The notes beneath the pieces were generated by a model. The model saw only the letters and a program-made list of their open reading frames with translations, searched no databases and was not told where the DNA came from. Positions 1-64,000 of a DNA stretch of 64,000 nucleotides are shown here, one piece after another. The DNA is taken from assembly GCA_008632985.1 (NCBI GenBank), contig QPGO01000191.1, forward strand, positions 1-64,000, read 5' to 3'. Both the position numbers and the translations under genes were made by a program. The stretch comes from Psammoneis japonica (lineage: Eukaryota). Numbering within the stretch: the first letter of the stretch is position 1; every line of letters begins with the position of its first letter.

Positions 1-2188
1 AGAACGAGAACTGGCCAGAGCAACACGCATTCGCGGGCATTTTGAGCCCACTCCATCGATTGCTGTGCCGGATTCACCCACTTCTCGCGACGACGTCACC
101 GATCAAGTCGCACCTGCGACTCAGCAGCCAACGCCACCAGTCCCACCTGCGACTCAAACTCCTGCAGACTCTGCGGACTCTACGCCAATTCAGCCACCTG
201 AACCTCAAGACAGCAACGGACTTCCGCCACCCGAAGCGCCGACGGAACCAACAGCTCCTCCCCCAGTCGAGACACCTCCTGTGACGAATCCAGAGGGAGC
301 ACCAGGGCTGCGACGGTCTTCACGGTCAACCAAGGGACAGTTCAACTCTGCCAAGTTTGTAGATGAGGTCTGCTTCAGCTCCGTCGAGGAAATGCCGCCA
401 CCGATCGGACACGAGGCTCAACTGGCGTACCTGGCGACTCTCGAGACGGATTTGGACAGTGGTGCCATCAATGTCGGCGATCCACGAGCCTGCGCAGCTA
501 GCAAGAAAACCAAGGACCCTGATGTGCCTTCGTTGCACAATGCTCTGAAAGGTCCGGACGCCGACGAATGGATTGAGGCGATGAAAATTGAAGTCAACGC
601 ACTCACACATCGTCGAGCCTGGAAAGCAGTCGAGCGTCAGCCGCGTGTGAATGTACTTCCAGGCACATGGGCACTGAAGCTCAAGAGACTCCCAGATGGA
701 ACCCCTCTCAAGCATGAGGCCCGATGCTGCGTCCGCGGTGATTTGCAGAAAGAAGGAGTCGACTGCTTCGAAACCCACGCGCCGGTTGTGCAATGGTCCA
801 GTGTCCGACTCATGCTCACTGCGGCATTGAAGGAGGGATGGACTGCATGACAGGTGGACTGTGCCACAGCCTTTTGCCAAGCTGATGTCGCCGAGGAAGT
901 TTGTGTGACACTGCCGAAGGGATTTGCGCCAAGGTCGGGACTCAATGTGGTTCTCAAACTTTTGAAAGGACCACACGGCCTAAAACAGTCTCCCAAGGGC
1001 TTCTACGAGAAGCTACGAGCTGGTTTAACCGAGCGCGGATGGGTGCCTTCAGCCACAGATCCCTGTTTGTATTTCAAAGAGGGCATGATGTGTGTGGTGC
1101 ACGTCGACGACACCGTTTTTGCTGGAGCTTCAGCTGAAGCTCTAGAAGCCGAAATTCGCAAGTTAGGAGTCTCCGACGACGAACATCGCCATGCATTTGA
1201 ACTTAGAGACGAAGGAGAAGTCGGCAACTTTCTCGGCATCAAGATCGAAAAGCTCTCCGAGGGTCGATTTCTGCTCACTCAACCCGGTCTAATTGACAAG
1301 GTCCCACGCACCACACAGATGCAGGATTGCAATGGAGCATCTGCTCCAGCTCTGCCTGCGGCTGTTGGTGCCGACACGGACGGCCTGCCTTTTGATGAAC
1401 CCTGCGATTGTCGCTCAGTTGTTGGAATGTTGATGCACTTGGCAGCGAACAGCCGGCCAGACATTGCACATGCCACACATCAAGCAGCTCGATTCTCGTT
1501 TGCGCCCCGAGCGTCCCACACTGCTGCAGTGAAGCGGATGCTCCGATGCCTCAAAGCAACTGCCACTGAAGGTCTCATTCTCAAGCCCACGCAAGATCAT
1601 CGAGTTGATTGTTACGTCGATTCTGACTTCGCGGGGTCATTTGGTGTGGAAGATGGTCAAGACCCAGTTTCTGTCAAGTCCAGGACTGGATGCCTCATCT
1701 GCTGCGCCAGCTGCCCGCTTGTCTGGGTGTCCAAGCTGCAGACTCTTGCAGCATTGTCGACTGTGGAAGCGGAACATGTCGCACTTTCTCAAGCCATGCG
1801 CGATCTCATCCCCACTCGTGAAGTTCTCAAGGAGCTCAACCACCACGCACTCGGAAAGTCTGACCGCCAAAACCCCATCACGACTCACTCCAAGGCTTTT
1901 GAGCTCGCAACCCAAGGCACCGATGACTCGCCTGTAGAGCAGAATGTCCCACCTGCGTCCGTTGTGTACGAAGATAACTCCGCGTGCCTCAAGTTCGCAC
2001 GTGTGCCCAAGTTGTCTCCGCGAACCAAACACATCGGCATCCCGCACCACTGGTTTAGGACTAAAGTCGAACAATTGGAGATCGATGTCCAACCTGTCAG
2101 CACTCTAGAGCAACTGGCCGATCAGTTCACGAAGGGACTACGGACCGATGCGTTCCGCACGGCTAGAAAGGCTCTTATGGGCTGGTGA
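1..2188 (+). mobile_element. Ty1/Copia (CoDi-like) LTR retrotransposon, 3' part of pol (RT + RNase H), degenerate; 5' part lies outside the window
   Basis: ORFs 65-850 and 854-2188 carry Copia RT motifs (WALKLKRLPDG..KHEARCCVRGDLQ, GLKQSP, CVVHVDD) and RNase H motifs (YVDSDFAG, KSRTG, ALSTVEAE, YEDNSAC, RTKHI, QLADQFTKGL). They are joined across a TGA at 848-850, likely from CGA. Confidence 0.95.
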
Positions 2189-2200
2189 GCTCTCTCGGTT

Positions 2201-2451
2201 GAGAGGGAGAGTCACGACTCAACGTCATTCTGGTCGCATCTCACGACTACAACCCAGACTCAGATTTTCTCTTCGAAATAATTAGCTCATCACAAAATCG
2301 ATTCAAACAGAAGCAACGACATTCGTCATAATTTCTGGACAACGACTTTCAACAAGCGTCTGTTTACCTCTGTCGCTATTCATATTGCTACCAACCTCCG
2401 AGGTCTTATCCATCCTACTCAGCTGTAGGACTGTATCTCGACTATTTCGAC
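2201..2451 (+). repeat. Polypurine tract plus probable 3' LTR of the Copia element
   Basis: GAGAGGGAG lies 12 nt after the pol stop, followed by ~240 bp of non-coding sequence ending ...TTTCGACA. The LTR end is inferred because the 5' LTR is not in the window. Confidence 0.55.
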
Positions 2452-2689
2452 AGCCCACTTTTTTTTTTACCTTTTTGTTTTTTCCAATTTTCGTTCGGAC
2501 AGCACACACACCCATGATCAATGGTCATAGACCTCTTTGATCCTGCTTGATCATTGATCATCTTCAATCTTCCTATCTTTGACACCAAAGCACAACTCAA
2601 GATGATGGCAGATCGGCGTGATTGGAGAGAATTCCATCCAAATCCCCCCTGCAGTATGTGTTAGGAAGAGCTGAACTTCAATATTTTCT

Positions 2690-4066
2690 CACAATGCGAT
2701 TCTTTCGGACGTCTCTTGGCTTTCTCAGTTCATTGCCAGCAACAGCAAGCACCTGTCTGTGCTTCTACAGCTGTAAAACTAGAACGAGACGGGGCTCCTG
2801 TATCCGGAGTTTGAAGATATCATATGAATAAGTATTGGTTTCGGGATGGACATACTCAAAGTTTGGCACACAATACAAAGATGCAGGGGACGAGTGTGAG
2901 CTGGCCGACGTTATCGGCGTGAAGCACTGTTTTGCTATGTAGACTACACCAAAGTACCAAAGCGTCGAATGTCGACAACTTTTGTCTGACCACGCTCTTT
3001 CGTTCTTTGTTGTCAATAGTCGATCGGTTGTACCCATGATTTTTTACTGCTATTGCAGCAATACCACTCGGAAAAACTAGTCTCGTCATCGATGACTGCA
3101 TTTGCCCAACAGTCGGCGGCACTGTTGTGATCTCGGCAAACGTGTCTTCGAGGAGTCGCTAGCACTGAAAGCAAAGAGGTCTTCTAATTAACGGTATCCC
3201 CCAACAACTATTTTACTACTAATATGATGTCTTTACAGCTATTGGTGATAAACCCACGTGCTTCCCCGTCTCCCCTGCCTTCTCCGGCAGGTTGAATGTT
3301 GCTTCACGACCACTCGGCAGAACTTTCTCCCCAATCAATGGCTTCCTTGGCCAGCTCGTCCGCGAACTGGTTACGATCACGGTAAATGTGCTCAAAGTCC
3401 GAGTCAAAATTAAAGTCATCAAGCATTTTTCGACAACGCCTGTAGAGCGGTCTTAGACGTGCGGAACGAACTTGGTAATCACCCTTCAAGTGCTTAATGA
3501 CCAATTCCGAATCTCCCTCGACTTGTAGAGTGTTGCGAATCTGAATGCCTTCGTCGCGAATGAACTTCAATCCATGCAAAACGCCCATGTACTCTGCAAC
3601 GTTGTTTGTGGCGTACGTTCCAATGTAGTGGCGACCTTTAGCGACCACCTTGCCCGTCGTTCCGTCCAGGAGCACCCATCCACTTCCCGAGACCCTGTCG
3701 CGGCCACGACAGGCACCATCAAATCGAAGGATCACAGTGTGATAGTACACCATTATTTGGAGTAAGGAGTAAAGTCTGCAACACGAAGGTTAAGAAAAGA
3801 AATGCGATGTAGTCCTCGTTGTTGAATAGAGTCGACAGAGGAAAATGACAACGGAGAAGCAGATGAGAAGCGTGTAGCGTGTACAAGTACATTATCTTCT
3901 TGACGTGGAGCGTGGACCGTGTTTGAGACGTGGTCGTGTTGGTTGTGATGAACAACAACGAGAGGGGCGAGGTTTTTAGATCCAAGAGATCGGAGATGTC
4001 ACGTTTTGTAGCCGTTGTCGTAGGAATTGTACTGAGATCTCGCGTGTAGAAAGTTCGTGGTCGAGA
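2690..4066. repeat. Copy A of a ~1.4-kb local direct duplication (RNase HI gene plus flanks); copy B is at ~6612-8021
   Basis: Collinear alignment by eye, e.g. 3809-3860 gtagtcctcgttgttgaatagagtcgacagaggaaaatgacaacggagaagc vs 7752-7803 gcagtcctcgttgttgaacagagtcgacagaggaaaatgacaacagagatgc. Confidence 0.9.
3304..3753 (-). CDS. Ribonuclease HI (archaeal/actinobacterial-type RNase HI-like), intact copy A
   Basis: Motifs FDGACRG, TNNVAEY, EGDSELVI and HIYRDRNQFADELA contain all four acidic catalytic residues. Confidence 0.9.
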   Translation of the reverse strand: MVYYHTVILRFDGACRGRDRVSGSGWVLLDGTTGKVVAKGRHYIGTYATNNVAEYMGVLHGLKFIRDEGIQIRNTLQVEGDSELVIKHLKGDYQVRSARLRPLYRRCRKMLDDFNFDSDFEHIYRDRNQFADELAKEAIDWGESSAEWS

Positions 4067-4095
4067 ACGAAATGCAACCCGCCATTCTGATTCCA

Positions 4096-4995
4096 TCATG
4101 ACTTTGCCTCATGGGCCTTGATGAATTCCAATATGTCGGCGCTGACTCTCTGCTTGTCCATGGCAACATCCAAGTGCCCCTTGCCCTCGTACATTTTCAA
4201 TGTACAATCTGGGATAAGCTCTACAGTTTCATTGGTATATTCAACGGGGAAATATGCATCCTTCTCCCCTGCAATGAGTAGAACTGGGACCTTGATCTTG
4301 AGAAGAACATCGCGAGCGTCCATGGCCTTTTCTGCCTCGGCTTCGACCATGACATCGGAAGCGGCATATTCATGAGGAGCATGAGTGCCGTACATCATTT
4401 TCATCATAATGCCACCGGTTAGTCCTGCCAGGAATGAAGGCCAAGTGGGGAAGATGGCCTTGGATATCTCCTTTCCAGCGGCAAATGGCTTGCCTTCACT
4501 CATCTTTTGGGCAAAGGCATAGTCTATGGCTGCGCCTTTTGGTTCAACTGCGTAGGCCGCCACCACGATGACGATATGCTCAAAGCAGTCGGCATGATTG
4601 GCTGCTAGGTATTGACCAATCATACCACCATAGGATACCCCAACAATTAAATCCGCTTTGCCTTCCTCCACATTTTCCGCAATACAATCCGCATAATCCT
4701 TGGCAACATCTGCCACTGTATGTCCTAGTGGCATGTTGCGTTTGCGAGCAATGGTAATAATCTTTCCAAAACCCGTTCCTTTTTCTAGCAAAGGTAGCAG
4801 GAGTCCCATTTCCACCTTGCCGCCCCATCCAGTGCTGGGAGCGGGATTGCCAGGTCCACCTGGAATGTTTATAATGGTCTTTAGTTGTTTCGAGGCAACA
4901 GCATCATCGCTGTGCTTTCTTTCGAGCGATGCCCACGCCATGCCATTGTCAAAGATGCCGCTGTCCCAAGATCTTTTGGCCCAACAGACTGTCAT
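4096..4995 (-). CDS. Alpha/beta-fold hydrolase
   Basis: GVSYGG nucleophile elbow, PVLLIAGEKD acid and GKGH catalytic His. Confidence 0.85.
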   Translation of the reverse strand: MTVCWAKRSWDSGIFDNGMAWASLERKHSDDAVASKQLKTIINIPGGPGNPAPSTGWGGKVEMGLLLPLLEKGTGFGKIITIARKRNMPLGHTVADVAKDYADCIAENVEEGKADLIVGVSYGGMIGQYLAANHADCFEHIVIVVAAYAVEPKGAAIDYAFAQKMSEGKPFAAGKEISKAIFPTWPSFLAGLTGGIMMKMMYGTHAPHEYAASDVMVEAEAEKAMDARDVLLKIKVPVLLIAGEKDAYFPVEYTNETVELIPDCTLKMYEGKGHLDVAMDKQRVSADILEFIKAHEAKS

Positions 4996-5199
4996 GTTGA
5001 TTGGTTTGCTGTTGAGGGTATGATGCTGTTGTTGTGTTAGGTTGTGTTAGTTTTAAGGATGAGATAGAAGACAGCATCAAGTAAGACGGCTTCGTTTTGG
5101 GTTTCAATCGTTTTATTGTGCTTGGTGATGTTGATTGATAGGATAGAAGATGCCTTGTACCGTATGGTCTGCTCATCTGTCCACCAAAGCCAAAAATTG

Positions 5200-6610
5200 A
5201 ACAAAAAGCAAAAAGCCACCCCCACTTTTCTCTCCTCGAACCACAGAGCTCCCCCATGTGCCGTGCAATTGCTGCACCGCATTGACAATGTGGCTGTGCT
5301 GTTGGAAAGACGGTGCAGAGGCAGCAGGTGCCACTGCTCCTGCTGCAGCGAGAAGTGATGGGGACGCCAGTGGCAGTTTGTCAGCTGCCACCACAGGCCC
5401 TCCTCTTTTTCTTGCCCTGGCCGCTGTCTTTTGGAGGGGGGTGCCAGCGGCGCTCCCAGTGAAGATGGTTGTCGCAAATTTGCTGTCATGGCTGAGATGG
5501 TGGAACTGGCATTGTGCTGCAGTTTGGAGTGCTGTTGTGTTGGCAGCAATGACAATGAAGGTGTGATGTCAGCAGCAGATTGTTGCTGTTTTGTTGCTGC
5601 TGTCGAGGCTGCTCTGGTTTCTTTTTGAAGCTCTTGCTGTCCCTGCTTCACATGTCCTGACCGCATGGAAAACAAATTTCTGGCAGGTTGTCAGCCAAAA
5701 TCTGCACAGTGGACAGACCATGGATGGCCTTGTGGCGGCCCTCCCACTGGCTTGCCTTGCACTGAAATGTGGAGCATGATCGCAGATTGACCGCTTCAGC
5801 ACCCGGAGCAAGCTGCAGCACAATGAAGAAAAAAGCAGTGCATCTTGTTGTTGTAACCACCTTTCTTGTCTTCTGCATTGTTGTTGCCTCCCTTGCTTTT
5901 GAAGTCATTGCCAGCATTGCTGCTTTGACCATCAAACAACAGTTTGGCAAGAAAAGGTTCAGGTGCACTGAATTCAGGGGTCTCCAAGCTGAAAATGAGC
6001 AGCCACACAGCTGGGCTTCACAAAAGTGCTTCCACTCCAAACAGCCATTGTCCAACAAGCCTTTGACTGTGACTTTGAGAAAACTGGTGGGATGTTGAAA
6101 GAGCCCTCCTCCATCTCGAACTTCGTTCCAACCACACTGGAGAGCTGCCCCCAGCAAACGTGCTGCTCAGCACGCTTCATTGGCAGTGTGGTGGCATTGT
6201 GCCATTCTGACATTGCAACTGGAATTCACACTCAGGTGCGTGCACTGGCATGACAGTTGCTGTGAGGTGCAAGCCATCACAGTGATTTGCTTTGGGGTTC
6301 TCTGTGCTGGCAACTTGCTGCATCACACCTTGGGGCAGCTGGGTGCAGAGCAGGCCCAGCTGCACACCAGTGCAGGCTGCTTCCAATTGGCAGGCATCAT
6401 GGCTTTGGAAATCTTGCTTCTCAGGACAAAGAGCCCTGGAAATGCACCACTGGGGTGGCTGGGGTCAGTGCTGAGCAGTGGAGTGACAAGGGCCAAGAAG
6501 CTGGGTGTGCAAGTGATGGCGCCAGTGACCAAAAAGAACAAGGAGCACCTTTTGAAGTTGGCCACAAGAACCTCATTCACTTCCACAAGAAAAACTTTCC
6601 ATGTGTTGGG
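5200..6610. repeat. Degenerate TpA- and CpG-depleted segment, probable TE remnant of unidentified family
   Basis: Almost no TA and few CG dinucleotides; overlapping Cys/His-rich, Tyr-free ORFs in all frames; no recognisable domain. Confidence 0.5.
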
Positions 6611-7241
6611 CGCAATGTGATTCTTTAGGACGTCTCTCGGCTTTCTCATTTCATTTTCAGCAGTGCAAGCAGCAAGTGCCTGTGAATGTCTGTGCTTCCA
6701 GCTGTCAAACTAAAAGAGTCGGGGAACTTGTGTTTCGGAGTTTGAAGACATGAGTGAGCTTTGGTTCTGGGATGGGCATGCTCAAAGTTTGGAACACAAT
6801 GCAAAGTTGAAGGGCACGAGAATGAGCTGGTCGACGATGTCGGCGTGTTGCAGTGTTTTGCCATGGCATGTGCACCAAAGCATCGAATGACGACAGCTCA
6901 CACCTGACCACTCTCTGTCATTCTTTGTTGTCGACAGTCGATCAGTTGTGCCTGTGATTTTTTACTGCTGTTGCAGCAACACCACTTGGAAGAACCAGTC
7001 TCATCATCAATGGCTTCATTGGTCAAACAGTCGGCGACGCTGTTGCGCTCCCGGTGAACGTGCTAAAAATCATTGGACATCGATTTCTTCTAGAAGTCAT
7101 TGTGCACTGAAAGTAAAGAGTTCTTCTAATTGTCCCACAACAACCATTTCTGCCACTGCTGTGATGTTTTGGTGGCACTTGGTCACAAACACATGCTTTC
7201 CCCCGTCTCCCCTGCCTGCTCTGGCCAGTTGAATTTGCAGC

Positions 7242-7691
7242 TCACAACCACTCGGCAGAACTTTCCTGCCAATCAACAGCTTGGTTGGCCAGCTTGTCAG
7301 TGTGCGTGTTGCGATCACGGTGAATGTGCTTGAAGTCCACCACAAAGTCAAAGTCACACAGCATCTTTTGACAGTGGTTGTAGAGCGGTCTTAGACGTGG
7401 GGAATGCACTTGGCATTCACCCTTCAACTGATTGATGACCAGCTCCGAATCTCCCTGGACGTGCAGCATGTTGTGAATCTGAGTGCCTTCATTGCGAATG
7501 AACATCAATCAACCCAAAACACCCGTGCACTCCGCAACATTGTTGGTGGCTTCTGCTCCAATGTGGTGTCGACCTTTGGCAACCACCTTGCTGTTCTTTC
7601 CGTCCAGAAGCACCCATCCACTTCCCGAGTCCCTGCTCCCGCCACGACAGGCACCATCAAATCGAAGGATCAAAGTGTGACAGCATCCCAT
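7242..7691 (-). pseudogene. RNase HI pseudogene (copy B), hypermutated
   Basis: Collinear with 3304-3753: MGCCHTLILRFDGACRG...TNNVAEC..., in-frame TGA at 7509-7511, then GDSELVI...HIHRDRN. Confidence 0.9.
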
Positions 7692-8980
7692 TTGGAGCAT
7701 AAAGTGCAAAAGTCTGCAACACGAAAAGGCAATGAACAGAAAGGTTGTGATGCAGTCCTCGTTGTTGAACAGAGTCGACAGAGGAAAATGACAACAGAGA
7801 TGCAGATGAGAAGCGTGTGGCGTGTGAACAAGCACAGCACCTTGATGTGGAGCGTGTGTTTGAGACGTGGGGTGTGATGAACAGCAACCAAAGGCGAAAT
7901 CCAACGAACGACCATTGCGATCCATGACAAAAAGTGACATCTGGAGTGTCACCGCACGCTTCGTAGCCGTTGCCGCAGGAACTGCACTCAAGATCTCGCA
8001 TGTAGAACGTTCGTTGGCGAGCAGTGCAATGTCGAAAAGATCCATGTGTGCAGCATGACGGACCACGACGTGACATGCCCGCCACCACTTTTTGGATCTT
8101 GCTGTTGCATTTGACTTCTTCTTTTGAGTTGACTCATTTGAATTTTTTGTGTCCCCTTTTCGTTTTTTCGAGAGTTTGCGATCGCCAGGAGGTGGCGTCT
8201 TGATGCACAAGGCAAGCAGCTCCAGCTCAATGAGTTCATTGGCCTTTCTGGAAGCTGCTGGTGATGGGACATTTTCTTTATCTTCCCTGTTGTTGGGACT
8301 TGGTAGAGACGTTGGTTCAAGATTGGCGGCGTGCAAAGCACGTGATTGGGCGACTTTCTCCGAAGCCGCGAGCCTTCGATGCGCACGCGGAAAACCCGGC
8401 ATCTTGGATTCTTTTGCAAATGGCATTTGATTCAACAGCAGCTTTTTCAACAATAGAGAGTGTTTCACAAACAATTTTCAGACAGTTGCTGGCCTTTTTC
8501 AAGTCACGTGCAGTGCTGTTTCTGTCGTCGAGAATTTGCCTGGCATCTCTCAAAATGACTTGCTGTTGACGGGTGGCTTGTGCAAGGTCGGCATTACGAA
8601 GCTGAGTTTCAAGTGATTTGTCTTTTGTAGACCTTCTAATGGTAGCATCACCATCTGTTTTAGTCATATTTTTTGTTGTAGCAATGAAGAGCTTTTGCGT
8701 TCATCCGAGATCGTTCTTTTTTTTTTCGTGTCGTTTTGTGTGTTGTTTTCGGCGCGTGCTCTCGGATGACTCGCACGAAGGTCGAACGCCCAAAATGACC
8801 TTTTGAGTGTCCATCTGCGCTCGGTGTCCATCTGCGCACGCCGGTAGCTTGGGGTGACTTCTTCGATCTTTTCCGTTTTCGCCCTTGACTGTGCTTGATT
8901 GCGATCAACGATCACAACGAACTGAACAACCTGCGAAACATTTTTTCACACAGTAACGTGAATGGTATTGCTCCAAGCCA

Positions 8981-9877
8981 ATGCTATCTTATTTTAAAGT
9001 GCCAAGGCTTATCAGCTTCATCTTTGTTATCCTGAACGTGGCATCTGCGTATACCAACGGCATGACATTCTCGACTCAAAACAATGTGCAAGTACGGAAT
9101 CGTCGTCAACAACCACAAGCGGCCGGTTCAACCCAACAAGTCCGCCCCAGCAGTCGTCGCGCCGGCGTTACACTATATGCGCAAGAAGGAGAAGGTTCAT
9201 CAAAGCACAAGGCAAATTATTTGTCACTAGTCTCGCGACCCCACGAGAGAGGTATATTTGCATTCTATGCATTGGTTGGGATGGCCGTGTCCACGTTGAC
9301 TGAAAAGCAGGGCCTGTTTCAAGTTGGAATTGCGATAATGTGGGCATCCTTTGTCTTGGCTATTTCATTCATGGAAGCTTGGGTCAAGTTCAAAGCGCCG
9401 TTTCTTAACAAATATGTTGCCGTCGATGTGGGTCGCCACGTGTTTGCCGCGCTCCAATCCGCAGAACTCGGCATGTGCACGGCTCTGTGGTTCTCGTGCA
9501 CACGGCTACTAGCGAGTGGATTTAAATGGAGGCCACGCTTTTCGGCTCTAACCATTGCAACCGCGTGCCTGGTGGGAGAAGCGCTCTTCGTTGCTCCCCG
9601 CCTCTATCTGCGAGCCAAGGCACGAATTGTAGAGGGATTTCAAAGTCTCCCGCCAGACGTGAAAGATGGTCTCTTGAGTAAGGAGCAAGAAAAAGAACTC
9701 GACAAGGTTTCTCGTGATGTGGATGAGCGCAAGGATTCCATGCCTTCAAAGAAGTGGCATTCAGCATACGGAGTACTCGAACTTGTCAAAGTGGTGGCTC
9801 TTGTATTCTTTGCGGTTGCCTCTTGGTTTGAACTTTTCTGCGATGTACTGGTACATTACGCCCCAAAGGGATGGTAG
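8981..9877 (+). CDS. Signal-peptide-bearing multi-pass membrane protein, DUF4149/TMEM205-like
   Basis: N-terminal hydrophobic signal, ~4-5 TM segments and the motif FMEAWVKFKAPFL..VDVGRHVFAAL. Confidence 0.65.
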   Translation: MLSYFKVPRLISFIFVILNVASAYTNGMTFSTQNNVQVRNRRQQPQAAGSTQQVRPSSRRAGVTLYAQEGEGSSKHKANYLSLVSRPHERGIFAFYALVGMAVSTLTEKQGLFQVGIAIMWASFVLAISFMEAWVKFKAPFLNKYVAVDVGRHVFAALQSAELGMCTALWFSCTRLLASGFKWRPRFSALTIATACLVGEALFVAPRLYLRAKARIVEGFQSLPPDVKDGLLSKEQEKELDKVSRDVDERKDSMPSKKWHSAYGVLELVKVVALVFFAVASWFELFCDVLVHYAPKGW

Positions 9878-9918
9878 CAGTTTCTACGTGTATGCTTTCA
9901 AGGCTATCTTTTCAGAAG

Positions 9919-10008
9919 GTTAAAGTTGAGTTCCATTTCGGAGTCCAAGCAAGGTTTTGCTCTCTACTGAATGTGTGCTATAGCTATTTGTGCGACTTTT
10001 GCGTACAT
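9919..10008 (+). repeat. 90-bp imperfect direct repeat, left copy
   Basis: Ungapped 81/90 identity to 15953-16042 (manual alignment). Confidence 0.9.
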
Positions 10009-10219
10009 GTTGTGACCGACCGTTCCCCGGTTCTTTCGCCTGTCTGTCCTTTCGGATACGCCGAACTCCCCCGCGCTGCTCCATAGCATAGGCAGATACA
10101 AAGTCTTCGCTAGGTTAGAGACAACACTACCCTAGCTTCCATAAAAGGGAAAAGAAAATATCTTATTACAACTCTTACAAGAGACGATTGCTGTACTCTT
10201 TACCATTCTTTCAATCAAT

Positions 10220-11326
10220 TCATGGGGCCGTGATGGGCAAGGAATTTTGATCATTTTGATTCTCAATTACAATGGTCGCGGGATACCCTGTGAATTGCCG
10301 TGGTGGAACCCCTCGACGCTCCAACTCTCGTTGGATGGCTGCTTTGCGATCAATTTTGGTACAAAGTTCCTGCCGACACAATGGACACGTAGTACTACTC
10401 GTTTCGTGACGAATCCATCGGATAGTGCATTCCAGGTGAAAACTGTGGCCGCATAGCAGAGTGCAAGTGTTGCTCGAGACCTCCACCTCATCGCTTGCTT
10501 TCTGCGCCGACTCGCAGGGACCAAAGCAAATACTGCAATTGTCCTTTCTTTGCGCGTTGGCAGGATCAATCCCTTTAGTAAGCGCAAGTTTTGGCTGTTG
10601 CTGAGATACGGTCGCTTGGAAGCGAGAGATTTCTTGTTCATAGGCACGTGCCAGGGCAGCCTCAACGACTGCAAACTCCCCCGGCTGAATGTTGTAGGTT
10701 TGGTAGAGATTTTGGATTTGTACGTATCGGTGATTGGCCGCATCGAAATCCACAATTTTGTCGTGAGTCAACAATTGGCAGCCCAATTCTAGAATACGAA
10801 AGACAAAGTACACGTTCTTGCTCGACTTGTAGGGATCCTCCCAGCGATCCAGTACCCGTTTGGCCTTGATCCACGTGTATTCGGCATAACTCCACACCGA
10901 CTGGACGAGCTCCAACCGACTCTCTGCTTCTTTCCATGTCAATTGTTTCATTCGCGGATCTTGCAATTCCCTTAGGACGAAACGAGAGGGCAGATACGCA
11001 CACGTAATCATGGTCAAATCCATGGCCGCCAGCTTTTTGAACCAAAACGACTTGGCATAGACAGACACTTCGTACGGACCGAATTCGAATTGGGAATCCG
11101 GAGAGGCGCATTTTATTTCTCGTTTCAATTGGCCGTCGTCGTCATCTACAATGGCCAACAAGTCAATGTCCTTTGGGGTGTATCCTGGCGTGTTTTCCAA
11201 AAAGACAGAGGAGCCATGCACGTACAGGCCGATGCAGGGTCCCCACTCGTTGTCGATCTTGTGAATGATTTCTAGGATGGACGGATCAGCGCTAGATGTG
11301 TTGGTTGTAGTACTTGTACGGCACAT
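10220..11326 (-). CDS. Pol-beta-superfamily nucleotidyltransferase-like domain fused to a C-terminal RING-H2 finger
   Basis: YVHGSS...DIDLLAIV (GS/DxD motif), a helical region WIKAKR...SKNVYFVFRIL, and CSIC..CGHSFHLECTIRW..CPLCR. Confidence 0.75.
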   Translation of the reverse strand: MCRTSTTTNTSSADPSILEIIHKIDNEWGPCIGLYVHGSSVFLENTPGYTPKDIDLLAIVDDDDGQLKREIKCASPDSQFEFGPYEVSVYAKSFWFKKLAAMDLTMITCAYLPSRFVLRELQDPRMKQLTWKEAESRLELVQSVWSYAEYTWIKAKRVLDRWEDPYKSSKNVYFVFRILELGCQLLTHDKIVDFDAANHRYVQIQNLYQTYNIQPGEFAVVEAALARAYEQEISRFQATVSQQQPKLALTKGIDPANAQRKDNCSICFGPCESAQKASDEVEVSSNTCTLLCGHSFHLECTIRWIRHETSSTTCPLCRQELCTKIDRKAAIQRELERRGVPPRQFTGYPATIVIENQNDQNSLPITAP

Positions 11327-11816
11327 TTTTAGAATGGCTGCTGGTGTATGTTCAACGTTTGCACAGAATACAAATTGTGCATGTTTGGCCAGGTTGCTCG
11401 TTAGTCCTTTTTGGATTTTTTCAAACGTGCGTCGAACTGGGGGACGTCTTCGGAAGTGAGACTGTCGAAGAAAGTTACGTAGAATTTGTACTAAAACAGT
11501 CTGTCAATCAGTGCGATTGGGTATTTGGGACCTCTGGACAGATCCTACGTGTCTTCTTGTGCGTACAAATTGTACTGGGAAAACCCCCAAACGCACTGGC
11601 GATCAGACCGCCTTCGACGATCTCACTTCCATCCAAAGACGCCCCCCAGAACGTCAAACGTGCGTGAGGTAGGCCCCTACAGTATTGTGCGCGGGAGTCA
11701 CAACAAGCGGGAATGAGATATCCTCGTCTTGACACTCGACTCGACAACAAAAACACAAGAACGAACCGAAGCTTGTTCCGAAAAGGATTCATAACACTAC
11801 AAAGGACGTCTTAAGT

Positions 11817-14800
11817 ATGGAGGAGAACAGCCAACACATACAACAAAAGAAGGATTCAGAGGAGGATGATTCAGGAAATGTCCTCAGTGCCAAGCAACTC
11901 CTCAAACACCCCCGTCCTGTAATCGCACCTCGTCAAAGAAGAGGAAGGCGTATCCTTTACCTGGTTACCTCGAGCGTCCACAAGTACGACGAATTCTGTT
12001 CGTTTTTTCGCCCATATGGCATGGACGTGAAACTGGTCGATCCCTATGGAGGCGTTTACACGTCGAATGCCTCCATTGAACGAGTGGCACAGCGCCTTCA
12101 GCCATTGGCGGAACAGCTCTTGTCCCGAATCAACGATGATTCATCAGACAACAACAATTACTACTGGACTAAGGCCGTAATGTGGGAACAAATGCTGCTG
12201 CTCCCTTATGATCAGGGACTTGTTGACGACACAAACAATTACAAAAAGAACTATGCCAAGCATTATCGAACTTATAACCAATGGATGGAGAACGCGTCTG
12301 GGCTCGCGCAAATTTGATTGTGTGGTCTTGGAAGTTTGGCACTGGTTCGCAGCAACATGGGCCCTCGCTACGTCATGTCGGTCTCGAGGAAGAACCTTCC
12401 CAACAGCAGACAGAGCCAACCATCCAAATGGAGTTCCACACCAACAAAGTCGAGGGCTACATTGACAAGAGCAAGCGCCAAGCACGGTCGTCACGTGGAA
12501 AGACAGCGCAAGATACCAATGGCATTTTTGGATTTGACGATATCTTTGTCGTCAAAGCCACCAATTTGTCATATCACGAAAAGAAAATGATCGGATGCAA
12601 GTGTTCTCCTCGGGACGCCAACCTGTCGACATATTGCGCCAATCACATTCACTACAAGACCCGCAAACACTGGTCTCACATGTCACCTTCTTCCGACTAT
12701 CCTCCCCAGCGAACAATATCCATTGGATACGACGACGGCACGGCCTGTGCCAAGTTTCTTGAAACCGTTCCTCTCTTACAAAAAGACGCCGTCCAACACT
12801 TGCGCTCCTGTTTTGCGACGGTCGTCAACGACGGCGCCTTCTTTCGAGCCGCCCAGTCGCGACGAGAAGTCAACTACTGGTGTCCCGGTCTCAATGCAGG
12901 CCTACCCTGTGTCCAAAAGTCGGACCTGATTCACGAACTCACCTTTTTGTGCCACGATTGGGGGCATTTTTTGCTGCCCGATTTGGTCGTGACGGGTGGG
13001 ACCGACTCCAGTTTGCACAAGCGCGTGTATGTCGTTGCCCGCATGATGAGCGAGGCGGTCACCCTGGTATTGCCGACATGTTGTTGGCGGAAGCGTTGCG
13101 ACGGTCGGGGTAGAGTACGATTGGAGCAAGCGGGCGATTTGGCCGTTGTTTGCGGCCACTGGTTTGGATCCATTTCCGGAACCACCTAATGTGGAATCGA
13201 CCCTGAATGTGTTCAAGACTCTGCTGCGGGCCAACGCCCAGTACTGTTTGTTGGGAGACGACACGGAGTACCAAAAGTTGCTATCTCGGAACGAAGCAAA
13301 GAATCAACCCGAGGATGGGCCATACAAAGCCAGCGCCCTTGGAAATTTTAAGGAAAAGTACATGCCGTTCTTTGTGGAAGACTACCGTTGGACATCGTCC
13401 AACTACGATTCCATGATGAGTCGTAGTGCAACATTCCAGCGATGGTGGGAGTTGGTCGCTCCCATCCGAGATGCCTTGTCGAGCGCGAAAAGAGGCAGCC
13501 AATTGGAAACGGTTGAAGAGGTGATTGGCACCTTGGGCCTCGAGTCGCATCTGACAGGAGAGCAACTTATGGAACGGATTCTGGACCATTTATTTGAATC
13601 GAAACTCGTTCCCGCATTCTGCGGTGATTCCAAGTCAGCCGAACCAGCCATTCTGAGGCGGAACTCGCTGGGTCGGTACATGATTGGCCAAATGCATCTG
13701 TTGGCACGCTATCCGTTCTTACAAGAATCGAAAGTGTATGGGCAAAAGCTCCAGAAAGTCCTGTGTCATCTTTTGTCACGAGACGACGGCGTAAGCCAAC
13801 GTCAGTGTGCCGCCGTTCGAGGCCTGTACGATCAGTTTGTTGAGATTCTCCGAGAAAAGTGTCTCATCACGGCTGATGATGCCGCAGTATTTTCTGAAAT
13901 ATGTCCCTTGTTTGAGCCATGTTACGTGAATTATGATCGAGGCTTTAGCTTCTACGAGGAGCTCAGTGTGGTGCAACGTGCGATTCTTGGTGACGACGGG
14001 CCGAAACAGTCAAACCCGTACCGCAGGAAAACAAGCAACGCAGTGAAACCAATCCTGAACCAATGACCAATCCTTGCACCATAGTGGTAGAAGGCATCAC
14101 ATTCATGGACACGAAACGACTTTGGTGTCACGTTTGCAATGAAAAATCTATCCCTCTTCGATTACGGTGGCTGCACGAGCTTGTGGGAGTTGGGTTCTGG
14201 GACGGTCCTAAGGGATGGTTGGTCAAGACACCTGTAGCCGCTGTCTGTGCTCTTGGAGGAATGCCTGTCGTGCTCGATTCCAATGTCTCAAGTGGCATGG
14301 TGTTAGCCAATCGACCACTCAGCCTCGCCGAGTTGCGTGAATCATGGCGAGATGGAATGGGGCTGGCGTCAATGCCGTGCTACATGAATCCAGGGAACAA
14401 GTCACCTCTTCAATTGTGGAATGTATTGGTCAAATATGGGCATTTCTCAATCGCCCACACTGTCTCGTTGAGTTTCTTTCTGGCCGGATTTTCGTGTGGT
14501 GTTGAGAATGAGCTCAACTCCCAGCGAGATCTGGTGCACCTGGCTCGAATCACAGTTGCGAGAACGTCATCTCAGCAACAGCCACCCTTGGTCGTTCAGC
14601 ACGCTAGCCTTGTACCTGTTGTGGAGCAGCTGCGAACGAACACACTTACAAGCCTGCTTGATACTTCCCAAGATACCACAGGAACAAAGAAGGCCGATTG
14701 GAATGAAGCATCCAACCTCTTGTGGCCTGCTGCTAAATCTCACTGTGCTGTTCTAACAGGATCGCTGCGAGCTTTCCAGAAACTAGTGTCTGCCATATCA

Positions 14801-14935
14801 GACGACGGCAAGGAAGCAGAATACCGAAATCTACTGTTACTGATCAACCAGGCTCTTCACAACTTGCTCCCAGAGATGTTTCAGAGCAATGAACTGTACG
14901 ACTACAAACCTCCTCCGCCTCATTTCGGTCCCTGA
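11817..14935 (+). CDS. Probable single ~1040-aa fusion: ITPase/Ham1-like + HExxxxHDxxH metal-binding domain + ThyX-like domain, split by four -1 frameshifts
   Basis: Ham1-like motifs [35 protein letters not shown]; middle region [27 protein letters not shown]; ThyX-like [39 protein letters not shown]. Frames step -1 at ~12280, ~13071, ~13108 and ~13999, each restored by adding one base. Confidence 0.65.
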
Positions 14936-15165
14936 TACCATATTTGACTCTTCCACAATAATAACTCAAGCTCCTAACGCGTCATTACGACACCGGCACG
15001 AACCTTCTTAAACACGAATCACTTTGATCCCGCGACTCGAGCGATCCATCGAGAAGTTTCGAGAATGCGCTCCAAAAACACCATCAATCAAAGGAATCCA
15101 CGTCAAAACATGCTCCATACCATGGCACTCGTAGTAAAGCGCTCACAAATATTGTACGGCCAAGA

Positions 15166-16004
15166 ATGGCTACGTCCTCTCTGGTGAGAAGAAGCAATTT
15201 ACCGCCCATTGCCGCCAGGATGATTCCGAAATTTGCCTTGCACTCGTCGTTTTGCGACGTTCATGGCCGCCAATTGCTTCCCGACGGTTCGGAATGGGGC
15301 CTGCCGGGGCGTTCCGAAATGGCCTACGCCCCAATCGATCATCCAAACACTACGACTATTCAGGACAGTCCGGAAGTGCTTCGAGGAATCTTGGAAGCCC
15401 GCAATCGATGGTACTTTGCCAAGGATGTTCCGTTTCAAAGAGTCGAAGACATTCAGAGCCTTCAGACGGTCGGCTCGCAGGTTCGGGTGGAATGGCGTCC
15501 GAATGCCCACCACATCGAACACAAGATCCAGTACAAAGAAATACCGGAGCTGCTCCAAGAGCACCCGAGCGCAACCGGAGACGAGCCACCGACCGAAGTT
15601 TGGATCAATGGATCGCTGGTGGACCACCTCAACCCAACCACGTTGCCAACCATTCTGATGGCTGCTTCCAACATTCAAAGTCGCAAGGTGCGCTACAAGC
15701 AGTCGGAAGATGGCACAATCATTCACATGGGTCGATTCTTCGGGGTGGCCTCTGCCAACGCGAGGAAGTCTTTGATCACATTTTGGACAATCTCATTGCG
15801 TTGGAAGATCCCCAGCAACTCAACGAAAACACATGGATTTCAGATTGGAACGGCCACCCTGCCCGACTGGATCATGGGCGGCCTGTTGACGAGTCGCTTG
15901 TAAATTCAAAAGCAACCCAGAGGCAACATTTTGTTTTTGCGACCCTTGTACCGTTAAAGTTGAGTTCCATTTCGCAGTCCAATTTAGATGTTGCTCTCTA
16001 CTGA
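15166..16004 (+). CDS. Hypothetical protein; probable -1 frameshift at the GGGG at ~15742-15745; true stop is 15903 or 16004
   Basis: 245-aa ORF of normal composition; the 15252 frame continues plausibly (GGLCQREEVFDHILDNL..WISDWNGHP). Confidence 0.5.
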
Positions 16005-16042
16005 ATGTGTGCTATAGCCATCTGTGCGACTTTTGCATACAT
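15953..16042 (+). repeat. 90-bp imperfect direct repeat, right copy
   Basis: 81/90 identity to 9919-10008. Confidence 0.9.
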
Positions 16043-16300
16043 TTTTTGGCGAAAACTCTAGCCACATAATCGTTGTTGTTGGCGTGAGCAATGGCGCTCC
16101 TATATGCACCCGGTGCGAATCCGGGGTACTAATAGGAAGATGTTGCGAACAAATATGATGTACAGGCTTTGAAAAGACCCTAAGAGGCGCTCTCTAGCAA
16201 TTACCTACACTGTTTACTAGGAATGGCTTTTTTCTGCTTGGTATTGCGGCTGCCGGTTGGTGAATACTAACTACTTCTTGCTAACGAATCTTGCACATAC

Positions 16301-18553
16301 CTAAAGGTCCATGTCCTCATCGTCAACGATAAAAGGATCCCACTCACTGTGGGCTTCGGCTTTGACTTCAAAGAGATCGTAAATGGCCGTGATCCGGGCC
16401 TTGCGCTTTTCATCTGGACCCAACATCTCAAAGGATCCCTTTCCGAGGGCAGCCTTGGCCGACTGAAAGTTGAGCATGCGATCTTCAAACGAATTCTTCA
16501 TGACGAAACGAACGACACGAACGTCACGGGTTTGGCCGTGGCGGTGGACGCGATCCATGGCCTGCTGTTCGGCAGCCACATTCCAAAAGGGATCCATGAT
16601 GAAGACGTGGTTTCCGCGGACCAGGTTCAGTCCCATACCACAAGCCTTGAGCGAACAAAGCAAAACACGAGATTGTTCGGTGCTCCCCTTTTCATACCTG
16701 GAAACGGCAGCGGCGCGTTCCTCGCGCTTCATGCTTCCGTCAATGCGCTCAAAGGGAATGCCTGCCCTTTCGAGCTGAATCTCGATAATGTCGAGAAACG
16801 AAGTCCACTACAATAGATAGAGAATAAACGCGGACAACGTGAGATACAGTTGTTGAACATCGGTCAAGAACAAACACCCAGTCATACGAACCTCGGAAAA
16901 GACAACACCCTTTTCATTGTGCTTCATCTCGGCAATAACACTCAGCAAGGCCTCAATCTTGGGCGACGTGGTGGAGATTTTTTTCGGGATCTTGACACCC
17001 GTCACCAAGTGTTCCACCAGGTCTTCGGTTGCAATACCGTCAAGTCGATCATCCTTGATGCAGGGAGCAAGAGCCATGACGCGCTGCAAAAGCTGGTCAT
17101 TGACAAGCTCCGAGTGGCAGCACGAAACACGAATGTAGTGAACCAAACCAAAGATGCGTTGAAAGTGTGGAATGCCCGGGCGGTCCTTCTCCTTTTCCAA
17201 ATCCATGAGTTTCAACAAAAGAGTTCGGGTCACATTGTAAAGGGCATCGTAGACCTTGCCATGTTGTCCATCTTTAAATGAGACCTCGTGTACTTCGACG
17301 GTCTTGTCCACAAACAAATCTGGATTGTCGGAAGGCATGTTGATGTCGGCCTTGGTACGGCGGAGAGTCAAATGCGACATGATTGTACGAAGTCGGGCCA
17401 ATCCAATCTCCTTCTTCAGAATGATCTCATCAATGACGCGCTCTTCAAACACTTGGGGATCCGAGAGAGGCTCCATCTTGAGGAACGCCAACAGCGACTG
17501 AATGTCGTTGGGATGGTTATTAAAGGGCGTACCGGTAAGGCACAACTTTCGCTCGCTCTTGATGCTCATGACGGATTTGAACATCTTGGTTGCTTGGTTG
17601 CGAATCTTGTGAGATTCGTCGAGAATGATTCGATGAAATTCAATGTCAAAGATGGCAGTGGGCATGTGGCCACCCTGCATGGCAAACTTGTAGTCCGAGG
17701 CCAGAGTCTCGTAGGAGCAAAGCACGAGATCGTACTCGTCCTGGGCAAGATTGGGCAACAGCTTTCGCCAACGGTCCGTTCCTTCGTAAATGGCAACCTT
17801 CAAGACTTCATTCCCGGGATCAACATTGACGGCCTTGTTGATCTCATCATACCAAATGTTAATGACGGAAACCGGACAAACAACCAAGGTACAACGAGGG
17901 CTCGTGGGTTTGGTTGTAACGGGATAAGTGACACCCTCCGGAGGATTCGCCAAAACGAGCGCCAGAGACTGGTACGTCTTTCCAAGACCTTGTTCTTTTT
18001 ACAAGACGAGAGAGAAAGCAACAATGATACGCTGTAAGGTAACGACTGTATGCTTGCGTGTATCGCACTCAATGCCAAAACAACAAATTATATACGTACC
18101 GTCTGCGAGAATACTGCTGCGCACGTCTTGAGGCACGGATGGGTGCGTTCTGTTGTTGATGGACGAATACCACTTGACCTGGTTACCGAACTTTCGCTGC
18201 TTCCAAAAGGGTGGGACAGAGTCGGCATTGGTCTCGCGGTGCACCAACCAACGGACTCCATCAATCTGATACGAGTAGAGCTTTACTTGCAAGAGGGACG
18301 GCATATCAATCTTGGGGACTGCCTTGAGCTGGGTTTCCAGCGAGTCTTGAAAAATCTTGTCCAATTCCTTCTTTTGCAACACGAGTTCCTTGCGGGTGGC
18401 CTTGGTAATGGCGGGGCTGTCCAACGCAATCTTCTTGGTGGCGTTGACGAGATCGTCGATGCCGGGATCAGAAGAGTCGACATGATGGTTGACGTTGACC
18501 TTTGAGTCGGTGACAACCGAGAGAGCCTTGGGATTTACAATGGACGACGACAT
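16301..18553 (-). CDS. SNF2-family helicase of RAD5/RAD16/HLTF type; exons 18553-18100, 17994-16892, 16807-16301
   Basis: Splicing GT-AG introns 18099-17995 and 16891-16808 restores ILADEQGLGKT and FSEWTSFLD. Also IILDESH, LTGTP, LRRTK, GMGLNL and QAMDRVHR.GQ. Confidence 0.9.
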
Positions 18554-19419
18554 TGTGGCGACAACAACAACGACAAGAGCGTCTGAAGATCTTGTACCTG
18601 ATTGGATAGAAAGAGAACAGGTGGCGTGTCAGTATCGAACAGTATTAGGTGTCGTTCGATTGGTTGAAAAGACGATTGGTTCTTGAACAGGCTTACCTTT
18701 CTGTTCTGAAACAGAATTGTGAGAGCAGAGAGTACGTTTAAAATGAGGAATGGTCGTTGCTCGGCTTAAAAAGCATCGTTGCTTCACGACAAAACTCCAC
18801 CGGCCGCGTCACAAACGGTATTATGAACAGATCATACACATGAAAATCAAAAACCCTCTTTCGCCTGTCTAAAATGTTATGAACAGGAACGTAAAAGAGC
18901 AAACTGTTCCGTGTCATTTTTCAATCGCTCAATAGAGTGGAAAACGAAGCCGGCATAATGCAGCATGTTGCGGTTCAAAGAACTAAAGTGCCCTCTCTAG
19001 CTAGAGAGCTTCGCCATTCGCCGCCATGCAGTTTCTCTTTTTTTGAAAAAGTTCATCATGCTTTTTGAAAAATTGCAGTGAGCTCTCGAACTCCACAAAC
19101 AATCTTTGATTAGAATAATACAAATTTATGTATATATATAAAAATAATTTTATAATATGTGTATTAGACCGTTTGGATTTATATTAATAAGTATTCAGTT
19201 GTAAAGTTATATATATATATGTTAACGCTATGAATTTTTATAAGAGCTAGAAGTATCATAAACAATCAAAATATCCAAAGCACTAGCGTATCATATGGTA
19301 AGAATAACGGCCTTCCCACCCACCTACCAAACAGAACACAGACAAAGTGACACTCAGACAAGCCGTGACCACACAACACACAACAGAAAAGAAAACAAAA
19401 GCAAGAACGGAAGCGCCCA

Positions 19420-20568
19420 ATGGGTTCCTTCCACATGACGATGAGACGAAAGCCGACCGCTCTGCAGGCTTTGCCAAAGAGGAAAATGGCCTTGACTGTT
19501 TCTATTATTTGTTACACATTGTTTTCGTGCTTGATATTTCCTTCAAAAGCTTGGGCACCGTCGCCTTGGAGGGTCGTCGTCAACAAGTCACCTCATTCTC
19601 GGATCTGCACCGTAGTTTACGCACATGGACGACGAACCGATACATCACGAAGAAAAAAGAAGAAAAACAAGTATGCCAAATTCTCGAAAACGGATAATCT
19701 AGTCCAGGACCCGTTGGAGAGTCTAATATCAGAATCGGAAGAAAAGATACGGGAGCTCGAGTCGGAGTCGGCGAAAAAGAAAAACACACCACTGCCAAAG
19801 GACAACGGTTCGTCCGCGGAGAAACGCGTCCGAAATGAAATATTATTTCCAGATGTCAAGAGCATTGATCCATATGACCCGACGACGTACGGATACACAG
19901 AATTAGGCACGATTCTCGGTGCTCATGGCGTACGAGGGCTTTTAAAGATTGCTTCCGTGACGGATTTTCCGGAACGTCTCTGCAAGGCTGGCGTTCGACA
20001 CTTGAAGGCACAGAATCGTCGTTCTCCGCGAAAAGTTCAACTATTGGACGGTAGACATCGAATGGGAGATGAATATCTGATCAAACTGGAGGGTATTGGA
20101 GATCGAGACGCTGCAAACAAGCTCCGTGGGTCTGTTTTGTACGCTCGACAAGAGGAGAGACCCGAAGTTGGTCAAGATGAATATTTGATTTCTGATTTGG
20201 TTGGACTAGATGTTTTCATTGAGGAAGGGTATGGTGAGGATAGTACAGAAGACTCGGACGAGGCTGGTTTAGGAGGGAAATTTGTGGGAACGGTTGGAGG
20301 CATTGTGCTTGCTCAAGACATGTGTGAAATACCTGGACTCGGGCAAGACCTGTTGGAAGTTGTGTTGCCGAGAGGTCTAGGTGGATTGAATTCGTGGAGA
20401 GATGAGATGGTTTTGATCCCACTGGTTCCGCAAATAGTTCCTCGGGTGGAAATAAATGAGCAATCAATCTTCATTACGCCGCCGACGGGACTTTTGGACC
20501 TCAAGTACATTCGCGAAGAAAAAGTGAGAATAAAAGGATTCCTTCCACCAGCTTCGGAAGACGAGTAG
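19420..20568 (+). CDS. rimM: Ribosome maturation factor RimM, probably plastid-targeted (start may be 19486)
   Basis: LGTILGAHGVRGLLKI, DRDAANKLRG, EYLISDLVGL, VLIPLVPQIV..ITPPTGLLD; signal peptide followed by SKAWAP. Confidence 0.9.
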   Translation: MGSFHMTMRRKPTALQALPKRKMALTVSIICYTLFSCLIFPSKAWAPSPWRVVVNKSPHSRICTVVYAHGRRTDTSRRKKKKNKYAKFSKTDNLVQDPLESLISESEEKIRELESESAKKKNTPLPKDNGSSAEKRVRNEILFPDVKSIDPYDPTTYGYTELGTILGAHGVRGLLKIASVTDFPERLCKAGVRHLKAQNRRSPRKVQLLDGRHRMGDEYLIKLEGIGDRDAANKLRGSVLYARQEERPEVGQDEYLISDLVGLDVFIEEGYGEDSTEDSDEAGLGGKFVGTVGGIVLAQDMCEIPGLGQDLLEVVLPRGLGGLNSWRDEMVLIPLVPQIVPRVEINEQSIFITPPTGLLDLKYIREEKVRIKGFLPPASEDE

Positions 20569-20635
20569 GTAGCATGATGCAACAAAACGAAAACCTAGAG
20601 TGAACAATCCAGGGCTTTTAACTCAAGGCCCTACT

Positions 20636-23600
20636 TTAATCGGCAGTCATGAAAGAGAAAAAATCATGCAACACGTTGGGGAGCTCCTCACATTGCAACC
20701 CGTCAACTTCTGCTTCAACCGGTAGCACAGTGTGTTCATGATGACCTCCCTCTTTTCTTGCTATTCTTTCTGCATCCTCGCGTTCTTTTACTGCGCTCGA
20801 CATTCTCTTCTGCTGGGACGATTCGATTGTAGCTTTTAGATCATTGTATCTGTTATACACTTCTCGTGCCAGCGACGACTTTCCAACATGAACAAGAAAC
20901 TGAATTGTTTCTGCCACTCTATCTCGGTATTCCTTTGCGATATTGTTCATCTTTAAGGTATCGACCAAGCTTTTTAGCTCCTCTTCGCTTCCTGGCAGAA
21001 TTCTTTTCTTTCCTGTTTTCTTCTTCTTTTTCTTTTTGGTCTTCTTGCTGGCGCGTCCAAGCGCGTTGAACTTTGACTTGTGTTTGTTCAAGTCTCTTTC
21101 AGAAGTGATACTGAAAGAGCTGGTAGCACCAACGCTAATGACAGAAGACACACTGCTCACGCTTCCTACGCTGCTGCCACTCATGTTGCTACGAAGACTC
21201 ATATTCGATTCATTTGTTGCCATGGAGAAAAGGCTTCCACTGTCTTCTGCTTCACCGTTGATGTTTTCACCGTGTTCAAGATCAAGCGTGCGAACCGCCT
21301 CCCTCCGAATTCGCAGACATTCCTCATACCTTTCGTTCGTCTTCACAAACATAGCCCCTCGATCTTCAAACTCATCGAGTAGAGCATGTCCAAAGGATAC
21401 AGCTGCGTCAATGCATTTCTTTTCGAGGTCGTGTCTACTATGGAGACAAGCAATACGTCGAGCTTCGCTCCATTGTTCAGCCGAAACGTACATGTCAATT
21501 GCGCCAGCAACATCTCCGGCGTAGTCGAGAAGAATTAGTCCTGCTTGGATCAAGCACTCGTGCCGACTGTACTTTCCTCCCTTTCCCACCGCAATCTCAT
21601 CAGCTAAGTCGGAGGCGATTGATCTTCTAAGAATAGCTGCAGACTCTTCATCTGCGGTTTCAGAAGTATCCATCGACAGCGTAAAGAAAGCTTTCCAATC
21701 ACCACAAGCTCGTGCAGCACGTTTGGCACCGTCAAGATCAGGTGGCTTTGCCGAGAGGAATACGGCAAGCGCAGTTTCGGATTCGTGGTCGCGTAGTAGC
21801 CTTTCAGCCAGGGATAGAGTGATACGCTGGTGCTCTTCGGCGTGGTCTTGATACAGCTCCAAGCCAAGGCGGTGCAACTTTTGCTCTTCAATGAGCGCAA
21901 GGCACTGATCAAATCCGTTCCCTTTCGCTTCGCTGTCATCGGAAGTCAAAGATTCAAGGTTCTCCTTCTCCACGCCGGACTGGAACAGATTCGAAAGTGC
22001 TTTTTCGTATCGTTTCAAACGCAAGTCAACTTCATATCGTCCATAGAAAGTGTCCAACGACTTCAATCGTTTCAGCAGCGGGAGATAAACCTTGGGATCC
22101 ATTTGTGAGTTTCTTGCCACAGCTCGCGCCAAATCATAGTCGTACATTCCTAATGCCGTGGAAAACAAAAGCTCGTAGTCCGCAAGAAAGGCCAAGTATT
22201 GGATGGAACTCTGTGCGCGCTCCGAAAAAAGTGGTGGCTTCTTACTCGCCGCTGGGTGGGCAGAAATGGCGCTATCCTTGATGAGGGTCAAAGCCTCTTC
22301 CAGCTTTGGAGGCTTCTCCTTCGCAAACGTGGACAGAATCGGCAAGAGAAAATGGTCTTTGGAAACTGACTCGTCGCTGGATTCGAGCTCTTCCCTTTGA
22401 CTCTGGATCATTAATTCCCGAAGTACACTACAAACTCGATTTACTTTTGTTGTAAAGTCAAATTGGCTTTCAGTAGACTCAGTCTCTCGGTGAAACCATC
22501 CGGGAACTCTGTACTTCCATTCAGTAATATCAAAGTCCTGCAGAGTTGCAATGAAAAGATTCAGGTAGTCGACCTGCCGAACTTGTTTCAAAAAGATATT
22601 AACCCCCACGTCCAGAAAATGCGACGGGTCCATATCGACAATCAAATTCAGGTCAACTTTTTGCCGTCGCATCATTTCGAATGCAACGCCATATTCGCAC
22701 TTGTCTATCTTCGACATGACAAAGGGCAACACCAAAGCTCGTGGGTACACACCCTCCATATTTCCTCTTGGTAACTGTAGTATCGCCGTAGGCTGCGTTG
22801 GCAAAATAGCAACCAATCGGCTTCCTCGCTCCCCATTTCTAGGTTCATAACCACCAAGAAGACGATTCTCATCCGATCCCATGAGTGGGTCAAACTTTAG
22901 CAACTCACTTATCGGCAAAAACCGGAGCTGGCAGTGCGATCCGGCAGTTGCATAACACAAGAAACCGTGCGTCGGAGAAAGCACAAAGGAGGAAACGGCA
23001 TCCGCCAAGAGTCGATCGTGACAGAAGAGCCTCGATCGTGCCGACAATCCCACCACAAGCTTTTGGTCTGGCAGATGATCATCATCCGAAGCGATTTTCA
23101 TTGCCGCAAACCAAGGACAAGGTTCAAGGAGTGTATCAATTTCGGATGGGACAACAGAATGCGATTGGTCGTACTCAAAAAGACTGCCATCATCGAGTTG
23201 CAGCAATGCGCCATGGGATGAATCCGACCAGGGAATCATTCTCAACACACGCCCCTCAAGAGTGACGGTATTCGAGACATTCGCAGTACCGTGGCCATCG
23301 CTACCCAGTCTCACGTCAATTTCCACGAGCTGCTCACAACCTTTGTTCACCTGCGGGCAATGCAACGCAACGACATTGTCTTCTTCAGCCATCACGACAA
23401 AGTTCCTCAGTGCCAAGATATCAATAGTTTCGTTGACATTTTCCCATTCAATCTTAGCCATGACGAAGGGTGCCGTGTAGTTTGCAATCATAGTACTCTT
23501 CTCTCCGCCGTCGTTTCCCACGCACACCAAGTTACCGTCCGAGAGTTGCACAAGCGAGAAAAGTGATCCATGACGAGCCTTGACAAATGATACGTCACGT

Positions 23601-24883
23601 ATGGGGCGATCCATGGTCAAACTTGCAGCAAACATGGGAGGTGGAACCAGTGCCTTGTCAAGAGGTGTCATATTAATGAGGCATCCGTCAACAACGACAG
23701 CGGTGCAGCTGTTTGATTCCGGGAGGGAAACGGCCACTGTGCTAGGGTCCCAACAATAATCAATTTCTCGCCACTCAACATTGCTTCCGCTCAGGAGAAT
23801 AAAGAGTGTGTATGGTAGTTCATTGTGGAACATTGACCGAGAAACTCGGGTTCCTGGCGCGAAACGTACTTCTTGTTTCATGTACCAGTGGTAGTTGGAT
23901 CGATGCCACAACTGGACCTTGTCGCTGTCTGACTCACGTAGGGTGACAGCCAACAAGTCGGATTCAACATTCCAACTTAGACCCAACGGACGCAGTTGCT
24001 GTGGTGGCAATGTTGCAGTGTCGTCCTGTCTCAAGACAAATTCGCGATGGCGCAGTCCGTTTGGTTCAAAGAACACCACCTGCTGTGTACGTTTGCTTTT
24101 GCGCTGAACAGCTGTCAATAGATTCGAGCATCCACCGCTTGCCCATGCAACACCGGATTCGCCAACAAGTCCGGGAACGAGTTTTCCACTTCCGTCTTCG
24201 CTCCGGCCAATGCTCTTGAGCGCAAGAGAATCTCGATCGTAGGTTCGAATCCGCCGTTTCTGATCGTGAACGTCGACCGCACTGACAGCACAGACTGTCC
24301 CATCGGGTCGCCAGCAAATTGAGACTTGAGAGTCGTCATCACCTTCAGCTGTAGATGGAACGTGCGTTTCGATTGTCACTTCAGATAAGACTTCCCATTG
24401 CCCGTTCATGGTAAGCAAAATACTGTGCTTGTCGCTCCCGTCGTCTTCGTCGCCCTCCGAAAAAGTCACAAGCAGCAAAACTTCTCCATCGGGGCTCCAT
24501 CCACCCGCTTCTAATCCATAATCGAATTCTCCCACAAGCTCGGCTTCTCCCGTAGTAGGTGACACTGTGACAATACCCCCGCCATGCGACAGGCAAACAA
24601 GAGCATCAATCGAGTCAACGTAGGCAACATCAAACCACTTGCCTCCCGAGCAGACTTCATCAAGACGACAAACCCAAGATGTTTCTCCTTCAAGATTGAC
24701 TCGAACTAGAATACCCTCCGCGGTCAATACGACAGTCGCCGACTCAGTGCCACATTCGCTTTGAAACGTGCACAAATCACAAAACGTCGTGGATGAAAGA
24801 TGATTTTCAGTACCACTCTGCTGCTGCGGACTTTCAATCTGAACCGAGCGTCGACGCTCCCCAATTACAACAAGGTTTCTCAT
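20636..24883 (-). CDS. ELP1: Elongator complex protein 1 (IKI3/IKAP)
   Basis: 1415 aa with WSPDGE, FFEPNGLRH, LWHRSNYHWYMKQ, QLPRGNMEGVYPRALV, ALGMYD..SQMDPKVYLP and a Ser-rich/basic C-terminus. Confidence 0.95.
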   Translation of the reverse strand: MRNLVVIGERRRSVQIESPQQQSGTENHLSSTTFCDLCTFQSECGTESATVVLTAEGILVRVNLEGETSWVCRLDEVCSGGKWFDVAYVDSIDALVCLSHGGGIVTVSPTTGEAELVGEFDYGLEAGGWSPDGEVLLLVTFSEGDEDDGSDKHSILLTMNGQWEVLSEVTIETHVPSTAEGDDDSQVSICWRPDGTVCAVSAVDVHDQKRRIRTYDRDSLALKSIGRSEDGSGKLVPGLVGESGVAWASGGCSNLLTAVQRKSKRTQQVVFFEPNGLRHREFVLRQDDTATLPPQQLRPLGLSWNVESDLLAVTLRESDSDKVQLWHRSNYHWYMKQEVRFAPGTRVSRSMFHNELPYTLFILLSGSNVEWREIDYCWDPSTVAVSLPESNSCTAVVVDGCLINMTPLDKALVPPPMFAASLTMDRPIRDVSFVKARHGSLFSLVQLSDGNLVCVGNDGGEKSTMIANYTAPFVMAKIEWENVNETIDILALRNFVVMAEEDNVVALHCPQVNKGCEQLVEIDVRLGSDGHGTANVSNTVTLEGRVLRMIPWSDSSHGALLQLDDGSLFEYDQSHSVVPSEIDTLLEPCPWFAAMKIASDDDHLPDQKLVVGLSARSRLFCHDRLLADAVSSFVLSPTHGFLCYATAGSHCQLRFLPISELLKFDPLMGSDENRLLGGYEPRNGERGSRLVAILPTQPTAILQLPRGNMEGVYPRALVLPFVMSKIDKCEYGVAFEMMRRQKVDLNLIVDMDPSHFLDVGVNIFLKQVRQVDYLNLFIATLQDFDITEWKYRVPGWFHRETESTESQFDFTTKVNRVCSVLRELMIQSQREELESSDESVSKDHFLLPILSTFAKEKPPKLEEALTLIKDSAISAHPAASKKPPLFSERAQSSIQYLAFLADYELLFSTALGMYDYDLARAVARNSQMDPKVYLPLLKRLKSLDTFYGRYEVDLRLKRYEKALSNLFQSGVEKENLESLTSDDSEAKGNGFDQCLALIEEQKLHRLGLELYQDHAEEHQRITLSLAERLLRDHESETALAVFLSAKPPDLDGAKRAARACGDWKAFFTLSMDTSETADEESAAILRRSIASDLADEIAVGKGGKYSRHECLIQAGLILLDYAGDVAGAIDMYVSAEQWSEARRIACLHSRHDLEKKCIDAAVSFGHALLDEFEDRGAMFVKTNERYEECLRIRREAVRTLDLEHGENINGEAEDSGSLFSMATNESNMSLRSNMSGSSVGSVSSVSSVISVGATSSFSITSERDLNKHKSKFNALGRASKKTKKKKKKKTGKKRILPGSEEELKSLVDTLKMNNIAKEYRDRVAETIQFLVHVGKSSLAREVYNRYNDLKATIESSQQKRMSSAVKEREDAERIARKEGGHHEHTVLPVEAEVDGLQCEELPNVLHDFFSFMTAD

Positions 24884-25129
24884 GACAAGTAAAGACGCTC
24901 CTGTGTAATGAAGGACTATGTACGAGTGATCTTCTGGTTGCTAAGTTTCCGCGGTGTAGCACTTTCAACATCCAACATTACATTGCCATTTCGGTCGTCG
25001 TTCGTCGTCGTTGATGGCTGCGCTGAGCGCTGCGAGGCTGTCGGCTGTCGGCGGCAGTTTTTTCTCGCGCGACTTGAAGTTGTTTCCTCGCGCAAATTGA
25101 AAGTGCTCCGCATCACTACAGTTCACGAC

Positions 25130-26450
25130 TGGTGTGTGGCCTTGTTCTTGCAGCGAGTTTCACCTCGCCCCTGCGGGGCCCACTTGTTGATTTGGGAGCC
25201 ATGCGTGAACAACTCCCCAGGCACCAAGCCCATGTTGTGGTTCTGTGGTTGGGTTGGGTCAAGGAAGAGCACCGGGAGCAGCAACACCTGCTGCCTGTTG
25301 TCCAGATTGTCGTCAGAGAGTGATGAGCTGTTTGATCCGCCCCAGGCAGCAAGCCCAAGCCATCACAATGCTGCAAGCCTTGAAGGGCATTCTCAGGGAC
25401 TGACTGTCTCTGACAGTGTGCTTTCCATGCAAGATGCCAATGCCTTCCTTCACCAGACTCTTTTGGAAATCTTCGATGGCCCCACCCGCCAAGACAGAAT
25501 CATCGATTCCAAGCTCAGTTTTTTGCCCAGCTGGTGCACAGGTGCAAATCCCTGGACTCATCATGGAGCACTGCTCTGGGTTTGGCAGAGGCCATGTCAG
25601 CACTTGGAACAATGAAGAGGGGCCAAAAAGACACAGGATCAACAGGGACATTGTTTGAGTTAGAAGCCAGCTGGAAGTCACACACAAGCATTGCTGCCAG
25701 AAGTCAAAAATGCCGGACTTTGTTGAGGGTGCAGACATCAAATGATGCACTCTGTTGCTTGGCAGCCCAGCAGAGTGTGTTTGTCTTGCTCAAGTTGCCA
25801 TGAGACAGCAAGTGAGCACTGGTGCAGCTCTCCATTTCCGTGGTCAGCAGCTTCCGGGGGGGGGTCATGTCAAGCTTGCTTTTCTCTCTTTACAAATTTG
25901 CAAAACCATGCTCCTGTCAACAAGCACACTTGAGATTGTCAGCAAAAATGACAACCTGGCAGCCATGCATGGCTTTGTGCTTAACTTGTGATGTCTGCCA
26001 AGCAAGCTTGAAGCTGCTGGGGCCCCTTCTTCAGATGTGCTGACCTCTGCACTGCTGGACTGTGTGATGATTCACTCAACACCCCTGCTTTTGAAGCGCC
26101 TTTGTGCTGATTCATCTGGGCCTGTTTGTTTTGCTCAGACATTCTTCTTCAGTTGGCGTGCATGCACCCAGATTGACAATGATCTAGCCCAGCATGGGAT
26201 TCAGCCCTGCTGTGATGATGGCATTCTCAAGACTCTTGCTGGCCAAAGAAATTGGGTCTGTGGTGGCATCTTTCGAGGGTCACCTAAACATTGTTTGTGG
26301 TGGGCCACGGCAAAAACGAGACTAAATCTGGATTTTGCCACCCCGACTTTCCAAGCCTCAGCATGTCGTGATGCCCTCTGCTCACAGGAAGAAAACACAC
26401 TCACCTTGGCTGTTCAGAGAAACACACGCTCATCTCTTGTGCAGAGGTGT
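25130..26450. repeat. Degenerate TpA/CpG-depleted segment (TE remnant or pseudogene)
   Basis: Abrupt loss of TA between ~25130 and ~26450; Tyr-free, Cys/His-rich ORFs. Confidence 0.55.
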
Positions 26451-26957
26451 CTAGTAGAAACATTACAAACGTTGCCCTACCGGCGAAGACTTTATGAAAT
26501 TGCTAAACCACAATTTCAAACTGCGCTTTACGTGCCATGACGGAAATTGTTGACTGAACGAATGTTCCGCGTTGACAGCATCAGCGGGATTGATTCCTCC
26601 TCTTTGCGATGGGCCTTTGAGCCACCGCAGCGTTCATACAACTATACAAGAGAACTGACATTAGCTAAACCCTCCCGCATTGCACAATATCTCAATGGAC
26701 ACTAAACCAGATATTTCAGTAGCATCATTCATTTCTTTATTGAGCAATCAAAACTACCTACTTCTAGAGTACACTACACTCTGTGGAATAAATCTCTAGT
26801 TCTCAGCACTCGCTCAATTCAGTTAGCTAAGGGCGGGATCGTTATACGATTCCAAGTATTGTGCTGTGCATTCCAACTAGCTAAAGCAGTGACGGTCCAT
26901 GATTAATATTGCTATACTTTTCTCTTCGTGACTAACTAGTACTATTCTTCCAAGATG

Positions 26958-28193
26958 CTAATCGAGACTCCCAAACGCTTCGGTTGCATTCTCTCCCACT
27001 TGCAGGGTTGAGATTCGTAAAAAGCCCAAAACAGTTTCAATCCGCTCGGACACGTTGTCTACTCTTTTCCACAAATTGTCAACGACCTCTTTCACAGAAA
27101 TGGGCTCTAAAAGCCGCGAAAACGTCTTGATGTCTTTCATGACGGCAGCCTGAATATCGATGATTCTCTTCGACCCATTGTCAAGCGTCGACTCGCATTC
27201 GTCGGGCTTCCACGAAGTTGGCCTCCGAAATACCATAGCAGTCGTCTTGCCTCCTTGTAAAACGCTGGTTTGAAGCAACTCTGACAAGTCTTGGATTCTC
27301 TTCCACCACTTGTGCTCCCTCAATCCAAAGTCGGGGATCGTCGACAAGGTTTTCTGTCCAAACGACGCAGCAGTCGTCCTGAATCCTTGCGAAACGCTAG
27401 TCTGAACCCACTTTGACACATCTTCGACTCTCTTCCACCAATTGCTCGGCCCGAACTCGATATCGTCGGGCTTCCGCAAAGTTGGCTTCTGAAGTTGCGT
27501 AGTAGTCGTATTGCGCAATTGCAAAACGGTCGCCTGAGTCTGCAATTCCGTGACAAAGCGTGTCGACATGTCGTCTACAAGGTTCCAAATACGATCCATT
27601 CCTGACTTGATATCCAAAAGAACCGTGCTGAACTTGTCTGATGCCATTTCCGACTTGATTTCCCAAACAATTTCCAAGAAAGTGCTGGTCTTGAGTGACG
27701 ATGCGGTTGGTTCTCGAAGCGGAGTGTTGTTGTGGAAGATATGCGGGAGACTGGCGGCGTTGGAGTCACCATTGTCATTCTCAAAATAGACGCAAAACGT
27801 ATTTGAAGCTTCCACAGGTACAATCGTGGGCGTAGTGTTACGAAGGAGTTGTTGGACCCAGCTGTTGGGCGACTCGGCGTCGTCAAACGAAATGCAGAAG
27901 CTCGAGTCGACGAGAGTTTCATCAAAGGGCGTAGTGCTGGGAGCGGCGTTGCTGACGATGTTGTGGTAATCGTGGGAGATGCTTTCGATATCCACGGGAG
28001 TGATCGCAGCCATAAACTTGCCTTGGATGTCTTTACGGATCGTTGAAACAGTCTCGGTCGCTTTGATCGCAAACGAGCTTGCACCGCGCTTTGCAGCGTT
28101 GACAAGCGAGGCAGGAAGAGGGTTGGCGACGGCACCAGTGCTCATGGTAGAGACGACGGCCGTGAAGAAAAGGATGCTATGAATAACTTTCAT
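26958..28193 (-). CDS. Hypothetical secreted protein with internal W(W)KR(V/I)xD(V/L)S repeats
   Basis: 411-aa ORF with a signal peptide and recurring WWKRVEDVS / WWKRIQDLS / LWKRVDNVS units. Confidence 0.6.
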   Translation of the reverse strand: MKVIHSILFFTAVVSTMSTGAVANPLPASLVNAAKRGASSFAIKATETVSTIRKDIQGKFMAAITPVDIESISHDYHNIVSNAAPSTTPFDETLVDSSFCISFDDAESPNSWVQQLLRNTTPTIVPVEASNTFCVYFENDNGDSNAASLPHIFHNNTPLREPTASSLKTSTFLEIVWEIKSEMASDKFSTVLLDIKSGMDRIWNLVDDMSTRFVTELQTQATVLQLRNTTTTQLQKPTLRKPDDIEFGPSNWWKRVEDVSKWVQTSVSQGFRTTAASFGQKTLSTIPDFGLREHKWWKRIQDLSELLQTSVLQGGKTTAMVFRRPTSWKPDECESTLDNGSKRIIDIQAAVMKDIKTFSRLLEPISVKEVVDNLWKRVDNVSERIETVLGFLRISTLQVGENATEAFGSLD

Positions 28194-28499
28194 GGTTGAC
28201 CTGTGAACCAGAAGCGATTCTGAAAATTATGACGACTCGGCCGAGAAGAGAGATTCGGTGCGCATCTCATTAGTCTTTGGTACAAAAGTCTCGTAGAAAG
28301 TACGTACCTCGCGAACCTCGAAGAAGGGGCATTCCCGTGGTAAAAGCAAGTTTTGTCATCGTGTGGCAATGGCACGGGTGCTGTATCGATTCGTTTTTCA
28401 AAACGTTTCAAACCGCCGCCGGCAACACCATGGTTGTGCTGGTCGTTTGCGGCGCGTTTTTTTCGCTCCTGTAGTCTTACGTATCGACTTTAGTCCCCC

Positions 28500-29738
28500 A
28501 TGCTTATCGCGCAACCTGCCCCGCGCGCGCCCGCCGCCCCGCCCGCGATCCGCGATCTTTTTGAAGAAATGGCACAAAAGGGAAGTCAAAAACGAACCAT
28601 GGATACCGAAGAAGAATCCCTTACTGCACAACTCGAGTGGGTCACTCGACAAATGCCTCGTTTGCAAAGAGCCTTGAGCCGCTGGGTCCCCGCCGCACAG
28701 GAGCATGAGCCGCCGGCACGAATCGCGATCTGCACACATTTAGACATCAAAATGGTACCGCTCTATTCACACCTGCTCTCGTCGCTCGGACATGAACTGT
28801 TTATCACAACCTGTGATCCCAACACCGTACGCGATCAAGTAGTTCAATACCTAAAAGAATGTGGCGCGAAAACGCATGCCTGGAAAGGCATGAGCGAATC
28901 CGAGTGGCGCGACAGCCTGGAACGTGCCGCGAAATGGCAACCAGACTATATATGTGAGTTTGGTGGCGAGCTAACGTCCGTTGTGCTGAGACAAACCCAG
29001 TCGTCGCTCAAGGGGGTGCTCGAAGGAACCGGCTCGGGTGTAGCTCGCTTGGCTCCACAGGCATTGACGGTGCCCGTGTTGAATTGGGACGAAGTAAATG
29101 CCAAAGAAGGCTTGCATAACCGGCACATGGTTGGGTTGACGGCTTGGCATGCCTTCATGCAGCGAACCCACCTGTCGTTGCACGAAAAAGTAGTAACCAT
29201 ACTGGGCTATGGCTTGGTTGGACAAGGGGTTGCAGAGGCAGCAAAAGCCTTTGGTGGGCAAGTCAGGGTTGTGGAGATTGACGATGCTCGCGCTCTCATG
29301 GCGGGTTATGACGGTTGGTCTACCGGGGAACTGAGGGCTCTGCTGCCCCGAACAGATGTTCTCGTTACAGCTACTGGTGCAAAAGGTGTGATTGGTTTGG
29401 ATGAGTTGTCGCAATTAAAACATGGTGCTTTTGTGATGAACGTTGGTCACGGCACGGGCGAAATTCGCGCCGCAGAACTGGCCCATCTACCGCATCGTCA
29501 AGTTCTACCACATGTCTTTGAATACCGACTTGAGCAAAAGATGCTCTATCTTCTGGCAAATGGAGCCATGTTTAATTTGACTGCGGGTTTCGGAGACAGT
29601 TTGAATGCTTTTGACGTTACGATGGCCATTATGGCGGGCGGACTTCGATTTCTTATGGAAAACGCATCAGAACTATCTCCAGGAATGATGGTTTTGCCCG
29701 ACGCGGCTTGGAAAGACGCTGTAAAAGCCGTTGATTAG
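28500..29738 (+). CDS. ahcY: Adenosylhomocysteinase-like protein (divergent, bacterial-type, intronless; start probably 28569 or 28599)
   Basis: MPRL, CTHLDIKM, GYGLVGQGVA, VVEID..RAL, TATG, NVGH, LLANG..FNL. Confidence 0.8.
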   Translation: MLIAQPAPRAPAAPPAIRDLFEEMAQKGSQKRTMDTEEESLTAQLEWVTRQMPRLQRALSRWVPAAQEHEPPARIAICTHLDIKMVPLYSHLLSSLGHELFITTCDPNTVRDQVVQYLKECGAKTHAWKGMSESEWRDSLERAAKWQPDYICEFGGELTSVVLRQTQSSLKGVLEGTGSGVARLAPQALTVPVLNWDEVNAKEGLHNRHMVGLTAWHAFMQRTHLSLHEKVVTILGYGLVGQGVAEAAKAFGGQVRVVEIDDARALMAGYDGWSTGELRALLPRTDVLVTATGAKGVIGLDELSQLKHGAFVMNVGHGTGEIRAAELAHLPHRQVLPHVFEYRLEQKMLYLLANGAMFNLTAGFGDSLNAFDVTMAIMAGGLRFLMENASELSPGMMVLPDAAWKDAVKAVD

Positions 29739-30583
29739 ATGTTGCCGACAACTGGTTGCTGAATGAACTGTTCATCTCAAACATGAAATGGTTAAACAGA
29801 CGTCTCCGGTTTACGGCGGAAGCGATCACCGTACCTGCGTGATGCATGATGCAACCGTGACGACATTGAATGACAAATCGAGTCCCGCGTGTGTTCTTCG
29901 ATATTTCCTTTCTCGGGTGTGAGAAAGAAACGTTCTGTGGGCAGGTCTGGTCGGATATACATCTCCCATCGTATTTTCGATCGCCCGTGTTGAGCTGAGT
30001 TTATCCGGCAGCTGCATGGTTTGAGCGCTTGCTTACGCGAGAAAAAAAAAAGTGGGCACAGAAAGGCTCCGACAACAGAATCACTTTCGTGTCAATGGCC
30101 GTATTCGCAGATGTGTTGCCCCCCAGTGCGTCGTTTACGGTAGCTCCTTTTGAGCCAGAATTAGGTGAACTCAACGTGTGGTGGATCTGGACAGGAAGCT
30201 GCGGATCAATGCATCGAAAAGCATGAGATGCCCCTCAAAGTTCTTGTTCACCTTGATGCGTGTTTCCGGCAAGGGATGAGTTATACTGTAGGCTATTGCA
30301 GAGTCTCTCTCTAGAGTAGAGAGAGAATAGCAAGAGTAAAATATTACACGGAATGCCGGATAGAAATAATAGAAGTACAGTAGGAGTAGGAAAAGTACTT
30401 GCGTAAGAACTGCGGGGCAATTGTCTGTCCGTACTCCGGTTGTGACACCATTCGCGCGAAAACTGCGCAACACGCAACCCGCACTTTGAACTTGTCGGCC
30501 TAACAGCCGAACATCAACACACCGCACATCAGCGCCACACAACGCACTTGTGACTTACTTGAAACTTGGAACTTCGTTCGACC

Positions 30584-33075
30584 ATGTCAACGACCGAAGA
30601 GCCTCGTTCTCGTACGGCGCTGCGGAGTGCCCGCCGTGTTCTCGTCAAGGCAGGTACTTCTGTTGTGGCCAACGACGATGGACGTCCTTCTTTGACTCGT
30701 CTCGGTGCGATTGCCGAACAAATCGCGGAACTCAATCGCAACAATGTCGAAGTCATTTTCGTCAGCTCTGGTGCGGTAGGCATGGGCAAGCGGCTGATAA
30801 GGAAACAGGAGAGGATGCAGATGAGTTTGCAGGATCTTCAAAGTGAACGGGAGAGATCAGGGAGCTTGGGAGAACAGCCTGTGCGCCGCAACTCGAGCTT
30901 TTCTGCTCTTGTTGCTCTCAACGAACGACCGCACACCTTGAAACAGAGGAAGAATTTCTATGATTCAGCCTGTGCCGCCGCGGGACAATTCGAGATGATG
31001 AATCTCTATCAGAGCCTCTTTGATCAATGTGATGTTTCTGCATCCCAGATCCTTGTTACTCAGGCTGACTTTGCCGATGAGGAACGTCTCGAGAACTTGA
31101 AATACGCCGTTGAGCGCCTCCTGAGTTCAGGGATAGTGCCCATTATCAACGAAAACGACGCGGTATCAGCAAATCGCGGATATACAAAGGAGGGTCTGTT
31201 TAGTGATAATGACTCTCTTGCTTCCTTATGTGCAAGAAGCTTCGGAGTTGAGGTACTCTTACTTCTTACGGACGTGGAAGGTGTCTACGACCGTCCACCG
31301 ACTGAACCAGGCGCCAAGAAGCTCCAGCTATTCAGGCAAGAATCTTCCGAGGTGGAGATTGGTGAAAAGAGTGCGCAAGGTAAGCTGAAAAAGTGCGTGT
31401 CCGTGTCATATTCACCACAATCTGATGCAACGTTCTTGCTGACATTCACTAGGACGTGGAGGAATGGCGTCGAAAATTGATGCCGCGGTAGGAGCAGTCG
31501 AACCGGGATCCTTCTGTAATGCTTGTGTTGTGGCGGCTGGTTCCGATCTGAATGTGATTCGATCCATTCTTGGACCAAAGCGGCAGAAAGAAATAAAGGG
31601 AACACTGTTTGTAACTCCTGGAACAGAATTGGAGAAACAGGCGCTTGCCGACGCTTCTGCATCTGACGATATGGGAAATGTGTCGGAGCAAGCCCGGGAG
31701 GCGGCATCTGCAGCTCGTGACGAAGCACGTAAACTTGTAGCGCTCCCCTATGAAACACGTCAATCTATTCTGCGTGCCGTGGCCAAGGCTCTCTTGGATC
31801 GAAAGGAGGAGCTACTCGAAGCGAACGCTATTGACGTTGAGGCAGCGGAGCGAGATGGCATTGCGCTTGTGCTCAAGAAGCGACTGAAATTGACAGATGA
31901 GAAACTAGCAACGCTCGCCACCGGACTTTGTCAGTTGGCAGATCTGCCTGATCCGTTGGGCGTTGTGAAGAGTAAGCGGGAACTTGCGGAAGGACTTGAA
32001 CTGTCCCAAATTACAGTGCCTATTGGAGTCCTTATGATCATTTTCGAGTCACGTCCTGATTCCATGCCGCAAATCTCTGCACTAGCGCTTGCTAGCGGGA
32101 ATGGGCTTCTTCTCAAGGGAGGTAAAGAAGCCACAAATTCCAATTCTGCTCTTCACCGTGTGATTGGGGACGCGATTGAATCGGGGAGTGATGGAAAAGT
32201 CAAACGCGACATTATTGGTCTTGTCACTAGCCGTGGGCAGGTACGTTTCTGTGTTTGTTGGTTCCCCTCTATTCTTTGGTAGTGAGTTGCACTCATCAAT
32301 CGTGACGAATGCTCGTTTATTTCAGGTTGCTGATATGCTCAGTCTAGATGATGTCATTGATCTTGTGATTCCCCGTGGCAGCAATGCGCTTGTTTCCTAC
32401 ATTAAAGCCAACACGCGTATTCCTGTTTTAGGCCACGCCGATGGTGTTTGTCATGTTTATGTTGATGTTAGCGCGTCGGCAGAGGATGCCAGCAAGATTG
32501 TCGTGGATGCCAAAACGGATTATCCTTCTGCCTGCAACGCCATGGAGACACTTCTCTTGCACAGAGGCACACTAGAGAATGGTGTTGCAATGAGTACATT
32601 GATGGCGCTTCGCGTTGCCGGTGTAAAGTGCCTCGGCGGACCAAATGCGATGAAGCTTGGGTTGAGCGATGTGGCTGCAGAGCAGATGAAGTGTGAGTAT
32701 GGCGATTTGACTTGCATGGTTGAGGTGGTGGAGAACGTGGAGGAAGCAGTCGACTGGATCCACATGTATGGTAGCGGACACACTGAAACTATTGTATGCA
32801 GCGAAGATAGCGACGTTGGTGAAGAATTTCTAAAAAGAGTGGACGCCGCTTGCGTTTTCAAGAACGCCTCAAACCGCTTTGCAGATGGCTTTCGATTTGG
32901 TTTGGGTGCAGAGGTCGGTATCTCCACCGGCCGCATCCATGCTCGCGGACCCGTCGGTGTTGAAGGACTCCTAACAACCAAGTGGCAGCTGCGATCATCT
33001 GGTGGTGTGAACGTCGTATCCGAGTTTGCTGGAGAATCCCCGGCAAAGCAATACACTCATAAAGAGTTGATGTAG
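30584..33075 (+). CDS. P5CS: Delta-1-pyrroline-5-carboxylate synthase (glutamate 5-kinase + gamma-glutamyl phosphate reductase); introns 31380-31452 and 32241-32325
   Basis: VKAGTS, VSSGAV, PIINENDAV, DNDSLA; splicing restores QGRGGMASK; IFESRP, DLVIPRGS, ACNAMETLL, FADGFRFGLGAEVGIST, HARGPVG. Confidence 0.95.
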
Positions 33076-33150
33076 TGCCCTCAAACGCAGACATATCATA
33101 TATAGAGCGATCTCAATGTATACTGTACAAGTTTGATATGAGACTAGTCC

Positions 33151-34071
33151 TCATGCAAAAGGCTCAAAATTGACTGCTGTCTCGTCGTTGTCCCTATCTC
33201 CTTCATCGCCCGACAGTAGAGGTTGCTCCAGAGTTGAATCATCTTCCTCCTCGCCACGATCGCGTCTCTGAAATTGAATTATCATTCCGAGCAAAATAAC
33301 CTGCATCAGTGAGTCTGATACAAGGCAGCACCATATCCAAACGCTTTCGCCAATGACAACCCAGTAGCCAAGCAATAGCCAATCGCCTAACGCGCCAAAC
33401 ACAAGCGCGGCGGGAGACAGCACGCCAGCATTTTGAAGCCTCCAGGTCTTTACAACCTGAGGCAACCACTGAACTGCATTTGTGGCTCCGCCAACGCCAC
33501 CCCACAACTTAATTTGGAAGTCGCGATTGAATAAATGGGGATATGACAGGCCGAGGATAGATACTATTGCAATCAAGAACGTGAGCAGTAATGTTGCCAC
33601 TGTGGAGTAGATTTCTTGGCGTTTGGGACCACTCCTACTTCGCGCTGAGATAGGACTCTCATTCACTTCTTCTTGAGAGGACATAATATGTACTTGTTCT
33701 CGTGCACCGTCAGCGGTAATATGTGCTTCTGTGTCTTCATACCAAAGATAATAGTACACGGTATACAAAGGCTGTCCTGTAATCAACCCCAAGGCGTTTT
33801 GTATCGAGGGCATTGCAACCGCCCAAGTTCGAAGTGCTCCTGGGGCTGATGCGATTGACGGAGCATCTTCGAGAAAAGCGGAAAGAAAACTACAAGTCGA
33901 ACTGATGGTGGAAAAATGGATGGTTGTCAAACTGAGGCCTTGCGCCGACTTGGCCTTACAGCAATTGACATGTTGCGGCAGACAAGATACGACTATTCCA
34001 ACGCAGAAAATGATACCCACAAAAATGTCCGCAAGCACATCTGCATTAGAATAATTGGGGTCGTCCTTCAT
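33151..34071 (-). CDS. PQ-loop repeat membrane transporter
   Basis: Two PQ motifs (SCLPQ..KSAQGLS; WLPQVVKTW..AGVLS), ~7 TM segments and an acidic dileucine-like tail. Confidence 0.8.
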   Translation of the reverse strand: MKDDPNYSNADVLADIFVGIIFCVGIVVSCLPQHVNCCKAKSAQGLSLTTIHFSTISSTCSFLSAFLEDAPSIASAPGALRTWAVAMPSIQNALGLITGQPLYTVYYYLWYEDTEAHITADGAREQVHIMSSQEEVNESPISARSRSGPKRQEIYSTVATLLLTFLIAIVSILGLSYPHLFNRDFQIKLWGGVGGATNAVQWLPQVVKTWRLQNAGVLSPAALVFGALGDWLLLGYWVVIGESVWIWCCLVSDSLMQVILLGMIIQFQRRDRGEEEDDSTLEQPLLSGDEGDRDNDETAVNFEPFA

Positions 34072-34789
34072 CTTGTTACTGTAAACTTTATCGGTTCATG
34101 CAGTTCGACCATCTCATATCTCATCTTGTGCTCGTCACGTCCGTCAAGAACGAGAAAATGAGTCGGTCAACGGTCAACGCAACGGTCCGTCAACGTGTCA
34201 GTAAAATCCGACATGGTCTCATGTGCTTTATGGTAGTCATCTCCTTACATCCACCCGCCTGTCCATCTACCGGCATGGTTCAGGCTCTACTCTACGACGA
34301 CTCTACTAACCTTACAGTTCGTACCGTGTATGGTACCGTAGAGCAGAGAGAGCAAGAGAGTTGCTCACCTTTAGGCTCCTGTTGTTTTAAATTGCAGTTT
34401 GTGAGCACTAAGACAAAAGGTCGCAGGATAATTCATTCAGCCAAGTTTCGCACGAACCCTATCGATACCTTTTCGGACTGTGCGAGTCGATAATCCACAG
34501 AGGGAAACTAACTAGAGGGCCCTACTCAGGTTTTCAGCGTGTGCCCTATGCTTATATCTTTGACATGCCTCTTTCTTTCGAAACAAGAAATCCGTCACTA
34601 GAAGAACAAAAAACAAAAGAGTTCTGCAAAGAAGTAGTTGAAAATGAAAAGTCTAGTTGGGGTCGGTTGATCGATGAAACGATATGTCCGACAGTTACAT
34701 GCATGCACGTTTGCCCCGCATTCCAAATGTACATTGCCGCGAAAACAAATGCAAAAATGAAATACACCACCAAAATGGAGAACACATCT

Positions 34790-37219
34790 TTAGCTCGGAG
34801 CCGCACCGGGGTCAACATCAAAGTCCGTGTCTTCCAAAATCATTTCTTGCAGAGCTTCTCCGGGCGCCACAAGCGGCAAGCACGGTGTACGTTCGATACG
34901 AACATGAAACAAGACGGGCTCGTCGGGATCCGAAAACAAAAATTCATGCATTTTTGCTTCGAGATCTTCTTCACAATCGCAATACAAACTCTTGATTCCA
35001 AACGCACTCGCCAGTTTGACGTAATCGGGATTCTTTTCATTCCTCACCGCCAAATACCGTTCGTCGTGGAACAAGCGTTGCCAGTATTCCACCATCATTT
35101 GGGCTTCATTGTCCAAAATGATAATCTTGACAGGAATTTTCTGTTCCGCCACGGTTTTCAATTCGGTAAAGGTCATGTTGAAGCTGCCATCGCCATCCAC
35201 GGCAATCACAATTTTTCCTCCATTGGCCAGCTTGGCGCCAATGGCATACCCCAGGGCGACACCCATGGTTCCCAACGAACCACTGCTCAACATTTGTCGT
35301 GGTTTCGTCCATGTAATGAGCTGCGCGGCAACCATTTGGTGAATACCCACGCCCGTGGAGAAAATGGCATTGTCCATTTGGTCCGCCTGCAAGAGCTGGG
35401 CATTGAGAGTGGAAATCACGTGTTGTGCCGACATTGTTGTTTTTGGCAACGTCAGAGAGTGGCCCGTCTGGGGATCTTGGACCGTCACGTCGCGAGTCGG
35501 GAATTTCGGAACCTTGACGGGGAATTCGTGTTGCAGCTGTGTCATGTGTTCCAACCAAGCCTGGGTTTGCGTCGGTTTAATCAAATCGTCATTGGCAAAC
35601 GCTGCATTCATGGTTTGAAGAAAGTTCTTTCCTGTAGAATGAACAAAGTAGGTTGGTTCCACCTGTTTGGCTCTCTCCGAAAGACGAATATCGACATGAA
35701 TAATTCCACCACGCCCCTCCAGGGCGGCCCGCTTGGCTTCGGGAACAAAGTCGGATGGACGTCCCGTGATGCGATCATCAAATCGCGATCCAATGCAAAT
35801 AATCAAATCGGATTCTTGCACCAAAAAGTTGGGTGTCGGATGACCGTGCATACCCATCATGTTGAGCGCCAAGGGGTGTCGTTCATCAAAACTGCCCAAC
35901 GCGTGCAACGTGGACGTGACGGGAATATTTAAGCGTTCAGCAAACTCTCGCAATTCGTCCGGACAATCGTTGCAACCCTGTCCGGCAATAATGACGGGTT
36001 TCTTGGCTTGTCGAATGATCTTTTTCATTCCCTTCATAATCTGCGACGTGGGAGCCAAATCACCGACGGTTGCCTCGACGGCGGCTTCAATCGACTGTTG
36101 CGCAACGCGCCTCGTGTTGACAATCGACGAGTCTTGCTTGAAAACCTTGTTGGACGTGTGATGGTCGGCGTGATAGGCTGTCACCTTGTTGGGTCTTGGC
36201 AACGCCGTCACTTGGAGTGCGCCATTTTGGGATGGTGCAATGAAAAAGGGTAATCCCTCCTTGGCGTGTCCCAGATGAATCGCCTTTGTGGATTGTCCAT
36301 TAGGCAAGGCTTGTGTGATTAAACGGCAAAAGGACGTTTCGTCCATTTGATTGGCTTCCGACACGGTCCGTTCCGTAAAAGAATCCATCAGCTCGGGTGT
36401 CAGAATTTGATTTTGCAAATCTTTGGGCAAATCCACAAAGACGGGTCCCGGTCTGCCGTGTGTCGCGACGAAAAAGGCGTAATCCATCACCATGGGGATT
36501 TCGGCTGCCGACTTGATTTGGTAACTCCACTTGGTACAGGGAGACGTCATGTCTACGGCAGGTGCCGATTGAAAAGCGTCCTGAGGAGCCGTAGTGGCGG
36601 CTTGTCCGCACATGACCAACATGGGAACTCCGTCACAGATGGCGTCCTGAAGGGGCGTAATGAGATTCGTCACGCCCGGGCCGGATGTCGCAATGGCGAC
36701 GCCAATGGGGAATTCTCCGGGTAAACTCTTGGCGTATCCTTCGGCGATATGACCAGCAGAACTCTCGTTGGAATTGGTAATCCAACGAATCGGCTCTTTA
36801 TGGGCAGCAGCATGCCTCGGATGGTCCGGGTGGAATTGATCCAACAGGGGGAGATTGGCTCCTCCAGAATAGCCGTTCACCACCGTCACGCCGTATTCTT
36901 CCAACTTGGAATACACAATGGCCGCACCCGATTGTCCCTCATACTGAGAAAGATAGGATCGAGTCGAAGCTTGCACCTGTTGCGCCGATTGAGGAGTTAC
37001 AACGGGAGTCTGTGGCTGTTGTTCTAGAACAATCTTGGAAATATCTGTCGGCGTAGTTGATACCCCCAAGTTCTCTCGGTCCACGATAGCACTCGAAAGG
37101 GACCAACCATTTTGTCTTTGCTGTTGTTGCTGCCGTACAACTCCAAAGTTGGATGGAGTAAAGGCTGCCGCCGATGGGGCCGACAATACGAGAAGAAGAG
37201 CTGCCGTCGTGAGCTTCAT
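34790..37219 (-). CDS. ALS: Acetolactate synthase catalytic subunit, plastid-targeted
   Basis: GYSGGANLP, ATSGPGVTN, GRPGPVFVDLPKD, MMGMHG, RFDDR, SSGSLGTMG, DGDGSF..N; signal peptide followed by AAAFTP. Confidence 0.95.
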   Translation of the reverse strand: MKLTTAALLLVLSAPSAAAFTPSNFGVVRQQQQQRQNGWSLSSAIVDRENLGVSTTPTDISKIVLEQQPQTPVVTPQSAQQVQASTRSYLSQYEGQSGAAIVYSKLEEYGVTVVNGYSGGANLPLLDQFHPDHPRHAAAHKEPIRWITNSNESSAGHIAEGYAKSLPGEFPIGVAIATSGPGVTNLITPLQDAICDGVPMLVMCGQAATTAPQDAFQSAPAVDMTSPCTKWSYQIKSAAEIPMVMDYAFFVATHGRPGPVFVDLPKDLQNQILTPELMDSFTERTVSEANQMDETSFCRLITQALPNGQSTKAIHLGHAKEGLPFFIAPSQNGALQVTALPRPNKVTAYHADHHTSNKVFKQDSSIVNTRRVAQQSIEAAVEATVGDLAPTSQIMKGMKKIIRQAKKPVIIAGQGCNDCPDELREFAERLNIPVTSTLHALGSFDERHPLALNMMGMHGHPTPNFLVQESDLIICIGSRFDDRITGRPSDFVPEAKRAALEGRGGIIHVDIRLSERAKQVEPTYFVHSTGKNFLQTMNAAFANDDLIKPTQTQAWLEHMTQLQHEFPVKVPKFPTRDVTVQDPQTGHSLTLPKTTMSAQHVISTLNAQLLQADQMDNAIFSTGVGIHQMVAAQLITWTKPRQMLSSGSLGTMGVALGYAIGAKLANGGKIVIAVDGDGSFNMTFTELKTVAEQKIPVKIIILDNEAQMMVEYWQRLFHDERYLAVRNEKNPDYVKLASAFGIKSLYCDCEEDLEAKMHEFLFSDPDEPVLFHVRIERTPCLPLVAPGEALQEMILEDTDFDVDPGAAPS

Positions 37220-38090
37220 AGTTTCGTTGTTGCTGCTGTATTTTCTCTACTGCGCTGCTATTTCAGAACGGACCAACCGTCCGCTTGTCAAGTGAAAAAA
37301 AAGAGTCTTGTTTGTGTGATTGAGATGCCCGAGGGCCAAAAGCGTAACAGCAGAAAGCGTTGCTTCGTTCTTCACACCCTCTTGGCGATGTTTTTGGAGA
37401 TGAGGCGGTGATCATTTTTTTTTCGAATGGCTTGCTGCTGCAAGGCTGGTATGTTTCCACGTAGAATCTACGCAATAAGTGTGGGACTGGCCTCATTCCG
37501 TAGAATGCTACGCAGCTTGTACTAAACCTTGATGGGTGGCAAGGGCTTTCAGAGCCACCCGTCTCCAGAAGATGTAGCCACGTCATCAGGGTTCGCTTTT
37601 TCTACAGGAGCTTCAGTACAAACCCAAGTTGAAGTGTGTGAGTGTGTCAACATGACGTGACGTTGGGGTGACATTGCCCCAGTGTCATGGATACAAATTT
37701 ATACAGCATTAATGAAAATGTAATAGATGCACTTCGATTGTGCCTTTCAACCACTGTGACTGGCTGTGCGCCGAAGCTGGAAACGCACTTCTTCTTGCAA
37801 CACAGCAGTGCAAGGGGGAGCAATCAAGGAGGAGTGCCGCAAAATGGAAAGAGCAGATAAGACCAACCAAGAGTGTGTTGCAGATGATGCTTTGCTGCAA
37901 AACATTTCTCCTGGAGAGAAAGAGCCCCTCGCTGCCGCTTCTCCCCCAGCTCTGCAGCAATGCACACACAAGCAGCTGCAGCAGTGCACAGCACATTTTC
38001 ATGAAAGCAAGCAGGGTCATTGAGAAGAGGCAGAGAGAGACAGAGAGAGAGGGGGGGAGAGAGAGAGAGAGGGAGAGAGAGAGAGAGACA

Positions 38091-39870
38091 GCTCACCCAT
38101 CTGGAGTGCGGTCTGGCCTTGTCGTGGGGCTTCAAAATTCTTTGGCTGCTTTCTTTTGTGCAGTGCTGGCTTCTCTGATTTGTTTGTCACATTTGTTGGC
38201 AGTGGTGATTCCAGAGAATGAGAGCTCTGATCCATCTGGAGCACTGTGTCTGGCCTTGTCATGGGGTTGCTTTTCTGCTGCAAACACTTCATTGACGACG
38301 TCTTTGGCACTTGTGCACTGTGCTTGAAGAACGAGTGCAAACAAACAAAGTGCAAATTGTGAGATTAAATTTTGCTCTGTGATTTTTGGTTTCTCCAAAC
38401 AAGCTCTCAATGGCCCAAAGCTTCTGCACTACTTCTGCAAACAAAAGGCCTTTCAGAGAATGCAGTCGTGACAACAGATTGTCCGAATGCGGCCGACTGG
38501 CATTGACACGTGAGATGTCAACATCATCTGTCAATCACATTTGCAATTTTTGACTTCTGATCAACTTTGTGTGATTGTTTTGTCCTTTGTGTGCATCCAC
38601 GGCTGTGGTGCGATTGACACATGTGCAGCGCACAATTGCAATTTTGTGTGTGTGACAGTTGCATGCTGCACTTGGCATGTCCCGACCAACCCTGCCACCA
38701 ATGCTGCAACCTGGGAAGCATTTGCCTCCAAGCTCAATGACTTTAATGTCACCTGGATCACAGGCCCCAGAAGCCACAAGTGAGCTTCATGGACCTCACA
38801 ATCTCACTCCAAGTCTCACACCTTCATGCCACCCACTGTGAAAAAGAAATGAGTTTGTGCATGTCCATCCCACCACACTCAGCTCACCCGCCTGGAGCAC
38901 TCACCGGCCCAATCACAGGCATGCTCTTTTGCTTTGAAAACCTCTGCTCTAACCAAGGAGATGATGCCAAAGCAAAAATGAAACTGCTCTGCCACTGACT
39001 GCAAGCCTGAGGCCACAAGCCCAGCAAACCACTGCCACTCTTCCACAAAGCATGTGCAAACCTCATCTTTGGCAATGCTGCCACAGCTGAAGAGCCCAGT
39101 TGAAGAACCCTGTCTTCTTGCACATCCCATGCCATCCAAATGACCCACCATCAAGCAAACTTTGGAAGCTCTGGAAAGGTGCAATGGCCCACCCTCTCTG
39201 CTCACAACCTCTCTCAAACCTCCGCAACCACGTGCAACAATGCATCAGACTCGATCACACCATTGTTGCTCTGCTCTGCAGTTGCTCACACAACCTTGGA
39301 AATTTGCTCTCATGCTGCAACCTTTGCATCTCACATGGCCCCCAGTTTCATCCTGCTGGATCGCAAACAGAGAGGCTGTTAAGAGAGAGAGAAAGAGAGA
39401 GAGAGATGAAGAGCAACACACGATTCGAACCATTTGAATCAATTGGGTGCCCAGTCTGCCCCTCACCCCCCAGATCTTTTGAGTGCAACAACTTCAACCA
39501 TGCAAACAACAGCAGCCAGCCACTGATGAAGCCACTGCAAAAGTCTCACTTTTCTGACTTTGGTGCCAACATTGTTGTGCCTGCTGTTCGCTGCAACAGC
39601 TGGACAAATGTCTGAACAAGTGGCTCCACCTTGGCCACCTGTGTCTTCTTGTTTGTCACATTTGACAGATTCAAGAGAGAGAGCTCACCCATCTGGAGTG
39701 CTGTCTGGCATTGTCATGGGGTCCCCCCATTTAAAAATCTTTGCTTTCTTCTGTGCCACACTGGCTTCTCTGATTTGTTTGTCACATTTGTTGGCAGTGG
39801 TTGCTCCAGAGAGAGAGCTCTCATCCATCTGGAGCAATGTCTGGCCTTGTCACGGGGTTGCTTTTCCACT
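38091..39870 (+). repeat. ~190-bp direct repeats (38091-38280 and 39683-39870) flanking the Penelope-like fragment; (GA)n microsatellites nearby
   Basis: Both copies share gctcacccatctggagtgc..ctggcttctctgatttgtttgtcacatttgttggcagtgg..catctggagca. Confidence 0.75.
38700..39340 (+). mobile_element. Penelope-like retroelement RT/thumb fragment, degenerate
   Basis: FMDLTISL..HATHCEKEMSLCMSIPPHSAHPPG, matching consensus LYEK.MNLY.YIPP.S.HPPG with Y->H/C; also FLHIPCHP.DP and HNLGNLLS. Confidence 0.7.
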
Positions 39871-40121
39871 TCAAAAATCTCTGCTCCAACCCAAAGATGG
39901 TGCAAAAGCAAAAATGCAAGCTTGCAAGCTGCTGCAAGCCTGACAAGCTGCTGCAGCTCTTCAAGCCATGGGCCTGCACTCTTCACTTGCAGCTCCCCCC
40001 CCCTCTGATGCTCACAACCACACTTGGCATTGAACTGGACTCACCTGCATGATTGTGCACAGCAGCCAAACCCACAATCTTGGCACAACATCCACTCATG
40101 CTGTGACCTTCCCATCCCCCC

Positions 40122-40133
40122 NNNNNNNNNNNN
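40122..40133. other. Assembly gap (N run)
   Basis: 12 N characters. Confidence 1.
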
Positions 40134-40537
40134 CCCCCTCTCCATGCACTGACAGTGGCCAAGAGAGAGAGAGAGAGAGCAGTGCATCTGCTTGGGTCAT
40201 GCCATTTGTTTGCTGAGAGCATGTGCAAGTGAGAGGAAGAGAGAGCTGGACTGCACGAGAAACTGCATTGAAAAAACAATCAAACAAATCCACTGACCTG
40301 TCTTCTGCTGGTCAGATTTTTTAAACACAATGACAGCAGCCAGCCACTGACAAAGCCACCACAAAAGTCTTGCTCCTTGCTTTGGCCCAACATTGTTGTG
40401 CCTGTCATTTGCTGAACAGTTGGACAAATGTCCAAACTGGCAGCTCCCACCTTGGCTGGTTTCACTCTTGTTTGTCACATGTTGCAGAGAATTGGCTGTG
40501 CTGATTCTGTTCATTTGTTTGAGTGAGAGAGAGAGAG

Positions 40538-40572
<35 letters not shown>

Positions 40573-41999
40573 CAGAGACAGAGAGAGAGACAGAGCAGTG
40601 CATCTGCCTGGGTCATCATGTCATTTGTTTGCTCAGAGTCTGTGCAACCTTCTGCAGCACCAGATCTTTCCCAACACAACAGCTTCAAGAACCATGTTGA
40701 CAACAGCAGCCAGCTCATCTGCAAAACATTTTCTCCACATTCAATGAAAGAGCAATTGACCAACACTTTGGCATGATGACAGAACATTGACACATTTTTC
40801 TCTGCCTCATTTTTACAATTCATTTTTACAATGCAAGGTGTGTGATGCTTCTTTGTCATTCAGCAAACAACAATTGTCTGAAATGTTCAGCTTGTTTGAA
40901 TGTGCAAAACAAAAGTGTGAAATGACAAGTTGCAAAGAACTGCAAAAAATCTTGTGATAAAAAATGCACAACTTGTTCTTCATCTGTTTTGATTTTGGGT
41001 TGTGTTTGCTGAGTTGTTGTTTGCTTTGTTCACAATTGTCTGGCATGCTCATGTGTGTGTGTCCTTGCTGTTGTTTGCACCAGAAACAAAGAGCCAACAC
41101 CGCACCTGTGCACAATTGTTTGCTGCTCATTTGCAGTTTGTCTGTTGACCAATGCATTGCAGTTTGCATTCTGTGCAGCTCACATTGCACTGACCAATTG
41201 TGACATTTGGTTTTTGCTGCCAGCCCTTGTTTGCGATCTGCCTCTTTCACCAAAATTGCTTCCTGCCTTCCAACCTTGACAACTGGAGACACTCATAATT
41301 TCTTGCATCTTGCCAGCTTCTTGCCCACCATCCCTTGATTTGCTGTCCCTTGACGTGTCATCTCCCTGCAGCTCAGCATTTGACAGAACATTGTGCTGTT
41401 GCACAACATTTGTGAAGACTTCATTGATCATTTCTGTGCCTCAGCTTTCTCACCTTTTTGTTGTTTTTTGCACAAAACAACCATCTGGCCAAGAATTTCT
41501 GCTGGCACTTTGTGTGCTCTTCTTTTGTTGATGACAACAAATGCAGCAAAGCCAATTGTGAGCATTGTGCTTCTCTTTTGAACATGTTTGACAAAACCTG
41601 TTTTGTTTCTTGTGCCCTCACCTTGTTGACATCATCCATTGTTCTTTCATCTTTTTTCAGACAACCAGTGTGCTTGCTTCACTTTGTCCCCATGTTCCTT
41701 TGTTGCGTTGGTGCATGGTGGCATTGCAAGTGTGCTGTGTCTTTTCAAATCATCAACTCATGTCAGCACCCACGGCCCCCTTTTTTGTGTTGCACCTGTC
41801 TGCGTGGGCTGCAAAGAATGAGTTTTCACTCACATGTTTTTTCCCTGCTTTTTTGCTTCAGTGTGGTTTTGAATTTTTTTTTGTTTTTTGGCAAAGGTGT
41901 TTCTGTTTGTGCACGCCATTCTTTGTTCTCACCTCTCAATGACATTGCTGTTGTGTCTGCATGTGTCACAATTCATTTTGAGTCTTGTTTGGCACTTTC

Positions 42000-44900
42000 C
42001 ATTCTTGCATGGAACACTCCATCTTGCTCACAATTTTCTGTTCAAAGATTCATTGACTTGCTTGCAACATCACCCTGTCTGAGATGCAGGAACACAGAGC
42101 TTTCATCTTGCACTCCTTCACTCCCCACAGCAACAGCACAACAGGTTTGCCACCAGGCTTTGTTTGTTTGCCATGGTGCCAAGAAGAAAACGAGCAAAGA
42201 CTCTGGCCAGGTCGATGAAGGTTGTGGTTTGCACCCCAGCAAACTTGTTGAGTTTGACACCATCCCCAGCTCATCTCATGATCTTGCCTGTGAATCAATG
42301 GAAAGTTTGTCAACCCTTCCCAACACCAGTCCACATTGAGGCTCCTCACTGGTGGGGTTCACACTTGGCCAGCTTTCTGCATCACGTTGGTTTCTCAGCA
42401 TCAGAAAAATTGTTGGACAAGCCAACAAAACTAAAAAAAAGAGCCTCAAATCCAACAAAATGAAGAGGCAACTCTGAACAAGGCCAAAATGATCTCTGAT
42501 CTCAAGGAAAAAGCAAAAATTTTGAGTTGCTGTCATGATGCAGATGAAGACATGGGCTTTTGGATGGTGATGCAGAGACCAAGAAATCCCTTGGTGAGCA
42601 GAAATTGTGAAACTCAAAAAGGACAGAATGGCATTGCATGGAAAAGTGAAACATCTGAAAGACTGCACCTCCAGTTTGAAACACAAGAAGAAGTCTGGCA
42701 GCAAAAAACAGCTGCAAAAATTGGAGGAGTTTCTTCAGTTTGTGTGCACCACTGCCTTTGGGAACCATCTGTCAATTTTCCAATTGCTCTTTGGACTTGG
42801 CTTTTCATCCAAGTTGGTGAGTGTTGCTTGGATCAATGCATCTGTCTCCATTGTTGCATTGTCTTTCTTTCCATTTCCCAACTCCCTCCTTTCTTCAGGT
42901 CATTGTCAACAAACAGAGTGTGGACAACACTATGGCATCTGCCACTTCATTTGACTTGACTTTTTGCAGTGCCTGCCATGTGTGACCTTGTTGTCAAACA
43001 TGCCACTGGTCAGCATCTCTGAAAAACAGGCAAGCACACATTTGACAGCCCTGCTTGTCATGCCTGTTTCTGGAACAAGAGGATGTTTCAGCCCAAGCTC
43101 TTCATGCTTTCAACCAAGAGTGCAGCTGTTTCAACCAGCTGCCAAAGAAGATCATCACTCCCTTTCTTCCAGTGGAGCACAGCACTTTGGAGCCAATGAG
43201 AAAACCCCACCAACATTTTGGACAAGTTGGAAAAAATTCATCATCTGAGTCTGAAACATTGTCAGAGCTGCCTGTTCCCTCAGAGGGCATTTGGCACCTT
43301 CTTCCAATGCCGCCATGAGAGAAGTGCCCCTCCCTTGCTGACTTTGGCAACACATGACAGTTGAGCAGGGCCTCAAGCAAGTGCTTCATGGTTGTCAAAA
43401 GATGAAACAAATGATGCACTTTCCTGGGCAGATGTCCATTGATGCCATTGACGCTGCCCCCAACATTTGGAATGTCCCAGAGTGCAGCTTCAACAAGGAG
43501 CTGAAAAACTCTCCTGAGCTGATGCTCTGGCAGAAGTCACTTTTTGCCATGTTCTCTTGACTCCACAACCTTGAATGAATCTTCAACCATCTTGGAAATC
43601 TGAGATTGACAAACAAACTCATGAACAAAGGCAGGGTCATCCTGAGCTTTTGGGGGGTGCCACAATCAGGGGCCATTCCAGAGAAGTTGGAGGAGTGAGA
43701 GCTGCAATGGCAAAACACATGTCATCACCCATGTGGCCTTTTGTGATGCCTGTTGTCATGCACAAGCAGAGGTGCAAATGATGAATGCCAAGTTTGTCAC
43801 CATGGTCAATCCGTGTTCCTTGCTTCACAGATGCAAGGGCTTTGGTTTCAGCAAAAACAAAACAAAGAGCATCATGGCAAAACTTGATGCAGCTCTCTTG
43901 CCAGTCCACTGTGTTCTGTCCTCAGTCCTTTCATCACAGGACTTGGGACACATTGGGGTCATGCCCAGAACAAACCAGCTCTTTGCTGGGTGGCAGAAAC
44001 AATTGTCAATGTCTCCAATCATGGTGCAAAGAACTGGCTGGGTGACCAGCCTCCCTGTTTGGTCGCAGAAGGTTGAGTTGTCAAAAGCAGGCAATGGTGG
44101 GGTGACAGTGAAGTGAGGGCGGGTCTGGTGGGCAGTCATCATCAAGTGTTTTCCAGGTCCTGTCACAGCTCTTAACAAGCTTCTTTCCACCAACCACTGC
44201 TGTTCAGAGGCCTGCAAACACAGTTGCTGGGATCTTTGGCACTGTGCTGGTGCTCTTCACAGAGTCACATGGCATCTTTGTGAAACTGCAGATCTTGGAA
44301 AAGACAGCAGGCATTGTAGAACAAAGAAGATTGGCGCACATGCATGGGAGGGAATTCAGGACCAGCATGCCTTGGCAAGGAGGTGGGCTGGCACAAGGAA
44401 GACACTTCTTCTTCATTCGGCTCATGGTTGTTGTGCACAGGACAGAATCTTGCTAAACTTGCCATTGCTCTGGGGTGCACAGTGGCAGAAGGGAAGAATG
44501 TCTTGGCACAAGTGAGCCAGAAGGTGGTTGTTTCTCATCATGACAACAAGGTCCTCTTCCACAGGATGAAGCTTCTTTGTCAAAGAACTCCTCATTTTCA
44601 GAGCATGGCTGTCTTGAAGAAGAGATGCAATGGAGCCAAGGTCCTCAATGTTGATGGGATCTGCAAACTCAAAGGAACCATCTGAGGTCAAACCACACAC
44701 ATCTTCATTGTGCAAAGGCTGAAACAAAGATTCAAAGTTGTCTTGAAAATGCCTGACCCCATCATTGCTGTGAACTGTGGGTGCATCAGAGTCATCACCT
44801 GATGATCACCTGTGTCATCAACAGAAGAGTTGCTGCAAGAAAAAACACTGGGAGATTCCTTTGGGCATCCACCAGGGAGGAAAGCACAATGGTGGGGTCA

Positions 44901-45000
44901 AAATGATGCATCCATGAGACAAACACTCAAAGCAATGTTGCTGAGGAGTGTGGATTGGAGGCTGTTGCCAGCTGAGGTGCTGAGGCTGCTCTCCATCACA
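42000..45000 (-). mobile_element. Degenerate DNA transposase remnant, Plavaka/CACTA-like
   Basis: Fragments QPVLCTMIGDID..KSWFVLGM, FCHDALCFVF..HLHLCLCM..G.DDM.CHCSSH..DC and HHLFHL resemble Plavaka-type transposases after reverting C/H to Y/R. Confidence 0.45.
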
Positions 45001-46309
45001 GTTGCATCTTCCTGATGAGGTGATGGAGTTTGCTCCACAAGCTGCAGAGAAGATGCCTTCCTTGAAAAGAAAGGAACATCATTGAGATCATCAGCAACAT
45101 GACAAGAGGGGCTCATTGCAAAATGTCAGTTGAGAGAGCTCTTGGAGGCAAAGGTTGCAAACAAACATTTGGAGTTGGGATGCTGGTGCTCAGCCGTTGT
45201 CAATGAAAAGGAGCGCAAAATGGAGAACAGTGAGTTTCTTGTCAGAGGGAGCACAACTCAAGCAAAACAAAAGAGAGTGGGGCTTGGGTTGCAAACTGCC
45301 AAAGCACAACATTGGAGCATTCCTAAAAACACAAAAACACAAATTTGTGACAAAGTTGAGGACAGAAATTCTGGCGCAAAAAAGCACCAATTTGCACACA
45401 AATGCACAAATTTGTTTTTGACAAGTTGGCCTCATCGCACAAATTTTTGATGACACACAAATCATGGCACACAACCCAATCAACTCACACAGTTGCTTGC
45501 AAGAAATGAATGATGTGCCACTCTCTCCACCATGCATCCATGACATGGGGCTGCCATCATCATTTGTTGCTTTCATGGAATGGCCCAAGTGCACATGATG
45601 TTTGATGGAATGGGGTGGGACTGCTGTGTTTCTGAGCATCAGTTGCTGCCCTCTCAAGAAAGGTGGGCACACAGGATTGTGTGCATGTGTTGGCAGTTGG
45701 CAGTTGGCATCAACTGCATTGGCAATCATGGGACTGCAGTTTGTTGCTGCATTTGCAATGGACAGAGTGCACTTGTTGTCCAACTGAGTGGTTTGCAGCA
45801 TGTGCAAAGACAGTGACAAAACATTGGTTTCTCATGGGATTGACCACTGCCACCATGCTCCTCTCCAACAGCCATGCAAGTGTTGCTCACAATTTGTTTC
45901 TCTCTCTCACACACTTTGCACTCATGCCATGTCATCCAACACTGTGCCCAGCTGCGACAGTGACAACGACTGCAGTCCAGGCCTGAGTGGCAATCACCAT
46001 GCTGCAGCAGGCAACTGCACACCTCCTCATCTCTTCATGCTGGCAGTGTGTGTCTGGAAGCAGTGACAGTGTCTCCTCATGTCATCACACCAGTGCAGTG
46101 GATCCGGTGGCAGTGATGGAAATGAAAAAGCATGAAAGTCAAGCAAGCCAAAGGGTTTGATGAACATCCCAAAGAAGAAAAAAAAGACAAAGGTCACCAC
46201 TCTAAAGCATGGTGGCAAAAGCAGAGGTGAGAACAAGTGGATCTTCCATTGTGCACTTTTTGCTCAACTTTGCACTTCTGATGCAATGCCACTGTCTGTT
46301 TCCTTTTCC

Positions 46310-49300
46310 ACACAGGAAATGGTTTCACTCAGAAGGAGACTGATGTTCTTCCAGACATCCCAGAAAACAATCTGCCTCTTTGTCATGAGGAATGGAAGTG
46401 TGTTGCCGCTGATCACATGGCATGTTTTCCTGACAACAGCCATGCCACAGATTCATTGAAGCACAAGCTTTGGCCTCTGTGCTGGCACAAGGCCCTGACT
46501 GGTGACCCAATTTGCCTTCCCAAAGAAGTGCTTTTCTACGTGGCTTCACATTGATGGTTTCTACGTGGAATTCTACGTGCGTTTTGTGCTGCGTTTTCGT
46601 CACCATGGTGACCTCTCCTCTGCTGCAGGCTGAGCCTCCCGGCAACTCTCCTCCTGATCCTCCCCATGAAAATGGCGAGTCTCCTCCAACCCCTCCCCAT
46701 GCTGGAAACGGCAAATCCAAACATGACAATGCCAATGAGATTGCCCTCAGGTTTGAGTTTACCTCCGATGACCCCAATGCTTCCATGGCATCAGCTGTGG
46801 GACACACGATGGTGTCCCAAACCCTGCAACAAAAGGCCACTCAAGATCCTCTTACAAACAAAATTTCAACATTCTCCAACAGTGGCAAGACCATTCCCAA
46901 AATCAACATGGTTGATTGGATGACTGGACTTGCTCATTCTCAACACTTCACAATTCATCGCATCGGCGGATCTTGTTGGTGCAAGCCAACGCATGTAATT
47001 GCCCACCGAATCAGGACTGCTCTCACCCTCTCTGACATTCAAGACATTCCATTTGTCACCAAAACTCTCAAGGATAACTCCATTTTTATGTGCCGACATG
47101 AGTGGGATGAAACTGTTGCCGATCTTGTCCACATCGTGCAAATCTCTGAACATCTTCCCCGCCACTGCTCTGCGGATGTTGTGATTAAACGTCTTCAGGC
47201 AGTTGTTCCGAACAGTTGTCGTGCCAAGCTCCCGATCCATCTGATCCCTCAGAAAATCACTTCACCAACGGACAAGTCCATCCGTGCAGATTTTCACTCC
47301 ATTGAAACCCCATGAGACAAAGCAAGGGAAGTTGTCAAAGTCTTGTTGGAAATTCTGAAGGAGCACCCCCGATTCTCAATTCTTTCCCGCTGGAGATTCT
47401 CTGCAATGGAAGCAGAAGCCTGTGAGAAAGAGGTCGAACACCAACACAAACTTGCTTCCATGACATGCGCAACTCCCCTGCTGCACCACACCGCAGACAT
47501 GAATTTTTGCCTTCGCCCTCAGCTCATCCTCTTGGAAGGTGTCCATGACATCATTCCATCCAAACGTCAGTCCATGATTTCATGCTACAACGTGTCAGTG
47601 TCCAAGATGTTTCACAAGAAAGTCCAAGAACTTCTTCCTCCAACTCTTCAGAGCATGGCAAATGACTTGCCAGAAGATGCCTCGCCAATGTCAGGTTCTC
47701 CACAGCCAATGACACAGGGCCTCTCCGATGATGTGTCTGATGCGGCAAACTTTGTCACTTCTGCAAGTGTCCGCAGCTGGACTTCTTTGGACATTTCAGA
47801 AATTTCTCAAAACAGCATTCCTCCTCCACCTCCAGCCCCCTCAGATGCACCTGCCCCACCGGTCCCCAACAATGCAGGTGTTCACCCGTTCAAGACATTT
47901 GCTCAAGCACTAAATTCAGCACCGACCAATCAGCCTGTCACACCTGCAACCTCCGACATTGCTGATCATGCTTCGGACCTTGAAGATTTGCATCAGGAAA
48001 TTGCACGGATGCAAAAGGAAAATGAGATTCGGCTTGCCAGAATTGAAGAACAACATCAACAGTCCATGGCTGCTCTCCAGGAAACATTGGAACAACAGCA
48101 TCAGACACAAATCACAAGCCTGGTCCAGCAACTGCAGACAGTCATTCAAGAGTGTCTTCCTCTGCCAGATTCCCTGTCTGACTCATGCTTGTCCCCAGCT
48201 GGCAAGAAACCTGCAGCATCTGCTCCTGCCAGCTCTTCCTCGGAGGAACCTCCTGATCTGTCCCTGATGGATGCCACTCAAGACGATGCAAATTTTTAAC
48301 AGGGCGAACCAAGTCGTCATTTTCGCCCAACAACACCAACGCAGATTTACAATCTCTCTCTCAGCCTCCCTTCGAGAGAGCAAAGCCTTGCCATGAGGGG
48401 TGATCCCCTTTTGCTCACTGATTTTCCCTCTGCTGAGCAGGGGACTCCACCTGATGAGATGCCACTCCCCAGTTCTAACCCTGAAGACACATTGCCTCTG
48501 GCAGCCGATCCTGCCGGTTCACCTGCTCCCCCATCTCTGCAACATGTGGCCCAACAATGGAACAACCTTCTTGATGGCCGATGTTGTGACCTTCCTTCCC
48601 AGACCATTGATTGTTCTAACTTGCGTGCAAATGACCCCATTGGCGATCATCTGGGCCCCAAAGAACCTGACACGACCCGACTGTGTGCTTTCAATGCAAA
48701 CGGATGTTCCTGCAACTCTCTCGGTGGCAATTTCAATTCCCATTGTCAAGCAATCAATGAACTGCAGGCAGACATCATTGGCATCTCTGAGACATGCTTG
48801 GATGCCACTCAACCGCAAATTTCACAGACCTGCAGACAGGTGGTGCATTCCTCCCTCCATCATGGTCGGCTGACTTTGTCAGCATCTTCCATCCCCTTCA
48901 CTGCCCCTTGTGAGCCAGGTGGAACTGCCACAATCTCCTGCAATTCCTTGGCGTCTTGCTGCCGAACACAGAAGATGGATCCCCTGGGCAGATGGTCAAT
49001 CCAGATTTTTGATGGGAAGCAAGGCAAACAAATCATGTTTGTTTCATGTTGCAGAGTGTGTGCCAACAGAACATCCGCTGCAGGCAAGACTGCTGCATGT
49101 GCTCAACAAGTTAACTTGCTCCGCGCAGAGGGTCGCGCTCACCCTGAACCCCATTGAGCCTTTTGTGAGGACCTCTCACAACTTTTGGAAGCATTTTTGT
49201 ATGAACCCAACAGAGAGGTGGTCCCATTTGGTGACTTTAGTGCGGACTTCCGACATGATGCGGACCTCTTGGCTCGCATGGCGATTCGCTTTCGACTCTC

Positions 49301-52300
49301 TGATGTCATGCACAGTTGCACGCAAGACATGGACTTCGCCACCTGCCTTTGTGGCTCCAGAAGGCTGGGTTGTGTGCTGGCCACCCCTGGCACCCTTCAT
49401 GCAGTCACACATTGCGGCTGTGAACCTTTTGGATGCTGTGCGTCTCGTCAGATCATCGTGCTTGCTTTGTCGATTTCGATGCGATGCAGCTCTTTGGCAA
49501 CACCTCGGTGGACGTCCCGAAGCCTGCTCACTGCACACTTCAAACCAAATTGCCCAAACAGGCGACCGCTTGCCTGGAAGCAATCGGCCCCATGCTGCTG
49601 AGCTGCGACGTTTTGCAGCACAGTGAAGATCTTCTCGCCTCCGAGACTCCTGACCCCCTGCTTGCGGAACGTCCAGACCGTGACATGACTCAGTTTTGCA
49701 TTGCAGCCGCCAAGCATTGTTGCCAATTTCATGAACCCGAGTGGTCTCTGAAATTAGCAGATCTCTGGCGAAAAGTTTTTGTTCTCTCTCGACTGCTCTC
49801 CATGTTCAAAAACAGGGTCAATTTTGTCCCAGCGATCATTGGAGAACGGTCTCAACTCAAGTCTACCTTTTTGATCCCAACAACAATGGCAGAATGCCAA
49901 ACCGCTTTACGACAGGCACAAAAAGAATGCAAGAAAATCGCCAAAGACAGTCCACATCACAGAGAACGTGAGCGGGATTCTCGCATGGCGGAACTCGACT
50001 TAGAGGGTGCCACGGCCTCCAAGATGCAGGCCCGGATTCTCCGAAATGTGCATTGTGCAGAAGAAACTGACCAAGCATTCCGCAAAGTTGACGCATTTAA
50101 GGACAAAGACAGTTCAAGTGTCACTGACATCCAGGTCCCCAAAGATCCTGCTGCTGATCCTAAAACTTGCGAACATTGGATTGCCATTGATGCCCCAAAA
50201 GATGTCGAGGCTGCTCTTGCTTCCCAGAATCAGAAGCACTTTGGTCAGGCTCATGGCACTAGACCCACTGTTCTGCCATTGTCCGTAGACCTTGGTTGTG
50301 AAGGCAACACTGTTGTGGCAGAATTGATGCTCGACGGAGACTGCGATGCCTTTAACATGACCGAAGCTGCTGCCTTGCTCGCACAGCATCTCCGTCTCCG
50401 GCAGCTGTCTCCAACTTCCTCACGGAGTCCGCCCTTGGGAAAAAATTTAAAACTTGGTCAGAACCCACCTCCACATCCCTGAAATCTGGGTTGCACCTTG
50501 GCCACTGGAAGGCAACGTGTGCGAAGCACGTTCACTCGTCCACTGCGGATGAACTTGGTGACCCCACCGACAAACGTCTCGAACTGGACAATGTGCAAGA
50601 AACACCACAGGCCATTCGTCTGAACCTCCTAAATTGTGTGCTCAAATGGGGTTGCTCATGCAATTGATGGAGAGACATTGTGAATGTTGTGATTTTCAAA
50701 GAGCCCAGGAACAATGAAGTCTGCCGGCTGCGAGTCATCCACATCTGTGAAGCAGACTTCCAATTGATCACAAGTGTTAAATGGCGTGCTCTTGCACAGC
50801 ACATGGAACATCAGCGCCTCTACAATCCAGGGATGTGTGGCACCAGAGCCTTCCTTTGTGCCCAGACACCTGTCTTTTTGGAAGCGCCAATGCCAGAAAT
50901 TTCCAGAGCATCCAGAAAAACCCTCATTGCCAGCGACGACGACTGCACCTCATGCTGCAACCGCAACATCCCGGCTTTGATGGCAGCAATGTCAATGAGC
51001 CTTGGAATGGACCCAATGGCAGAGGCAGTTGCAATTCACACTGTTCACTTGGCATGGCACTGGTTGCTCACCCTTCTGGGAACAGCGGAAGATTCTTGCT
51101 TGCATTCATCCAAGCACCCCATTTGTGGAACTGGTCAAGGCAGTGGAAACTCCCCCTTTCACTGGAACAATCTTTGCAGCTTGCTCTTTGACATCTTTGA
51201 TGCCAAAGCTCATGGTGCCTTTCTTTGAATCCCCAGACAGATCACATCAGCTGCGCATTTTTGCAAGAGGGTGTGTTGACGACACTTCAAAACAAGTGAA
51301 TGATTTCTGTGTCTCGCCTCAACCTTCAGCAGACAAACTGGCATTGCATCTTCAACATGACAACCAATTATGGTGTGATCTGCTGCACACTGGTGGCCAT
51401 GAATTAGAGCCACCAAAATGCTCCTTCCACGTTGTTGAATGGGAGTTCTCCGAACATGGTGAACCAAATCTAAGACCGCACAACCATGACCTGGATGTTG
51501 AAATCTTTTCAGCAGATCAGACCTCCTCATGATGCAGCACTCAACCATCCCCGTTTGCTCCCCACAAGACGCTGGGTCACTGTCCTTCTCCATCAGGAAA
51601 GCCAAAGAAACAGCTTCAAGTCCTTAAAGACAAAAGTGGCGGGAAGGCCCTTTTTGTCCAATCTGTTCCTCTGGATCGCGTCAAATCATGGCGGCATCGC
51701 CATGCGTGTCACTTGCCCTCAGCAGCATTTGTTCTTGCCAACTCTCACTTTGCCATGAAAGAACTCTTGAAAATTCAACAACAAGCTGTGAGAGTTACAT
51801 TTGCCAAGTGTGGATGTGACAGGAACACAAAATGTGCCATTCTGTTTGGCCCTCAATCGCTGGGTGGCAGAGGTTTCCGGTCTCTGGACGTGGAGCAAGG
51901 TGTCGCACAGATGCAGCAACTCTTGCATCACACCCATGGAGCGCAGTCACTCCTGCAAGACGATCAGCCATGCAAAGCTGTGCATGTTGCCATCTCATGG
52001 ATCCAGTTGCAAGTTGGCACTGGGGTGAGTTTTTTGAAGGACGTCAGTGCTCCTCACCCACACTGTGAATCTCTGTGGTTTGTGTCCGCAAGGTCCTTTT
52101 TGCTTCAAGTGAATGGCTCCATTTGCTTGTCCGACGACGGTGCACTGCCTCTTCAGCACAACAATGACCAACACTTGATGGATGATGCTCTCGACATGCC
52201 CCAATTCTCAGCTCAAGACATCCGCTGGATAAATTGTTGCAGGATGCACCTCAAGGTTCTCACGGCTTCAGACATCACCCTTGCTTGTGGTTTGCTGCTC

Positions 52301-55150
52301 AACAAATCAAAAATGCATGGAGATCCCACCTTTCTCAGTGGCATCAGCACGCTCAATGACATCAAACAAGAAAAACCTTGCCACAGAGCATGGCGCCCTT
52401 GGATTGAAGTTTGTGAGTCATTGTGCCACCCGAATTCAACGAGACTGAAAGATCCTTTGGGCGATTGGCTTCTGCCCCCTTCCAAGATGAGGATGAGTGC
52501 GAGTGCATGCTGCTCTCCAGCAGAATCTTGCCTGCATGTCAGATCTCCAACAGGACACGACATTTTCTCTGTCGTCATGCACACAGCTGAGGATTTGTTT
52601 CCCTCAGAGACTGTCCCTTGTCCTTCCAACGAATCCTTCCCGGTCGAAATCAGTGCGTCCCATCACGGTCATTGGCAATTTTCCCAGCATCGTGTGGTTC
52701 TGGTGCTAGAAACACCCCCCCCCCCCCCTCTTCCAGATTGTTTCCATGATCGTCTTCAGGCGTTGCCTTGATGGGAAGCAGCTCTCTTCAGAGACATGAC
52801 TTTCCATGTGCCCCTGAACTCTCTGATCGATTTGTTGCTGACAGATCATCTCACTGCAGGAAGTGATGGCTCCATCCCACACCAGCAGGCCACTTTCGGA
52901 TGGACTGTTACGATCCAGGGCACTCCGCTGGTGGACTGTGCTGGCCCTGTGTTTGGCAGGTTGCCTTCATTGTGCCGGTCGGAGGCATGTGGAGTTCCAT
53001 CGATTTCAAGGTTTCTGTTTCGAGTCCTCAAGTGTGGCAAAGTTTCCCATTGCTTTGGAATGGACAACTGGTGTGACAACAAAGCCTTGGTTAAAGTGCT
53101 GCAAAGACCGCATTCTTCCCACCCGTCTGTCGATCCGATCACCCAAGACAATCAAGACAAAGATTACAATCTGCGCCATCATGACGCCAATGTGCTGTCA
53201 TCGGATTGGGATTTTGCAAACGAGACACTGCAGACTGCTGCGAACATTGCAGATCAGTTGGATCCCTCCTCTGCTGGTCAAGTGCCTCTAGTCAAATGGG
53301 TTGAAGGTCACCAAGATCGTCATGCACCAGTCGAAACACTGCCTTTAAACGCAAAAGTAAACATCCGTGCAGACAAGTTGGCTGGACAGCATCAACGTCA
53401 AATCTCAGAGGACACGACAGAGGTCATTCCACTCCCGCACTGCCAAGCTTGTCTTTCTCTTTCCAATGGTGCTGTTGCAGCGGGCCTCAAAGCCTTGGTC
53501 TGGTGCACAGCAACAGCCCCTGCTCTCATGCTCTACACACAAGAGAGAAACCAATGGGACGACACTGTCACGTCATTGATTGATTGGAACGCACATGCGA
53601 CTTTGGCAAAACGGTTTTCTAAACAACATGTCTCCACGGTCAAACTGATTCACAAGCTGTCACCTGCCAACAAGATCACCCACAGGCACAACCCAGTCCG
53701 CCCTCACCATTGTTTGTCTTGCAAGAGCCCCATGGAAGACAGAGACCACATCCTACGATGTCCTGCCAATGAAGACTGGAGACGCACATTTCTTCAGGGT
53801 TTGAAGAAGTGCTGCGACAAGATTGACACCATGCCTCCCCTTCGAGACTTCCTGTTGTCGTCCTTGGAACAATGGTTCCACAACAAAATGATGCACGCGA
53901 CAGATGCCCCCCCACTTCTCAGGTCATTGTGGCAAGCTCAGACTGGCATTGGATTTCGTCAGATTTTTAATGGCCGTTTCTCCTCCCTGTGGAACACATT
54001 TCAAGAGATCCACCTTAGAGAGTCGGGTTCACTTGAGCAATGTCGTAAAGAGAATCGTCCTCCCCCAGTGTGGGCAGTTCAAATTGGAACACACATGTGG
54101 CGGTCTTGGTGGGAGCTGTGGGAAAGACACAACAAACAGGTTCACGGACACGATCTAGATGCACGCAAATCCTCACAACGACGCATCGCAGAAGCAGAAC
54201 TCACCGCTGTTTGTGACAAATGGCAAGAATGTCTTGCAAAGGACAGAGCAGATCTCATGGATGCTTTGGAGGATCACTTGGCACACGGCACATCGCAGAT
54301 TGTGAATTGGGTGTCAATGATCAAACCCCGCCTTAAAGCCAGCATCAAAGAAGCAAAGAGTCTCATGCTCCGAGGCACACATTCCATTGCCAGTTGTTTC
54401 GGGAGGGCATCACCTTCTGGTGACGCCTCTGTTGGCTAGCCCCTGTTTCCCTTCTGCCGCACTAGCTCAGTTCACTGGAAGTGTGGGTTAGCCGGCGTCG
54501 GCATGGCTGACAAAGGAGTGGTGGCACTTGCAAAAATAGATCTGGTTTTTTTGCCTTCCCAAAGAAGTGAGCCATGCCAAGAAAATCCAACATGACATGC
54601 AGAAAAAGGCAGACATGTCAGAGGCAGAGGATGATGGAGGTGCTTTTTGGTGCTCAGGAGATGAAGGTGACAAAAACAATGACAAAGTGCAGCATTGTGA
54701 GCTCAACCTGGCTGCCACCCATGGTGTTGCTGGCACCCCTGTTGCTGCCAACACAAGTGACTCTGATGATGAGGAAGAGGAAGCAGTGCACCCAACTCCA
54801 ACAAAAGAGTGCACACAGGAAGCTCTGGGGACAGCGGCCATCAATCAGAGGAAGTCTGCCACCATGAAGACTTCCAACAAGGATGGAGGGAAAACAGCCA
54901 ATCAAAAGGAGCCTGGCACCTGCCAGATTGTCAAGAAGCACAGGAAGAAGGGAGGTCCAAGTGCCAAAAGGAAAAAGCACAGCTGCAGCGCTGATCCTGA
55001 AGAAAGTGTCAGCAAAGATGATGTCACAAAGTTCCTCCAGATGAGCATGTTGTGGAGGATGCAAGGCCAGAGAGAACATGAGGAGGAGCCTGGCGGCAAT
55101 GCTGGCAATGCCCCATCCAATGGTGCCAGATTGACATCATCAGCTTGGCA
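46310..55150 (+). pseudogene. Myb-like/DUF6818-type ORF (often TE-associated), split by the LINE: 46310-46530 + 54570-55150
   Basis: GNGFTQKETDVL..NNLPLCHEEW..DSLKHKLW..TGDPICLPKEV continues in register after the LINE as SHAKKIQHDMQKKAD. Confidence 0.6.
46531..54549 (+). mobile_element. Full-length ~8.0-kb non-LTR retrotransposon (Ambal-like: ORF1; ORF2 APE-RT-RNase H), degenerate, with a 20-bp TSD
   Basis: TSD TTTGCCTTCCCAAAGAAGTG at 46511-46530 and 54550-54569. ORF1 ~46604-48299. APE motifs FNANG, IGISET, DPLGRWS, FGDF, SDHR. RT motifs KEPRN..RLRVIH, DDDCTSCCNR, GTGQGSGNSP, GCVDD. RNase H motifs GSDGS, RSEACG, WCDNKAL, WVEGHQD, NIRADKLA. Confidence 0.92.
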
Positions 55151-56444
55151 GGTGCCATGGGCTCAGAGATCACGCATGACCCAGCATCAGTGAATTGTTC
55201 CTTTGTGAGCTTGCTTGGAGCTGCTGCCAACACCAACAGCCACCAGTGCATGCCATGCAGGAGGAGATGGTGCTGTGTCATCAGCTTGCAACTCCCCAGC
55301 TGCCGCCACCAAACCATCAATGAATCAACTGGCTGGCTCAAGCTCACTCAGATCCACACAAAATGACATGGAGGGTGCCATGGATGAGAACAAAACAGCG
55401 GGTGTCCAGCGTCAGCGTAACAGCTTTTGTGACCACAATGAATCAACCGGCCAATGCAAGGTTGCTTGGAGCCATGCAAAACAAAACACAGAGGGTGCCG
55501 TTGACAAGAAAAAACAACAGGCATCTGGCGTCAGTGCAGCAGCATCTCACAACTGTTGTCAGAAGTGTGGTTTGCAATCAAACTCAAAAGCAAGTGTGGT
55601 TTGATGAAATTGTTTGCATTGACACATCACTTTGTTTCTCTCAAAAGTGCATTGATGGATGTGATCTTGGAGGAACAATCACAAAGCATCCGCGCAATGA
55701 CGCAGAGGGTGCCACAGATGAGAGCAATGCAGCAAGCATCTGGTGTCAGCATGACTGCATTTTGTGACTGCTGTTGCAAGTGTGCTTCACAATTGAACTC
55801 AAAAGCATGGTTTGATGAACTCATTTGCCTTGATGTGGAGCTGGGAAATGTGCGCACTCTGAATCTGGTCAAGACTGACACATCCACCCCAAACACTGCA
55901 GAGAAGAAGCACGATCATGATCTTCAAAACAATCTTCCTTTCTGCACTGCCCTCTCTGTTGTGCCAAAGTGCAACAAGAAGCCAGTGAAAACCAAAACAG
56001 GAAAACCAGGTCAGAAAGAGGGCCATGAAAACAAGTGAGAAAAACTTGTGTTTGTGAGTGAAGTGACACACCAGAAATTCACACTGGCTGTGCCATCTTC
56101 AATTCATCAATGGAGCACATTTTTTGCATTGCAGATGTGTTTGCAGACAGACATTGATGATTGTTGTGTGTTTTGTCATTTCAGAACACCAAAAACAACA
56201 CAATGTTTCCAACATGCAACACAAGAAAACACTGGAAATGACACATTGTTGTGATGCACTTGCGCTGCAGAGAAAGGGTTGTGCTGCAAACCAAAAGTTG
56301 TGTTGTTGTGCCTGCTGTCAATCTGCAGCACTTGGATGAACATCAAACAAGTGACTTCTGCCTTGGCTGGTTTCTGTTCTTTGTCAGTCACATTTGATGG
56401 GTGGTTGGCCATGCCTGCCAACTCATCATTTCATTTAAGAGAGA

Positions 56445-56487
<43 letters not shown>

Positions 56488-57150
56488 CTGGCAAAGATCA
56501 GCAAAGAAAACAGAGTCAAAACTCTCAATCCATTGTTGTGGCTTGCAGCCACAGCCAACAATGCCAGAGCTGCCCCATGGACAAAGATGGCAAGAGAAGA
56601 GAGAAATTTCTTTGAGAGAGACAGCCAGCTGCACTTCTAGAAAGCCCTCCCGCCAGCATGCAGTGTGCCTCTGCACTTGCCTGAAGTCATTGCCAGCTTC
56701 AAAGAGTGGTGTGGTTTGTGAGAGACAACCCAGGTGTGCCAACAGCAGCACAACCACCCAACAACCACCCCCTCATCCTTGCCAAGCAGCACCACCCAAC
56801 CCGCCCACCCCCTTGAAAGAAAAGCAAGCACGGGGAAGCTGCAGCCAGGTGGCAAGTGTGTCCTGCCTGTGGCACACTTGCTCAGGGCACATTGATGAAT
56901 TGTGCACACTCACACTGGAATCTGGAGAGAGTTGCTGCTGCAGTCTTGGCTTTGCTGGCAAGCAATCACCAGTCCTCCAAGAACAAAGAGTTTGCAACCA
57001 GGAGGAACAGCCCATTTGTGTGGCACAGAATGAGTCATGTTCTGTCAAGCAACAAGACAGTTTTGTCACCCTTGTTTGCTTTGAGACAGAAGTGCCTGGT
57101 GACAAAGCAGTGATACAGAGATGGGCATCCTCAACAGCAAGTGTGATTCA
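55150..57150. repeat. Degenerate TpA/CpG-depleted repeat sequence with internal ~120-bp repeats and a (GA)n tract at ~56438-56487
   Basis: Recurring gagggtgcc..gagaa/gagc..gcatctgg.gtcag units between ~55370 and 55800; essentially no TA. Confidence 0.55.
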
Positions 57151-57466
57151 ATAGAAGAGTTTGTGTCTGACAAAATGCTGACAGAGAGCTCACCCAAAAC
57201 GAACCTCTTGAAGAGCGGAAAAACGCTCCAACAGATGGCTCTACCTAGCTCCTGCGACTTCCGAAGCATTGCCACATAGCAACAATCTCAAAGAAAGGCT
57301 TGGACAGACAAACCGTGGGCATGACAAGTGCCTTTTCAGCGACAGCGTTTCCGTCAAGTGGTGATAAAAAAATGAAAACTACTAATGTAATGGAGCAACA
57401 CACACCTGTCACAAGCTCTACCGCTACACAGGCAATGGTGGCAACGAGAACATAGGGTCGCTAAGC

Positions 57467-58411
57467 CTACTCACAGTAGCTTCCCTCTGGATAATGCCCG
57501 GACGTGCCTAGTAAGACTCGGACGCGGTCGTCCCAAAAGACTTCTATCATCGAGTCAACCACGTCACCCAATGTCGATTGAGAGAAATAGTTCCAATAGT
57601 AGTCGTAGTCAAAATCGCTGTTCAAATATGCGAGCCACGACGGCTCGTCGGATGGTATGCTTGTCATCTCTCGTGTACCGTAGGAAGTGTCGTATCGGGT
57701 TCCGGTTGTAGAGTTGAAGGAGGGATTGAAGGCCGAAGGAGGATACACGCCTCTATGCTGTTTTGACCCCTGTCCATCGATCATTGACGAAAATAATACC
57801 ATGAAGCAGAGGAAGGTGACTACAATAGTGATCCAATCTGCAGCATACTTCAAATGAGGATGCGGCGTATCAGTTGAGTCAGGTTCCTTGGGTGCCGACG
57901 CCGACGGTTGAGGAGTCAACCACCGGCGATTGTCTTCCGGATGGTAATCTGGATTCACTGGTGGCGGTCGCTCGTCCATGTCATACTTTGCCTCCTCCCT
58001 TACTATTTGATTATCGTTGTTCTGTGAGGGTGGCATCATTACATCCAGGTACTCGATCTCCCGTGAGAGTGCTGATTCTGTAGTTGTGTCGAAGAGAGTC
58101 GTTCGGACCGGAGATGGTTCTTCGCCAGACTCATTCCTGGTAGTCGTCAACGGCACATCGTCAGAGTTGAGTTTGTTTTGTGGTTGACGATCCTTCAAAT
58201 ACCTCCTAAACCATACAATTAAGGCAATGATGTTCTTCAAGGCAATGGCTAATACAATCGCCAGGGCCCAAAATACAATTTGCATGATGGCATCCAAGAG
58301 AAATTCAATTTGCATCATGAAGGCATCCAAGAGAAATACAATTTCCATCATGGTCTCCAAGAGAGAAAATGCCATCCCACCAAATATACCGAGAAACAAC
58401 AGTTCAAGCAT
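57467..58411 (-). CDS. Hypothetical membrane protein with short N-terminal tandem repeats (LL[D/E].M.I)
   Basis: Long ORF of normal composition with TM segments; ~30-33-nt tandem units at ~58270-58370. Confidence 0.6.
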   Translation of the reverse strand: MLELLFLGIFGGMAFSLLETMMEIVFLLDAFMMQIEFLLDAIMQIVFWALAIVLAIALKNIIALIVWFRRYLKDRQPQNKLNSDDVPLTTTRNESGEEPSPVRTTLFDTTTESALSREIEYLDVMMPPSQNNDNQIVREEAKYDMDERPPPVNPDYHPEDNRRWLTPQPSASAPKEPDSTDTPHPHLKYAADWITIVVTFLCFMVLFSSMIDGQGSKQHRGVYPPSAFNPSFNSTTGTRYDTSYGTREMTSIPSDEPSWLAYLNSDFDYDYYWNYFSQSTLGDVVDSMIEVFWDDRVRVLLGTSGHYPEGSYCE

Positions 58412-59124
58412 TATGACAACAAAATGTTGGGAGGTGTATGTTGCTTCGTCAAAGACTAAACAAGAATAGATGTGGTTGTGGTCAACATGAGATATCCATA
58501 CAGAGGTGCGTAAAGAAGCGCGTGGATAGAACATAACGTTCTCAGTTCTCAGGGCCTTTGAAAGCTTGGATTGAACTTTGCAGCGAAAGTCATGAAGCTG
58601 ATTGGCCTTCGAAATGAATGAATGGTGGAAATATGCAGAATGATGGGTGGTGCTGCCAACGTGGGACTCGGAGATCGAGGGTTCAAGGGAGGAGATGAGT
58701 GGACGAGGACCAAGGCTAATGTGGCCAGGTGCGCGGGGCAGTCAAGTCACTAAGAGGAGTCGTCCGCTTCATGATAGCTATGCCAGCAACAAAAGCACTT
58801 CTTATTCTTACAGCTGTTTTTCCGAGTCCAAACTGGAGATAAAGAGCCCTTACATTGCGTCAGCATTGTGTTGGTAAAGAATACCTCCATTCCATTTGCG
58901 AGGAACCTCAATGATCCTGATGTGCTTTACGCACGCTAGGGCCAATTGTCAGTTTGGGCGGCTTGGTCTTTACGGATACGCCCTCCTCCTTGTTGAGCTC
59001 GCTGCTCTAAACATGTTATGAAACATTGCCTCTTTTGTTGCAACAAACGCAAATCGAAAACGGCGCGTATCATACCATACGTCCTGGATCGAAGTCGCGT
59101 CTACGCTGTACAAAGCAATCCCAA

Positions 59125-59637
59125 TCACACTTGTTGTCGCTTCTGACCTCGCAGTCGAGCTTCAGCTTCTATCCGGACAGGTTCCAGCTCGAGTCTTGCA
59201 AATTCCTTGGCCGCCAATTTTCGAAAGCATGGACTGCACAAGGAAATCATAAATCTCGTAATGGCACGGTTGGGAGACGCCCCAAAACTGCCAATCAAAA
59301 AGCAGCTCTTCGAATCGATAGCCTTGAGAGTCAATGTATACGTGCTGGTGCAGCTTTCGACAAAAGAAATGGAACATTCGTCGTCGTTGGGTGTAGAAGA
59401 AATGGCCGAGACAACCTTGATATCCACCTTGCCACCTTGCCGTACAGCTCGAAACTTGTCGTTGAGTTGAATAGGATCGGCATGATCATTTGTTTCTCCA
59501 CCCTCTTTTCCGACTCGTTCAATGCTGAGATAGGTGGGATTGTACTCTGGGAGAGACTCGAAATCTTGAATCACGTCCCAGACAATGGCCAGAGGCGCTT
59601 GCACTTGGAGAGTCACAGCTGCCGTCAATTGCACCAT
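59125..59637 (-). CDS. SRPBCC/polyketide cyclase-like protein
   Basis: N-terminal signature VQAPLAIVWDVIQDFESLPEYNP and a C-terminal helix. Confidence 0.75.
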   Translation of the reverse strand: MVQLTAAVTLQVQAPLAIVWDVIQDFESLPEYNPTYLSIERVGKEGGETNDHADPIQLNDKFRAVRQGGKVDIKVVSAISSTPNDDECSISFVESCTSTYTLTLKAIDSKSCFLIGSFGASPNRAITRFMISLCSPCFRKLAAKEFARLELEPVRIEAEARLRGQKRQQV

Positions 59638-59884
59638 GCTTCTTTGTTGCTTTTAATCCTTTTACGTAAGAGCAATGTGAAAGATATTCAACTAAAGATA
59701 GGAACCTCCTTGAATTCTCTGGCGGCGTTCACAGTAGTAGTTGTTGTTGTCGTTACATTGTGAATTTGCTCGGGCGGTTTTGAGAAAGTTCAAACGAGCC
59801 CATGTGGGCCGCGGCAATAGCTGTTGGCTTTGTGACAGCTTGTTGGTGTCACCAAAAATTTGTTCCGACAGAACATTGGGTACA

Positions 59885-60844
59885 ATGACGACCGCCCGTG
59901 CTGGATTTTTGGATATGGGGCTTGGATCAAACATAGCTATAGTGTTTATTGCTTGTGGCGCTTTTTTCGATAACGTCGACGCCTTTTCTGTTGGCAGACG
60001 CTCAAGATCTGCAAGAGTTGAACACCGCATTATCGCGTGGGGAAATCGCCACGACGCTCTCACTTTTGACGAGCGCAACAACAAGCTGACGCCAATACAG
60101 TCCAAACCTCCCGTGCTGTGGAATGATGAAGATGAAGATTCTTGGAAAGAGTGGCATTATTCCTTTTCGAGGAACGGATTCACCGACTTTCTACCACAAT
60201 TCTCAGAGAATTTGAATTGTCTTTTGGTTGGAGATATGTTGGACAACGTCAATAGTAGAAGTCGTCTCCCGTGGGACCAGCATCAGCAAGCAAAGGTTAA
60301 AACACGCTTTCTAATAGAGGAAACTCAAGAGTTCGACGATCGTGATCAAAAAGATTGGTGTGCTGCAGAAAAGAAGCTTTCCAATGACGACGGCAAGCAG
60401 CTTTCAGCAACAGAAGGTGTCTCCGCTAGCCCACTCGTTGCCTCCAAAACCACTTCCATGGTTCACAATGATGCTATCGAACCCTCGTATGATTGTATTT
60501 TGGACAGAGGTTTGGCAAACGCCATACTTTCCAATGGAGACGCGCTTGGAAGTGACGATTTGGACGCGTTGATGGAGCAAGCCAGTGAAGCGATATGCTA
60601 CAATGGTATTTATGTAATGCTTACCAACCACTTGCTATCGGCAGAAACAAAGGATCATCTCACTAGGGTTGGAGAGACGCTTGGTATGCAATGGAAGTTT
60701 GATCTGGACGGGATTTCAAACGAGAGCATCAGCGTGTCGGTAGCACGAAAGTATTTCAATGGCGAGTTGCCTTCGTTTGGGCGCCTTGCGACTGCTGATC
60801 GTAGTCCATCACATCATTCACTTCGTGAAGGTTTAGCACCGTAA
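59885..60844 (+). CDS. Degenerate class I methyltransferase-like protein with probable plastid presequence
   Basis: Signal peptide followed by DAFSV; LNCLLVG, SYDCILDRGL and NGIYVML resemble METTL13/EEF1AKMT-like motifs. Confidence 0.5.
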   Translation: MTTARAGFLDMGLGSNIAIVFIACGAFFDNVDAFSVGRRSRSARVEHRIIAWGNRHDALTFDERNNKLTPIQSKPPVLWNDEDEDSWKEWHYSFSRNGFTDFLPQFSENLNCLLVGDMLDNVNSRSRLPWDQHQQAKVKTRFLIEETQEFDDRDQKDWCAAEKKLSNDDGKQLSATEGVSASPLVASKTTSMVHNDAIEPSYDCILDRGLANAILSNGDALGSDDLDALMEQASEAICYNGIYVMLTNHLLSAETKDHLTRVGETLGMQWKFDLDGISNESISVSVARKYFNGELPSFGRLATADRSPSHHSLREGLAP

Positions 60845-61273
60845 CTATAGAGCCTCGAGTGAATTCTGCACTGATCAGATTGCCACATTTATGTTCGTGT
60901 TTCCCTTTTGTTGCTCATACACTAGTCAACCCAAGAATTTTTGATATCCATTAGTCATCCTATATGATCCAGTTTGTTGCTTGGCCTACTCATTACTCGT
61001 TAAGCTACCGTATAATGAGTTGTTTCCTCCCCTTCAAGACTAAACCTTAACTAGCTAGGTAATGAGAATGATGATGAAATCACACCAGGTTCATCATCTC
61101 GCATATCTTCCTTTTCTTTATCTTTTTAAATATGAATACATTCATAAACTTGTCGGAGGGAAGTCCCACTTTCAAAATTTATATTATATTAGTATATTAA
61201 TATTACATTTTATGTAACGTCAGCAGGGCATATGTATAACCTTCTTTTATGTATTAGTAAATGAATAATAATA

Positions 61274-61301
61274 ACACAAATTTTGGCGCCAAAATTTGTG
61301 T
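61274..61301. promoter_or_regulatory. Perfect 28-bp palindrome containing a double E2F-like site
   Basis: ACACAAATTTTGGCGCCAAAATTTGTGT at the edge of an AT-rich tract. Confidence 0.5.
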
Positions 61302-61934
61302 CGATGTTGGTCCCCATCCATGATCCTCAATCCATGATGATGAGTCGCCTCACAAACTTGGGAGGACAAGCAACGGTGCAGGAAGGGTCATCGATTAGAG
61401 TAGAAATCTAAAAGAAGCAGGACCGGTAATCAGGTATTCGTTATCAAAGTAAGCTGTCAAAATGAATAACGAGTCCACTCGTCATGACGAGGAGATCATC
61501 GACGTCTCTCTCGGCATTGTTTTCTATGTCGATATCCTTTTTGCATATTTGCCGACGAATTTTGCAAGAATGTTTGAGAATGATCTCTTCTCAATTTTCA
61601 AGGATACTCATCGTAGCGAATAAAAAGGCTGCGTCGATTGTGCGTTGCACACGGGGATCTCATTCTGTCACGTCAGAACAGCACTTGTCTGTGTACGACC
61701 ACGGCGGTTTAGTCATCAACATCACATATTGGCGTTGACGTACAACGTCATCCTTTATTCTGTGTTGCGCATGATTATCGACTTTAAGAAGTGGGTATTG
61801 TAAGAAATGAGAGAGTTTGACACACGGTGAGTAACGCCATTGGCGTGGCACATTCGTGATGGTTGATGATGATGATTCGAGTCGTGAAAGGTGACGCGAA
61901 CTCCGCACGCAGCACTCACGACACATGACACATC

Positions 61935-62618
61935 ATGACATATTTCCAATCAACGAAACATATCGCCATGGCACTCTCATTGACGGTCTTCTTGCTCTTT
62001 ACATCGCTTTGTCAGGTTCAATCATCTGCATGTAAGGATTGCGTTGGTAAAGGATGTATATATTGCAAAAGCAACAGTGGTCAAGAGGCAAGCGGATGTG
62101 TTTGTGACGAGGAATTTGTAAGCTGTGCAAGTCACAGTCCTGGTACAGTACCATTGGATTCCAAGCTTGATTGTACATTTGATGACCCAGAGGGAGAGTC
62201 GATTTTCGCTGGACTAATGATATTTCTTGCATTGACTGTGACGGGCTGCTCCTGTGGCGTTGGATGCTGTATTTTGTGTCGAAAACGTGGCATCAATCGT
62301 GATTCGTGGCGTGTTTCTAATTTTCCTCAACAACAACAACTGCAACAAGAGCCTTATTCCATGTCAGTGACCACCCAGAGTACAACCCCTCCACCATCGA
62401 CAACAGTATATCCACCCACCAGCTCTTACAAGCACTACGTGCTACCAGAATGCAGCACACCAATGTTTGCTTCTTCTCCTACCGCGTCGGCTGTCGACAT
62501 TCGAATCCACAAATCAAACGAAAACGGATCAACAACAGCAATTCCAATGGTTCATGCTACTGTCTTGTCAGACCCAGTGAAGCCCTCGGCACCGCCAGAA
62601 GAATGCGACAAAGCTTGA
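61935..62618 (+). CDS. Single-pass membrane protein with a Cys-rich ectodomain and Pro/Ser/Thr-rich tail
   Basis: Signal peptide, CxxCxxxxCxxC, TM segment followed by a Cys cluster, PSAPP. Confidence 0.65.
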   Translation: MTYFQSTKHIAMALSLTVFLLFTSLCQVQSSACKDCVGKGCIYCKSNSGQEASGCVCDEEFVSCASHSPGTVPLDSKLDCTFDDPEGESIFAGLMIFLALTVTGCSCGVGCCILCRKRGINRDSWRVSNFPQQQQLQQEPYSMSVTTQSTTPPPSTTVYPPTSSYKHYVLPECSTPMFASSPTASAVDIRIHKSNENGSTTAIPMVHATVLSDPVKPSAPPEECDKA

Positions 62619-62896
62619 CCGAATTTCAAAAACGCCCCTGTGCATGATTGAATTGAGGGACACCGAGGGGTGTTTCAATTTAAATGTACATTTTTGCTCC
62701 TGAATAATACCCGAGGCCACTTATTTGAAGAATCCCGAGTTGATTCATAAGTTTCATAACGTTGAGGTTATCCAACGACACTCTACTCTAGCGCACCTCA
62801 CAAGTTGGCAAAGAGAGTGAGCTAGAACAAATGGTGAATCCTAGTTCCTATGGTAGAGTGTACTGTTCCTTTAATTCTAAACGTGTGACTTTGTCA

Positions 62897-62950
62897 CTCA
62901 CAACTTTGATCTCAACAGAGTCCCTCACAACTTTGATCTCAACAGAGTCC
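62897..62950. repeat. Perfect 2x27-bp tandem duplication
   Basis: ctcacaactttgatctcaacagagtcc occurs twice in tandem. Confidence 0.9.
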
Positions 62951-63354
62951 CTCTACTCTACACTCTCTAGCTAGTAGAGTAGAGCTACATTACTATGAGA
63001 GAGATAACGGGCAGGGGACACCAAACGACATCGCCAGTGAATGAGAACTCGTTGCGATCATCGGTCGTCTGCAAGACGCTCCGTACATAAATCGTTTAGA
63101 CGTACCGTACAGACAGACCGAAGCTTGTAAAGTGACGCGAGCAAGAAGTTCGGACACTCGATTATTCGACATCTTTCTGTCGAACAGCGGCCATGACAAC
63201 TGCAACGCAGCGGCATAAGGAACCCTTCTACTCTCACGCTGTTCAATATACTGACAAAGTCTTGCTTATACGTTGTACCCTGGAAAGATAAGGCTTTTGT
63301 GAAAGCGTCCAGACGAATCCGCACAACTACAGCCACAATACACACACACGCATC

Positions 63355-64000
63355 ATGGGTGCGTGTTCCTCTTCTCATCGATCGACGGATGCAGTCGTGT
63401 CAAACCAGGCGGACGTGAGGCCATTCGACTTGGACAGTGACTCTACCGATGGCTCTTCTCTCGTCCGGTACTTTGCGGATCTGCAAGCCATGGATGAATC
63501 CCGAGACTTTCATCGGGCACGATGGAGGCGGCATCCCGCAGGAATTCAGGGGCGTTCGCTCGAACAAGAACGCCAGCGACGCATGGAAATTGAGAATCTC
63601 CAACGAAGTCTCGCCGCCATGGAAGATTTCTTCCAGAGTCTCCTGGGTCAAGCGCAATTATACATGGAAGCCATGGACCCGTCGGGTGGCGGTGGGAATA
63701 ACGGTCCTCCTCCGGCTTCGGGAGACGCGCTCGACAAGTTGCCTCGCATCGCCTTGACTTGCCACGACATGGAGGACGAGGATAATCGGAGTTGTGGGAT
63801 TTGTTGTGAAACGCAGAACGTGGGTGACGCTGTGACGCGACTGCCGTGTGGACATGTCTTTCACGGCGCTTGCATCGAGGCGTGGTTGAATCGGCACTGC
63901 ACCTGTCCCATTTGCCGATACGAACTCGCCACGGATGATGAAAGCTACGAGCCCGGGCGAATTGCACGCATGGCAACAAGGAAACTAATGCCGAGCGAGT
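63355..64000 (+). CDS. RING-H2 E3 ligase, truncated by the window end
   Basis: Open frame MGACSSS...GPPPAS...CGICCE..RLPCGHVFHGACIEAWL..HCTCPICRYEL; absent from the ORF track because there is no stop in the window. Confidence 0.85.
   Translation, partial: MGACSSSHRSTDAVVSNQADVRPFDLDSDSTDGSSLVRYFADLQAMDESRDFHRARWRRHPAGIQGRSLEQERQRRMEIENLQRSLAAMEDFFQSLLGQAQLYMEAMDPSGGGGNNGPPPASGDALDKLPRIALTCHDMEDEDNRSCGICCETQNVGDAVTRLPCGHVFHGACIEAWLNRHCTCPICRYELATDDESYEPGRIARMATRKLMPSE

Follow-up and report, generated by a model that had tools for sequence, protein, structure and literature searches.

A 64-kb window of the genome of the diatom Psammoneis japonica (the whole stretch of DNA that was analyzed) contains an RNase H-like locus twice, with 2.5 kb between the copies. 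Copy A (positions 2692–4065) and copy B (6613–8021) are aligned by BLASTN with 74.9% identity over 1454 columns, in agreement with the duplicated RNase HI locus called in the first-pass annotation of this DNA, and in a MAFFT alignment of the two, 1054 of the 1348 ungapped columns (78%) are identical. Apart from this pair and two short duplicates at 38–40 kb, the window holds no duplicated segments of at least 150 bases. The gene in copy A (3304–3753, minus strand) is an intact open reading frame of 149 codons, eight of them for tyrosine. Its product passes the curated Pfam thresholds for RVT_3 (E = 2.2e-24, 86.2 bits, cut-off 21.6) and RNase_H (E = 1.3e-5, 25.8 bits, cut-off 25.8) and has 565 homologues at E ≤ 1e-5, with which its conserved acidic motifs, FDGA, AEY, GDSE, and RDRN, line up; we take these motifs to have a catalytic role. 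In copy B, the RNase H reading frame (7242–7691, minus strand) retains the ATG and the frame but differs from that of A non-synonymously in 48 of the 149 codons, and synonymously in another 18. Its sole internal stop is the TGA at codon 61 (7509–7511, minus strand), which the in-frame comparison pairs with GGA in A.

The homology is not limited to the gene: B resembles A over ~330 bases upstream of the ATG and 630 bases downstream of the gene, and B lacks poly(A) and poly(T) tracts at both ends. In the region downstream of the RNase H gene of B, tblastn detects an older C-terminal RNase H fragment (6982–7083, minus strand; E = 2.4e-5); around it, BLASTN pairs positions 3297–3399 of A with 6969–7071 of B, and in the homologous stretch of A, 23 bases are deleted (alignment columns 507–529). 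Between the two copies lies an alpha/beta hydrolase gene (4096–4995, minus strand; Pfam Abhydrolase_1 and related families), for which no second copy was found in the window by tblastn. Copies A and B represent an old local duplication of a 1.4-kb unit that consists of the RNase H-like gene and its flanks.

Copy B is embedded in a domain (5164–8627) that contains 17 TA dinucleotides in 3464 bases and has sharp borders: on the left, dense TA ends at 5163 and the next TA is found at 5854; on the right, TA becomes dense from 8628 onwards, the preceding one lying at 8595. These borders are located 168 bases from the ATG of the hydrolase gene and ~355 bases from the ATG of the open reading frame at 8981–9877. 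The ratio of observed to expected TA (o/e) is 0.13 in B (CG o/e 0.67), compared with 0.66 in A (CG o/e 1.12), 0.61 in the hydrolase gene, and 0.51–0.61 across the neighboring genes; in the two non-coding flanks of A it is 0.76 and 0.66, so that unconstrained DNA outside the domain keeps its TA. The domain reaches 1450 bases to the left and 600 bases to the right of B, into sequence without a counterpart near A. The degenerate block on the left (5201–6612), which adjoins B as described in the first-pass annotation, is the most decayed part, with a single TA (o/e 0.01) and a CG o/e of 0.24; its seven open reading frames match no Pfam family at E < 0.001, it has no relative elsewhere in the window, and it lies under contigs of ordinary word depth. 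The right-hand part (8022–8627), which is not homologous to A, has a TA o/e of 0.11 and a CG o/e of 0.87, with four TA in 8022–8600. It is overlapped by a segment (8084–8785) that looks repeated in the genome: the contigs covering it have a word depth of 377–708, as opposed to ~58 elsewhere, and loose ends occur at 8100 and 8176.

Other TA-poor stretches of the window hold copia reverse transcriptase and LINE-like open reading frames. The TA-poor material of the window is mainly transposon-derived; B itself is a copy of a host gene. A copia-type retroelement (1–2443, plus strand; RVT_2 on the open reading frames 2–850 and 854–2188) extends past the left edge of the window and is covered by contigs of very high word depth, with loose ends that stop at 2443/2444. 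Its positions 1–2000 have a TA o/e of 0.19 and a CG o/e of 0.88; over positions 2001–2443, the TA o/e is 0.62. TA depletion ceases near 2050, ~390 bases before the repeat ends, so the borders of TA loss do not follow repeat edges. Furthermore, TA has been lost with normal CG both in the retroelement (1–2000) and in the right-hand part of the domain (8022–8600), which decouples the loss of TA from that of CpG; CG is lost by a process of its own. Because the TA-poor domain extends beyond B into unrelated DNA and A is spared, the targeting follows position and not homology, as the first-pass annotation had proposed in setting this locus apart from Neurospora RIP.

Comparison of the two copies reveals which changes produced this state. 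Among the 58 aligned TA of A, in B 20 read CA, 18 read TG, 13 have undergone other changes, and 7 persist; the reverse case, TA in B with CA or TG in A, occurs once. The conversion to TG or CA affects 11 of the 14 coding TA and 27 of the 44 in the non-coding flanks, and all eight non-coding examples quoted in the first-pass annotation (e.g., catactc to catgctc and atcggtt to atcagtt) are present in the alignment. Counting changes of any kind, 51 of the 58 TA differ, whereas the 14 dinucleotides that remain when TA and CG are set aside do so at 392 of 1185 sites (Fisher's test, odds ratio 14.7, p = 4e-17), which bears out the claimed enrichment at TA. When expressed per adenine, A-to-G changes amount to 39/112 after T, compared with 23/202 after A, 16/181 after C, and 17/187 after G. 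Outside TA, A-to-G changes are mildly raised towards B (~10%, as against ~6.5% in the opposite direction), so the TA specificity is strong but not absolute. Of the 86 aligned CG of A, 30 are TG or CA in B, and 7 cases are reversed, an excess that is expected from methylation-driven CpG decay.

The direction of the changes can be read from the protein. In order, the eight tyrosines of A correspond in B to Cys, Cys, His, Glu, Cys, Cys, Tyr, and His, exactly the tally (six Cys or His, one retained, one changed otherwise) given previously. Across 26 homologues, tyrosine occupies the columns of Tyr55 and Tyr93 in all 26 and that of Tyr43 in 23; Tyr3 is tyrosine in 14, Tyr4 in 6 (and phenylalanine in 18), and Tyr124 in 4, the closest relative among them. 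None of the 26 has cysteine at the Tyr3, Tyr4, Tyr43, Tyr55, Tyr93, or Tyr124 column. Given that homologues have tyrosine where B has cysteine or histidine, B is the changed copy. Polarizing the codon changes on the closest homologue yields 19 that are B-derived and 9 that are A-derived, and none of the latter 9 involves a TA-containing codon. Judged by this outgroup, the change is from TA to TG or CA in B, and the proposed direction holds, TG and CA not being ancestral. The companion claim that only one copy is mutated stands as far as the overall TA content of A and B goes but not to the letter: reads have TAC at codon 42 of A, where the window has CAC, so that A is not perfectly untouched. 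Purifying selection would mask hits in the coding part of A but not in its flanks.

A second version of the locus is available as contigs of public reads (run X1), which share their sample with the probable source of the assembly; this version may be a second haplotype or a sub-line, and contigs of this kind yield no allele frequencies. Within the domain, 22 listed differences separate these contigs from the window over 2800 bases; outside it, there is 1 over 2429 bases (p = 2e-5). Inside the domain, 14 of the differences set CpG against TG or CA (8 in one direction and 6 in the other) and 2 set TpA against TG or CA. Per site, CpG differs at 14/81 positions inside and 0/115 outside, TpA at 2/12 inside and 0/101 outside (p = 0.01), and the remaining sites inside the domain at 6/2614; thus, the surviving TpA and CpG differ between the versions ~70 times more often than other sites of the island. 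That TpA accounts for only two differences reflects the small number of TA left to mutate. The stop at codon 61 of B is GGA in the X1 version, with C at 7511 where the window has A, and none of the eight listed differences inside the B reading frame falls on a codon of tyrosine loss. Because the stop is missing from X1 and the six tyrosine losses are common to both versions, these losses preceded the stop. The first-pass annotation had described A as intact, which it is, and B as a pseudogene; the latter call depends on this one stop, which the X1 version lacks. The excess of differences between versions inside the domain and the order of events, tyrosine loss before the stop, are new here. 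Mutation occurs in situ, and the island is possibly still hypermutable at TpA and CpG.

The flanking bases of TA also matter. The survival of NTAN tetranucleotides, expressed as the ratio of TA-poor to normal bins, is 0.52 for TTAA, 0.28 for CTAA, 0.15 for GTAA, 0.12 for CTAC, 0.087 for CTAG, 0.079 for ATAA, 0.032 for ATAG, 0.024 for GTAC, 0.007 for ATAC, and 0 for ATAT. This order fits independent hits on each strand with the preference TAT > TAC > TAG > TAA, and the polarized A/B pairs agree, with changes at 27/62 TAY and 12/50 TAR.

We consider it likely that B lies in a silenced island exposed to a TpA mutator, with A spared, and that the trigger is position and not duplication. Under this scenario, the 3.46-kb intergenic island that holds B between the decayed block and the repeated element would act as a unit. 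A DNA-level mutator would convert TpA to TpG or CpA (A:T to G:C) on both strands equally, preferring TA before a pyrimidine, CpG in the island would decay more slowly by the usual C-to-T route, and A, 2.5 kb away in ordinary genic DNA, would be left alone. The most likely trigger would be a chromatin domain that is silenced and methylated at CpG and that was nucleated by remnants of transposons; 5164–8627 would then be heterochromatin. As the chemistry, we infer conversion of adenine to hypoxanthine by a putative TpA-specific (TadA/ADAT-like) deaminase acting on DNA; the tRNA adenosine deaminases target A34 after the near-universal U33 and hence have an inherent U-A context. Because TAA and TAG contain TA, and TGA arises only from TAA, such a process cannot make stops; genes would lose function through missense replacements, chiefly of tyrosine by cysteine or histidine, which in B predate the lone nonsense mutation.

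The concurrence of TA loss and CpG hypermutability in the same domain, as seen in the X1 comparison, would also be accounted for if error-prone repair were recruited to methylated DNA in the course of repairing deaminated 5-methylcytosine, with a polymerase-eta-like enzyme miscopying T at WA; such enzymes are known for A-to-G changes at TA. We nevertheless regard this explanation as unlikely: changes at AA are not raised over those at CA and GA (see the per-adenine counts), so TA rather than WA is the motif, and the strong TA loss with intact CG in the two stretches described above would require near-perfect CpG repair. It is quite improbable that a homology trigger of the RIP type, with another chemistry, mutated B alone by chance and leaked into its flanks. 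B is indeed a duplicate, its right-hand neighbor looks repeated, and the TA-poor material of the window comes mainly from transposons, but A shares the 1.4 kb only 2.5 kb away and has normal TA (1 reverse case against 38), the most erased block, 5201–6612, lacks a relative in the window and has ordinary depth, and the TA-poor tract of the copia element ends inside the repeat. This block may once have been a repeat, with an ancient homology trigger there that then spread into B.

The idea that B arose by retrocopying from RNA in which an ADAR-like enzyme had converted A to I on a double-stranded substrate has very little probability, even if ADAR-type enzymes, according to the preprint on Bigelowiella natans discussed below, favor U before the edited A (10.64898/2026.01.13.699255) and both strands are hit, as expected of double-stranded RNA. 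The homology with A upstream and downstream of the gene and the lack of poly(A) or poly(T) at the ends of B speak against a retrocopy, as does the equal erasure of unrelated DNA on either side, and the two locus versions differ in place, inside the domain. The asymmetry of 38 to 1 by itself gives no direction, so that B could in principle be ancestral and A could have gained TA by classical RIP (CpA to TpA), but this scenario, to which we assign a negligible probability, is ruled out by the protein outgroup, and in addition, A is intact although RIP makes stops, and TA in A is at the genic background, with B far below. Codon or dinucleotide selection or GC-biased gene conversion might be invoked, TA being under-represented genome-wide (o/e 0.5–0.6 in genes), but can practically be dismissed, as codon selection was in the first-pass annotation, because the bias is the same in the non-coding flanks, B is decaying, as its excess of non-synonymous over synonymous codon differences and its stop indicate, and gene conversion is neither TA-specific nor expected with CpG loss.

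For the TpA mutator that we favor, a precedent exists: the signature matches the TpA hypermutation of Bigelowiella natans. There, the authors of a recent preprint measured de novo TpA to TpG/CpA hypermutation that is confined to two genomic regions and affects integrated giant-virus and virophage DNA; in mutation-accumulation lines, the rate in these regions is orders of magnitude up and greatly exceeds that of flanking DNA (Mettrop et al., bioRxiv 2026, 10.64898/2026.01.13.699255). The same preprint describes a long-term trace of TpA depletion and CpA and TpG enrichment, also in reverse-transcriptase and DDE coding sequences, and proposes an adenine deaminase, without proof; the TpA rho that it gives for the viral region is 0.45, whereas in the degenerate block analyzed here, erasure is near complete (1 TA in 1412 bases). 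In both cases, A:T is changed to G:C at TpA on either strand (here, 18 TG and 20 CA of 58), within a discrete region with normal neighbors. Whereas B. natans is a chlorarachniophyte, P. japonica, a diatom, belongs to the stramenopiles; its targets are intergenic islands, probably derived from transposons, in one of which a host-gene copy has been caught, and CpG decays in the same domain; furthermore, our data concern the divergence of paralogues and two versions of a locus, in contrast to a measured mutation rate.

RIP in Neurospora and other ascomycetes changes C:G to T:A, mostly CpA to TpA, in both duplicates along the duplicated segment; it is premeiotic and depends on a RID-type cytosine methyltransferase. 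The process at the diatom locus resembles RIP in that local dense transitions kill repeats and can kill gene duplicates, leaving a signature in TpA, CpA, and TpG, but differs in that TpA is destroyed and not created, no stops are made, one linked duplicate is spared, and the affected tract and the duplicated segment have different limits. In diatoms, transposable elements have been reported to be methylated by DNMT5a, and DNMT4 has been reported to be RID-related (PMC9998398), an enzyme that acts on cytosine. As in the CpG decay of methylated transposons, CG gives way to TG and CA (30 against 7), and CpG accounts for most of the present-day differences; such decay explains the CG part only, because TA is lost without CG in two stretches and the opposite base pair is involved. 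APOBEC and ADAR editing of animal retroelements is likewise a deaminase-type hypermutation of selfish DNA in a dinucleotide context, but it takes place before integration, on RNA or on intermediates of reverse transcription, whereas the diatom process hits both strands of resident DNA within a domain, whatever the origin of that DNA.

TpA-specific hypermutation has so far been described in only one preprint, on an unrelated alga. The locus analyzed here is a clean natural experiment on its targeting rule: the same sequence is present twice, 2.5 kb apart, and one copy is erased; 26 outgroup proteins settle the direction of change, and the erased tract tracks the island and not the homology. The locus also orders the events, with missense erosion followed by a nonsense mutation, and provides concrete coordinates for comparing methylation, histone marks, and de novo mutations of A and B. 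Tentatively, and with more reservation than for the locus itself, we suggest that diatoms might possess a chromatin-addressed DNA adenine mutator that prefers TAY among TpA sites, acts on both strands and on any DNA in silenced islands, be it a transposon, unknown sequence, or a spare host gene, and is still running; being shared with Rhizaria, it could be old in SAR. The finding bears on whether eukaryotes outside fungi convert silencing into mutation, and by which enzyme; if such a mutator exists, reversible silencing would become permanent genetic death without stops.

The window comprises two kinds of DNA, genic stretches, with observed/expected (o/e) ratios of 0.5–0.6 for the TA dinucleotide and ~1 for CG, and islands where the TA o/e drops to 0.01–0.19 and TG+CA is raised to 1.5–2.1. 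By dinucleotide content, the TA-poor islands are located at 1–2050, 5164–8627, ~24980–26180 and ~37860–57110. The second island (hereafter, the domain) encloses one of two copies of an RNase H-like unit: copy A (2692–4065) pairs with copy B (6613–8021) at 74.9% identity over 1454 columns (BLASTN), and 1054 of the 1348 ungapped columns in the MAFFT alignment are identical. Copy A encompasses an intact 149-codon open reading frame (ORF) on the minus strand (3304–3753; Pfam RVT_3, E = 2.2e-24, and RNase_H), in accord with the first-pass annotation; the encoded protein matches 565 homologues (E ≤ 1e-5), of which the nearest is 64% identical. The copy B frame retains the ATG and the reading frame, with a single TGA at codon 61 (7509–7511; GGA in copy A). 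The duplication is old, given the high background divergence (transversions 120/1310). A fragment of the RNase H C-terminus downstream of the copy B gene (6982–7083; tblastn E = 2.4e-5) has a counterpart with a 23-base deletion in copy A (3040–3140), so this partial duplication is older than the A/B duplication. No degenerate second hydrolase copy, the sign of a larger duplicated unit, was detected by tblastn in the window.

The differences between the copies are concentrated at TA. The 58 aligned TA dinucleotides of copy A correspond in copy B to 20 CA, 18 TG, 7 retained TA and 13 other changes; the reverse case, TA in copy B with CA or TG in copy A, occurs once. Substitution counts per dinucleotide show the anticipated enrichment, any change being found at 51 of the 58 TA vs 392/1185 for all dinucleotides but TA and CG (odds ratio 14.7, p = 4e-17). 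Per adenine, A-to-G changes are common after T (39/112) but show no rise after A (23/202; 16/181 after C and 17/187 after G), so the motif is TA rather than the polymerase-eta-like WA, which was rejected, and error of a repair polymerase is accordingly an unlikely, though plausible, source of the changes. The CG to CA/TG changes reported in the first pass are present as well, at 30 of the 86 CG of copy A, with 7 in the opposite direction. In copy B, there is no significant strand asymmetry (TG vs CA, 149 vs 138, p = 0.56), nor do strand-coordinated TG/CA outcomes cluster along the copy (19 runs vs 19.96 expected, P = 0.44). Comparison of 46 TA-poor with 60 normal 500-base bins yields relative survival values for NTAN contexts of 0.52 for TTAA, 0.28 for CTAA, 0.15 for GTAA, 0.12 for CTAC, 0.087 for CTAG, 0.079 for ATAA, 0.032 for ATAG, 0.024 for GTAC, 0.007 for ATAC and 0 for ATAT, which fits independent hits on each strand with the preference TAT > TAC > TAG > TAA. 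The polarised A/B events agree with this preference (27/62 for TA followed by a pyrimidine vs 12/50 for TA followed by a purine).

The domain, with 17 TA in 3464 bases, does not coincide with the duplicated unit. TA is dense up to 5163 and next occurs at 5854, and on the right it is sparse to 8595 and dense from 8628, so that the domain begins 1450 bases to the left of copy B and ends 600 bases to its right; the flanking ORFs have their start codons 168 bases beyond the left border and ~355 bases beyond the right one. The core block of the left part (5201–6612; 1 TA, TA o/e 0.01, CG o/e 0.24) reaches the left edge of copy B at 6613 and is the degenerate block noticed previously. This block and the right flank have no relatives within the window (BLASTN, TBLASTX), and among their 9 ORFs, searched against Pfam with E up to 1, no family scored below 0.003 or near its curated cut-off. 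The non-coding flanks of copy A have TA o/e of 0.76 and 0.66, showing that TA persists outside the island in DNA under no constraint. The overshoot on both sides of copy B, along with these flanks, supports the earlier suggestion of position-dependent targeting of one copy and fits a process that recognises the domain rather than paired homologous copies. A leaky homology-based trigger is improbable, given that the erased tract differs from the homologous segment and copy A was spared. The A:T to G:C process at TpA acts on DNA, in place, within domain bounds and on both strands; the view of copy B as an edited retrocopy is quite implausible.

TA and CG are lost through separate processes: the respective o/e values are 0.19 vs 0.88 in the copia-type element (1–2000), 0.11 vs 0.87 at 8022–8600, and 0.13 and 0.67 in copy B, and CpG decay seems to lag behind the erasure of TA. 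The copia-type element to the left of copy A (1–2443) is TA-poor to ~2050 only, its last 390 bases having normal TA; contigs on 1–2443 have a word depth of 7400–10200 vs ~58, so the stretch is repeated up to 2443. The right part of the domain overlaps a stretch under contigs of far higher word depth, where contig ends hang loose at 8100 and 8176; this hints at a repeat, word depth being no copy number.

The pairwise asymmetry between A and B gives no polarity because classical RIP on copy A would look alike. We polarised the changes in an alignment of both copies with 26 RNase H homologues. The 8 Tyr of copy A correspond to C, C, H, E, C, C, Y and H in copy B, exactly the first-pass tally of six Cys/His, one retained and one otherwise. 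Tyr is found in 26/26 homologues at the columns of Tyr55 and Tyr93 each, in 23/26 at Tyr43, in 14/26 at Tyr3, in 6 (with 18 Phe) at Tyr4, and in 4/26, including the nearest relative, at Tyr124; none of the 26 has Cys at any of these six columns. Tyr47, the sole site where copy B differs otherwise, is Tyr in 0/26 and is probably copy A's own change. Polarised on the nearest homologue, the 66 differing codons include 18 synonymous, 19 B-derived, 9 A-derived and 20 without polarity, and none of the A-derived codons contains TA. Therefore copy B is the changed copy, as first proposed, the protein homologues speaking against TG/CA as the ancestral state, and reversed polarity is hardly credible. 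Selection on codons can be dismissed with about the same assurance, as the same bias is seen in the non-coding flanks (27/44 TA to TG/CA, with 11/14 in the coding part), where the eight first-pass examples are all present in the alignment.

It follows from the genetic code that TpA change cannot create stop codons, because two of them, TAA and TAG, themselves include TA and the third, TGA, has TAA as its sole source; the change deletes stops and converts Tyr to Cys or His. In agreement with such replacement, Tyr accounts for 0–0.9% of the long ORFs in TA-poor DNA vs 1.9–5.4% in four intact genes, including that of copy A.

The stretch is present in three public read runs from one sample and study, and contigs were compared over 2000–9000. 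Contigs of one run, X1, hold a second version of the locus, which may be a second haplotype or sub-line, the contigs showing presence only: 21 letters differ from the window in the contig on 3852–7681, 3 in that on 7652–7963, and 0 in a contig on 2444–3441. Among the differences listed, 22 fall inside the domain (5361–7916) and 1 outside (4225), that is, 22/2800 vs 1/2429 (p = 2e-5). Of these 22, 14 are CpG vs TG/CA (CG in the window in 8, in the reads in 6), 2 are TpA vs TG/CA, one in each direction, and the remaining 6 are of other kinds; among the differences listed, 14/81 CpG sites differ inside vs 0/115 outside (p = 2e-6), 2/12 TpA sites vs 0/101 (p = 0.01), and 6/2614 other sites inside. 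Hence the island differs in place, mostly at CpG and TpA, among the differences listed. Eight of the listed differences are within the copy B frame. At codon 61, X1 has GGA, as copy A does, leaving an open 149-codon frame with the six Tyr still lost (7509–7511, 7312–7640); it also has copy A's codon at 56, 70 and 96 and copy A's residue, via another codon, at 18, and at codons 125 and 127 lacks CpGs that the window retains. The label "pseudogene" in the strict sense, given to copy B in the first pass, thus holds for the window version, with its TGA, but not for the X1 version. The 8 listed differences all miss the Tyr-loss codons, which means that both versions share the six losses; the stop is found in the window version only, so the nonsense mutation came after the erosion of Tyr.

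Variation was also observed in copy A. Codon 42 (window 3630) is CAC (His) in the window and TAC (Tyr) in X2, another run, and in one X1 contig (depth 57 of 108.5), with Tyr in both nearest homologues; this could be one TA-to-CA hit in copy A or reads of another paralogue. Extra contigs on the copy A gene and upstream (3404–3990) differ at 3692, 3699 and 3700, have a base inserted after 3763 and, in one contig, skip 3915–3985, suggesting a further paralogue or a copy A allele with a 71-base deletion.

Elsewhere in the window, the acetolactate synthase has only pennate diatoms among its named best relatives (Bacillariaceae sp., Mayamaea, Cylindrotheca, Phaeodactylum, Nitzschia; 60–66% identity). 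The 19-kb TA-poor block ~37860–57110 has the lowest CG of the window (o/e 0.02–0.3 over 38–46 kb), 12 N at 40122–40133 and short internal repeats (38082–38284 with 39674–39875; 39509–39669 with 40333–40488). Six long plus-strand ORFs (254–547 aa), almost Tyr-free, lie in TA-poor DNA at 46512–54439 and have no Pfam match; one of the 14 relatives (E ≤ 1e-3) of the last ORF contains zf-RVT (PF13966), which makes a LINE-like retroelement the probable identity of the run. The small island ~24980–26180, which is also CG-poor, is flanked by the ELP1 gene and the ORF that follows, and its 235-aa ORF (24908–25615) has no Pfam match. The nearest Atlas clusters of the adenosylhomocysteinase-like ORF (28500–29738) are all bacterial (score 0.97), which may reflect Atlas composition and gives no guide to taxonomy.

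In tRNA, A34 follows U33, providing a U-A context for TadA/ADAT-like enzymes. The chemistry at this locus would be adenine deamination by an enzyme of this kind, as proposed for Bigelowiella natans in a preprint (10.64898/2026.01.13.699255). From the domain-specific CpG hypermutability and the published CpG methylation of diatom transposons through DNMT5a (PMC9998398), we infer that the domain would be methylated heterochromatin. The signature is that of TpA hypermutation in B. natans mutation-accumulation lines, where 231 of the 302 new mutations map to two viral regions and nearly all are A:T to G:C, on TpA (10.64898/2026.01.13.699255). This preprint is the only paper on the process that we found in the full-text literature, which yielded no account of TpA-to-TpG/CpA hypermutation in diatoms; preprint supplements might add taxa. 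The locus thus belongs to a known, very recently described process, to which it adds polarity based on 26 outgroup proteins, a contrast involving one copy only, with an erased tract that does not match the homology, and the order of events together with present-day differences as evidence.

Follow-up and report, generated by a model that had tools for sequence, protein, structure and literature searches.

TpA-restricted hypermutation of the A:T→G:C type has been described in the chlorarachniophyte Bigelowiella natans, where it arises in mutation-accumulation lines on integrated viruses (Mettrop et al., bioRxiv 2026, 10.64898/2026.01.13.699255). As outlined in that preprint, the rate is ∼6e-7 per site per generation, in some lines only, and the main targets are NCLDV and virophage DNA, which is partly depleted (Rho_TpA 0.45). 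In the B. natans genome, reverse transcriptase and DDE domains are over-represented among TpA-poor coding sequences, and an ADAT2-like adenine deaminase is proposed (10.64898/2026.01.13.699255).

Dense, sharp-edged transition hypermutation that kills mobile or duplicated elements is also known from fungal RIP, but RIP changes C:G to T:A, mostly CpA→TpA, creating TA and stop codons and lowering G+C. Diatoms have relatives of the RIP factor RID, the DNMT4 proteins, described as being of unknown function (PMC9998398). APOBEC3 offers another parallel, in that a host deaminase used for defence marks integrated retroelements with a scar specific to a dinucleotide; it acts, however, by C→U on minus-strand cDNA, and its G→A outcome is strand-asymmetric. 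Deaminases of the TadA/ADAT2-3 and ADAR types convert adenine to hypoxanthine, a chemistry that would give A→G, and in the natural tRNA substrate of ADAT, U33 precedes A34. Amphioxus BjADAT2, as its published description presents it, is one natural ADAT2 shown to edit DNA; it acts on hairpin or single-stranded DNA in the contexts GAA and TCG, its adenine context being GAA and not TA (PMC10354150).

Here, we analyzed a 64-kb stretch of DNA from the diatom Psammoneis japonica (hereafter the window), in which TA dinucleotides have nearly vanished from mobile-element DNA. As in B. natans, so far as the available account describes it, TpA→TpG and TpA→CpA changes occur on both strands and only in foreign or mobile DNA, and TpA loss is coupled to CpA+TpG gain. 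The two cases differ in that the B. natans mutations were watched arising in a rhizarian, with viruses as the main targets, whereas the window preserves only an end state, nearer saturation (TA observed/expected, o/e, 0.00–0.17), in the retrotransposons of a stramenopile. We also measured a 3′-base preference and the relation to CpG loss, neither of which is given in the B. natans account as available to us. Unlike APOBEC3 scars, the changes are strand-symmetric and A:T→G:C, and unlike BjADAT2 products they fall in T-A-Y on both strands of chromosomal DNA, accompanied by CpG loss without TCG preference. An initial annotation of the window was not aware of such a system being described; the B. 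natans preprint reports the same TpA-only signature, and ours appears to be the first diatom case of a kind of hypermutation otherwise reported in one alga.

TA dinucleotides are nearly absent from mobile-element DNA

We counted dinucleotides across the window and compared a depleted set (37859–57113, 1–2190, 5164–8594, and 25118–26184) with the normal remainder. TA density was 4.6/kb in the 25.9 kb of transposon-derived DNA and 35.8/kb in the flanking genes (120 TA in 25,943 bp versus 1362 TA in 38,057 bp). The regions concerned are as follows, with strand where one applies.

1..2190, plus strand: Copia-type LTR retrotransposon fragment (RT-RNase H part; Pfam RVT_2), truncated by the window start
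2692..4065, minus strand: copy A, a TA-normal paralogue that serves as a natural control (58 TA and 85 CG in 1.37 kb)
5164..8594: second TA-poor block, which holds copy B (16 TA in 3431 bp)
6613–8021, minus strand: copy B, a decayed RNase H-like paralogue (78% identity to copy A)
25118..26184: short TA-free, CpG-poor intergenic block (3 TA and 16 CG in 1067 bp)
37859..57113: main TA-free block, a mosaic of decayed mobile-element sequence (delimited by TA, CG, and TG/CA o/e and sharp edges)
37859..40121: high-copy repeat zone with internal repeats, TA-free (from read-contig depth)
40122..40133: run of 12 N inside the main block, an assembly gap or masked stretch
40134..46500: most decayed part, with TA and CpG nearly gone (12 TA and 26 CG in 6367 bp)
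46506..48587, plus strand: open frame 5′ of the LINE ORF2 (TA o/e 0.07–0.10)
48588..54421, plus strand: near full-length LINE ORF2 remnant with AP endonuclease, reverse transcriptase, and a long C-terminal domain (from tblastn)

TA o/e was 0.00–0.17 in all 19 of the 1-kb bins from 38001 to 56001 and was also low at 1–2000 (0.13 and 0.23), 5001–9000 (0.05–0.25), and 25001 (0.07). The near-vanishing of TA from the transposon block and three further regions, which the initial annotation had pointed out, spans o/e values of 0.00–0.25 against 0.29–0.76 in all remaining bins, and its estimate by eye of about ten TA in 40141–45120 agrees with the 10 that we counted in 40001–45000. TA is mildly under-represented across the whole window (o/e ∼0.3–0.75 in genes). 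Conversion was near-complete, with ∼87% of the expected TAs gone overall and ∼94% in 38–46.5 kb; the longest runs without TA measured 1242, 1136, and 1018 bp. The borders of depletion were sharp (less than ∼150 bp). To the left of the main block, TA density was normal up to 37724, beyond which single TAs stand at 37858, 38366, and 38430; at the opposite end, TAs occurred only at 56638 and 57114 before normal density resumed at 57152.

Compared with normal DNA, depleted DNA had 31.2 fewer TA, 36.4 fewer CG, and 61.5 more CA/TG per kb, with differences of at most 18.5 in the other classes. AA/TT was steady (153.2 versus 155.6 per kb), AT was mildly lower (52.2 versus 62.6), and G+C was 0.496 versus 0.484. 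TG/CA o/e in the main block was 1.3–2.3 per kb; its mean was 1.50–2.12 over the 19 consecutive bins with TA o/e ≤0.17, and the 49001 bin, at 1.50, was the sole one to lie just under the B. natans-type threshold of 1.52. Among stop triplets on both strands of the main block, we counted 75 TAA, 45 TAG, and 923 TGA. Fungal RIP was considered and rejected, given that TA is lost here (4.6 versus 35.8/kb), TAA and TAG stops vanish, and G+C shows no fall, with polarity set by an outgroup.

The depletion falls on mobile-element DNA (Copia and LINE) and spares neighboring host genes, with ∼8 kb of depleted DNA lacking an identifiable origin. Transposable element families were absent from the 21 ORFs scanned in TA-normal DNA, and a Pfam scan of ORFs found no deaminase candidate encoded within the 64-kb window.

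The depleted regions are dead retrotransposon relics

The flagged regions are the relics of dead retrotransposons: part of a Copia, a LINE of nearly full length, repeats in high copy number, and older debris that is unidentifiable. The Copia fragment shares 52%–61% identity with 120 diatom or environmental Copia proteins and carries TA at 11.0/kb and CpG at 68.9/kb, CpG being undepleted. The peptides quoted in the initial annotation were all present: CDCRSVVGMLMHL..DIAHA at 1403–1475 and HVDD at ∼1100 lie inside the Pfam RVT_2 Copia match, and DDDCTSCCNR at 50935 and GCVDD at 51269 lie in the LINE reverse transcriptase region. A "Penelope" element proposed at 38831 had no Pfam match at E ≤ 5, and we do not retain that assignment.

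The LINE ORF2 remnant is disrupted by three frame changes plus in-frame stops; tblastn with 14 homologues (about 1560–2116 aa), which bear Pfam Exo_endo_phos and RVT_1, spans residues 13–1929 of P0243. Three in-frame ORFs at 46506–49154 are parted by single stops only, and the open frame at 46506..48587, which had no Pfam match, may correspond to ORF1 or to the 5′ portion of the LINE. Summed contig depth reached 11,951 at 38067–38733 in the high-copy zone, compared with ∼53 in flanking single-copy DNA. Neither the most decayed part (40134..46500) nor the ORFs of the intergenic block at 25118..26184 had Pfam matches, and the ORF at 41428–42336 was without a homologue. Copy A retains an intact RNase H-like ORF (3307–3789; Pfam RVT_3 over its full length, E 2.8e-24), and the translation of copy B has an in-frame stop and Tyr residues replaced by His or Cys.

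TpA changes to TpG and CpA in paralogues and at conserved tyrosines

We aligned copies A and B and followed the 58 TAs of copy A: in copy B, 20 are CA, 18 are TG, and 7 are kept. In the reverse direction, just 1 of copy B's 11 TAs is CA in copy A. A>G changes were concentrated at TpA, affecting 39 of its 112 sites compared with 56 of 568 for all remaining A positions (odds ratio 4.9, p = 3e-10). In the same pair, 29 of 85 CGs are now TG or CA.

Conserved tyrosines point the same way and bear out what the initial annotation had read from the peptides, Tyr having given way to Cys or His at 12 of the 18 Copia positions and 20 of the 25 LINE positions that are conserved. In the Copia fragment, 3 of the 18 remain Tyr, and Cys and His account for 6 each; retention in the other residue classes is 56%–100%. 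The fragment's Tyr content is 0.7%, against 2.1%–4.7% in the 120 homologues. None of the 25 LINE tyrosines is kept, 16 having become Cys (TGY) and 4 His (CAY). First-position A>G replacements in the LINE were preceded by T in 18 of 23 cases, compared with only 2 of 43 retained A-first codons. With polarity taken from both the paralogue and the outgroups, the proposed TpA→TpG/CpA (A:T→G:C) direction is upheld, and for this directional signature taken alone we have high confidence.

Between internal repeats of the main block (38082–38284/39674–39875 and others), TG in one copy often faces CA in the other, with both adjacent bases changed; we counted 21 such doubles across five repeat pairs. They indicate that a palindromic dinucleotide shared by the ancestor, TA or CG, was resolved independently in each copy. 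CG is as possible an ancestor of these doubles as TA.

Both strands are affected, and T-A-Y is preferred

The initial annotation had taken both strands to be hit, and this holds in every sub-block, where TG and CA counts are near-equal (165/189 on the sense strand of Copia and 801/908 on that of the LINE). We then used the surviving TAs to derive context. In an additive model, r by 3′ base was 0.24 (A), 0.61 (G), 1.52 (C), and 2.52 (T); the model reproduced all 10 tetranucleotide classes, with a likelihood-ratio chi-square of 129 versus a uniform rate. TpA loss thus follows the 3′-base order T > C > G > A, and the preferred motif is T-A-Y, with which the 16:4 ratio of Cys to His at LINE TAY codons is consistent. 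Measured directly in the A/B pair, the preference is a trend only (27/63 TAY versus 13/51 TAR, p = 0.075). Some residual TAs may be new mutations and not survivors. ADAR-type hyperediting of RNA, fixed by retrotransposition, does not fit the near-equality of TG and CA on the sense strand or the 3′-base order.

TA loss is separable from CpG decay

CpG is also strongly depleted in most TA-poor regions (6–32/kb in the CpG-depleted regions versus 59.7/kb; o/e 0.02–0.73 in the main block). Methyl-CpG decay resembles the TA process in its regions and its TG/CA products, with little dependence on flanking bases, but it is unable to remove TA and accounts for the CG loss only. CpG loss was almost context-free, with r = 0.35–0.63, CG ratios of 0.28–0.59 over all 10 contexts, and no TCG preference. 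The Copia fragment has TA at 31% of normal while its CpG is undepleted, and one environmental Copia has a CpG o/e of 0.03 yet keeps 11 of 11 Tyr at a TA o/e of 0.47. Because the former lost TA without CpG and the latter CpG without TA, these are two separable processes. The initial annotation overlooked that TA loss and CpG decay co-occur, and its statement that CpG decay creates TpA is mistaken, the products being TpG and CpA. Part of the TG/CA gain in the main block is contributed by CpG decay.

A TA-normal paralogue lies near its depleted copy

The process had been called repeat-targeted, which the read contigs do not support, as much of the main block is now near single-copy depth. Fungal RIP is set off by duplication, at a premeiotic stage, and mutates both copies. 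TA-normal copy A sits 2.5 kb from depleted copy B, so mere duplication would not be the trigger; only B is mutated, although at 78% identity the two were perhaps never recognizable as repeats. Among 80 environmental Copia loci, chosen by protein similarity and so biased against mutated copies, 1 shows even a mild version and 79 are not TA-poor, which indicates that the trait is not general in diatom-like transposable elements.

A TpA-directed process on chromosomal DNA is the favored explanation

Taken whole, the explanation that we hold to be reasonably probable is that a TpA→TpG/CpA transition process drove dead retrotransposon relics near completion, with CpG decay superimposed and adenine deamination as the most likely chemistry. 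At the DNA level, the A of TpA would become G on either strand, at a rate set by the base 3′ of A (T > C > G > A). An enzyme aimed at silenced or foreign DNA would deaminate adenine, the hypoxanthine so formed being read as G; with hits recurring on both strands, changes would pile up in place, and ordinary methylated-CpG decay would be overlaid, feeding the same TG/CA sink. On balance, we favor a targeted enzymatic process acting on chromosomal DNA, which would place the changes after insertion and may function in defence; the choice of adenine deamination specifically, with A and not T as the target, is tentative. An active chromatin- or RNA-guided diatom system that edits the adenine of T-A-Y in double-stranded chromosomal DNA, on both strands and in silenced mobile DNA only, is plausible though just short of probable; its relation to the B. 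natans system could be one of homology or of convergence.

Erasure of TA hits elements hard without new stops: TA is a part of every Tyr codon, of TAA and TAG stops, of TATA-like sequences, and of signals of the AATAAA type, and all of these disappear with it. If such a guided diatom system exists, the loss of Tyr codons, TATA-like sequences, and poly(A) signals would disarm elements with no stop codons made, and TpA editing would be an ancient genome immunity across the SAR supergroup, fungal RIP in mirror image. The catalytic part of the system would be a naturally occurring DNA adenine editor working on a defined motif of three bases.

One alternative places the editing before integration, with retroelement RNA (ADAR-like A-to-I) and/or first-strand cDNA being deaminated so that copies arrive TA-poor. 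ADAR and TadA-type enzymes favor U before the edited A, which fits TpA, and ADARs prefer a 3′ G. All identifiable depleted elements are retroelements (Copia, LINE, and the RNase H-like fragment), and the sharp edges could be simple insertion boundaries; the 5′ U preference is also pointed out in the B. natans preprint (10.64898/2026.01.13.699255). We consider this account unlikely, because editing of RNA would leave its mark on the sense strand alone, whereas the strands are converted about equally per sub-block, and the preferred 3′ base is a pyrimidine and not G. Moreover, copies with ∼87% conversion and 0/25 LINE Tyr kept could not keep cycling to gather edits, ∼8 kb of the block has no recognizable retroelement origin, and the B. 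natans targets, as reported, are integrated DNA viruses.

A chromosomal process with the thymine of TpA as the target is similarly improbable. A TET/JBP-type dioxygenase, for example, could oxidize T; mispairing of the product, 5-hydroxymethyl- or 5-formyl-uracil, with G would result in T→C, the motif on that strand being R-T-A. Dinoflagellate 5-hydroxymethyluracil is enriched at TpA/TpC, 5-formyluracil causes A:T→G:C transitions, and TA→CA and TA→TG are complementary, so that sequence alone cannot separate A from T. In the A/B pair, however, outcome tracks the base 3′ of A (27/63 versus 13/51) and not the base two positions 5′ (22/63 versus 18/51), as expected of a reader centered on A, albeit in small numbers, and we know of no thymine-modifying system in diatoms.

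Selection or general composition, whether by UpA avoidance in RNA, GC-biased gene conversion in repeats, or natively TA-poor element lineages, is very unlikely. UpA avoidance is widespread, and TA is mildly under-represented window-wide. Against this reading, conserved and catalytically important Tyr are replaced and frames are broken, as in decay and not adaptation; unchanged AA/TT, mildly lower AT, and the similar G+C argue against a general W→S drive; and TA is not scarce in copy A or in 79 of the 80 related environmental Copia loci.

Contigs built from the raw reads of a public run match the window at 46501–50703, 50679–52037, and 53035–53780 with 0 differences (4203, 1359, and 746 bp; 6.3 kb in all, at depth 34–39), giving the raw-read support whose absence the initial annotation would have counted against its proposal. 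The run is probably from the assembly's own sample and so is not independent of the sample, and the read contigs differ from the window at some sites. A technical artefact, in which modified bases caused systematic errors of calling or polishing or a stable modified base passed for G or C on the sequencer, could draw on that shared sample and on the repetitive, 12-N-bearing block but is scarcely credible. Noisy reads would not yield such exact matches, the adjacent genes are normal, miscalls on one strand would put the two strands in conflict and not produce clean fixed TG here and CA there, and the amino-acid pattern and context-dependent survival are what accumulated mutation predicts.

TA and CpG are depleted in sharply bounded blocks

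Two sequence classes could be told apart in the window from a per-kb table of dinucleotide observed/expected ratios (o/e). In the gene-bearing parts, TA o/e was 0.29-0.76 and CpG o/e ~1. TA o/e was at or below 0.25 in 26 1-kb windows (1-2000, 5001-9000, 25001-26000, and all nineteen over 38001-56001); in the main block (37859-57113) it was 0.00-0.17, and the longest TA-free run measured 1242 bp. The near-loss of TA that the initial annotation had reported was borne out on counting, with 120 TA in 25,943 bp of pooled depleted regions (4.6 per kb) versus 1362 TA in the remaining 38,057 bp of the window (35.8 per kb). The edges of the block were abrupt: TA density was ordinary up to 37724 and again from 57152, with isolated TAs alone in between. 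CpG had collapsed as well in most depleted regions (o/e 0.02-0.73), a loss not noted in the initial annotation, and TG and CA were raised to 1.3-2.3. The per-kb balance of depleted regions minus the rest was -31.2 for TA, -36.4 for CG and +61.5 for CA/TG, and this bookkeeping of losses and gains closes.

Stop triplets on both strands of the block numbered 75 TAA, 45 TAG and 923 TGA. Because TAA and TAG are almost gone, long open reading frames (ORFs) in every frame are by-products, not genes; the main block holds 152 stop-to-stop ORFs of at least 70 aa across six frames, most of them without homologues.

Identity of the depleted and neighboring DNA

Three features of the depleted DNA could be identified:

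2-2185, + strand: Copia-type RT/RNase H fragment (Pfam RVT_2)
37859-40121: very high-copy repeat, from summed contig depth
48588-54421, + strand: near full-length LINE ORF2, collinear with 1560-2116-aa proteins bearing AP-endonuclease and RT domains

Homologues of the Copia fragment numbered 120, Fragilaria crotonensis sequences among them, and shared 41-61% identity with it. The LINE ORF2 frame was broken by three frame changes, and its ORFs matched neither RVT_1 nor Exo_endo_phos in Pfam, even at E ≤ 5. Pfam scans of 29, then 17, depleted-region ORFs returned Copia RVT_2 as the sole match; the Tyr-less proteins of genuine TEs escape detection at Pfam thresholds. Within the repeat, summed contig depth reached 11,951 at 38067-38733 versus ~53 in flanking single-copy DNA, which implies roughly a hundred copies or more. 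The call of a Penelope element at 38831 stayed unconfirmed. Pfam scans and a homologue search of one ORF detected no relatives of 40134-46500, 55.2-57.1 kb or 25118-26184, and a word-indexed search at near lengths found no homologue of the ORF at 41428-42336. The block also contains three AG-rich stretches of microsatellite-like sequence (38022-38099, 40164-40180, 56438-56489). A run of 12 Ns within the repeat zone (40122-40133) is a scaffold gap or masked stretch, and the order of the pieces around it depends on the assembly.

Among 21 scanned ORFs of TA-normal DNA, none matched mobile-element families. Host genes at 8957-37246 and 57470-64000 encode a RING-H2 protein, an SNF2-family ATPase, a RimM-domain protein, ELP1 (a 1434-aa ORF), an AdoHcyase-like protein, a PQ-loop protein, acetolactate synthase and a RING finger protein. 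A host amino-acid kinase beside the blocks is either fused to an aldehyde dehydrogenase-like ORF or adjacent to it. TA and CpG content was ordinary in all host genes recognized beside the blocks. The acetolactate synthase shared 58-68% identity with diatom proteins, indicating a pennate diatom host.

TA is converted to TG or CA

Three independent polarizations (a paralogue pair, the Copia fragment and the LINE) concur in pointing to a TA to TG/CA direction. The pair consists of copy A (2692-4065, - strand), in TA-normal DNA, and copy B (6613-8021, - strand), in the depleted block at 5164-8594; the two are 78% identical. The 58 TA dinucleotides of copy A had become CA in 20 cases and TG in 18 in copy B, and 7 were retained; when the comparison was reversed, 7 of the 11 TAs of copy B were common to both copies, and just 1 was CA in copy A. 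A>G differences fell on 39 of 112 TpA sites versus 56 of 568 other A sites (odds ratio 4.9, p = 3e-10). At the peptide level, HYIGTYATNNVAEY in copy A corresponds to HHIGAEATNNVAEC in copy B, GDYQV to GECQV, and HIYRDRN to HIHRDRN. Copy A also carries an intact domain:

3307-3789, - strand: RNase H-like ORF, 161 aa (Pfam RVT_3, E 2.8e-24)

An alpha/beta-hydrolase gene (4099-5046, - strand) lies immediately upstream of this ORF, which has a decayed paralogue (7242-7727). The ORF may be a TE domain, either domesticated or newly arrived, that was spared by the TpA process.

We then polarized the Copia fragment against 70 homologues and the LINE against 14. Conserved Tyr columns of the Copia fragment were retained in only 3 of 18 cases, with 6 replaced by Cys and 6 by His, and all other residue classes were retained at 56-100%. 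Its Tyr content (0.7%) was under that of each of 120 homologues (2.1-4.7%). No conserved Tyr codon of the LINE was retained (0/25); 16 had become TGY and 4 CAY, and Tyr made up 0.4% of the C-terminal domain versus 1.7-4.9% among 124 homologues. The claim that conserved tyrosines are turned into Cys or His therefore held at 12 of 18 Copia and 20 of 25 LINE positions. LINE replacements that require a first-position A>G change (T>A, I>V, K>E, etc.) were preceded by T in 18 of 23 cases; T preceded just 2 of 43 retained A-first codons.

Conversion is strand-symmetric and depends on the 3' neighbor

TG and CA counts were nearly equal in each sub-block (e.g. LINE, 801/908; 40.1-46.5 kb, 719/733), with a skew not above that of genes, in agreement with the earlier statement that both strands are hit. 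Survival of TA, relative to the expectation from normal regions, varied with context: ATAT 0 of ~81, ATAC/GTAT 2 of ~148, and TTAA, the highest, 21 of ~33. An additive model with four parameters, in which the loss rate of each strand's A is set by its 3' neighbor, gave rates of 0.24 (A), 0.61 (G), 1.52 (C) and 2.52 (T), with the caveat that part of the surviving TAs may be new mutations. The model reproduced ten out of ten classes and outperformed a uniform rate (likelihood-ratio chi-square 129). It predicts TAY to TGY above TAY to CAY, and the Copia and LINE totals were 22 Cys and 10 His. In the A/B pair, a pyrimidine 3' of the A (27/63) versus a purine (13/51) gave a trend only (p = 0.075), and the outcome did not depend on the base two positions upstream.

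CpG loss is a separate process

CpG loss was nearly context-free (ratios 0.28-0.59). In the Copia fragment, ~70% of TA had been lost without CpG loss (TA 11.0 and CG 68.9 per kb), so that TA conversion is much faster than CpG decay there; CpG loss reached half in the LINE and 90% in the oldest part. The converse was found in an environmental Copia with a CpG o/e of 0.03, in which TA o/e was 0.47 and all 11 conserved tyrosines were intact. Because each loss occurs without the other, TA conversion is a process distinct from CpG decay.

A metagenome scan for Copia relatives yielded 80 loci, a sample biased towards intact proteins. Three of these (L051, L079 and L061) showed strong CpG depletion (o/e 0.03, 0.18 and 0.27) with ordinary TA (0.47-0.76). 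The only low-TA locus among the 80 was L065 (1776 bp; TA o/e 0.18, CpG 0.10, TG/CA 1.59), which retained 7 of 11 conserved tyrosines. It is possibly a mild second case in another organism, not a clear second instance.

Read support and variation

A public run (X1) shared 82% of the words sampled from 40200-49800. Contigs built independently from it reproduced the TA-depleted bases at 46501-50703, 50679-52037 and 53035-53780 exactly, with 0 differences. An artefact of assembly or polishing is thereby excluded; a sample-level peculiarity is not covered, as the run probably comes from the sample that was assembled.

Contigs at least 80% like the window differed from it at 178-207 places per transition type (four types) versus 16-43 per transversion type. 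Among 1043 variant rows there were at least 3 adjacent CA<->TG doubles and at least 2 sites with TA in the window and TG in the read, and five repeat pairs within the block gave 21 adjacent TG<->CA doubles. Such doubles are expected if an ancestral palindromic step (TA or CG) was resolved separately on different strands in each copy. At 37650, 37703 and 37711, and at numerous sites in 41137-44318, the sole covering X1 contigs differ from the window; divergence is ~0.5% across the unique flank, and three of the listed pieces (41.1-44.1 kb) diverge by 1.5-2.5%. X1 contigs identical to the window (46.5-52.0 and 53.0-53.8 kb) had a lower depth (34-39 versus ~55). The pattern points to two haplotypes or strains that have diverged more within the decayed block than outside it.

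Enzymatic adenine deamination is the most economical reading

The data on the depleted DNA call for a DNA-level, strand-symmetric, motif-specific process. It is restricted to mobile-element DNA and sharply bounded, parts of the depleted DNA being without detectable relatives, and it is near-complete in copies already dead. The most economical reading of these sequence patterns would be enzymatic deamination of the adenine in T-A-Y. The resulting hypoxanthine would be read as G, giving the A>G change; deamination would be directed at silenced DNA, and edits would accumulate in place, after insertion. Self-BLAST found no LTR pair in the window.

Thymine-directed chemistry would leave the same outcome and is indistinguishable from adenine deamination by sequence alone. 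Pre-integration editing of RNA or cDNA is disfavored, being at odds with the strand symmetry, the near-complete conversion of catalytically dead copies and the 3' pyrimidine preference. GC-biased gene conversion, UpA selection and technical artefact all rank low. The core proposal of the initial annotation, TpA to TpG/CpA hypermutation of mobile DNA, is well supported by the polarity of the A/B pair, Copia and LINE; its view of the process as repeat-targeted did not find support.

Relation to known hypermutation systems

To our knowledge, hypermutation of selfish DNA by hosts is known in only two directions, RIP and APOBEC, each from cytosine. The direction of fungal RIP is opposite to the TpA loss in P. 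japonica. For an adenine- or TpA-side counterpart, the single direct precedent in the literature, as far as the accessible text goes, is a 2026 preprint on a chlorarachniophyte (Mettrop et al., 2026; 10.64898/2026.01.13.699255). The initial annotation knew of no earlier description of such a system, but the view that it is undescribed did not find support. Bigelowiella natans mutation-accumulation lines showed a mutation rate in two integrated viral regions ~1000-fold above that elsewhere in the genome. Nearly all changes were A>G/T>C, every one at TpA, and only a subset of lines carried them; TpA-poor coding sequences of that genome were enriched in RT and DDE domains. Mettrop et al. suggest an ADAT2-like DNA adenine deaminase, with the enzyme not identified; diatoms, CpG and trinucleotide context go unmentioned in the accessible part of the preprint. 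Compared on that part, the signature is alike, whereas the lineage, targets and degree of saturation of the P. japonica locus differ. The one natural ADAT2 shown to edit DNA, from amphioxus, is described as preferring GAA and TCG (PMC10354150), contexts that do not fit T-A-Y. Diatom DNMT4 proteins related to RID are reported to exist, with function unknown (PMC9998398). Our search of the literature on diatom TpA depletion, RIP and hypermutation, with subscription journals mostly outside it, found no such scar in diatoms.

The P. japonica locus joins a very recently described, mechanistically unsolved kind of hypermutation. The same scar, saturated on diatom retrotransposons, shows that the process is not peculiar to one alga or to viral inserts. 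The properties added here (T-A-Y preference, strand symmetry, independence of CpG methylation decay, and speed in the Copia fragment) are measurable and narrow the enzyme search. Diatom TE annotation and gene calling are misled by such blocks, in which over-prediction of proteins is to be expected, and a window scan of TpA versus CpA+TpG could chart the silenced DNA of protist genomes. For biotechnology, too, a natural DNA adenine editor would be of interest.

Other sequence features

Genic DNA that is TA-normal and otherwise unique contains a 96-bp direct repeat (9919-10014 and 15953-16048, 88.5% identity). A perfect 28-bp palindrome, matching its own reverse complement, occupies 61274-61301 in an AT-richer intergenic stretch.

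What the first reader, a model, noticed from the sequence alone, without database searches (positions are those of the whole stretch)
46511..54569. Nested LINE with a perfect 20-bp TSD acts as a clock: TpA loss precedes CpG loss
Seen: the LINE is bounded by identical TTTGCCTTCCCAAAGAAGTG copies and interrupts a Myb/DUF6818-like frame, so it is younger than its flanks. It has lost most TA but retains many CG, and so does the Copia element. The older flanks (40100-46500, 54570-57100) have lost both. Inference: TA conversion is faster than 5mC deamination, which fits an active enzymatic process better than slow drift.
Basis: partly seen in the sequence, partly recalled or inferred. Interest (0 to 1): 0.75.

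Follow-up and report, generated by a model that had tools for sequence, protein, structure and literature searches.

The report
TpA-erasing hypermutation of diatom transposons
A dead jumping gene nested inside older junk DNA of a diatom shows that this genome rewrites nearly every TA step in its transposons to TG or CA, and does so before the usual loss of CG steps, a signature so far measured directly only in one unrelated alga.

Summary
An 8,019-bp full-length but dead APE-type LINE (46531-54549, +) sits between perfect 20-bp target-site duplications, inside a ~19-kb decayed repeat island (~37.8-57.15 kb) of a pennate diatom. TpA/CpG observed/expected is 0.11/0.51 in the LINE, 0.02-0.03/0.08-0.13 in the flanks and 0.54/1.04 in host genes; CpG steps about 8-fold exactly at both junctions. 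Polarity is shown three ways. A normal/decayed paralogue pair has TA->CA/TG at 38 of 58 sites, with 1 reverse. Family-conserved Tyr codons became Cys/His in the LINE (9 of 17, 1 kept) and in the Copia (14 of 21, 3 kept), while Copia Arg is kept at 27 of 33. The process is strand-symmetric, so it acts on DNA, and it prefers 5'-T-A-Y-3': RTAY sites are almost gone and YTAR sites survive best in all five blocks. TpA loss leads CpG loss in every block, but it is front-loaded and context-dependent, so it is not a simple clock. The TSD holds no TA or CG and dates nothing. The 'Myb/DUF6818' label is unsupported. The same TpA->TpG/CpA hypermutation was measured in Bigelowiella natans (2026 preprint, which never mentions CpG). 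Six literature searches found no diatom report. Verdict: new member of a known kind; the enzyme is inferred, not shown.

The parts
46511..46530 (.). Left copy of the 20-bp target-site duplication
   Evidence: Exact match, one of only two in the window, 0 expected by chance. It contains no TA or CG.
54550..54569 (.). Right copy of the 20-bp target-site duplication
   Evidence: The neighbouring bases differ from those of the left copy, so the repeat is exactly 20 bp.
46531..54549 (+). Full-length, dead non-LTR retrotransposon (LINE), 8,019 bp. TpA O/E 0.11, CpG O/E 0.51.
   Evidence: Composition. 4,828 protein relatives at E<=1e-3, the best at 4.5e-203. Collinear with residues 13-1929 of the 1,934-aa relative P0122. 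No poly(A) at the 3' end.
46535..46579 (+). Three copies of TCTACGTG at the extreme 5' end of the LINE, each keeping both its TA and its CG
   Evidence: Read; TA positions 46537, 46562 and 46574. Function not tested. A protected promoter or binding site is a guess.
48612..49430 (+). APE-type endonuclease region of ORF2 (window frame 3)
   Evidence: tblastn of P0122/P0127/P0129. Pfam Exo_endo_phos lies at residues 56-322 of P0127 and 159-297 of P0122. Pfam does not detect the domain in the window copy itself.
49448..51219 (+). Middle of ORF2 including the reverse-transcriptase core (~50,780-51,310), split by a frameshift near 50,392-50,407
   Evidence: tblastn segments in frames 2 and 1. The RT core is placed by projecting the weak, sub-threshold RVT_1 hits of P0121 (381-547) and P0127 (765-937).
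51224..54400 (+). C-terminal ~1,060 residues of ORF2 (frame 2). RNase H-like strings are seen by eye near 52,850-53,320.
   Evidence: tblastn and phmmer. The RNase H reading is by eye only; no profile confirms it. Conserved-column test: 17 Tyr columns give Y1, C5, H4.
37800..46510 (.). Older decayed repeat DNA, left flank of the LINE: TpA 0.03, CpG 0.11. It holds (GA)n tracts and a 12-N gap at 40122-40133.
   Evidence: edge between TA 37724/37858 and 38366. No Pfam family in six frames.
54570..57150 (.). Older decayed repeat DNA, right flank of the LINE: TpA 0.02, CpG 0.13
   Evidence: TA is dense again from 57114, CG from 57200.
1..2185 (+). Copia-type RT fragment cut by the window start, with one in-frame TGA. 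TpA 0.225, CpG 0.894: an early-stage victim.
   Evidence: RVT_2 at E 1.7e-16. 21 conserved Tyr columns give H7, C7, Y3; 33 Arg columns give R27, K4, X1.
2687..4066 (-). Copy A: RVT_3/RNase H-bearing sequence of normal composition (TpA 0.66, CpG 1.12), used as proxy for the ancestor of copy B
6608..8023 (-). Copy B: decayed paralogue of A (75% identity). TpA 0.13, CpG 0.68.
5400..6600 (.). Small, strongly depleted block next to copy B (TpA 0.014, CpG 0.20)
25000..26400 (.). Depleted island just upstream of the ELP1 gene (TpA 0.09, CpG 0.38)

Best explanation
The window comes from a pennate diatom. Its transposon DNA is degraded by two separable, DNA-level transition processes, and both end in TpG/CpA.

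(1) A TpA-directed process converts TA to TG or CA on either strand. It strongly prefers an A in 5'-T-A-Y-3'. It acts early and fast, is confined to silent repeat DNA, and has sharp borders against genes.

(2) Ordinary CpG decay (CG to TG/CA) is most simply explained as deamination of 5-methylcytosine in methylated transposons, and it proceeds more slowly.

The 8-kb LINE inserted by target-primed reverse transcription into a repeat that was already depleted, duplicating 20 bp. It was then hit in place. It has lost nearly all T-A-Y-type TpA and about half of its CpG, and it carries 3 frameshifts and about 11 in-frame stops.

Most likely mechanism (inferred, not shown): an enzyme that edits A to inosine in DNA, or an equivalent base modifier, is recruited to silenced chromatin. 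This would be the same kind of TpA hypermutation measured in mutation-accumulation lines of Bigelowiella natans.

Shown: the anatomy, the direction of change, the strand symmetry, the context rule, and the order of TpA loss before CpG loss. Inferred: the enzymatic nature, the targeting by chromatin state, and 5mC as the cause of the CpG decay.
For: Host:
- Acetolactate synthase is 58-68% identical to its 120 listed relatives; the named ones among them are diatoms.

Nested LINE:
-.

Polarity:
- Pair A/B: 58 TA in the normal copy give CA 20, TG 18, kept 7. The reverse change (TG/CA to TA) occurs once. 85 CG give TG 15, CA 14, kept 40.
- LINE against 30 relatives, 306 conserved columns: 17 Tyr columns give Cys 5 (TGY), His 4 (CAY), Tyr 1. 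For comparison Trp is kept 18/21, Asp 16/18, Gln 11/12, Cys 6/6.
- Copia against 40 relatives, 430 columns: 21 Tyr columns give His 7, Cys 7, Tyr 3. Arg is kept 27/33 (21 of those 27 as CGN) with one CGA->TGA.
- Tyr is 0.1% of the LINE frame and 0.7% of the Copia frame, against a median of 3.4% in 150 LINE relatives and 3.0% in 120 Copia relatives.

Strand symmetry:
- CA ~ TG products and His ~ Cys outcomes.
- RTAR ~ YTAY retention once a sense-oriented TE null is used.

Context rule:
- Survivors observed/expected in the LINE: RTAY 1/98, RTAR 7/75, YTAY 17/67, YTAR 31/45 (chi-square p = 8e-17). RTAY is lowest (tied with a one-target class in two blocks) and YTAR highest in the Copia, 5400-8500, 25000-26400 and the flanks too.
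- The order holds against the TE-specific null.
- Pair A/B: A->G is 27/62 at TAY against 12/50 at TAR, p = 0.045.

TpA before CpG:
- True in all 7 depleted rows. The Copia has 42% of its TpA left but 86% of its CpG.

Targeting:
- The domain edges are sharp to within ~150-500 bp.
- Copy A, 2.5 kb from its decayed paralogue B, is untouched.

Separability of the two processes:
- 12 of 80 environmental Copia loci have CpG < 0.5, and 11 of those 12 have normal TpA. One locus (L064) has both signatures.

Precedent:
- In B. natans, 230 of 231 de novo mutations in two viral inserts were TpA->TpG/CpA, at about 6e-7 per site per generation (preprint 10.64898/2026.01.13.699255; results and discussion read).
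- CpG methylation of diatom transposons by DNMT5a: PMC9998398 (passages).
Against: - No enzyme, no methylation data and no de novo mutations were seen for this organism. The process is therefore inferred from end-states in a single 64-kb window.
- 'Retention' values use host genes, or environmental Copia elements, as stand-ins for the ancestral composition.
- Two direct tests of the T-A-Y rule are weak. The product-by-flank tests in the A/B pair gave p = 0.76 and 0.24. The Tyr-codon test gave -1=R: Cys 5 / His 9 and -1=Y: Cys 7 / His 2, p = 0.089.
- The fingerprint was absent from 0 of 150 LINE relatives and 0 of 120 Copia relatives, and present in only 1 of 80 environmental loci. It is therefore not general among diatom-like elements.
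- A mutation-accumulation study of Phaeodactylum reports an ordinary GC->AT bias and no TpA effect (PMC6604790, passages).
- The higher CpG of the LINE could partly reflect weaker methylation rather than youth.
- The one-target TpA classes do not decline in proportion to CpG, so constant-rate kinetics fail.
Confidence: 0.6

Rival explanations
1. Thymine rather than adenine is the modified base. A TET/JBP-type dioxygenase hydroxylates T in 5'-R-T-A-3' on silenced transposons (5hmU or a derivative), and the modified T occasionally pairs with G, giving T->C.
For: By sequence this is indistinguishable from A editing, because an A in T-A-Y on one strand is the partner of a T in R-T-A on the other. 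In dinoflagellates 5hmU preferentially replaces T in TA and TC, and it takes part in transposon silencing (PMC11572971, discussion passage).
Against: T->C at TpC is not raised in the A/B pair (TC->CC 5 of 95, against TT->CT 7 of 99). Whether 5hmU is mutagenic at the required rate is not established here. No 5hmU data for diatoms were seen.
Confidence: 0.13
2. The TpA changes are collateral damage of repair. Frequent deamination of 5mC in methylated transposons triggers patch repair by an error-prone polymerase of the Pol eta type. From recalled knowledge of immunoglobulin somatic hypermutation, that polymerase makes A->G errors at WA motifs. Most CpGs are restored while nearby TpAs are lost.
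For: It would explain why both signatures share the same silent domains, and why TpA can fall while CpG is still intact, as in the Copia. The slow YTAR class tracks CpG decay at a ratio of about 0.5-0.7 in four blocks.
Against: The WA motif predicts a raised ApA->ApG rate. In the A/B pair, AAN sites change at 0.04-0.16, no more than CAN or GAN sites. 11 of 80 environmental Copia loci show strong CpG decay with normal TpA, so CpG decay does not by itself cause TpA loss. In B. natans the hypermutation is exclusively at TpA.
Confidence: 0.1
3. RNA-level A-to-I editing of the element's transcript before reverse transcription. Copies would then arrive already mutated.
For: ADAR-type enzymes favour a U before the edited A (as stated in the preprint's discussion). 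The LINE and the Copia both pass through RNA.
Against: Editing of the sense transcript would give TA->TG only. Both TG and CA products occur in equal numbers. The non-coding flanks and short fragments are the most depleted. Depletion grades with nesting order, so it accumulates in place.
Confidence: 0.03
4. There is no dedicated process: context-biased neutral drift, GC-biased gene conversion or selection against TpA in non-functional DNA.
For: TpA is under-represented genome-wide (0.54 in host genes), as in most organisms.
Against: Depletion reaches O/E 0.02-0.03, with 0 of 135 expected RTAY sites left in the flanks. The borders are sharp. Gene conversion would favour all W->S changes and oppose CpG->TpG. 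The Copia lost two thirds of its conserved Tyr codons with almost no other damage. 79 of 80 environmental Copia loci keep TpA at 0.44-0.90.
Confidence: 0.05
5. Assembly or base-calling artefact: a heavily modified base at TpA in repeat DNA is systematically misread.
For: Reads could not be inspected. Modified bases are known to cause systematic long-read errors (recalled).
Against: Each site is cleanly either TG or CA, with sensible codon outcomes (Cys/His). An independent environmental contig (L064) shows the same end-state. In B. natans the mutations were called from Illumina data (methods passages).
Confidence: 0.03

Closest known systems
TpA-specific hypermutation of integrated viral DNA in Bigelowiella natans (Mettrop et al., bioRxiv 10.64898/2026.01.13.699255, 2026)
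   Same: The product spectrum is the same (TpA->TpG and CpA, both strands). The process is confined to particular silent or foreign regions next to a normally mutating genome. TpA-poor, CpA+TpG-rich clusters occur, and the low-TpA coding sequences there are enriched for reverse-transcriptase, endonuclease-RT and DDE domains.
   Different: The host is a stramenopile (diatom), not a rhizarian. The targets here are retrotransposons and old repeats, not giant-virus or virophage inserts. Erasure goes much further (O/E 0.02-0.11, against Rho 0.45 for the NCLDV insert). A flanking-base rule (T-A-Y fast, T-A-R about 12 times slower) and the ordering relative to CpG decay are described here; the word CpG does not occur in the preprint. 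Here only end-states are seen, no de novo events. Its supplementary tables could not be opened, so a context preference may already be recorded there.
Repeat-induced point mutation (RIP) of Neurospora and other fungi
   Same: A genome defence that riddles transposons with transitions in a dinucleotide context and leaves skewed dinucleotide ratios.
   Different: RIP turns CpA into TpA, so TpA rises, which is the opposite direction (recalled; RIP as C->T: abstract of PMC7296669 in the listing). RIP hits both copies of a duplication, whereas copy A here is untouched beside its decayed paralogue B. The B. natans target is single-copy.
CpG decay of methylated transposons (5mC deamination); diatom TE methylation by DNMT5a
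   Same: CG->TG/CA in silent repeats (29 of 85 CpG in the A/B pair). Diatom transposons are CpG-methylated (PMC9998398). 12 of 80 environmental Copia loci show this decay.
   Different: It explains only the CpG half of the signature. The methylation status of this locus was not measured.
Polynucleotide adenosine deaminases: TadA/ADAT2-ADAT3 and ADAR
   Same: The enzyme reads the base 5' of the target A, with a preference for U/T (ADAR preference as stated in the preprint). The natural TadA site U-A-C (recalled) matches T-A-Y.
   Different: These are RNA editors. DNA editing is reported only for a few ADAT2 proteins (cited in the preprint). ADAR and fungal mRNA editing favour a 3' G (recalled), not a pyrimidine. 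No deaminase gene was examined here.
APOBEC3 editing of retroelements in vertebrates
   Same: Deaminase-based mutational inactivation of retroelements.
   Different: APOBEC3 causes C->U on single-stranded cDNA, which is strand-asymmetric and happens before integration. Here the change is A:T->G:C, strand-symmetric and made in place.

Membership tests
APE-type non-LTR retrotransposon (LINE) | Reverse transcriptase of the non-LTR type | tested here: met
   ORF2 region: 4,828 relatives, the best at E 4.5e-203. The relatives P0121 and P0127 carry weak RVT_1 hits below Pfam's cut-off. The window copy itself is not recognised by Pfam. Membership therefore rests on homology to the family.
APE-type non-LTR retrotransposon (LINE) | N-terminal apurinic/apyrimidinic-type endonuclease | tested here: met
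   Exo_endo_phos is above cut-off in P0127 (47.7 bits) and P0122 (27.7 bits). That region aligns to window 48612-49430.
APE-type non-LTR retrotransposon (LINE) | Target-site duplication and no terminal repeats | tested here: met
   Perfect 20-bp TSD. The self-BLAST of the window found no LTR-like repeat at the ends. There is no poly(A) tail, which many LINE clades lack (recalled).
TpA-directed hypermutation (B. natans type) | Mutations are TpA->TpG / CpA transitions | tested here: met
   38 of 58 TpA in the A/B pair. Tyr->Cys/His at 9 of 17 and 14 of 21 conserved columns.
TpA-directed hypermutation (B. natans type) | Restricted to particular foreign or silent regions; the rest of the genome is normal | tested here: met
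   Five depleted regions lie against a genic background of 0.54, with sharp edges. This was tested only within this 64-kb window.
TpA-directed hypermutation (B. natans type) | Rate orders of magnitude above the background, seen as de novo mutations | not testable with these tools
   No reads, strains or genome were available. The rate is inferred only relative to CpG decay.
TpA-directed hypermutation (B. natans type) | Carried out by an ADAT2-like DNA adenine deaminase (a hypothesis in the preprint as well) | not tested
   No genome was available to search for candidates. The T-A-Y preference is compatible but not diagnostic.
Fungal RIP | C->T at CpA, giving a gain of TpA | tested here: not met
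   TG/CA->TA occurred once against 38 in the other direction. TpA falls to 0.02-0.2.
Fungal RIP | Both copies of a duplicated sequence are mutated | tested here: not met
   Copy A has normal composition (TpA 0.66, CpG 1.12) while its paralogue B is decayed.
Myb/DUF6818 gene as the interrupted host frame | Detectable Myb/SANT or DUF6818 domain in the flanks | tested here: not met
   No Pfam family in six frames at E<=0.01. Nothing of the kind in nine flank ORFs at E<=10. Heavy decay could hide it.

The most novel reading that the evidence does not exclude
Diatoms carry a chromatin-targeted DNA base-editing defence that erases TpA from transposons by deaminating the A of 5'-T-A-Y-3'. It would be the same system that hypermutates integrated viruses in the rhizarian Bigelowiella natans. 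That would make TpA editing an old, SAR-wide (or repeatedly acquired) genome defence comparable in reach to fungal RIP. It would come with a readable three-speed record of transposon age (RTAY, one-target TpA and YTAR alongside CpG), and elements such as L064 may be evolving around it.
Probability: 0.35. Interest if true: 0.85.

Novelty: new member of a known kind. Interest (0 to 1): 0.64.

Why it matters
Until a 2026 preprint on one chlorarachniophyte, no eukaryote was known to defend its genome by A:T->G:C editing at TpA. Finding the same signature, pushed almost to completion, in the retrotransposons of a diatom would mean several things.

- The process is not a curiosity of one alga. It occurs in a second major lineage, one of great ecological weight and, for some species, with genetic tools.
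- The T-A-Y context rule gives a concrete biochemical prediction for the enzyme.
- The ordering against CpG decay shows that the two decay routes are independent, and that TpA editing acts first.

Practical consequences follow.

- TA->TG/CA never creates stop codons and it removes TAA and TAG. Edited transposons therefore keep long open frames in all six frames and will be mispredicted as genes.
- Profile searches fail on them. Pfam found nothing in this 8-kb LINE.
- Tyr-poor, Cys/His-rich 'orphan' proteins in algal gene sets may be edited transposons.

Tried and rejected
There was therefore no read-level check of other copies, of expression or of assembly accuracy.
- Pfam on the long + strand ORFs and on all six frames of 38000-59000, read through with X at stops: nothing. 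The long ORFs are a by-product of the loss of TAA and TAG, not genes.
- Pfam at E<=10 on nine flank ORFs: only chance-level hits.
- Word-based protein search with the open 555-aa C-terminal ORF: none of 7,765 candidates scored E<=1e-10.
- First metagenome scan with the Copia ORF alone: 42 pattern matches, none confirmed. The second scan, with an alignment, gave 80 loci.
- Earlier notes of this scan: nothing on this genome, by sequence or by words. The eight findings listed concern phages, organelle genomes and a bacterial operon, and do not bear on this finding.
- LINE and copies A/B as one family: rejected (BLASTP E 2.9).
- An apparent strand asymmetry (RTAR more depleted than YTAY on the sense strand): rejected as an artefact of using a strand-mixed host-gene null. 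It vanishes with a sense-oriented transposon null.
- Fingerprint in relatives: 0 of 150 LINE relatives and 0 of 120 Copia relatives are Tyr-poor.
- One alignment run timed out and was repeated with a faster setting and 30 sequences.
- RIP, RNA editing, gene conversion or drift, and artefact were considered as explanations; see the rival explanations.

Full report
WHAT WAS CHECKED

The 20-bp word TTTGCCTTCCCAAAGAAGTG occurs exactly twice in the window, at 46511-46530 and 54550-54569. No further match appears at up to two mismatches, and none is expected by chance. The bases just outside the two copies differ, so the repeat is exactly 20 bp and encloses 8,019 bp.

- Insert: TpA 0.11, CpG 0.51, TpG 1.66, CpA 1.48.
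- Left flank 40100-46510: TpA 0.03, CpG 0.08.
- Right flank 54570-57100: TpA 0.02, CpG 0.13.
- Host genes in the same window: TpA 0.54, CpG 1.04.

The insert differs from the flanks at p = 5e-35 for CpG and 3e-9 for TpA. In 500-bp windows CpG jumps 0.07->0.52 and 0.63->0.06 exactly at the two junctions.

The depleted domain as a whole runs from about 37.8 kb to about 57.15 kb. Its edges against the neighbouring genes are sharp.

WHAT THE PIECES ARE

The host is a pennate diatom. The intron-free acetolactate synthase gene is 58-68% identical to its 120 listed relatives, and the named ones are diatoms (Bacillariaceae, Mayamaea, Cylindrotheca, Phaeodactylum, Nitzschia). The rest of the window holds ordinary housekeeping genes.

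Pfam sees nothing in the insert in any frame. A full HMMER search with the ORF2 region, read through with X at stops, nevertheless finds 4,828 relatives, the best at E = 4.5e-203. Intact relatives of about 1,930 aa carry an Exo_endo_phos endonuclease and weak RVT_1 hits. The insert is collinear with residues 13-1929 of one of them, over 48612-54400, with three frameshifts.

It is therefore a full-length, dead, APE-type LINE. It has about 2 kb of 5' sequence and no poly(A).

The flanks could not be identified. The open frame across the junction carries little weight, because TAA and TAG are almost erased from this DNA.

DIRECTION OF CHANGE

Three independent tests agree.

1. The window contains a natural experiment. 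A 1.4-kb sequence of normal composition (copy A, 2687-4066) has a decayed paralogue (copy B, 6608-8023) at 75% identity. Of 58 TpA in A, B has CA at 20, TG at 18 and TA at 7. Only one change goes the other way. Of 85 CpG, 29 are TG/CA and 40 are kept.

2. In 306 columns conserved among 30 LINE relatives, 17 are Tyr. The insert has Cys (TGY) at 5, His (CAY) at 4 and Tyr at 1. Trp, Asp, Gln and Cys are kept at 18/21, 16/18, 11/12 and 6/6.

3. In 430 columns conserved among 40 Copia relatives, 21 are Tyr. The window's Copia has His at 7, Cys at 7 and Tyr at 3. Arg is kept at 27 of 33, 21 of them as CGN codons, with a single CGA->TGA.

Tyr makes up 0.1% of the LINE frame and 0.7% of the Copia frame. 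The medians are 3.4% and 3.0% in the relatives, none of which is below 1.6%.

The equal yield of TG and CA, and of Cys and His, shows that both strands are hit. That rules out editing of a sense transcript and points to DNA.

A CONTEXT RULE

Surviving TpA are not a random sample. Against the host-gene background the LINE keeps:
- 1 of 98 expected RTAY sites
- 7 of 75 RTAR sites
- 17 of 67 YTAY sites
- 31 of 45 YTAR sites (chi-square p = 8e-17)

RTAY is lowest (tied with a one-target class in two blocks) and YTAR highest in the Copia, the 5400-8500 block, the 25000-26400 block and the flanks too (flanks: 0/135, 4/102, 4/92, 13/62).

One rule explains this: the target is the A of 5'-T-A-Y-3'. 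RTAY offers such an A on both strands, RTAR and YTAY on one strand, and YTAR on neither. From the LINE numbers the favoured target is lost about 12 times faster than the disfavoured one.

Direct support comes from the A/B pair. Strand-collapsed A->G is 0.42-0.45 at TAC/TAT, 0.22-0.26 at TAA/TAG and 0.04-0.16 elsewhere. TAY against TAR is 27/62 against 12/50, p = 0.045.

Two further tests point the same way but are not significant:
- Product by flanking base in the pair: p = 0.76 and 0.24.
- Fate of conserved Tyr codons by the -1 base: purine gives Cys 5 / His 9, pyrimidine gives Cys 7 / His 2, p = 0.089.

An apparent sense-strand asymmetry disappeared when 79 sense-oriented environmental Copia loci were used as the null. 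The order of the classes remained.

ORDER AND KINETICS

In all seven depleted rows, TpA is more depleted than CpG. Fraction of background TpA / CpG remaining:

| Block | TpA | CpG |
|---|---|---|
| Copia | 0.42 | 0.86 |
| Copy B | 0.25 | 0.65 |
| LINE | 0.21 | 0.49 |
| 25000-26400 | 0.16 | 0.36 |
| 5400-6600 | 0.03 | 0.19 |
| Left flank | 0.06 | 0.10 |
| Right flank | 0.04 | 0.13 |

So 'TpA first' holds. It is not a simple two-rate clock, however.

Split by class, the slow YTAR sites track CpG at a ratio of about 0.5-0.7. The one-target sites are already about 75% gone in the Copia, where CpG is intact, and thereafter fall only about as fast as CpG. This suggests an early burst, further hidden context classes, or both.

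The perfect TSD cannot serve as a timer, because it contains neither TA nor CG.

TWO SEPARABLE PROCESSES

Among 80 Copia loci retrieved from metagenomes, 12 have CpG O/E below 0.5. Eleven of those 12 have normal TpA (for example L041: TpA 0.53, CpG 0.01). One, L064, shows the same double signature as here: TpA 0.04, CpG 0.20, Tyr 0.9%, 24 of 25 Arg codons AGR, and no TAA or TAG in any frame.

CpG decay is thus widespread and does not bring TpA loss with it. TpA loss is a rarer, additional process.

Copy A lies intact 2.5 kb from its decayed paralogue. The process therefore does not strike both members of a duplication, as RIP does. It looks targeted by chromatin state rather than by homology (inference).

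MECHANISM

Shown: DNA-level, strand-symmetric TA->TG/CA with a T-A-Y preference, confined to repeat DNA, running ahead of CG->TG/CA.

Inferred: an enzyme, most simply a polynucleotide adenine deaminase acting on DNA, is recruited to silenced repeats. CpG decay by deamination of 5mC proceeds alongside it; diatom transposons are methylated by DNMT5a (PMC9998398, passages).

The best precedent is the bioRxiv preprint 10.64898/2026.01.13.699255 (outline, results, discussion and term searches read). In mutation-accumulation lines of Bigelowiella natans, 230 of 231 mutations in two integrated viral regions were A->G or T->C. All of them fell on TpA, at about 6e-7 per site per generation and only in some lines. 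TpA-poor coding sequences there are enriched for RT, endonuclease-RT and DDE domains. The authors propose an ADAT2-like deaminase.

That preprint does not mention CpG at all. Its supplements could not be opened, so whether a +1 base preference is recorded there is unknown.

Rivals that remain open:
- Modification of T in R-T-A, which sequence alone cannot tell apart. In dinoflagellates 5hmU prefers TA and TC and takes part in transposon silencing (PMC11572971, passage).
- Error-prone patch repair of the Pol eta type. This is weakened because ApA is not raised and because CpG decay occurs elsewhere without TpA loss.

RNA editing, drift or gene conversion, and artefact are unlikely, for the reasons given under the rival explanations.

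NOVELTY

Six full-text searches turned up no report of this signature in diatoms. The Phaeodactylum mutation-accumulation paper reports an ordinary GC->AT bias (PMC6604790, passages).

The finding is therefore a new member of a kind known from a single recent preprint. What is added:
- a second, distant lineage
- retrotransposons as targets
- near-complete erasure of TpA
- a flanking-base rule
- the relation to CpG decay

LIMITS

Everything rests on one 64-kb window and on end-states. No genome, reads or methylation data were available. Ancestral compositions are proxies. No enzyme was examined.

Noticed in passing
window 46535-46579: The first 50 bases of the LINE carry three copies of TCTACGTG. 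Each keeps both its TA and its CG although the element is otherwise stripped. This may be a protected binding site or internal promoter with an ACGT core, or chance.
   Followed up: no
L064:101-1789: An environmental Copia relative (about 42% aa identity) has the same end-state as the window's old repeats: TpA O/E 0.04, CpG 0.20, no TAA or TAG in any frame, Tyr 0.9% and 24 of 25 Arg codons AGR. Yet it has only one in-frame stop in 563 codons. Of 19 Tyr positions of an intact relative, 6 are Phe and only 3 are Cys/His. It could be a lineage adapting to TpA editing rather than a plain wreck.
   Followed up: partly
L041, L062, L063 and 8 further loci among L001-L080: Eleven of 80 environmental Copia loci have CpG O/E below 0.5 with normal TpA (down to 0.01 in L041). 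CpG-only decay is the common fate of these elements elsewhere.
   Followed up: partly
window 2687-4066 vs 6608-8023: Two paralogous RVT_3/RNase H-bearing sequences lie 2.5 kb apart. One has fully normal composition and an open 161-aa RNase H ORF; the other is decayed. Whatever targets the process does not act on sequence duplication alone.
   Followed up: partly
window 38000-57050, all frames: TA->TG/CA cannot create a stop codon and it destroys TAA and TAG. Stop-to-stop ORFs of 100-555 aa therefore fill all six frames of the island (66 ORFs of 100 aa or more between 39.0 and 58.5 kb). This is a trap for gene predictors.
   Followed up: yes
window 25000-26400: A 1.4-kb depleted island (TpA 0.09, CpG 0.38) lies directly upstream of the start of the ELP1 gene (20639-24940, minus strand). 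It may be an old transposon fragment in a promoter region.
   Followed up: no
window 38020-38093, 40511-40596, 56426-56489; gap 40122-40133: (GA)n tracts recur at three places in the old flanks on both sides of the LINE. A run of 12 N marks an assembly gap in the left flank.
   Followed up: no
window 9919-10014 vs 15953-16048: A 96-bp direct repeat (88.5% identity) lies between two genic regions of normal composition. Its nature is unknown.
   Followed up: no

Follow-up and report, generated by a model that had tools for sequence, protein, structure and literature searches.

The TA dinucleotides that survive in a degraded retrotransposon of a diatom are confirmed to be biased by context, and the mutator that removed the others has a strong preference for TA with a pyrimidine after it. 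We consider it probable that diatom transposons undergo, after insertion and at the level of DNA, TpA-specific A:T-to-G:C transitions whose rate is set on each strand by the 3' flank of the target. All data come from one window, the 64-kb stretch of DNA analysed here. The element that carries the bias and its parts are as follows.

46531..54549, + strand: degenerate non-LTR (LINE-like) retrotransposon of 8,019 nt, with 56 TAs left
46511..46530, unstranded: left 20-nt copy of the target-site duplication, TTTGCCTTCCCAAAGAAGTG
54550..54569, unstranded: right 20-nt copy of the target-site duplication (the pair is 100% identical in a repeat search)
46535..46579, + strand: TCTACGTG three times at the 5' end of the element (at 46535, 46560 and 46572), with TA and CG intact in all
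48933..49430, + strand: APE-like endonuclease part of the element, from a tblastn alignment to residues 2-165 of the homologue P0003
50419..54400, + strand: RT core and C-terminal region of the element, from alignment to P0002, P0003 and P0124

Judged by its sequence, the carrier is a non-LTR retrotransposon, because it is bounded by the 20-nt duplications and is collinear in its homology to P0002 and P0003; it appears to encode endonuclease and RT in one sense ORF and is without LTRs. Its single long reading frame is interrupted by stops and frameshifts and is 30% identical to the two homologues, with 92% of residues covered. The profile matches of P0002 and P0003 (RVT_1, Exo_endo_phos and zf-RVT) are all weak and below the curated Pfam cut-offs, including the Exo_endo_phos match at residues 70-154 of P0003, and a Pfam search of the element's own ORFs gave no matches. 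The two homologues carry FVDD as their RT motif; the element carries CVDD (TGT at 51272-51274). The element has 2 Tyr in 1,146 residues, where the homologues have 60 in 1,265 and 72 in 1,830. Of the element codons that tblastn pairs with a Tyr of one homologue or more, 86 in all, 25 are Cys, 15 are His and none is Tyr.

The element is nested in a larger depleted region, and further regions of this kind, together with a pair of paralogues, lie elsewhere in the window.

37725..57113, unstranded: whole hypermutated block, older repeat DNA with the 8-kb element inserted within it
5164..8594, unstranded: second hypermutated block, recognised by TA depletion, which holds RNase H copy B
6613..8021, - strand: copy B, mutated paralogue of copy A, with 12 TA (62 in copy A)
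2692..4065, - strand: copy A, unmutated paralogue and stand-in for the ancestral state of copy B
1..2000, + strand: Copia-type RT fragment (RVT_2), TA O/E 0.08-0.29 and CG O/E 0.80-0.98
24980..26451, unstranded: small hypermutated block adjoining the ELP1 gene, without a recognisable domain

The hypermutated blocks have a TA O/E of 0-0.25 and a TG/CA of 1.4-2.5; per 500 nt, TA O/E is 0.03-0.24 in the element and mostly 0.25-0.9 in unmutated parts. They coincide with the LINE, the copia RT, the RNase H element and unannotated repeats, include non-coding DNA and end at sharp edges, as seen for 37725..57113 in the list of TA positions, and the host genes between them have normal TA. The acetolactate synthase in the window has its nearest named relatives in pennate diatoms, at 60-68% identity. 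Surrounding the element, the older repeat DNA (TA O/E 0-0.10, CG O/E 0-0.3) is more depleted than the nested element, with survival of 0.20/0.045/0 against 0.67/0.17/0.01 for YTAR, half-sites (YTAY and RTAR) and RTAY. The copia fragment represents the same process at an early stage: TA is depleted there while CG is not. Copy A retains an intact 161-aa RNase H-like ORF (3304-3789; RVT_3, E=2.8e-24).

By class, the 56 TAs of the element comprise 31 YTAR, 17 YTAY, 7 RTAR and 1 RTAY. The commonest tetramers are TTAA (12), CTAC (8), TTAC and CTAA (7 each), and TTAG and CTAG (6 each); GTAA (3), ATAA and TTAT (2 each), and GTAT, GTAG and ATAG (1 each) are rarer, and CTAT is missing. The original prediction that RTAY is almost absent therefore holds (1 of 56, with no ATAT, ATAC or GTAC and one GTAT), and the residual forms that it listed, such as tttaac, cttaaa and attag, are all found among the survivors. 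The one tyrosine kept in copy B (RPLYNH), said to lie in CTAC, does so in sense; on the + strand the site, at 7381, reads GTAG. At the CTAC/GTAG survival that the element itself shows (0.21), all three CTAC sites of the 5' triple motif would survive by chance with a probability of ~0.009. Pooled over five blocks (25.5 kb), the 118 survivors are 61 YTAR, 52 half-sites and 5 RTAY against a background of 217/670/453 (chi-square p=5e-23), and the order YTAR > half-sites > RTAY recurs in all five. Relative to background, density is highest for TTAA (0.66), CTAA/TTAG (0.40) and CTAG (0.26) and lowest for GTAC (0.037), ATAG/CTAT (0.032), ATAC/GTAT (0.014) and ATAT (0).

Ancestral TA frequencies are represented by proxies, except in the 1.4-kb A/B pair, and four normalisations agree on the bias. 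Unmutated window DNA contains 1,340 TA in 37.5 kb (217 YTAR, 317 YTAY, 353 RTAR, 453 RTAY), and host ORFs contain 514 in sense (78 YTAR, 179 YTAY, 78 RTAR, 179 RTAY). Two unmutated relatives of the element, L001 and L002 (TA O/E 0.61-0.65), contain 184 (36 YTAR, 61 YTAY, 16 RTAR, 71 RTAY), a distribution from which the element differs overall (chi-square p=1.2e-8) and in its RTAY share (1/56 versus 71/184, Fisher p=3.4e-9). In the A/B pair, TA was kept at 0/15 RTAY, 1/11 YTAY, 3/18 RTAR and 3/10 YTAR sites, where RTAY versus YTAR is on its own borderline (p=0.052). After normalisation for ancestral frequency, tabulated NTAN conversion is not uniform: a single rate, the result that would have spoken against the bias, is rejected for the element alone (deviance 77.3, 9 df, p=5.5e-13) and also for the five blocks pooled (118 survivors, deviance 130.6, 9 df). 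A strand bias of the mutator, as the excess of CTAC over GTAG might suggest, was rejected because sense-strand coding DNA is already skewed in this way (YTAY:RTAR 179:78, versus 27:11 among survivors, Fisher p=1.0).

Survival is described by an additive model of two flanks (deviance 4.54, 6 df, p=0.60), so the tetramer is dispensable as a recognition unit and two independent flanks suffice. With T, C, G or A following TA, read on either strand, the loss exponent is 2.5, 1.5, 0.64 or 0.23. The +2 base has an effect of its own (TAAA 0.40 versus TAAT 0.11; TACA 0.12 versus TACC 0.03), and this, with the context densities, bears out the proposed preference of 4-6 nt, roughly purine-TA-pyrimidine. 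TACG survives at 0.13, versus 0.03 for TACC and 0.04 for TACT, with three of the 16 TACG half-sites coming from the 5' triple motif. CpG decay is a separate, nearly flank-insensitive process in the same blocks. 5-Methylcytosine deamination at CpG in silenced transposons likewise gives TG and CA products and accompanies TA loss in four of the five blocks, but it starts from a different dinucleotide, is nearly independent of flanks here (share ratios of CG survivors 0.73-1.47 across contexts, versus 0-5.07 for TA) and is absent from the TA-depleted block 1-2000.

The loss is specific to TpA. Counted per strand in the A/B pair, A became G at 39 of 112 positions when preceded by T (0.35) and at 22 of 200 when preceded by A (0.11); with a preceding C (16 of 181) or G (17 of 186) the share was 0.09. 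Of copy A's 54 TA, copy B has kept 7, changed 19 to CA and 15 to TG (together 34 of 54) and altered 13 otherwise. The two products thus appear in similar numbers on the sense strand, as do Cys (25) and His (15) at the Tyr positions of the element, and no sense/antisense asymmetry was seen among survivors beyond coding composition, as compared with host ORFs in sense. Both strands being equally affected, the process acts on DNA in place, after insertion. The element is overlain at 80% identity or more by 221 contigs of the one DNA sequencing run that contains the stretch, whose differences consist mostly of transitions running either way (A>G 93, G>A 93, C>T 125 and T>C 109 among the matches listed), and adjacent TG/CA double differences occur among the matches listed.

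In the mechanism that we propose, attack on the + strand adenine would turn TA into TG and attack on the - strand adenine would turn it into CA, the strands being targeted independently and about equally. The rate per strand would follow the +1 base in the order T > C > G > A, roughly 11 : 6.5 : 2.8 : 1, and at +2 pyrimidines would raise it and A would protect. The target would be 5'-TAY-3', converted to TGY, or equivalently 5'-RTA-3' to RCA on the opposite strand; RTAY would offer a good target twice, once per strand, and be the first to be lost, and the survivors TTAA, CTAA/TTAG and CTAG would persist because YTAR holds a good target on neither. The simplest reading of the chemistry would be conversion of adenine to hypoxanthine by a putative nucleic-acid deaminase needing T at -1. 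Enzymes of the TadA/ADAT fold require U33 before A34.

The direction of conversion supports the per-strand target 5'-TAY-3' to TGY but does not settle it. Among Tyr codons of the LINE and the copia fragment, those after a pyrimidine gave 20 TGY and 5 CAY and those after a purine 9 TGY and 14 CAY, so that the outcome depends on the base preceding the codon (Fisher p=0.007). When Tyr codons and A/B half-sites are taken together, 31 of 43 informative conversions fell on the strand with A then Y (p=0.005 versus 0.5; p=0.11 versus 0.82, the share that the flank exponents predict); the A/B half-sites alone gave 11 versus 7. A first, smaller test on a MAFFT alignment (13 informative Tyr columns) showed a trend opposite to the rule (His 4 after Y and 2 after R; Cys 5 after R and 2 after Y), and the direction signal is absent from in-frame Cys/His codon totals, which are confounded by CGY decay.

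Because TA is self-complementary, every count fits "T after purine" equally with "A before pyrimidine", and the lesion might instead lie on the thymine of 5'-RTA-3'. A TET/JBP-type dioxygenase could, for example, oxidise this base to 5-hydroxymethyl- or 5-formyl-uracil, which would mispair with G and give T-to-C. Modified thymines in TpA are found as kinetoplastid base J and dinoflagellate 5hmU, and the blocks are also CpG-depleted, so that base-modifying machinery is active there; telomeric base J occurs in the context TTAG/CTAA, which is spared here, and we regard a thymine lesion as rather improbable. A reader of the duplex (a dsDNA enzyme, perhaps methyltransferase-like and dimeric) that takes the quasi-palindrome RTAY as its unit and picks a strand at random would also lose RTAY fastest and YTAR slowest, and would suit both the 11 versus 7 of the A/B pair and the lack of a directional rule in the first Tyr test. 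The independence of the flanks, the pooled direction count and the variation of the Cys/His outcome with the preceding base all speak against such a reader, which we think unlikely.

For polymerase eta, TA is a classic A-to-G hotspot, and error-prone synthesis by an enzyme of this type during repair of silenced chromatin, with A-to-G errors clustering at WA, would favour the same dinucleotide. It is nonetheless very unlikely, since AA is not raised (0.11 following A, compared with 0.09 following C or G and 0.35 following T) and near-complete conversion (RTAY 0 versus ~135 expected in the older block) would be hard to reach through occasional patches. Editing of transposon transcripts by an ADAR- or ADAT-like enzyme, fixed through reverse transcription at retrotransposition, would agree with the affected elements being retrotransposons and with the U favoured at -1 by ADAT-type editing. 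Sense-RNA edits would leave TG only on the sense strand, contrary to the CA and Cys/His counts; non-coding flanks and nested elements are mutated up to the sharp block edges, independent conversions distinguish copies among the contig matches listed, and the +1 preference is opposite to that given for ADAR and fungal ADAT in the portions of the literature available to us, which together make this route highly improbable. To the reading that no context-dependent mutator exists, and that transposon composition, selection, new TAs or assembly error at modified bases made the pattern, we give next to no credence and reject it with uniform conversion (p<1e-12): ancestral frequencies are indeed proxies, and 4 of the 12 TAs of copy B have no TA at the matching place in copy A and some are possibly new, but four different normalisations agree, RTGY and RCAY, the expected products, are in excess and not avoided, new TAs from TG/CA would split ~24/28/25/23% versus the 55/30/12.5/2% seen (YTAR/YTAY/RTAR/RTAY), CG contexts are nearly flat, and contigs of the run, possibly the assembly's own source, match 46501-52037 with 0 differences.

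In ascomycete fungi, RIP makes C-to-T changes mainly at CpA and so creates TpA. The process described here resembles it in outline: both destroy repeated or foreign DNA in situ through transitions aimed at a dinucleotide, act on either strand and have flank preferences. The diatom process runs in exact reverse, however, TpA being lost and CpA/TpG gained, on which ground fungal RIP was rejected, and duplication dependence is not evident, as copy A is unmutated though 78% identical to the mutated copy B. ADARs are not known outside animals. ADAR hyper-editing likewise leaves A-to-G clusters in repeat-derived sequence and disfavours G at -1, but its edits are made in RNA and not inherited, unlike the changes fixed here in both strands of DNA. 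ADAR prefers G or A at +1 in the part of the source available to us (PMC5625713), and editing of this type was rejected on the +1 order T>C>G>A and the absence of strand asymmetry beyond coding composition.

Enzymes of the TadA/ADAT group act on RNA hairpin loops. As far as the available parts of the sources go, bacterial TadA edits UACG (PMC13170351), and fungal Tad2/Tad3 mRNA editing depends most strongly on U at -1 (PMC9600606; PMC11156358) and prefers G or A at +1, with C depleted (PMC9600606). The need for T or U before the target A is shared with the diatom process. Of the TadA motif UACG, C at +1 is favoured here but less than T, and a G in position +2 brings no preference (survival of TACG 0.13 versus TACC 0.03 and TACT 0.04), so that the motif in full does not match. 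The ADAT2/3 context as so described does not fit at +1 either, where the bases rank T>C>G>A, with TAA/TAG spared and TAT/TAC converted. The context bias, put forward originally as a fingerprint for comparison with TadA/ADAT, does discriminate, T>C at +1 being opposite to fungal Tad2/Tad3 and to ADAR as given in these sources, and the flank preference is usable in finding a candidate enzyme.

The closest known system is that of Bigelowiella natans, where the available text of a preprint reports hypermutation of TpA to TpG/CpA in transposon-like DNA and viral integrations, low-TpA coding sequences enriched in RT and DDE domains, and an ADAT2 homologue as the proposed enzyme (Mettrop et al., bioRxiv 10.64898/2026.01.13.699255, 2026 preprint). 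Its main text, in the form available, holds no analysis of the bases flanking TpA. TpA hypermutation as such has been reported already; for the diatom host and the flank rule we found no printed account. According to that text, nearly all changes in B. natans are A-to-G/T-to-C at TpA, on both strands and in foreign DNA only, in TpA-depleted, CpA+TpG-enriched blocks like those of the diatom window, where TpA transitions on both strands fall in mutated blocks that coincide with transposon-like DNA. In B. natans the mutations are also seen to arise de novo, at a very high rate, in living lines. The hosts differ, a chlorarachniophyte (Rhizaria) there and a diatom here, most blocks of the diatom window also show CpG decay, and the +1 preference is at odds with known ADAT2/3 editing, as far as described, and hence with the proposed ADAT2. 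We suggest tentatively that diatoms and chlorarachniophytes might share a dedicated defence enzyme, a natural DNA adenine deaminase that acts on 5'-TAY-3' per strand in silenced foreign DNA. If so, no earlier A-to-G editor of DNA known from nature would have had a defined trinucleotide target, and the enzyme would perhaps be ancient within SAR lineages. By removing Tyr codons, TATA-like sequences and other TA-rich signals from integrated viruses and transposons, it would amount to a "reverse RIP".

The window's TA observed-to-expected ratio (O/E), taken per 2 kb, lies at 0.42–0.65 in host DNA and falls to 0.01–0.12 at 38–56 kb and to 0.09 at 6–8 kb, and in these depleted stretches the TG and CA ratios stand at 1.4–2.0. 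The loss forms five blocks with sharp borders (500-nt resolution), which are listed here with the pair of RNase H paralogues, copies A and B, and the retrotransposon.

1–2000: depleted block, a copia reverse transcriptase (RT) fragment
2692–4065, minus strand: copy A, unmutated
about 5164–8594: depleted block
6613–8021, minus strand: copy B, mutated
about 24980–26451: depleted block
about 37725–57113: depleted DNA counted as two blocks, an old repeat and, inside it, the element
46531–54549, plus strand: the nested element

Comparison of the window with itself, both plain and collapsed to purines and pyrimidines, gave one usable mutated/unmutated pair, copies A and B, together with a few short repeats in the old block. 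At the 54 TAs of copy A with ungapped neighbours, copy B keeps TA 7 times and has CA 19 times, TG 15 times and something else 13 times. Counted per strand, A-to-G change in this pair is raised after T (39/112) and not after A (22/200), C (16/181) or G (17/186), so the process is specific for TpA. At the protein level, the element has Tyr at 2 of 1,146 residues and its two relatives at 60 of 1,265 and 72 of 1,830; 86 element codons align to Tyr in at least one relative, and of these 25 now encode Cys, 15 His and none Tyr. The RT motif of the element reads CVDD. Copy A contains an intact RNase H-like ORF of 161 residues (RVT_3, E = 2.8e-24) and its TA and CG levels are normal, and copy B is hypermutated though 78% identical to it; duplication alone is therefore not the trigger, and copy A may be domesticated, expressed or recent. 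The copia fragment has a TA O/E of 0.08–0.29 yet retains CpG (0.80–0.98), so TpA loss can precede CpG decay or proceed without it; 4 of its 18 remaining TAs are RTAY (R, purine; Y, pyrimidine).

Perfect 20-nt direct repeats at 46511–46530 and 54550–54569 exactly bracket the element, which has a single long sense-strand reading frame, broken, with an 11-C run at 52717–52727 where the frame is otherwise continuous. Pfam searches of nine ORF pieces and of the read-through protein returned no meaningful domain, just a chance-level coiled-coil match. Read-through of 50999–54439 found two full-length relatives (30% identity over 92% of its length) with weak RVT_1, Exo_endo_phos and zf-RVT signals, and the alignment is collinear from the endonuclease part through the RT to the C-terminus. 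Together, the repeats, the long broken frame and the collinear relatives identify the element as a degenerate non-LTR retrotransposon; a shorter-protein search for further copies gave one distant match only. The element is inserted in older repeat DNA, which is altered even further and contains an assembly gap (12 N, 40122–40133). Short repeats at 38081–40596 and 55318–56516 become visible, or longer, only after purine/pyrimidine collapse (two-letter identity 85–95%; for example 40390–40596 with 56300–56516), and the DNA on either side of the 8-kb insertion is of a single repeat family. Hypermutated transposons that give no Pfam signal will be missed by repeat annotation in such genomes; the collapse recovers them. 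The rest of the window has many genes with few introns (ELP1, acetolactate synthase, SNF2, P5CS and others), and in otherwise unmutated host DNA a 96-nt direct repeat joins 9919–10014 and 15953–16048 at 88.5% identity.

Fifty-six TAs survive in the element: TTAA 12, CTAC 8, TTAC 7, CTAA 7, TTAG 6, CTAG 6, GTAA 3, ATAA 2, TTAT 2, and one each of GTAT, GTAG and ATAG. ATAT, ATAC, GTAC and CTAT are absent from 46531–54549. The original prediction held that TTA/TAA and CTA/TAG are spared and that RTAY is almost absent, and the class counts, set against unmutated DNA, bear this out.

TA sites by flanking class, in the order YTAR, YTAY, RTAR, RTAY
Element survivors (56): 31, 17, 7, 1
Unmutated window DNA (1,340): 217, 317, 353, 453
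Host ORFs in sense: 78, 179, 78, 179
DNA of two unmutated metagenome relatives: 36, 61, 16, 71
TA kept in the A/B pair: 3/10, 1/11, 3/18, 0/15

Because the spared contexts were the rarest before mutation, normalising strengthens the bias. After ancestral normalisation by NTAN context, the model of uniform conversion can be rejected, both on the element taken by itself (deviance 77.3, 9 df, p = 5.5e-13) and on the 118 survivors of all blocks together (deviance 130.6), and three further normalisations agree; ancestral states outside the 1.4-kb A/B pair are proxies, and all data come from one 64-kb window. Against the two metagenome relatives, which are distant and serve solely as a composition proxy, RTAY makes up 1/56 of sites in the element versus 71/184 (p = 3.4e-9). 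The A/B pair alone is borderline (RTAY versus YTAR, p = 0.052), and the sole Tyr left in copy B does lie, as had been claimed, in CTAC read in sense. The order YTAR > half-sites (YTAY plus RTAR) > RTAY is present in five of five blocks and is steeper with overall depletion, survival in the three groups being 0.61/0.20/0.17 for the copia block, 0.67/0.17/0.01 for the element and 0.20/0.045/0 for the old repeat.

Density relative to background grades from TTAA (0.66), CTAA/TTAG (0.40) and CTAG (0.26) through GTAA/TTAC (0.16), CTAC/GTAG (0.15) and ATAA/TTAT (0.09) to GTAC (0.037), ATAG/CTAT (0.032), ATAC/GTAT (0.014) and ATAT (0). A model in which the two flanks act independently fits these data (deviance 4.54, 6 df, p = 0.60), with loss exponents for the base after TA on either strand of 2.51 for T, 1.50 for C, 0.64 for G and 0.23 for A. 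The base at +2 also counts: survival is best at TAAA (0.40), TAGA (0.38) and TAAC (0.37) and worst at TAAT (0.11), TACT (0.04), TACC (0.03), TATT (0.02) and TATA (0), so the footprint is about six bases, in keeping with the 4–6 nt proposed. A duplex-stability reading was rejected by reasoning alone, from nearest-neighbour energies, as the flank order does not track stability: a 5' G and a 5' A are fast alike. The retrotransposon's 5' end carries three copies of TCTACGTG in a 45-nt span (46535–46579), each retaining TA and CG; all three CTAC sites would survive by chance with a probability of about 0.009, and the ACGT core may be a promoter element whose bound protein shields the DNA, or it may be a site under selection.

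CpG, which is depleted too in four blocks, serves as a control. Its survivors are nearly independent of their flanks (share ratios 0.73–1.47, versus 0–5.07 for TA), and the TA bias is therefore not general transposon composition. In the old repeat (37801–46530 and 54550–57000) CpG survivors are fewest in YCGR (10, with 570 in background) and most in RCGY (22, with 513), a weak effect opposite in sense to that on TA. Far from being avoided, the products RTGY and RCAY are enriched. TAs newly derived from TG or CA are expected about evenly over the four classes; a single RTAY among 56 would then require faster reconversion of RTAY, and this too would be a rate that depends on context. Moreover, 7 of the 12 TAs in copy B are found in copy A, so most are true survivors. 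At 6626 (TTAG) and 7091 (CTAG), both spared YTAR contexts, copy A has CG (TTCG and CGAG); either CpGs were altered on both sides or an ancestral TA was lost in A. Mutator strand bias as the source of CTAC > GTAG is ruled out, since YTAY:RTAR is already 179:78 in sense-strand coding DNA versus 27:11 among survivors.

Independent flanks are expected if each strand's A is a separate target whose rate of attack depends on the bases next to it. YTAY, with a 3' pyrimidine only at the plus-strand A, would then be predicted to give TG, and RTAY both TG and CA. Among element codons that align to Tyr in a relative but now encode a residue that none of the relatives has there, we found 18 TGY and 4 CAY after a pyrimidine and 7 TGY and 9 CAY after a purine (Fisher p = 0.02). 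CpG decay could confuse such a test; the copia element is free of it, and its 12 conserved Tyr positions give 2 TGY and 1 CAY after a pyrimidine, 2 and 5 after a purine, and one Tyr kept (TTAC). Pooled, the two elements give 20/5 versus 9/14 (p = 0.007). When the half-site conversions of copies A and B are added (11 in which the A that changed has a 3' pyrimidine, 7 in which it does not), 31 of 43 conversions fall on the strand whose A precedes a pyrimidine (p = 0.005 versus 0.5; p = 0.11 versus the 0.82 predicted by the flank exponents). A MAFFT test of 13 informative Tyr columns in the C-terminal 1,146 residues showed the opposite trend and was superseded by whole-element tblastn with three homologues (38 informative codons) and copia (10 informative codons). 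Raw in-frame totals of Cys and His codons carry no direction signal and are confounded by decay of Arg CGY to TGY/CAY; tetranucleotide excess over background, which hinges on the background being a fair ancestor, hints at YTGY and RCAR products. A per-strand rule, 5'-TAY-3' to TGY, is thus supported but not settled, its direction resting on 43 events.

The evidence points to a process that acts on DNA, in place. TG and CA products are similar in number on the sense strand, both in the A/B pair and at Tyr codons, and survivors have no sense/antisense asymmetry relative to sense-strand coding composition. Non-coding and nested DNA is affected as far as the sharp block borders, and depletion has gone further in the host repeat than in the element inserted into it. 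One sequencing run, of DNA, contains the stretch, and none of RNA is listed for it. At 80% identity or more, the stretch matches 221 contigs of this run, which may be the assembly's own source; among the differences listed (40 of 590) most of the variation between these contigs is transitions, which run both ways, and in places T>C stands directly next to G>A, leaving TG in one copy and CA in another. Editing of a sense transcript is contradicted by the presence of both products on the sense strand, the changes in non-coding DNA and the deeper depletion of the host repeat.

For a process that is specific for TpA, dependent on flanks that act independently, symmetric between strands and active in place, the simplest reading would be deamination of adenine to hypoxanthine, giving A-to-G. 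As TA is self-complementary, a lesion at T in 5'-RTA-3', such as oxidised thymine, fits the same data equally well. A polymerase-eta-like WA signature is unlikely, as AA is not raised (22/200). The enzyme responsible would be of direct interest, because no natural A-to-G editor of DNA is known to be in routine use; current adenine base editors are laboratory-evolved TadA.

TpA hypermutation as a kind is already known, although very recently described, and the flank rule is the new, testable detail. In mutation-accumulation lines of Bigelowiella natans, two viral insertions carried 231 mutations, of which 230 were A-to-G or T-to-C at TpA, and TpA-poor blocks there are enriched in RT and DDE domains; the main text of that preprint contains no flanking-base analysis (10.64898/2026.01.13.699255). 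Full-text literature searches for this type of hypermutation in diatoms and other algae returned that preprint only. B. natans is a chlorarachniophyte, whereas the host here is a diatom, since the closest named relatives of the window's acetolactate synthase are pennate diatoms (60–68% identity). If the rule holds genome-wide, a signature that lacked an explanation becomes a specification against which enzymes can be tested (T at −1; T>C>G>A at +1). TpA hypermutation would then reach beyond one chlorarachniophyte to the diatoms, which are a major part of the phytoplankton, and this would suggest a defence against transposons and viruses that is more widespread among eukaryotes.

The pattern is a mirror image of fungal RIP rather than a member of it. 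The suggested comparison with TadA/ADAT enzymes holds in part: the need for T at −1 recalls them, but the rest of the fingerprint is unlike known members, and the specification argues against the ADAT2/3-type context that was proposed for the only published case. At +1, G/A is favoured and C disfavoured in fungal Tad2/Tad3 editing (PMC9600606; PMC11156358) and ADARs prefer G or A there (PMC5625713), in contrast to T>C>G>A here; bacterial TadA edits UACG (PMC13170351), whereas here T outranks C at +1 and TACG is no better a target than TACC or TACT.
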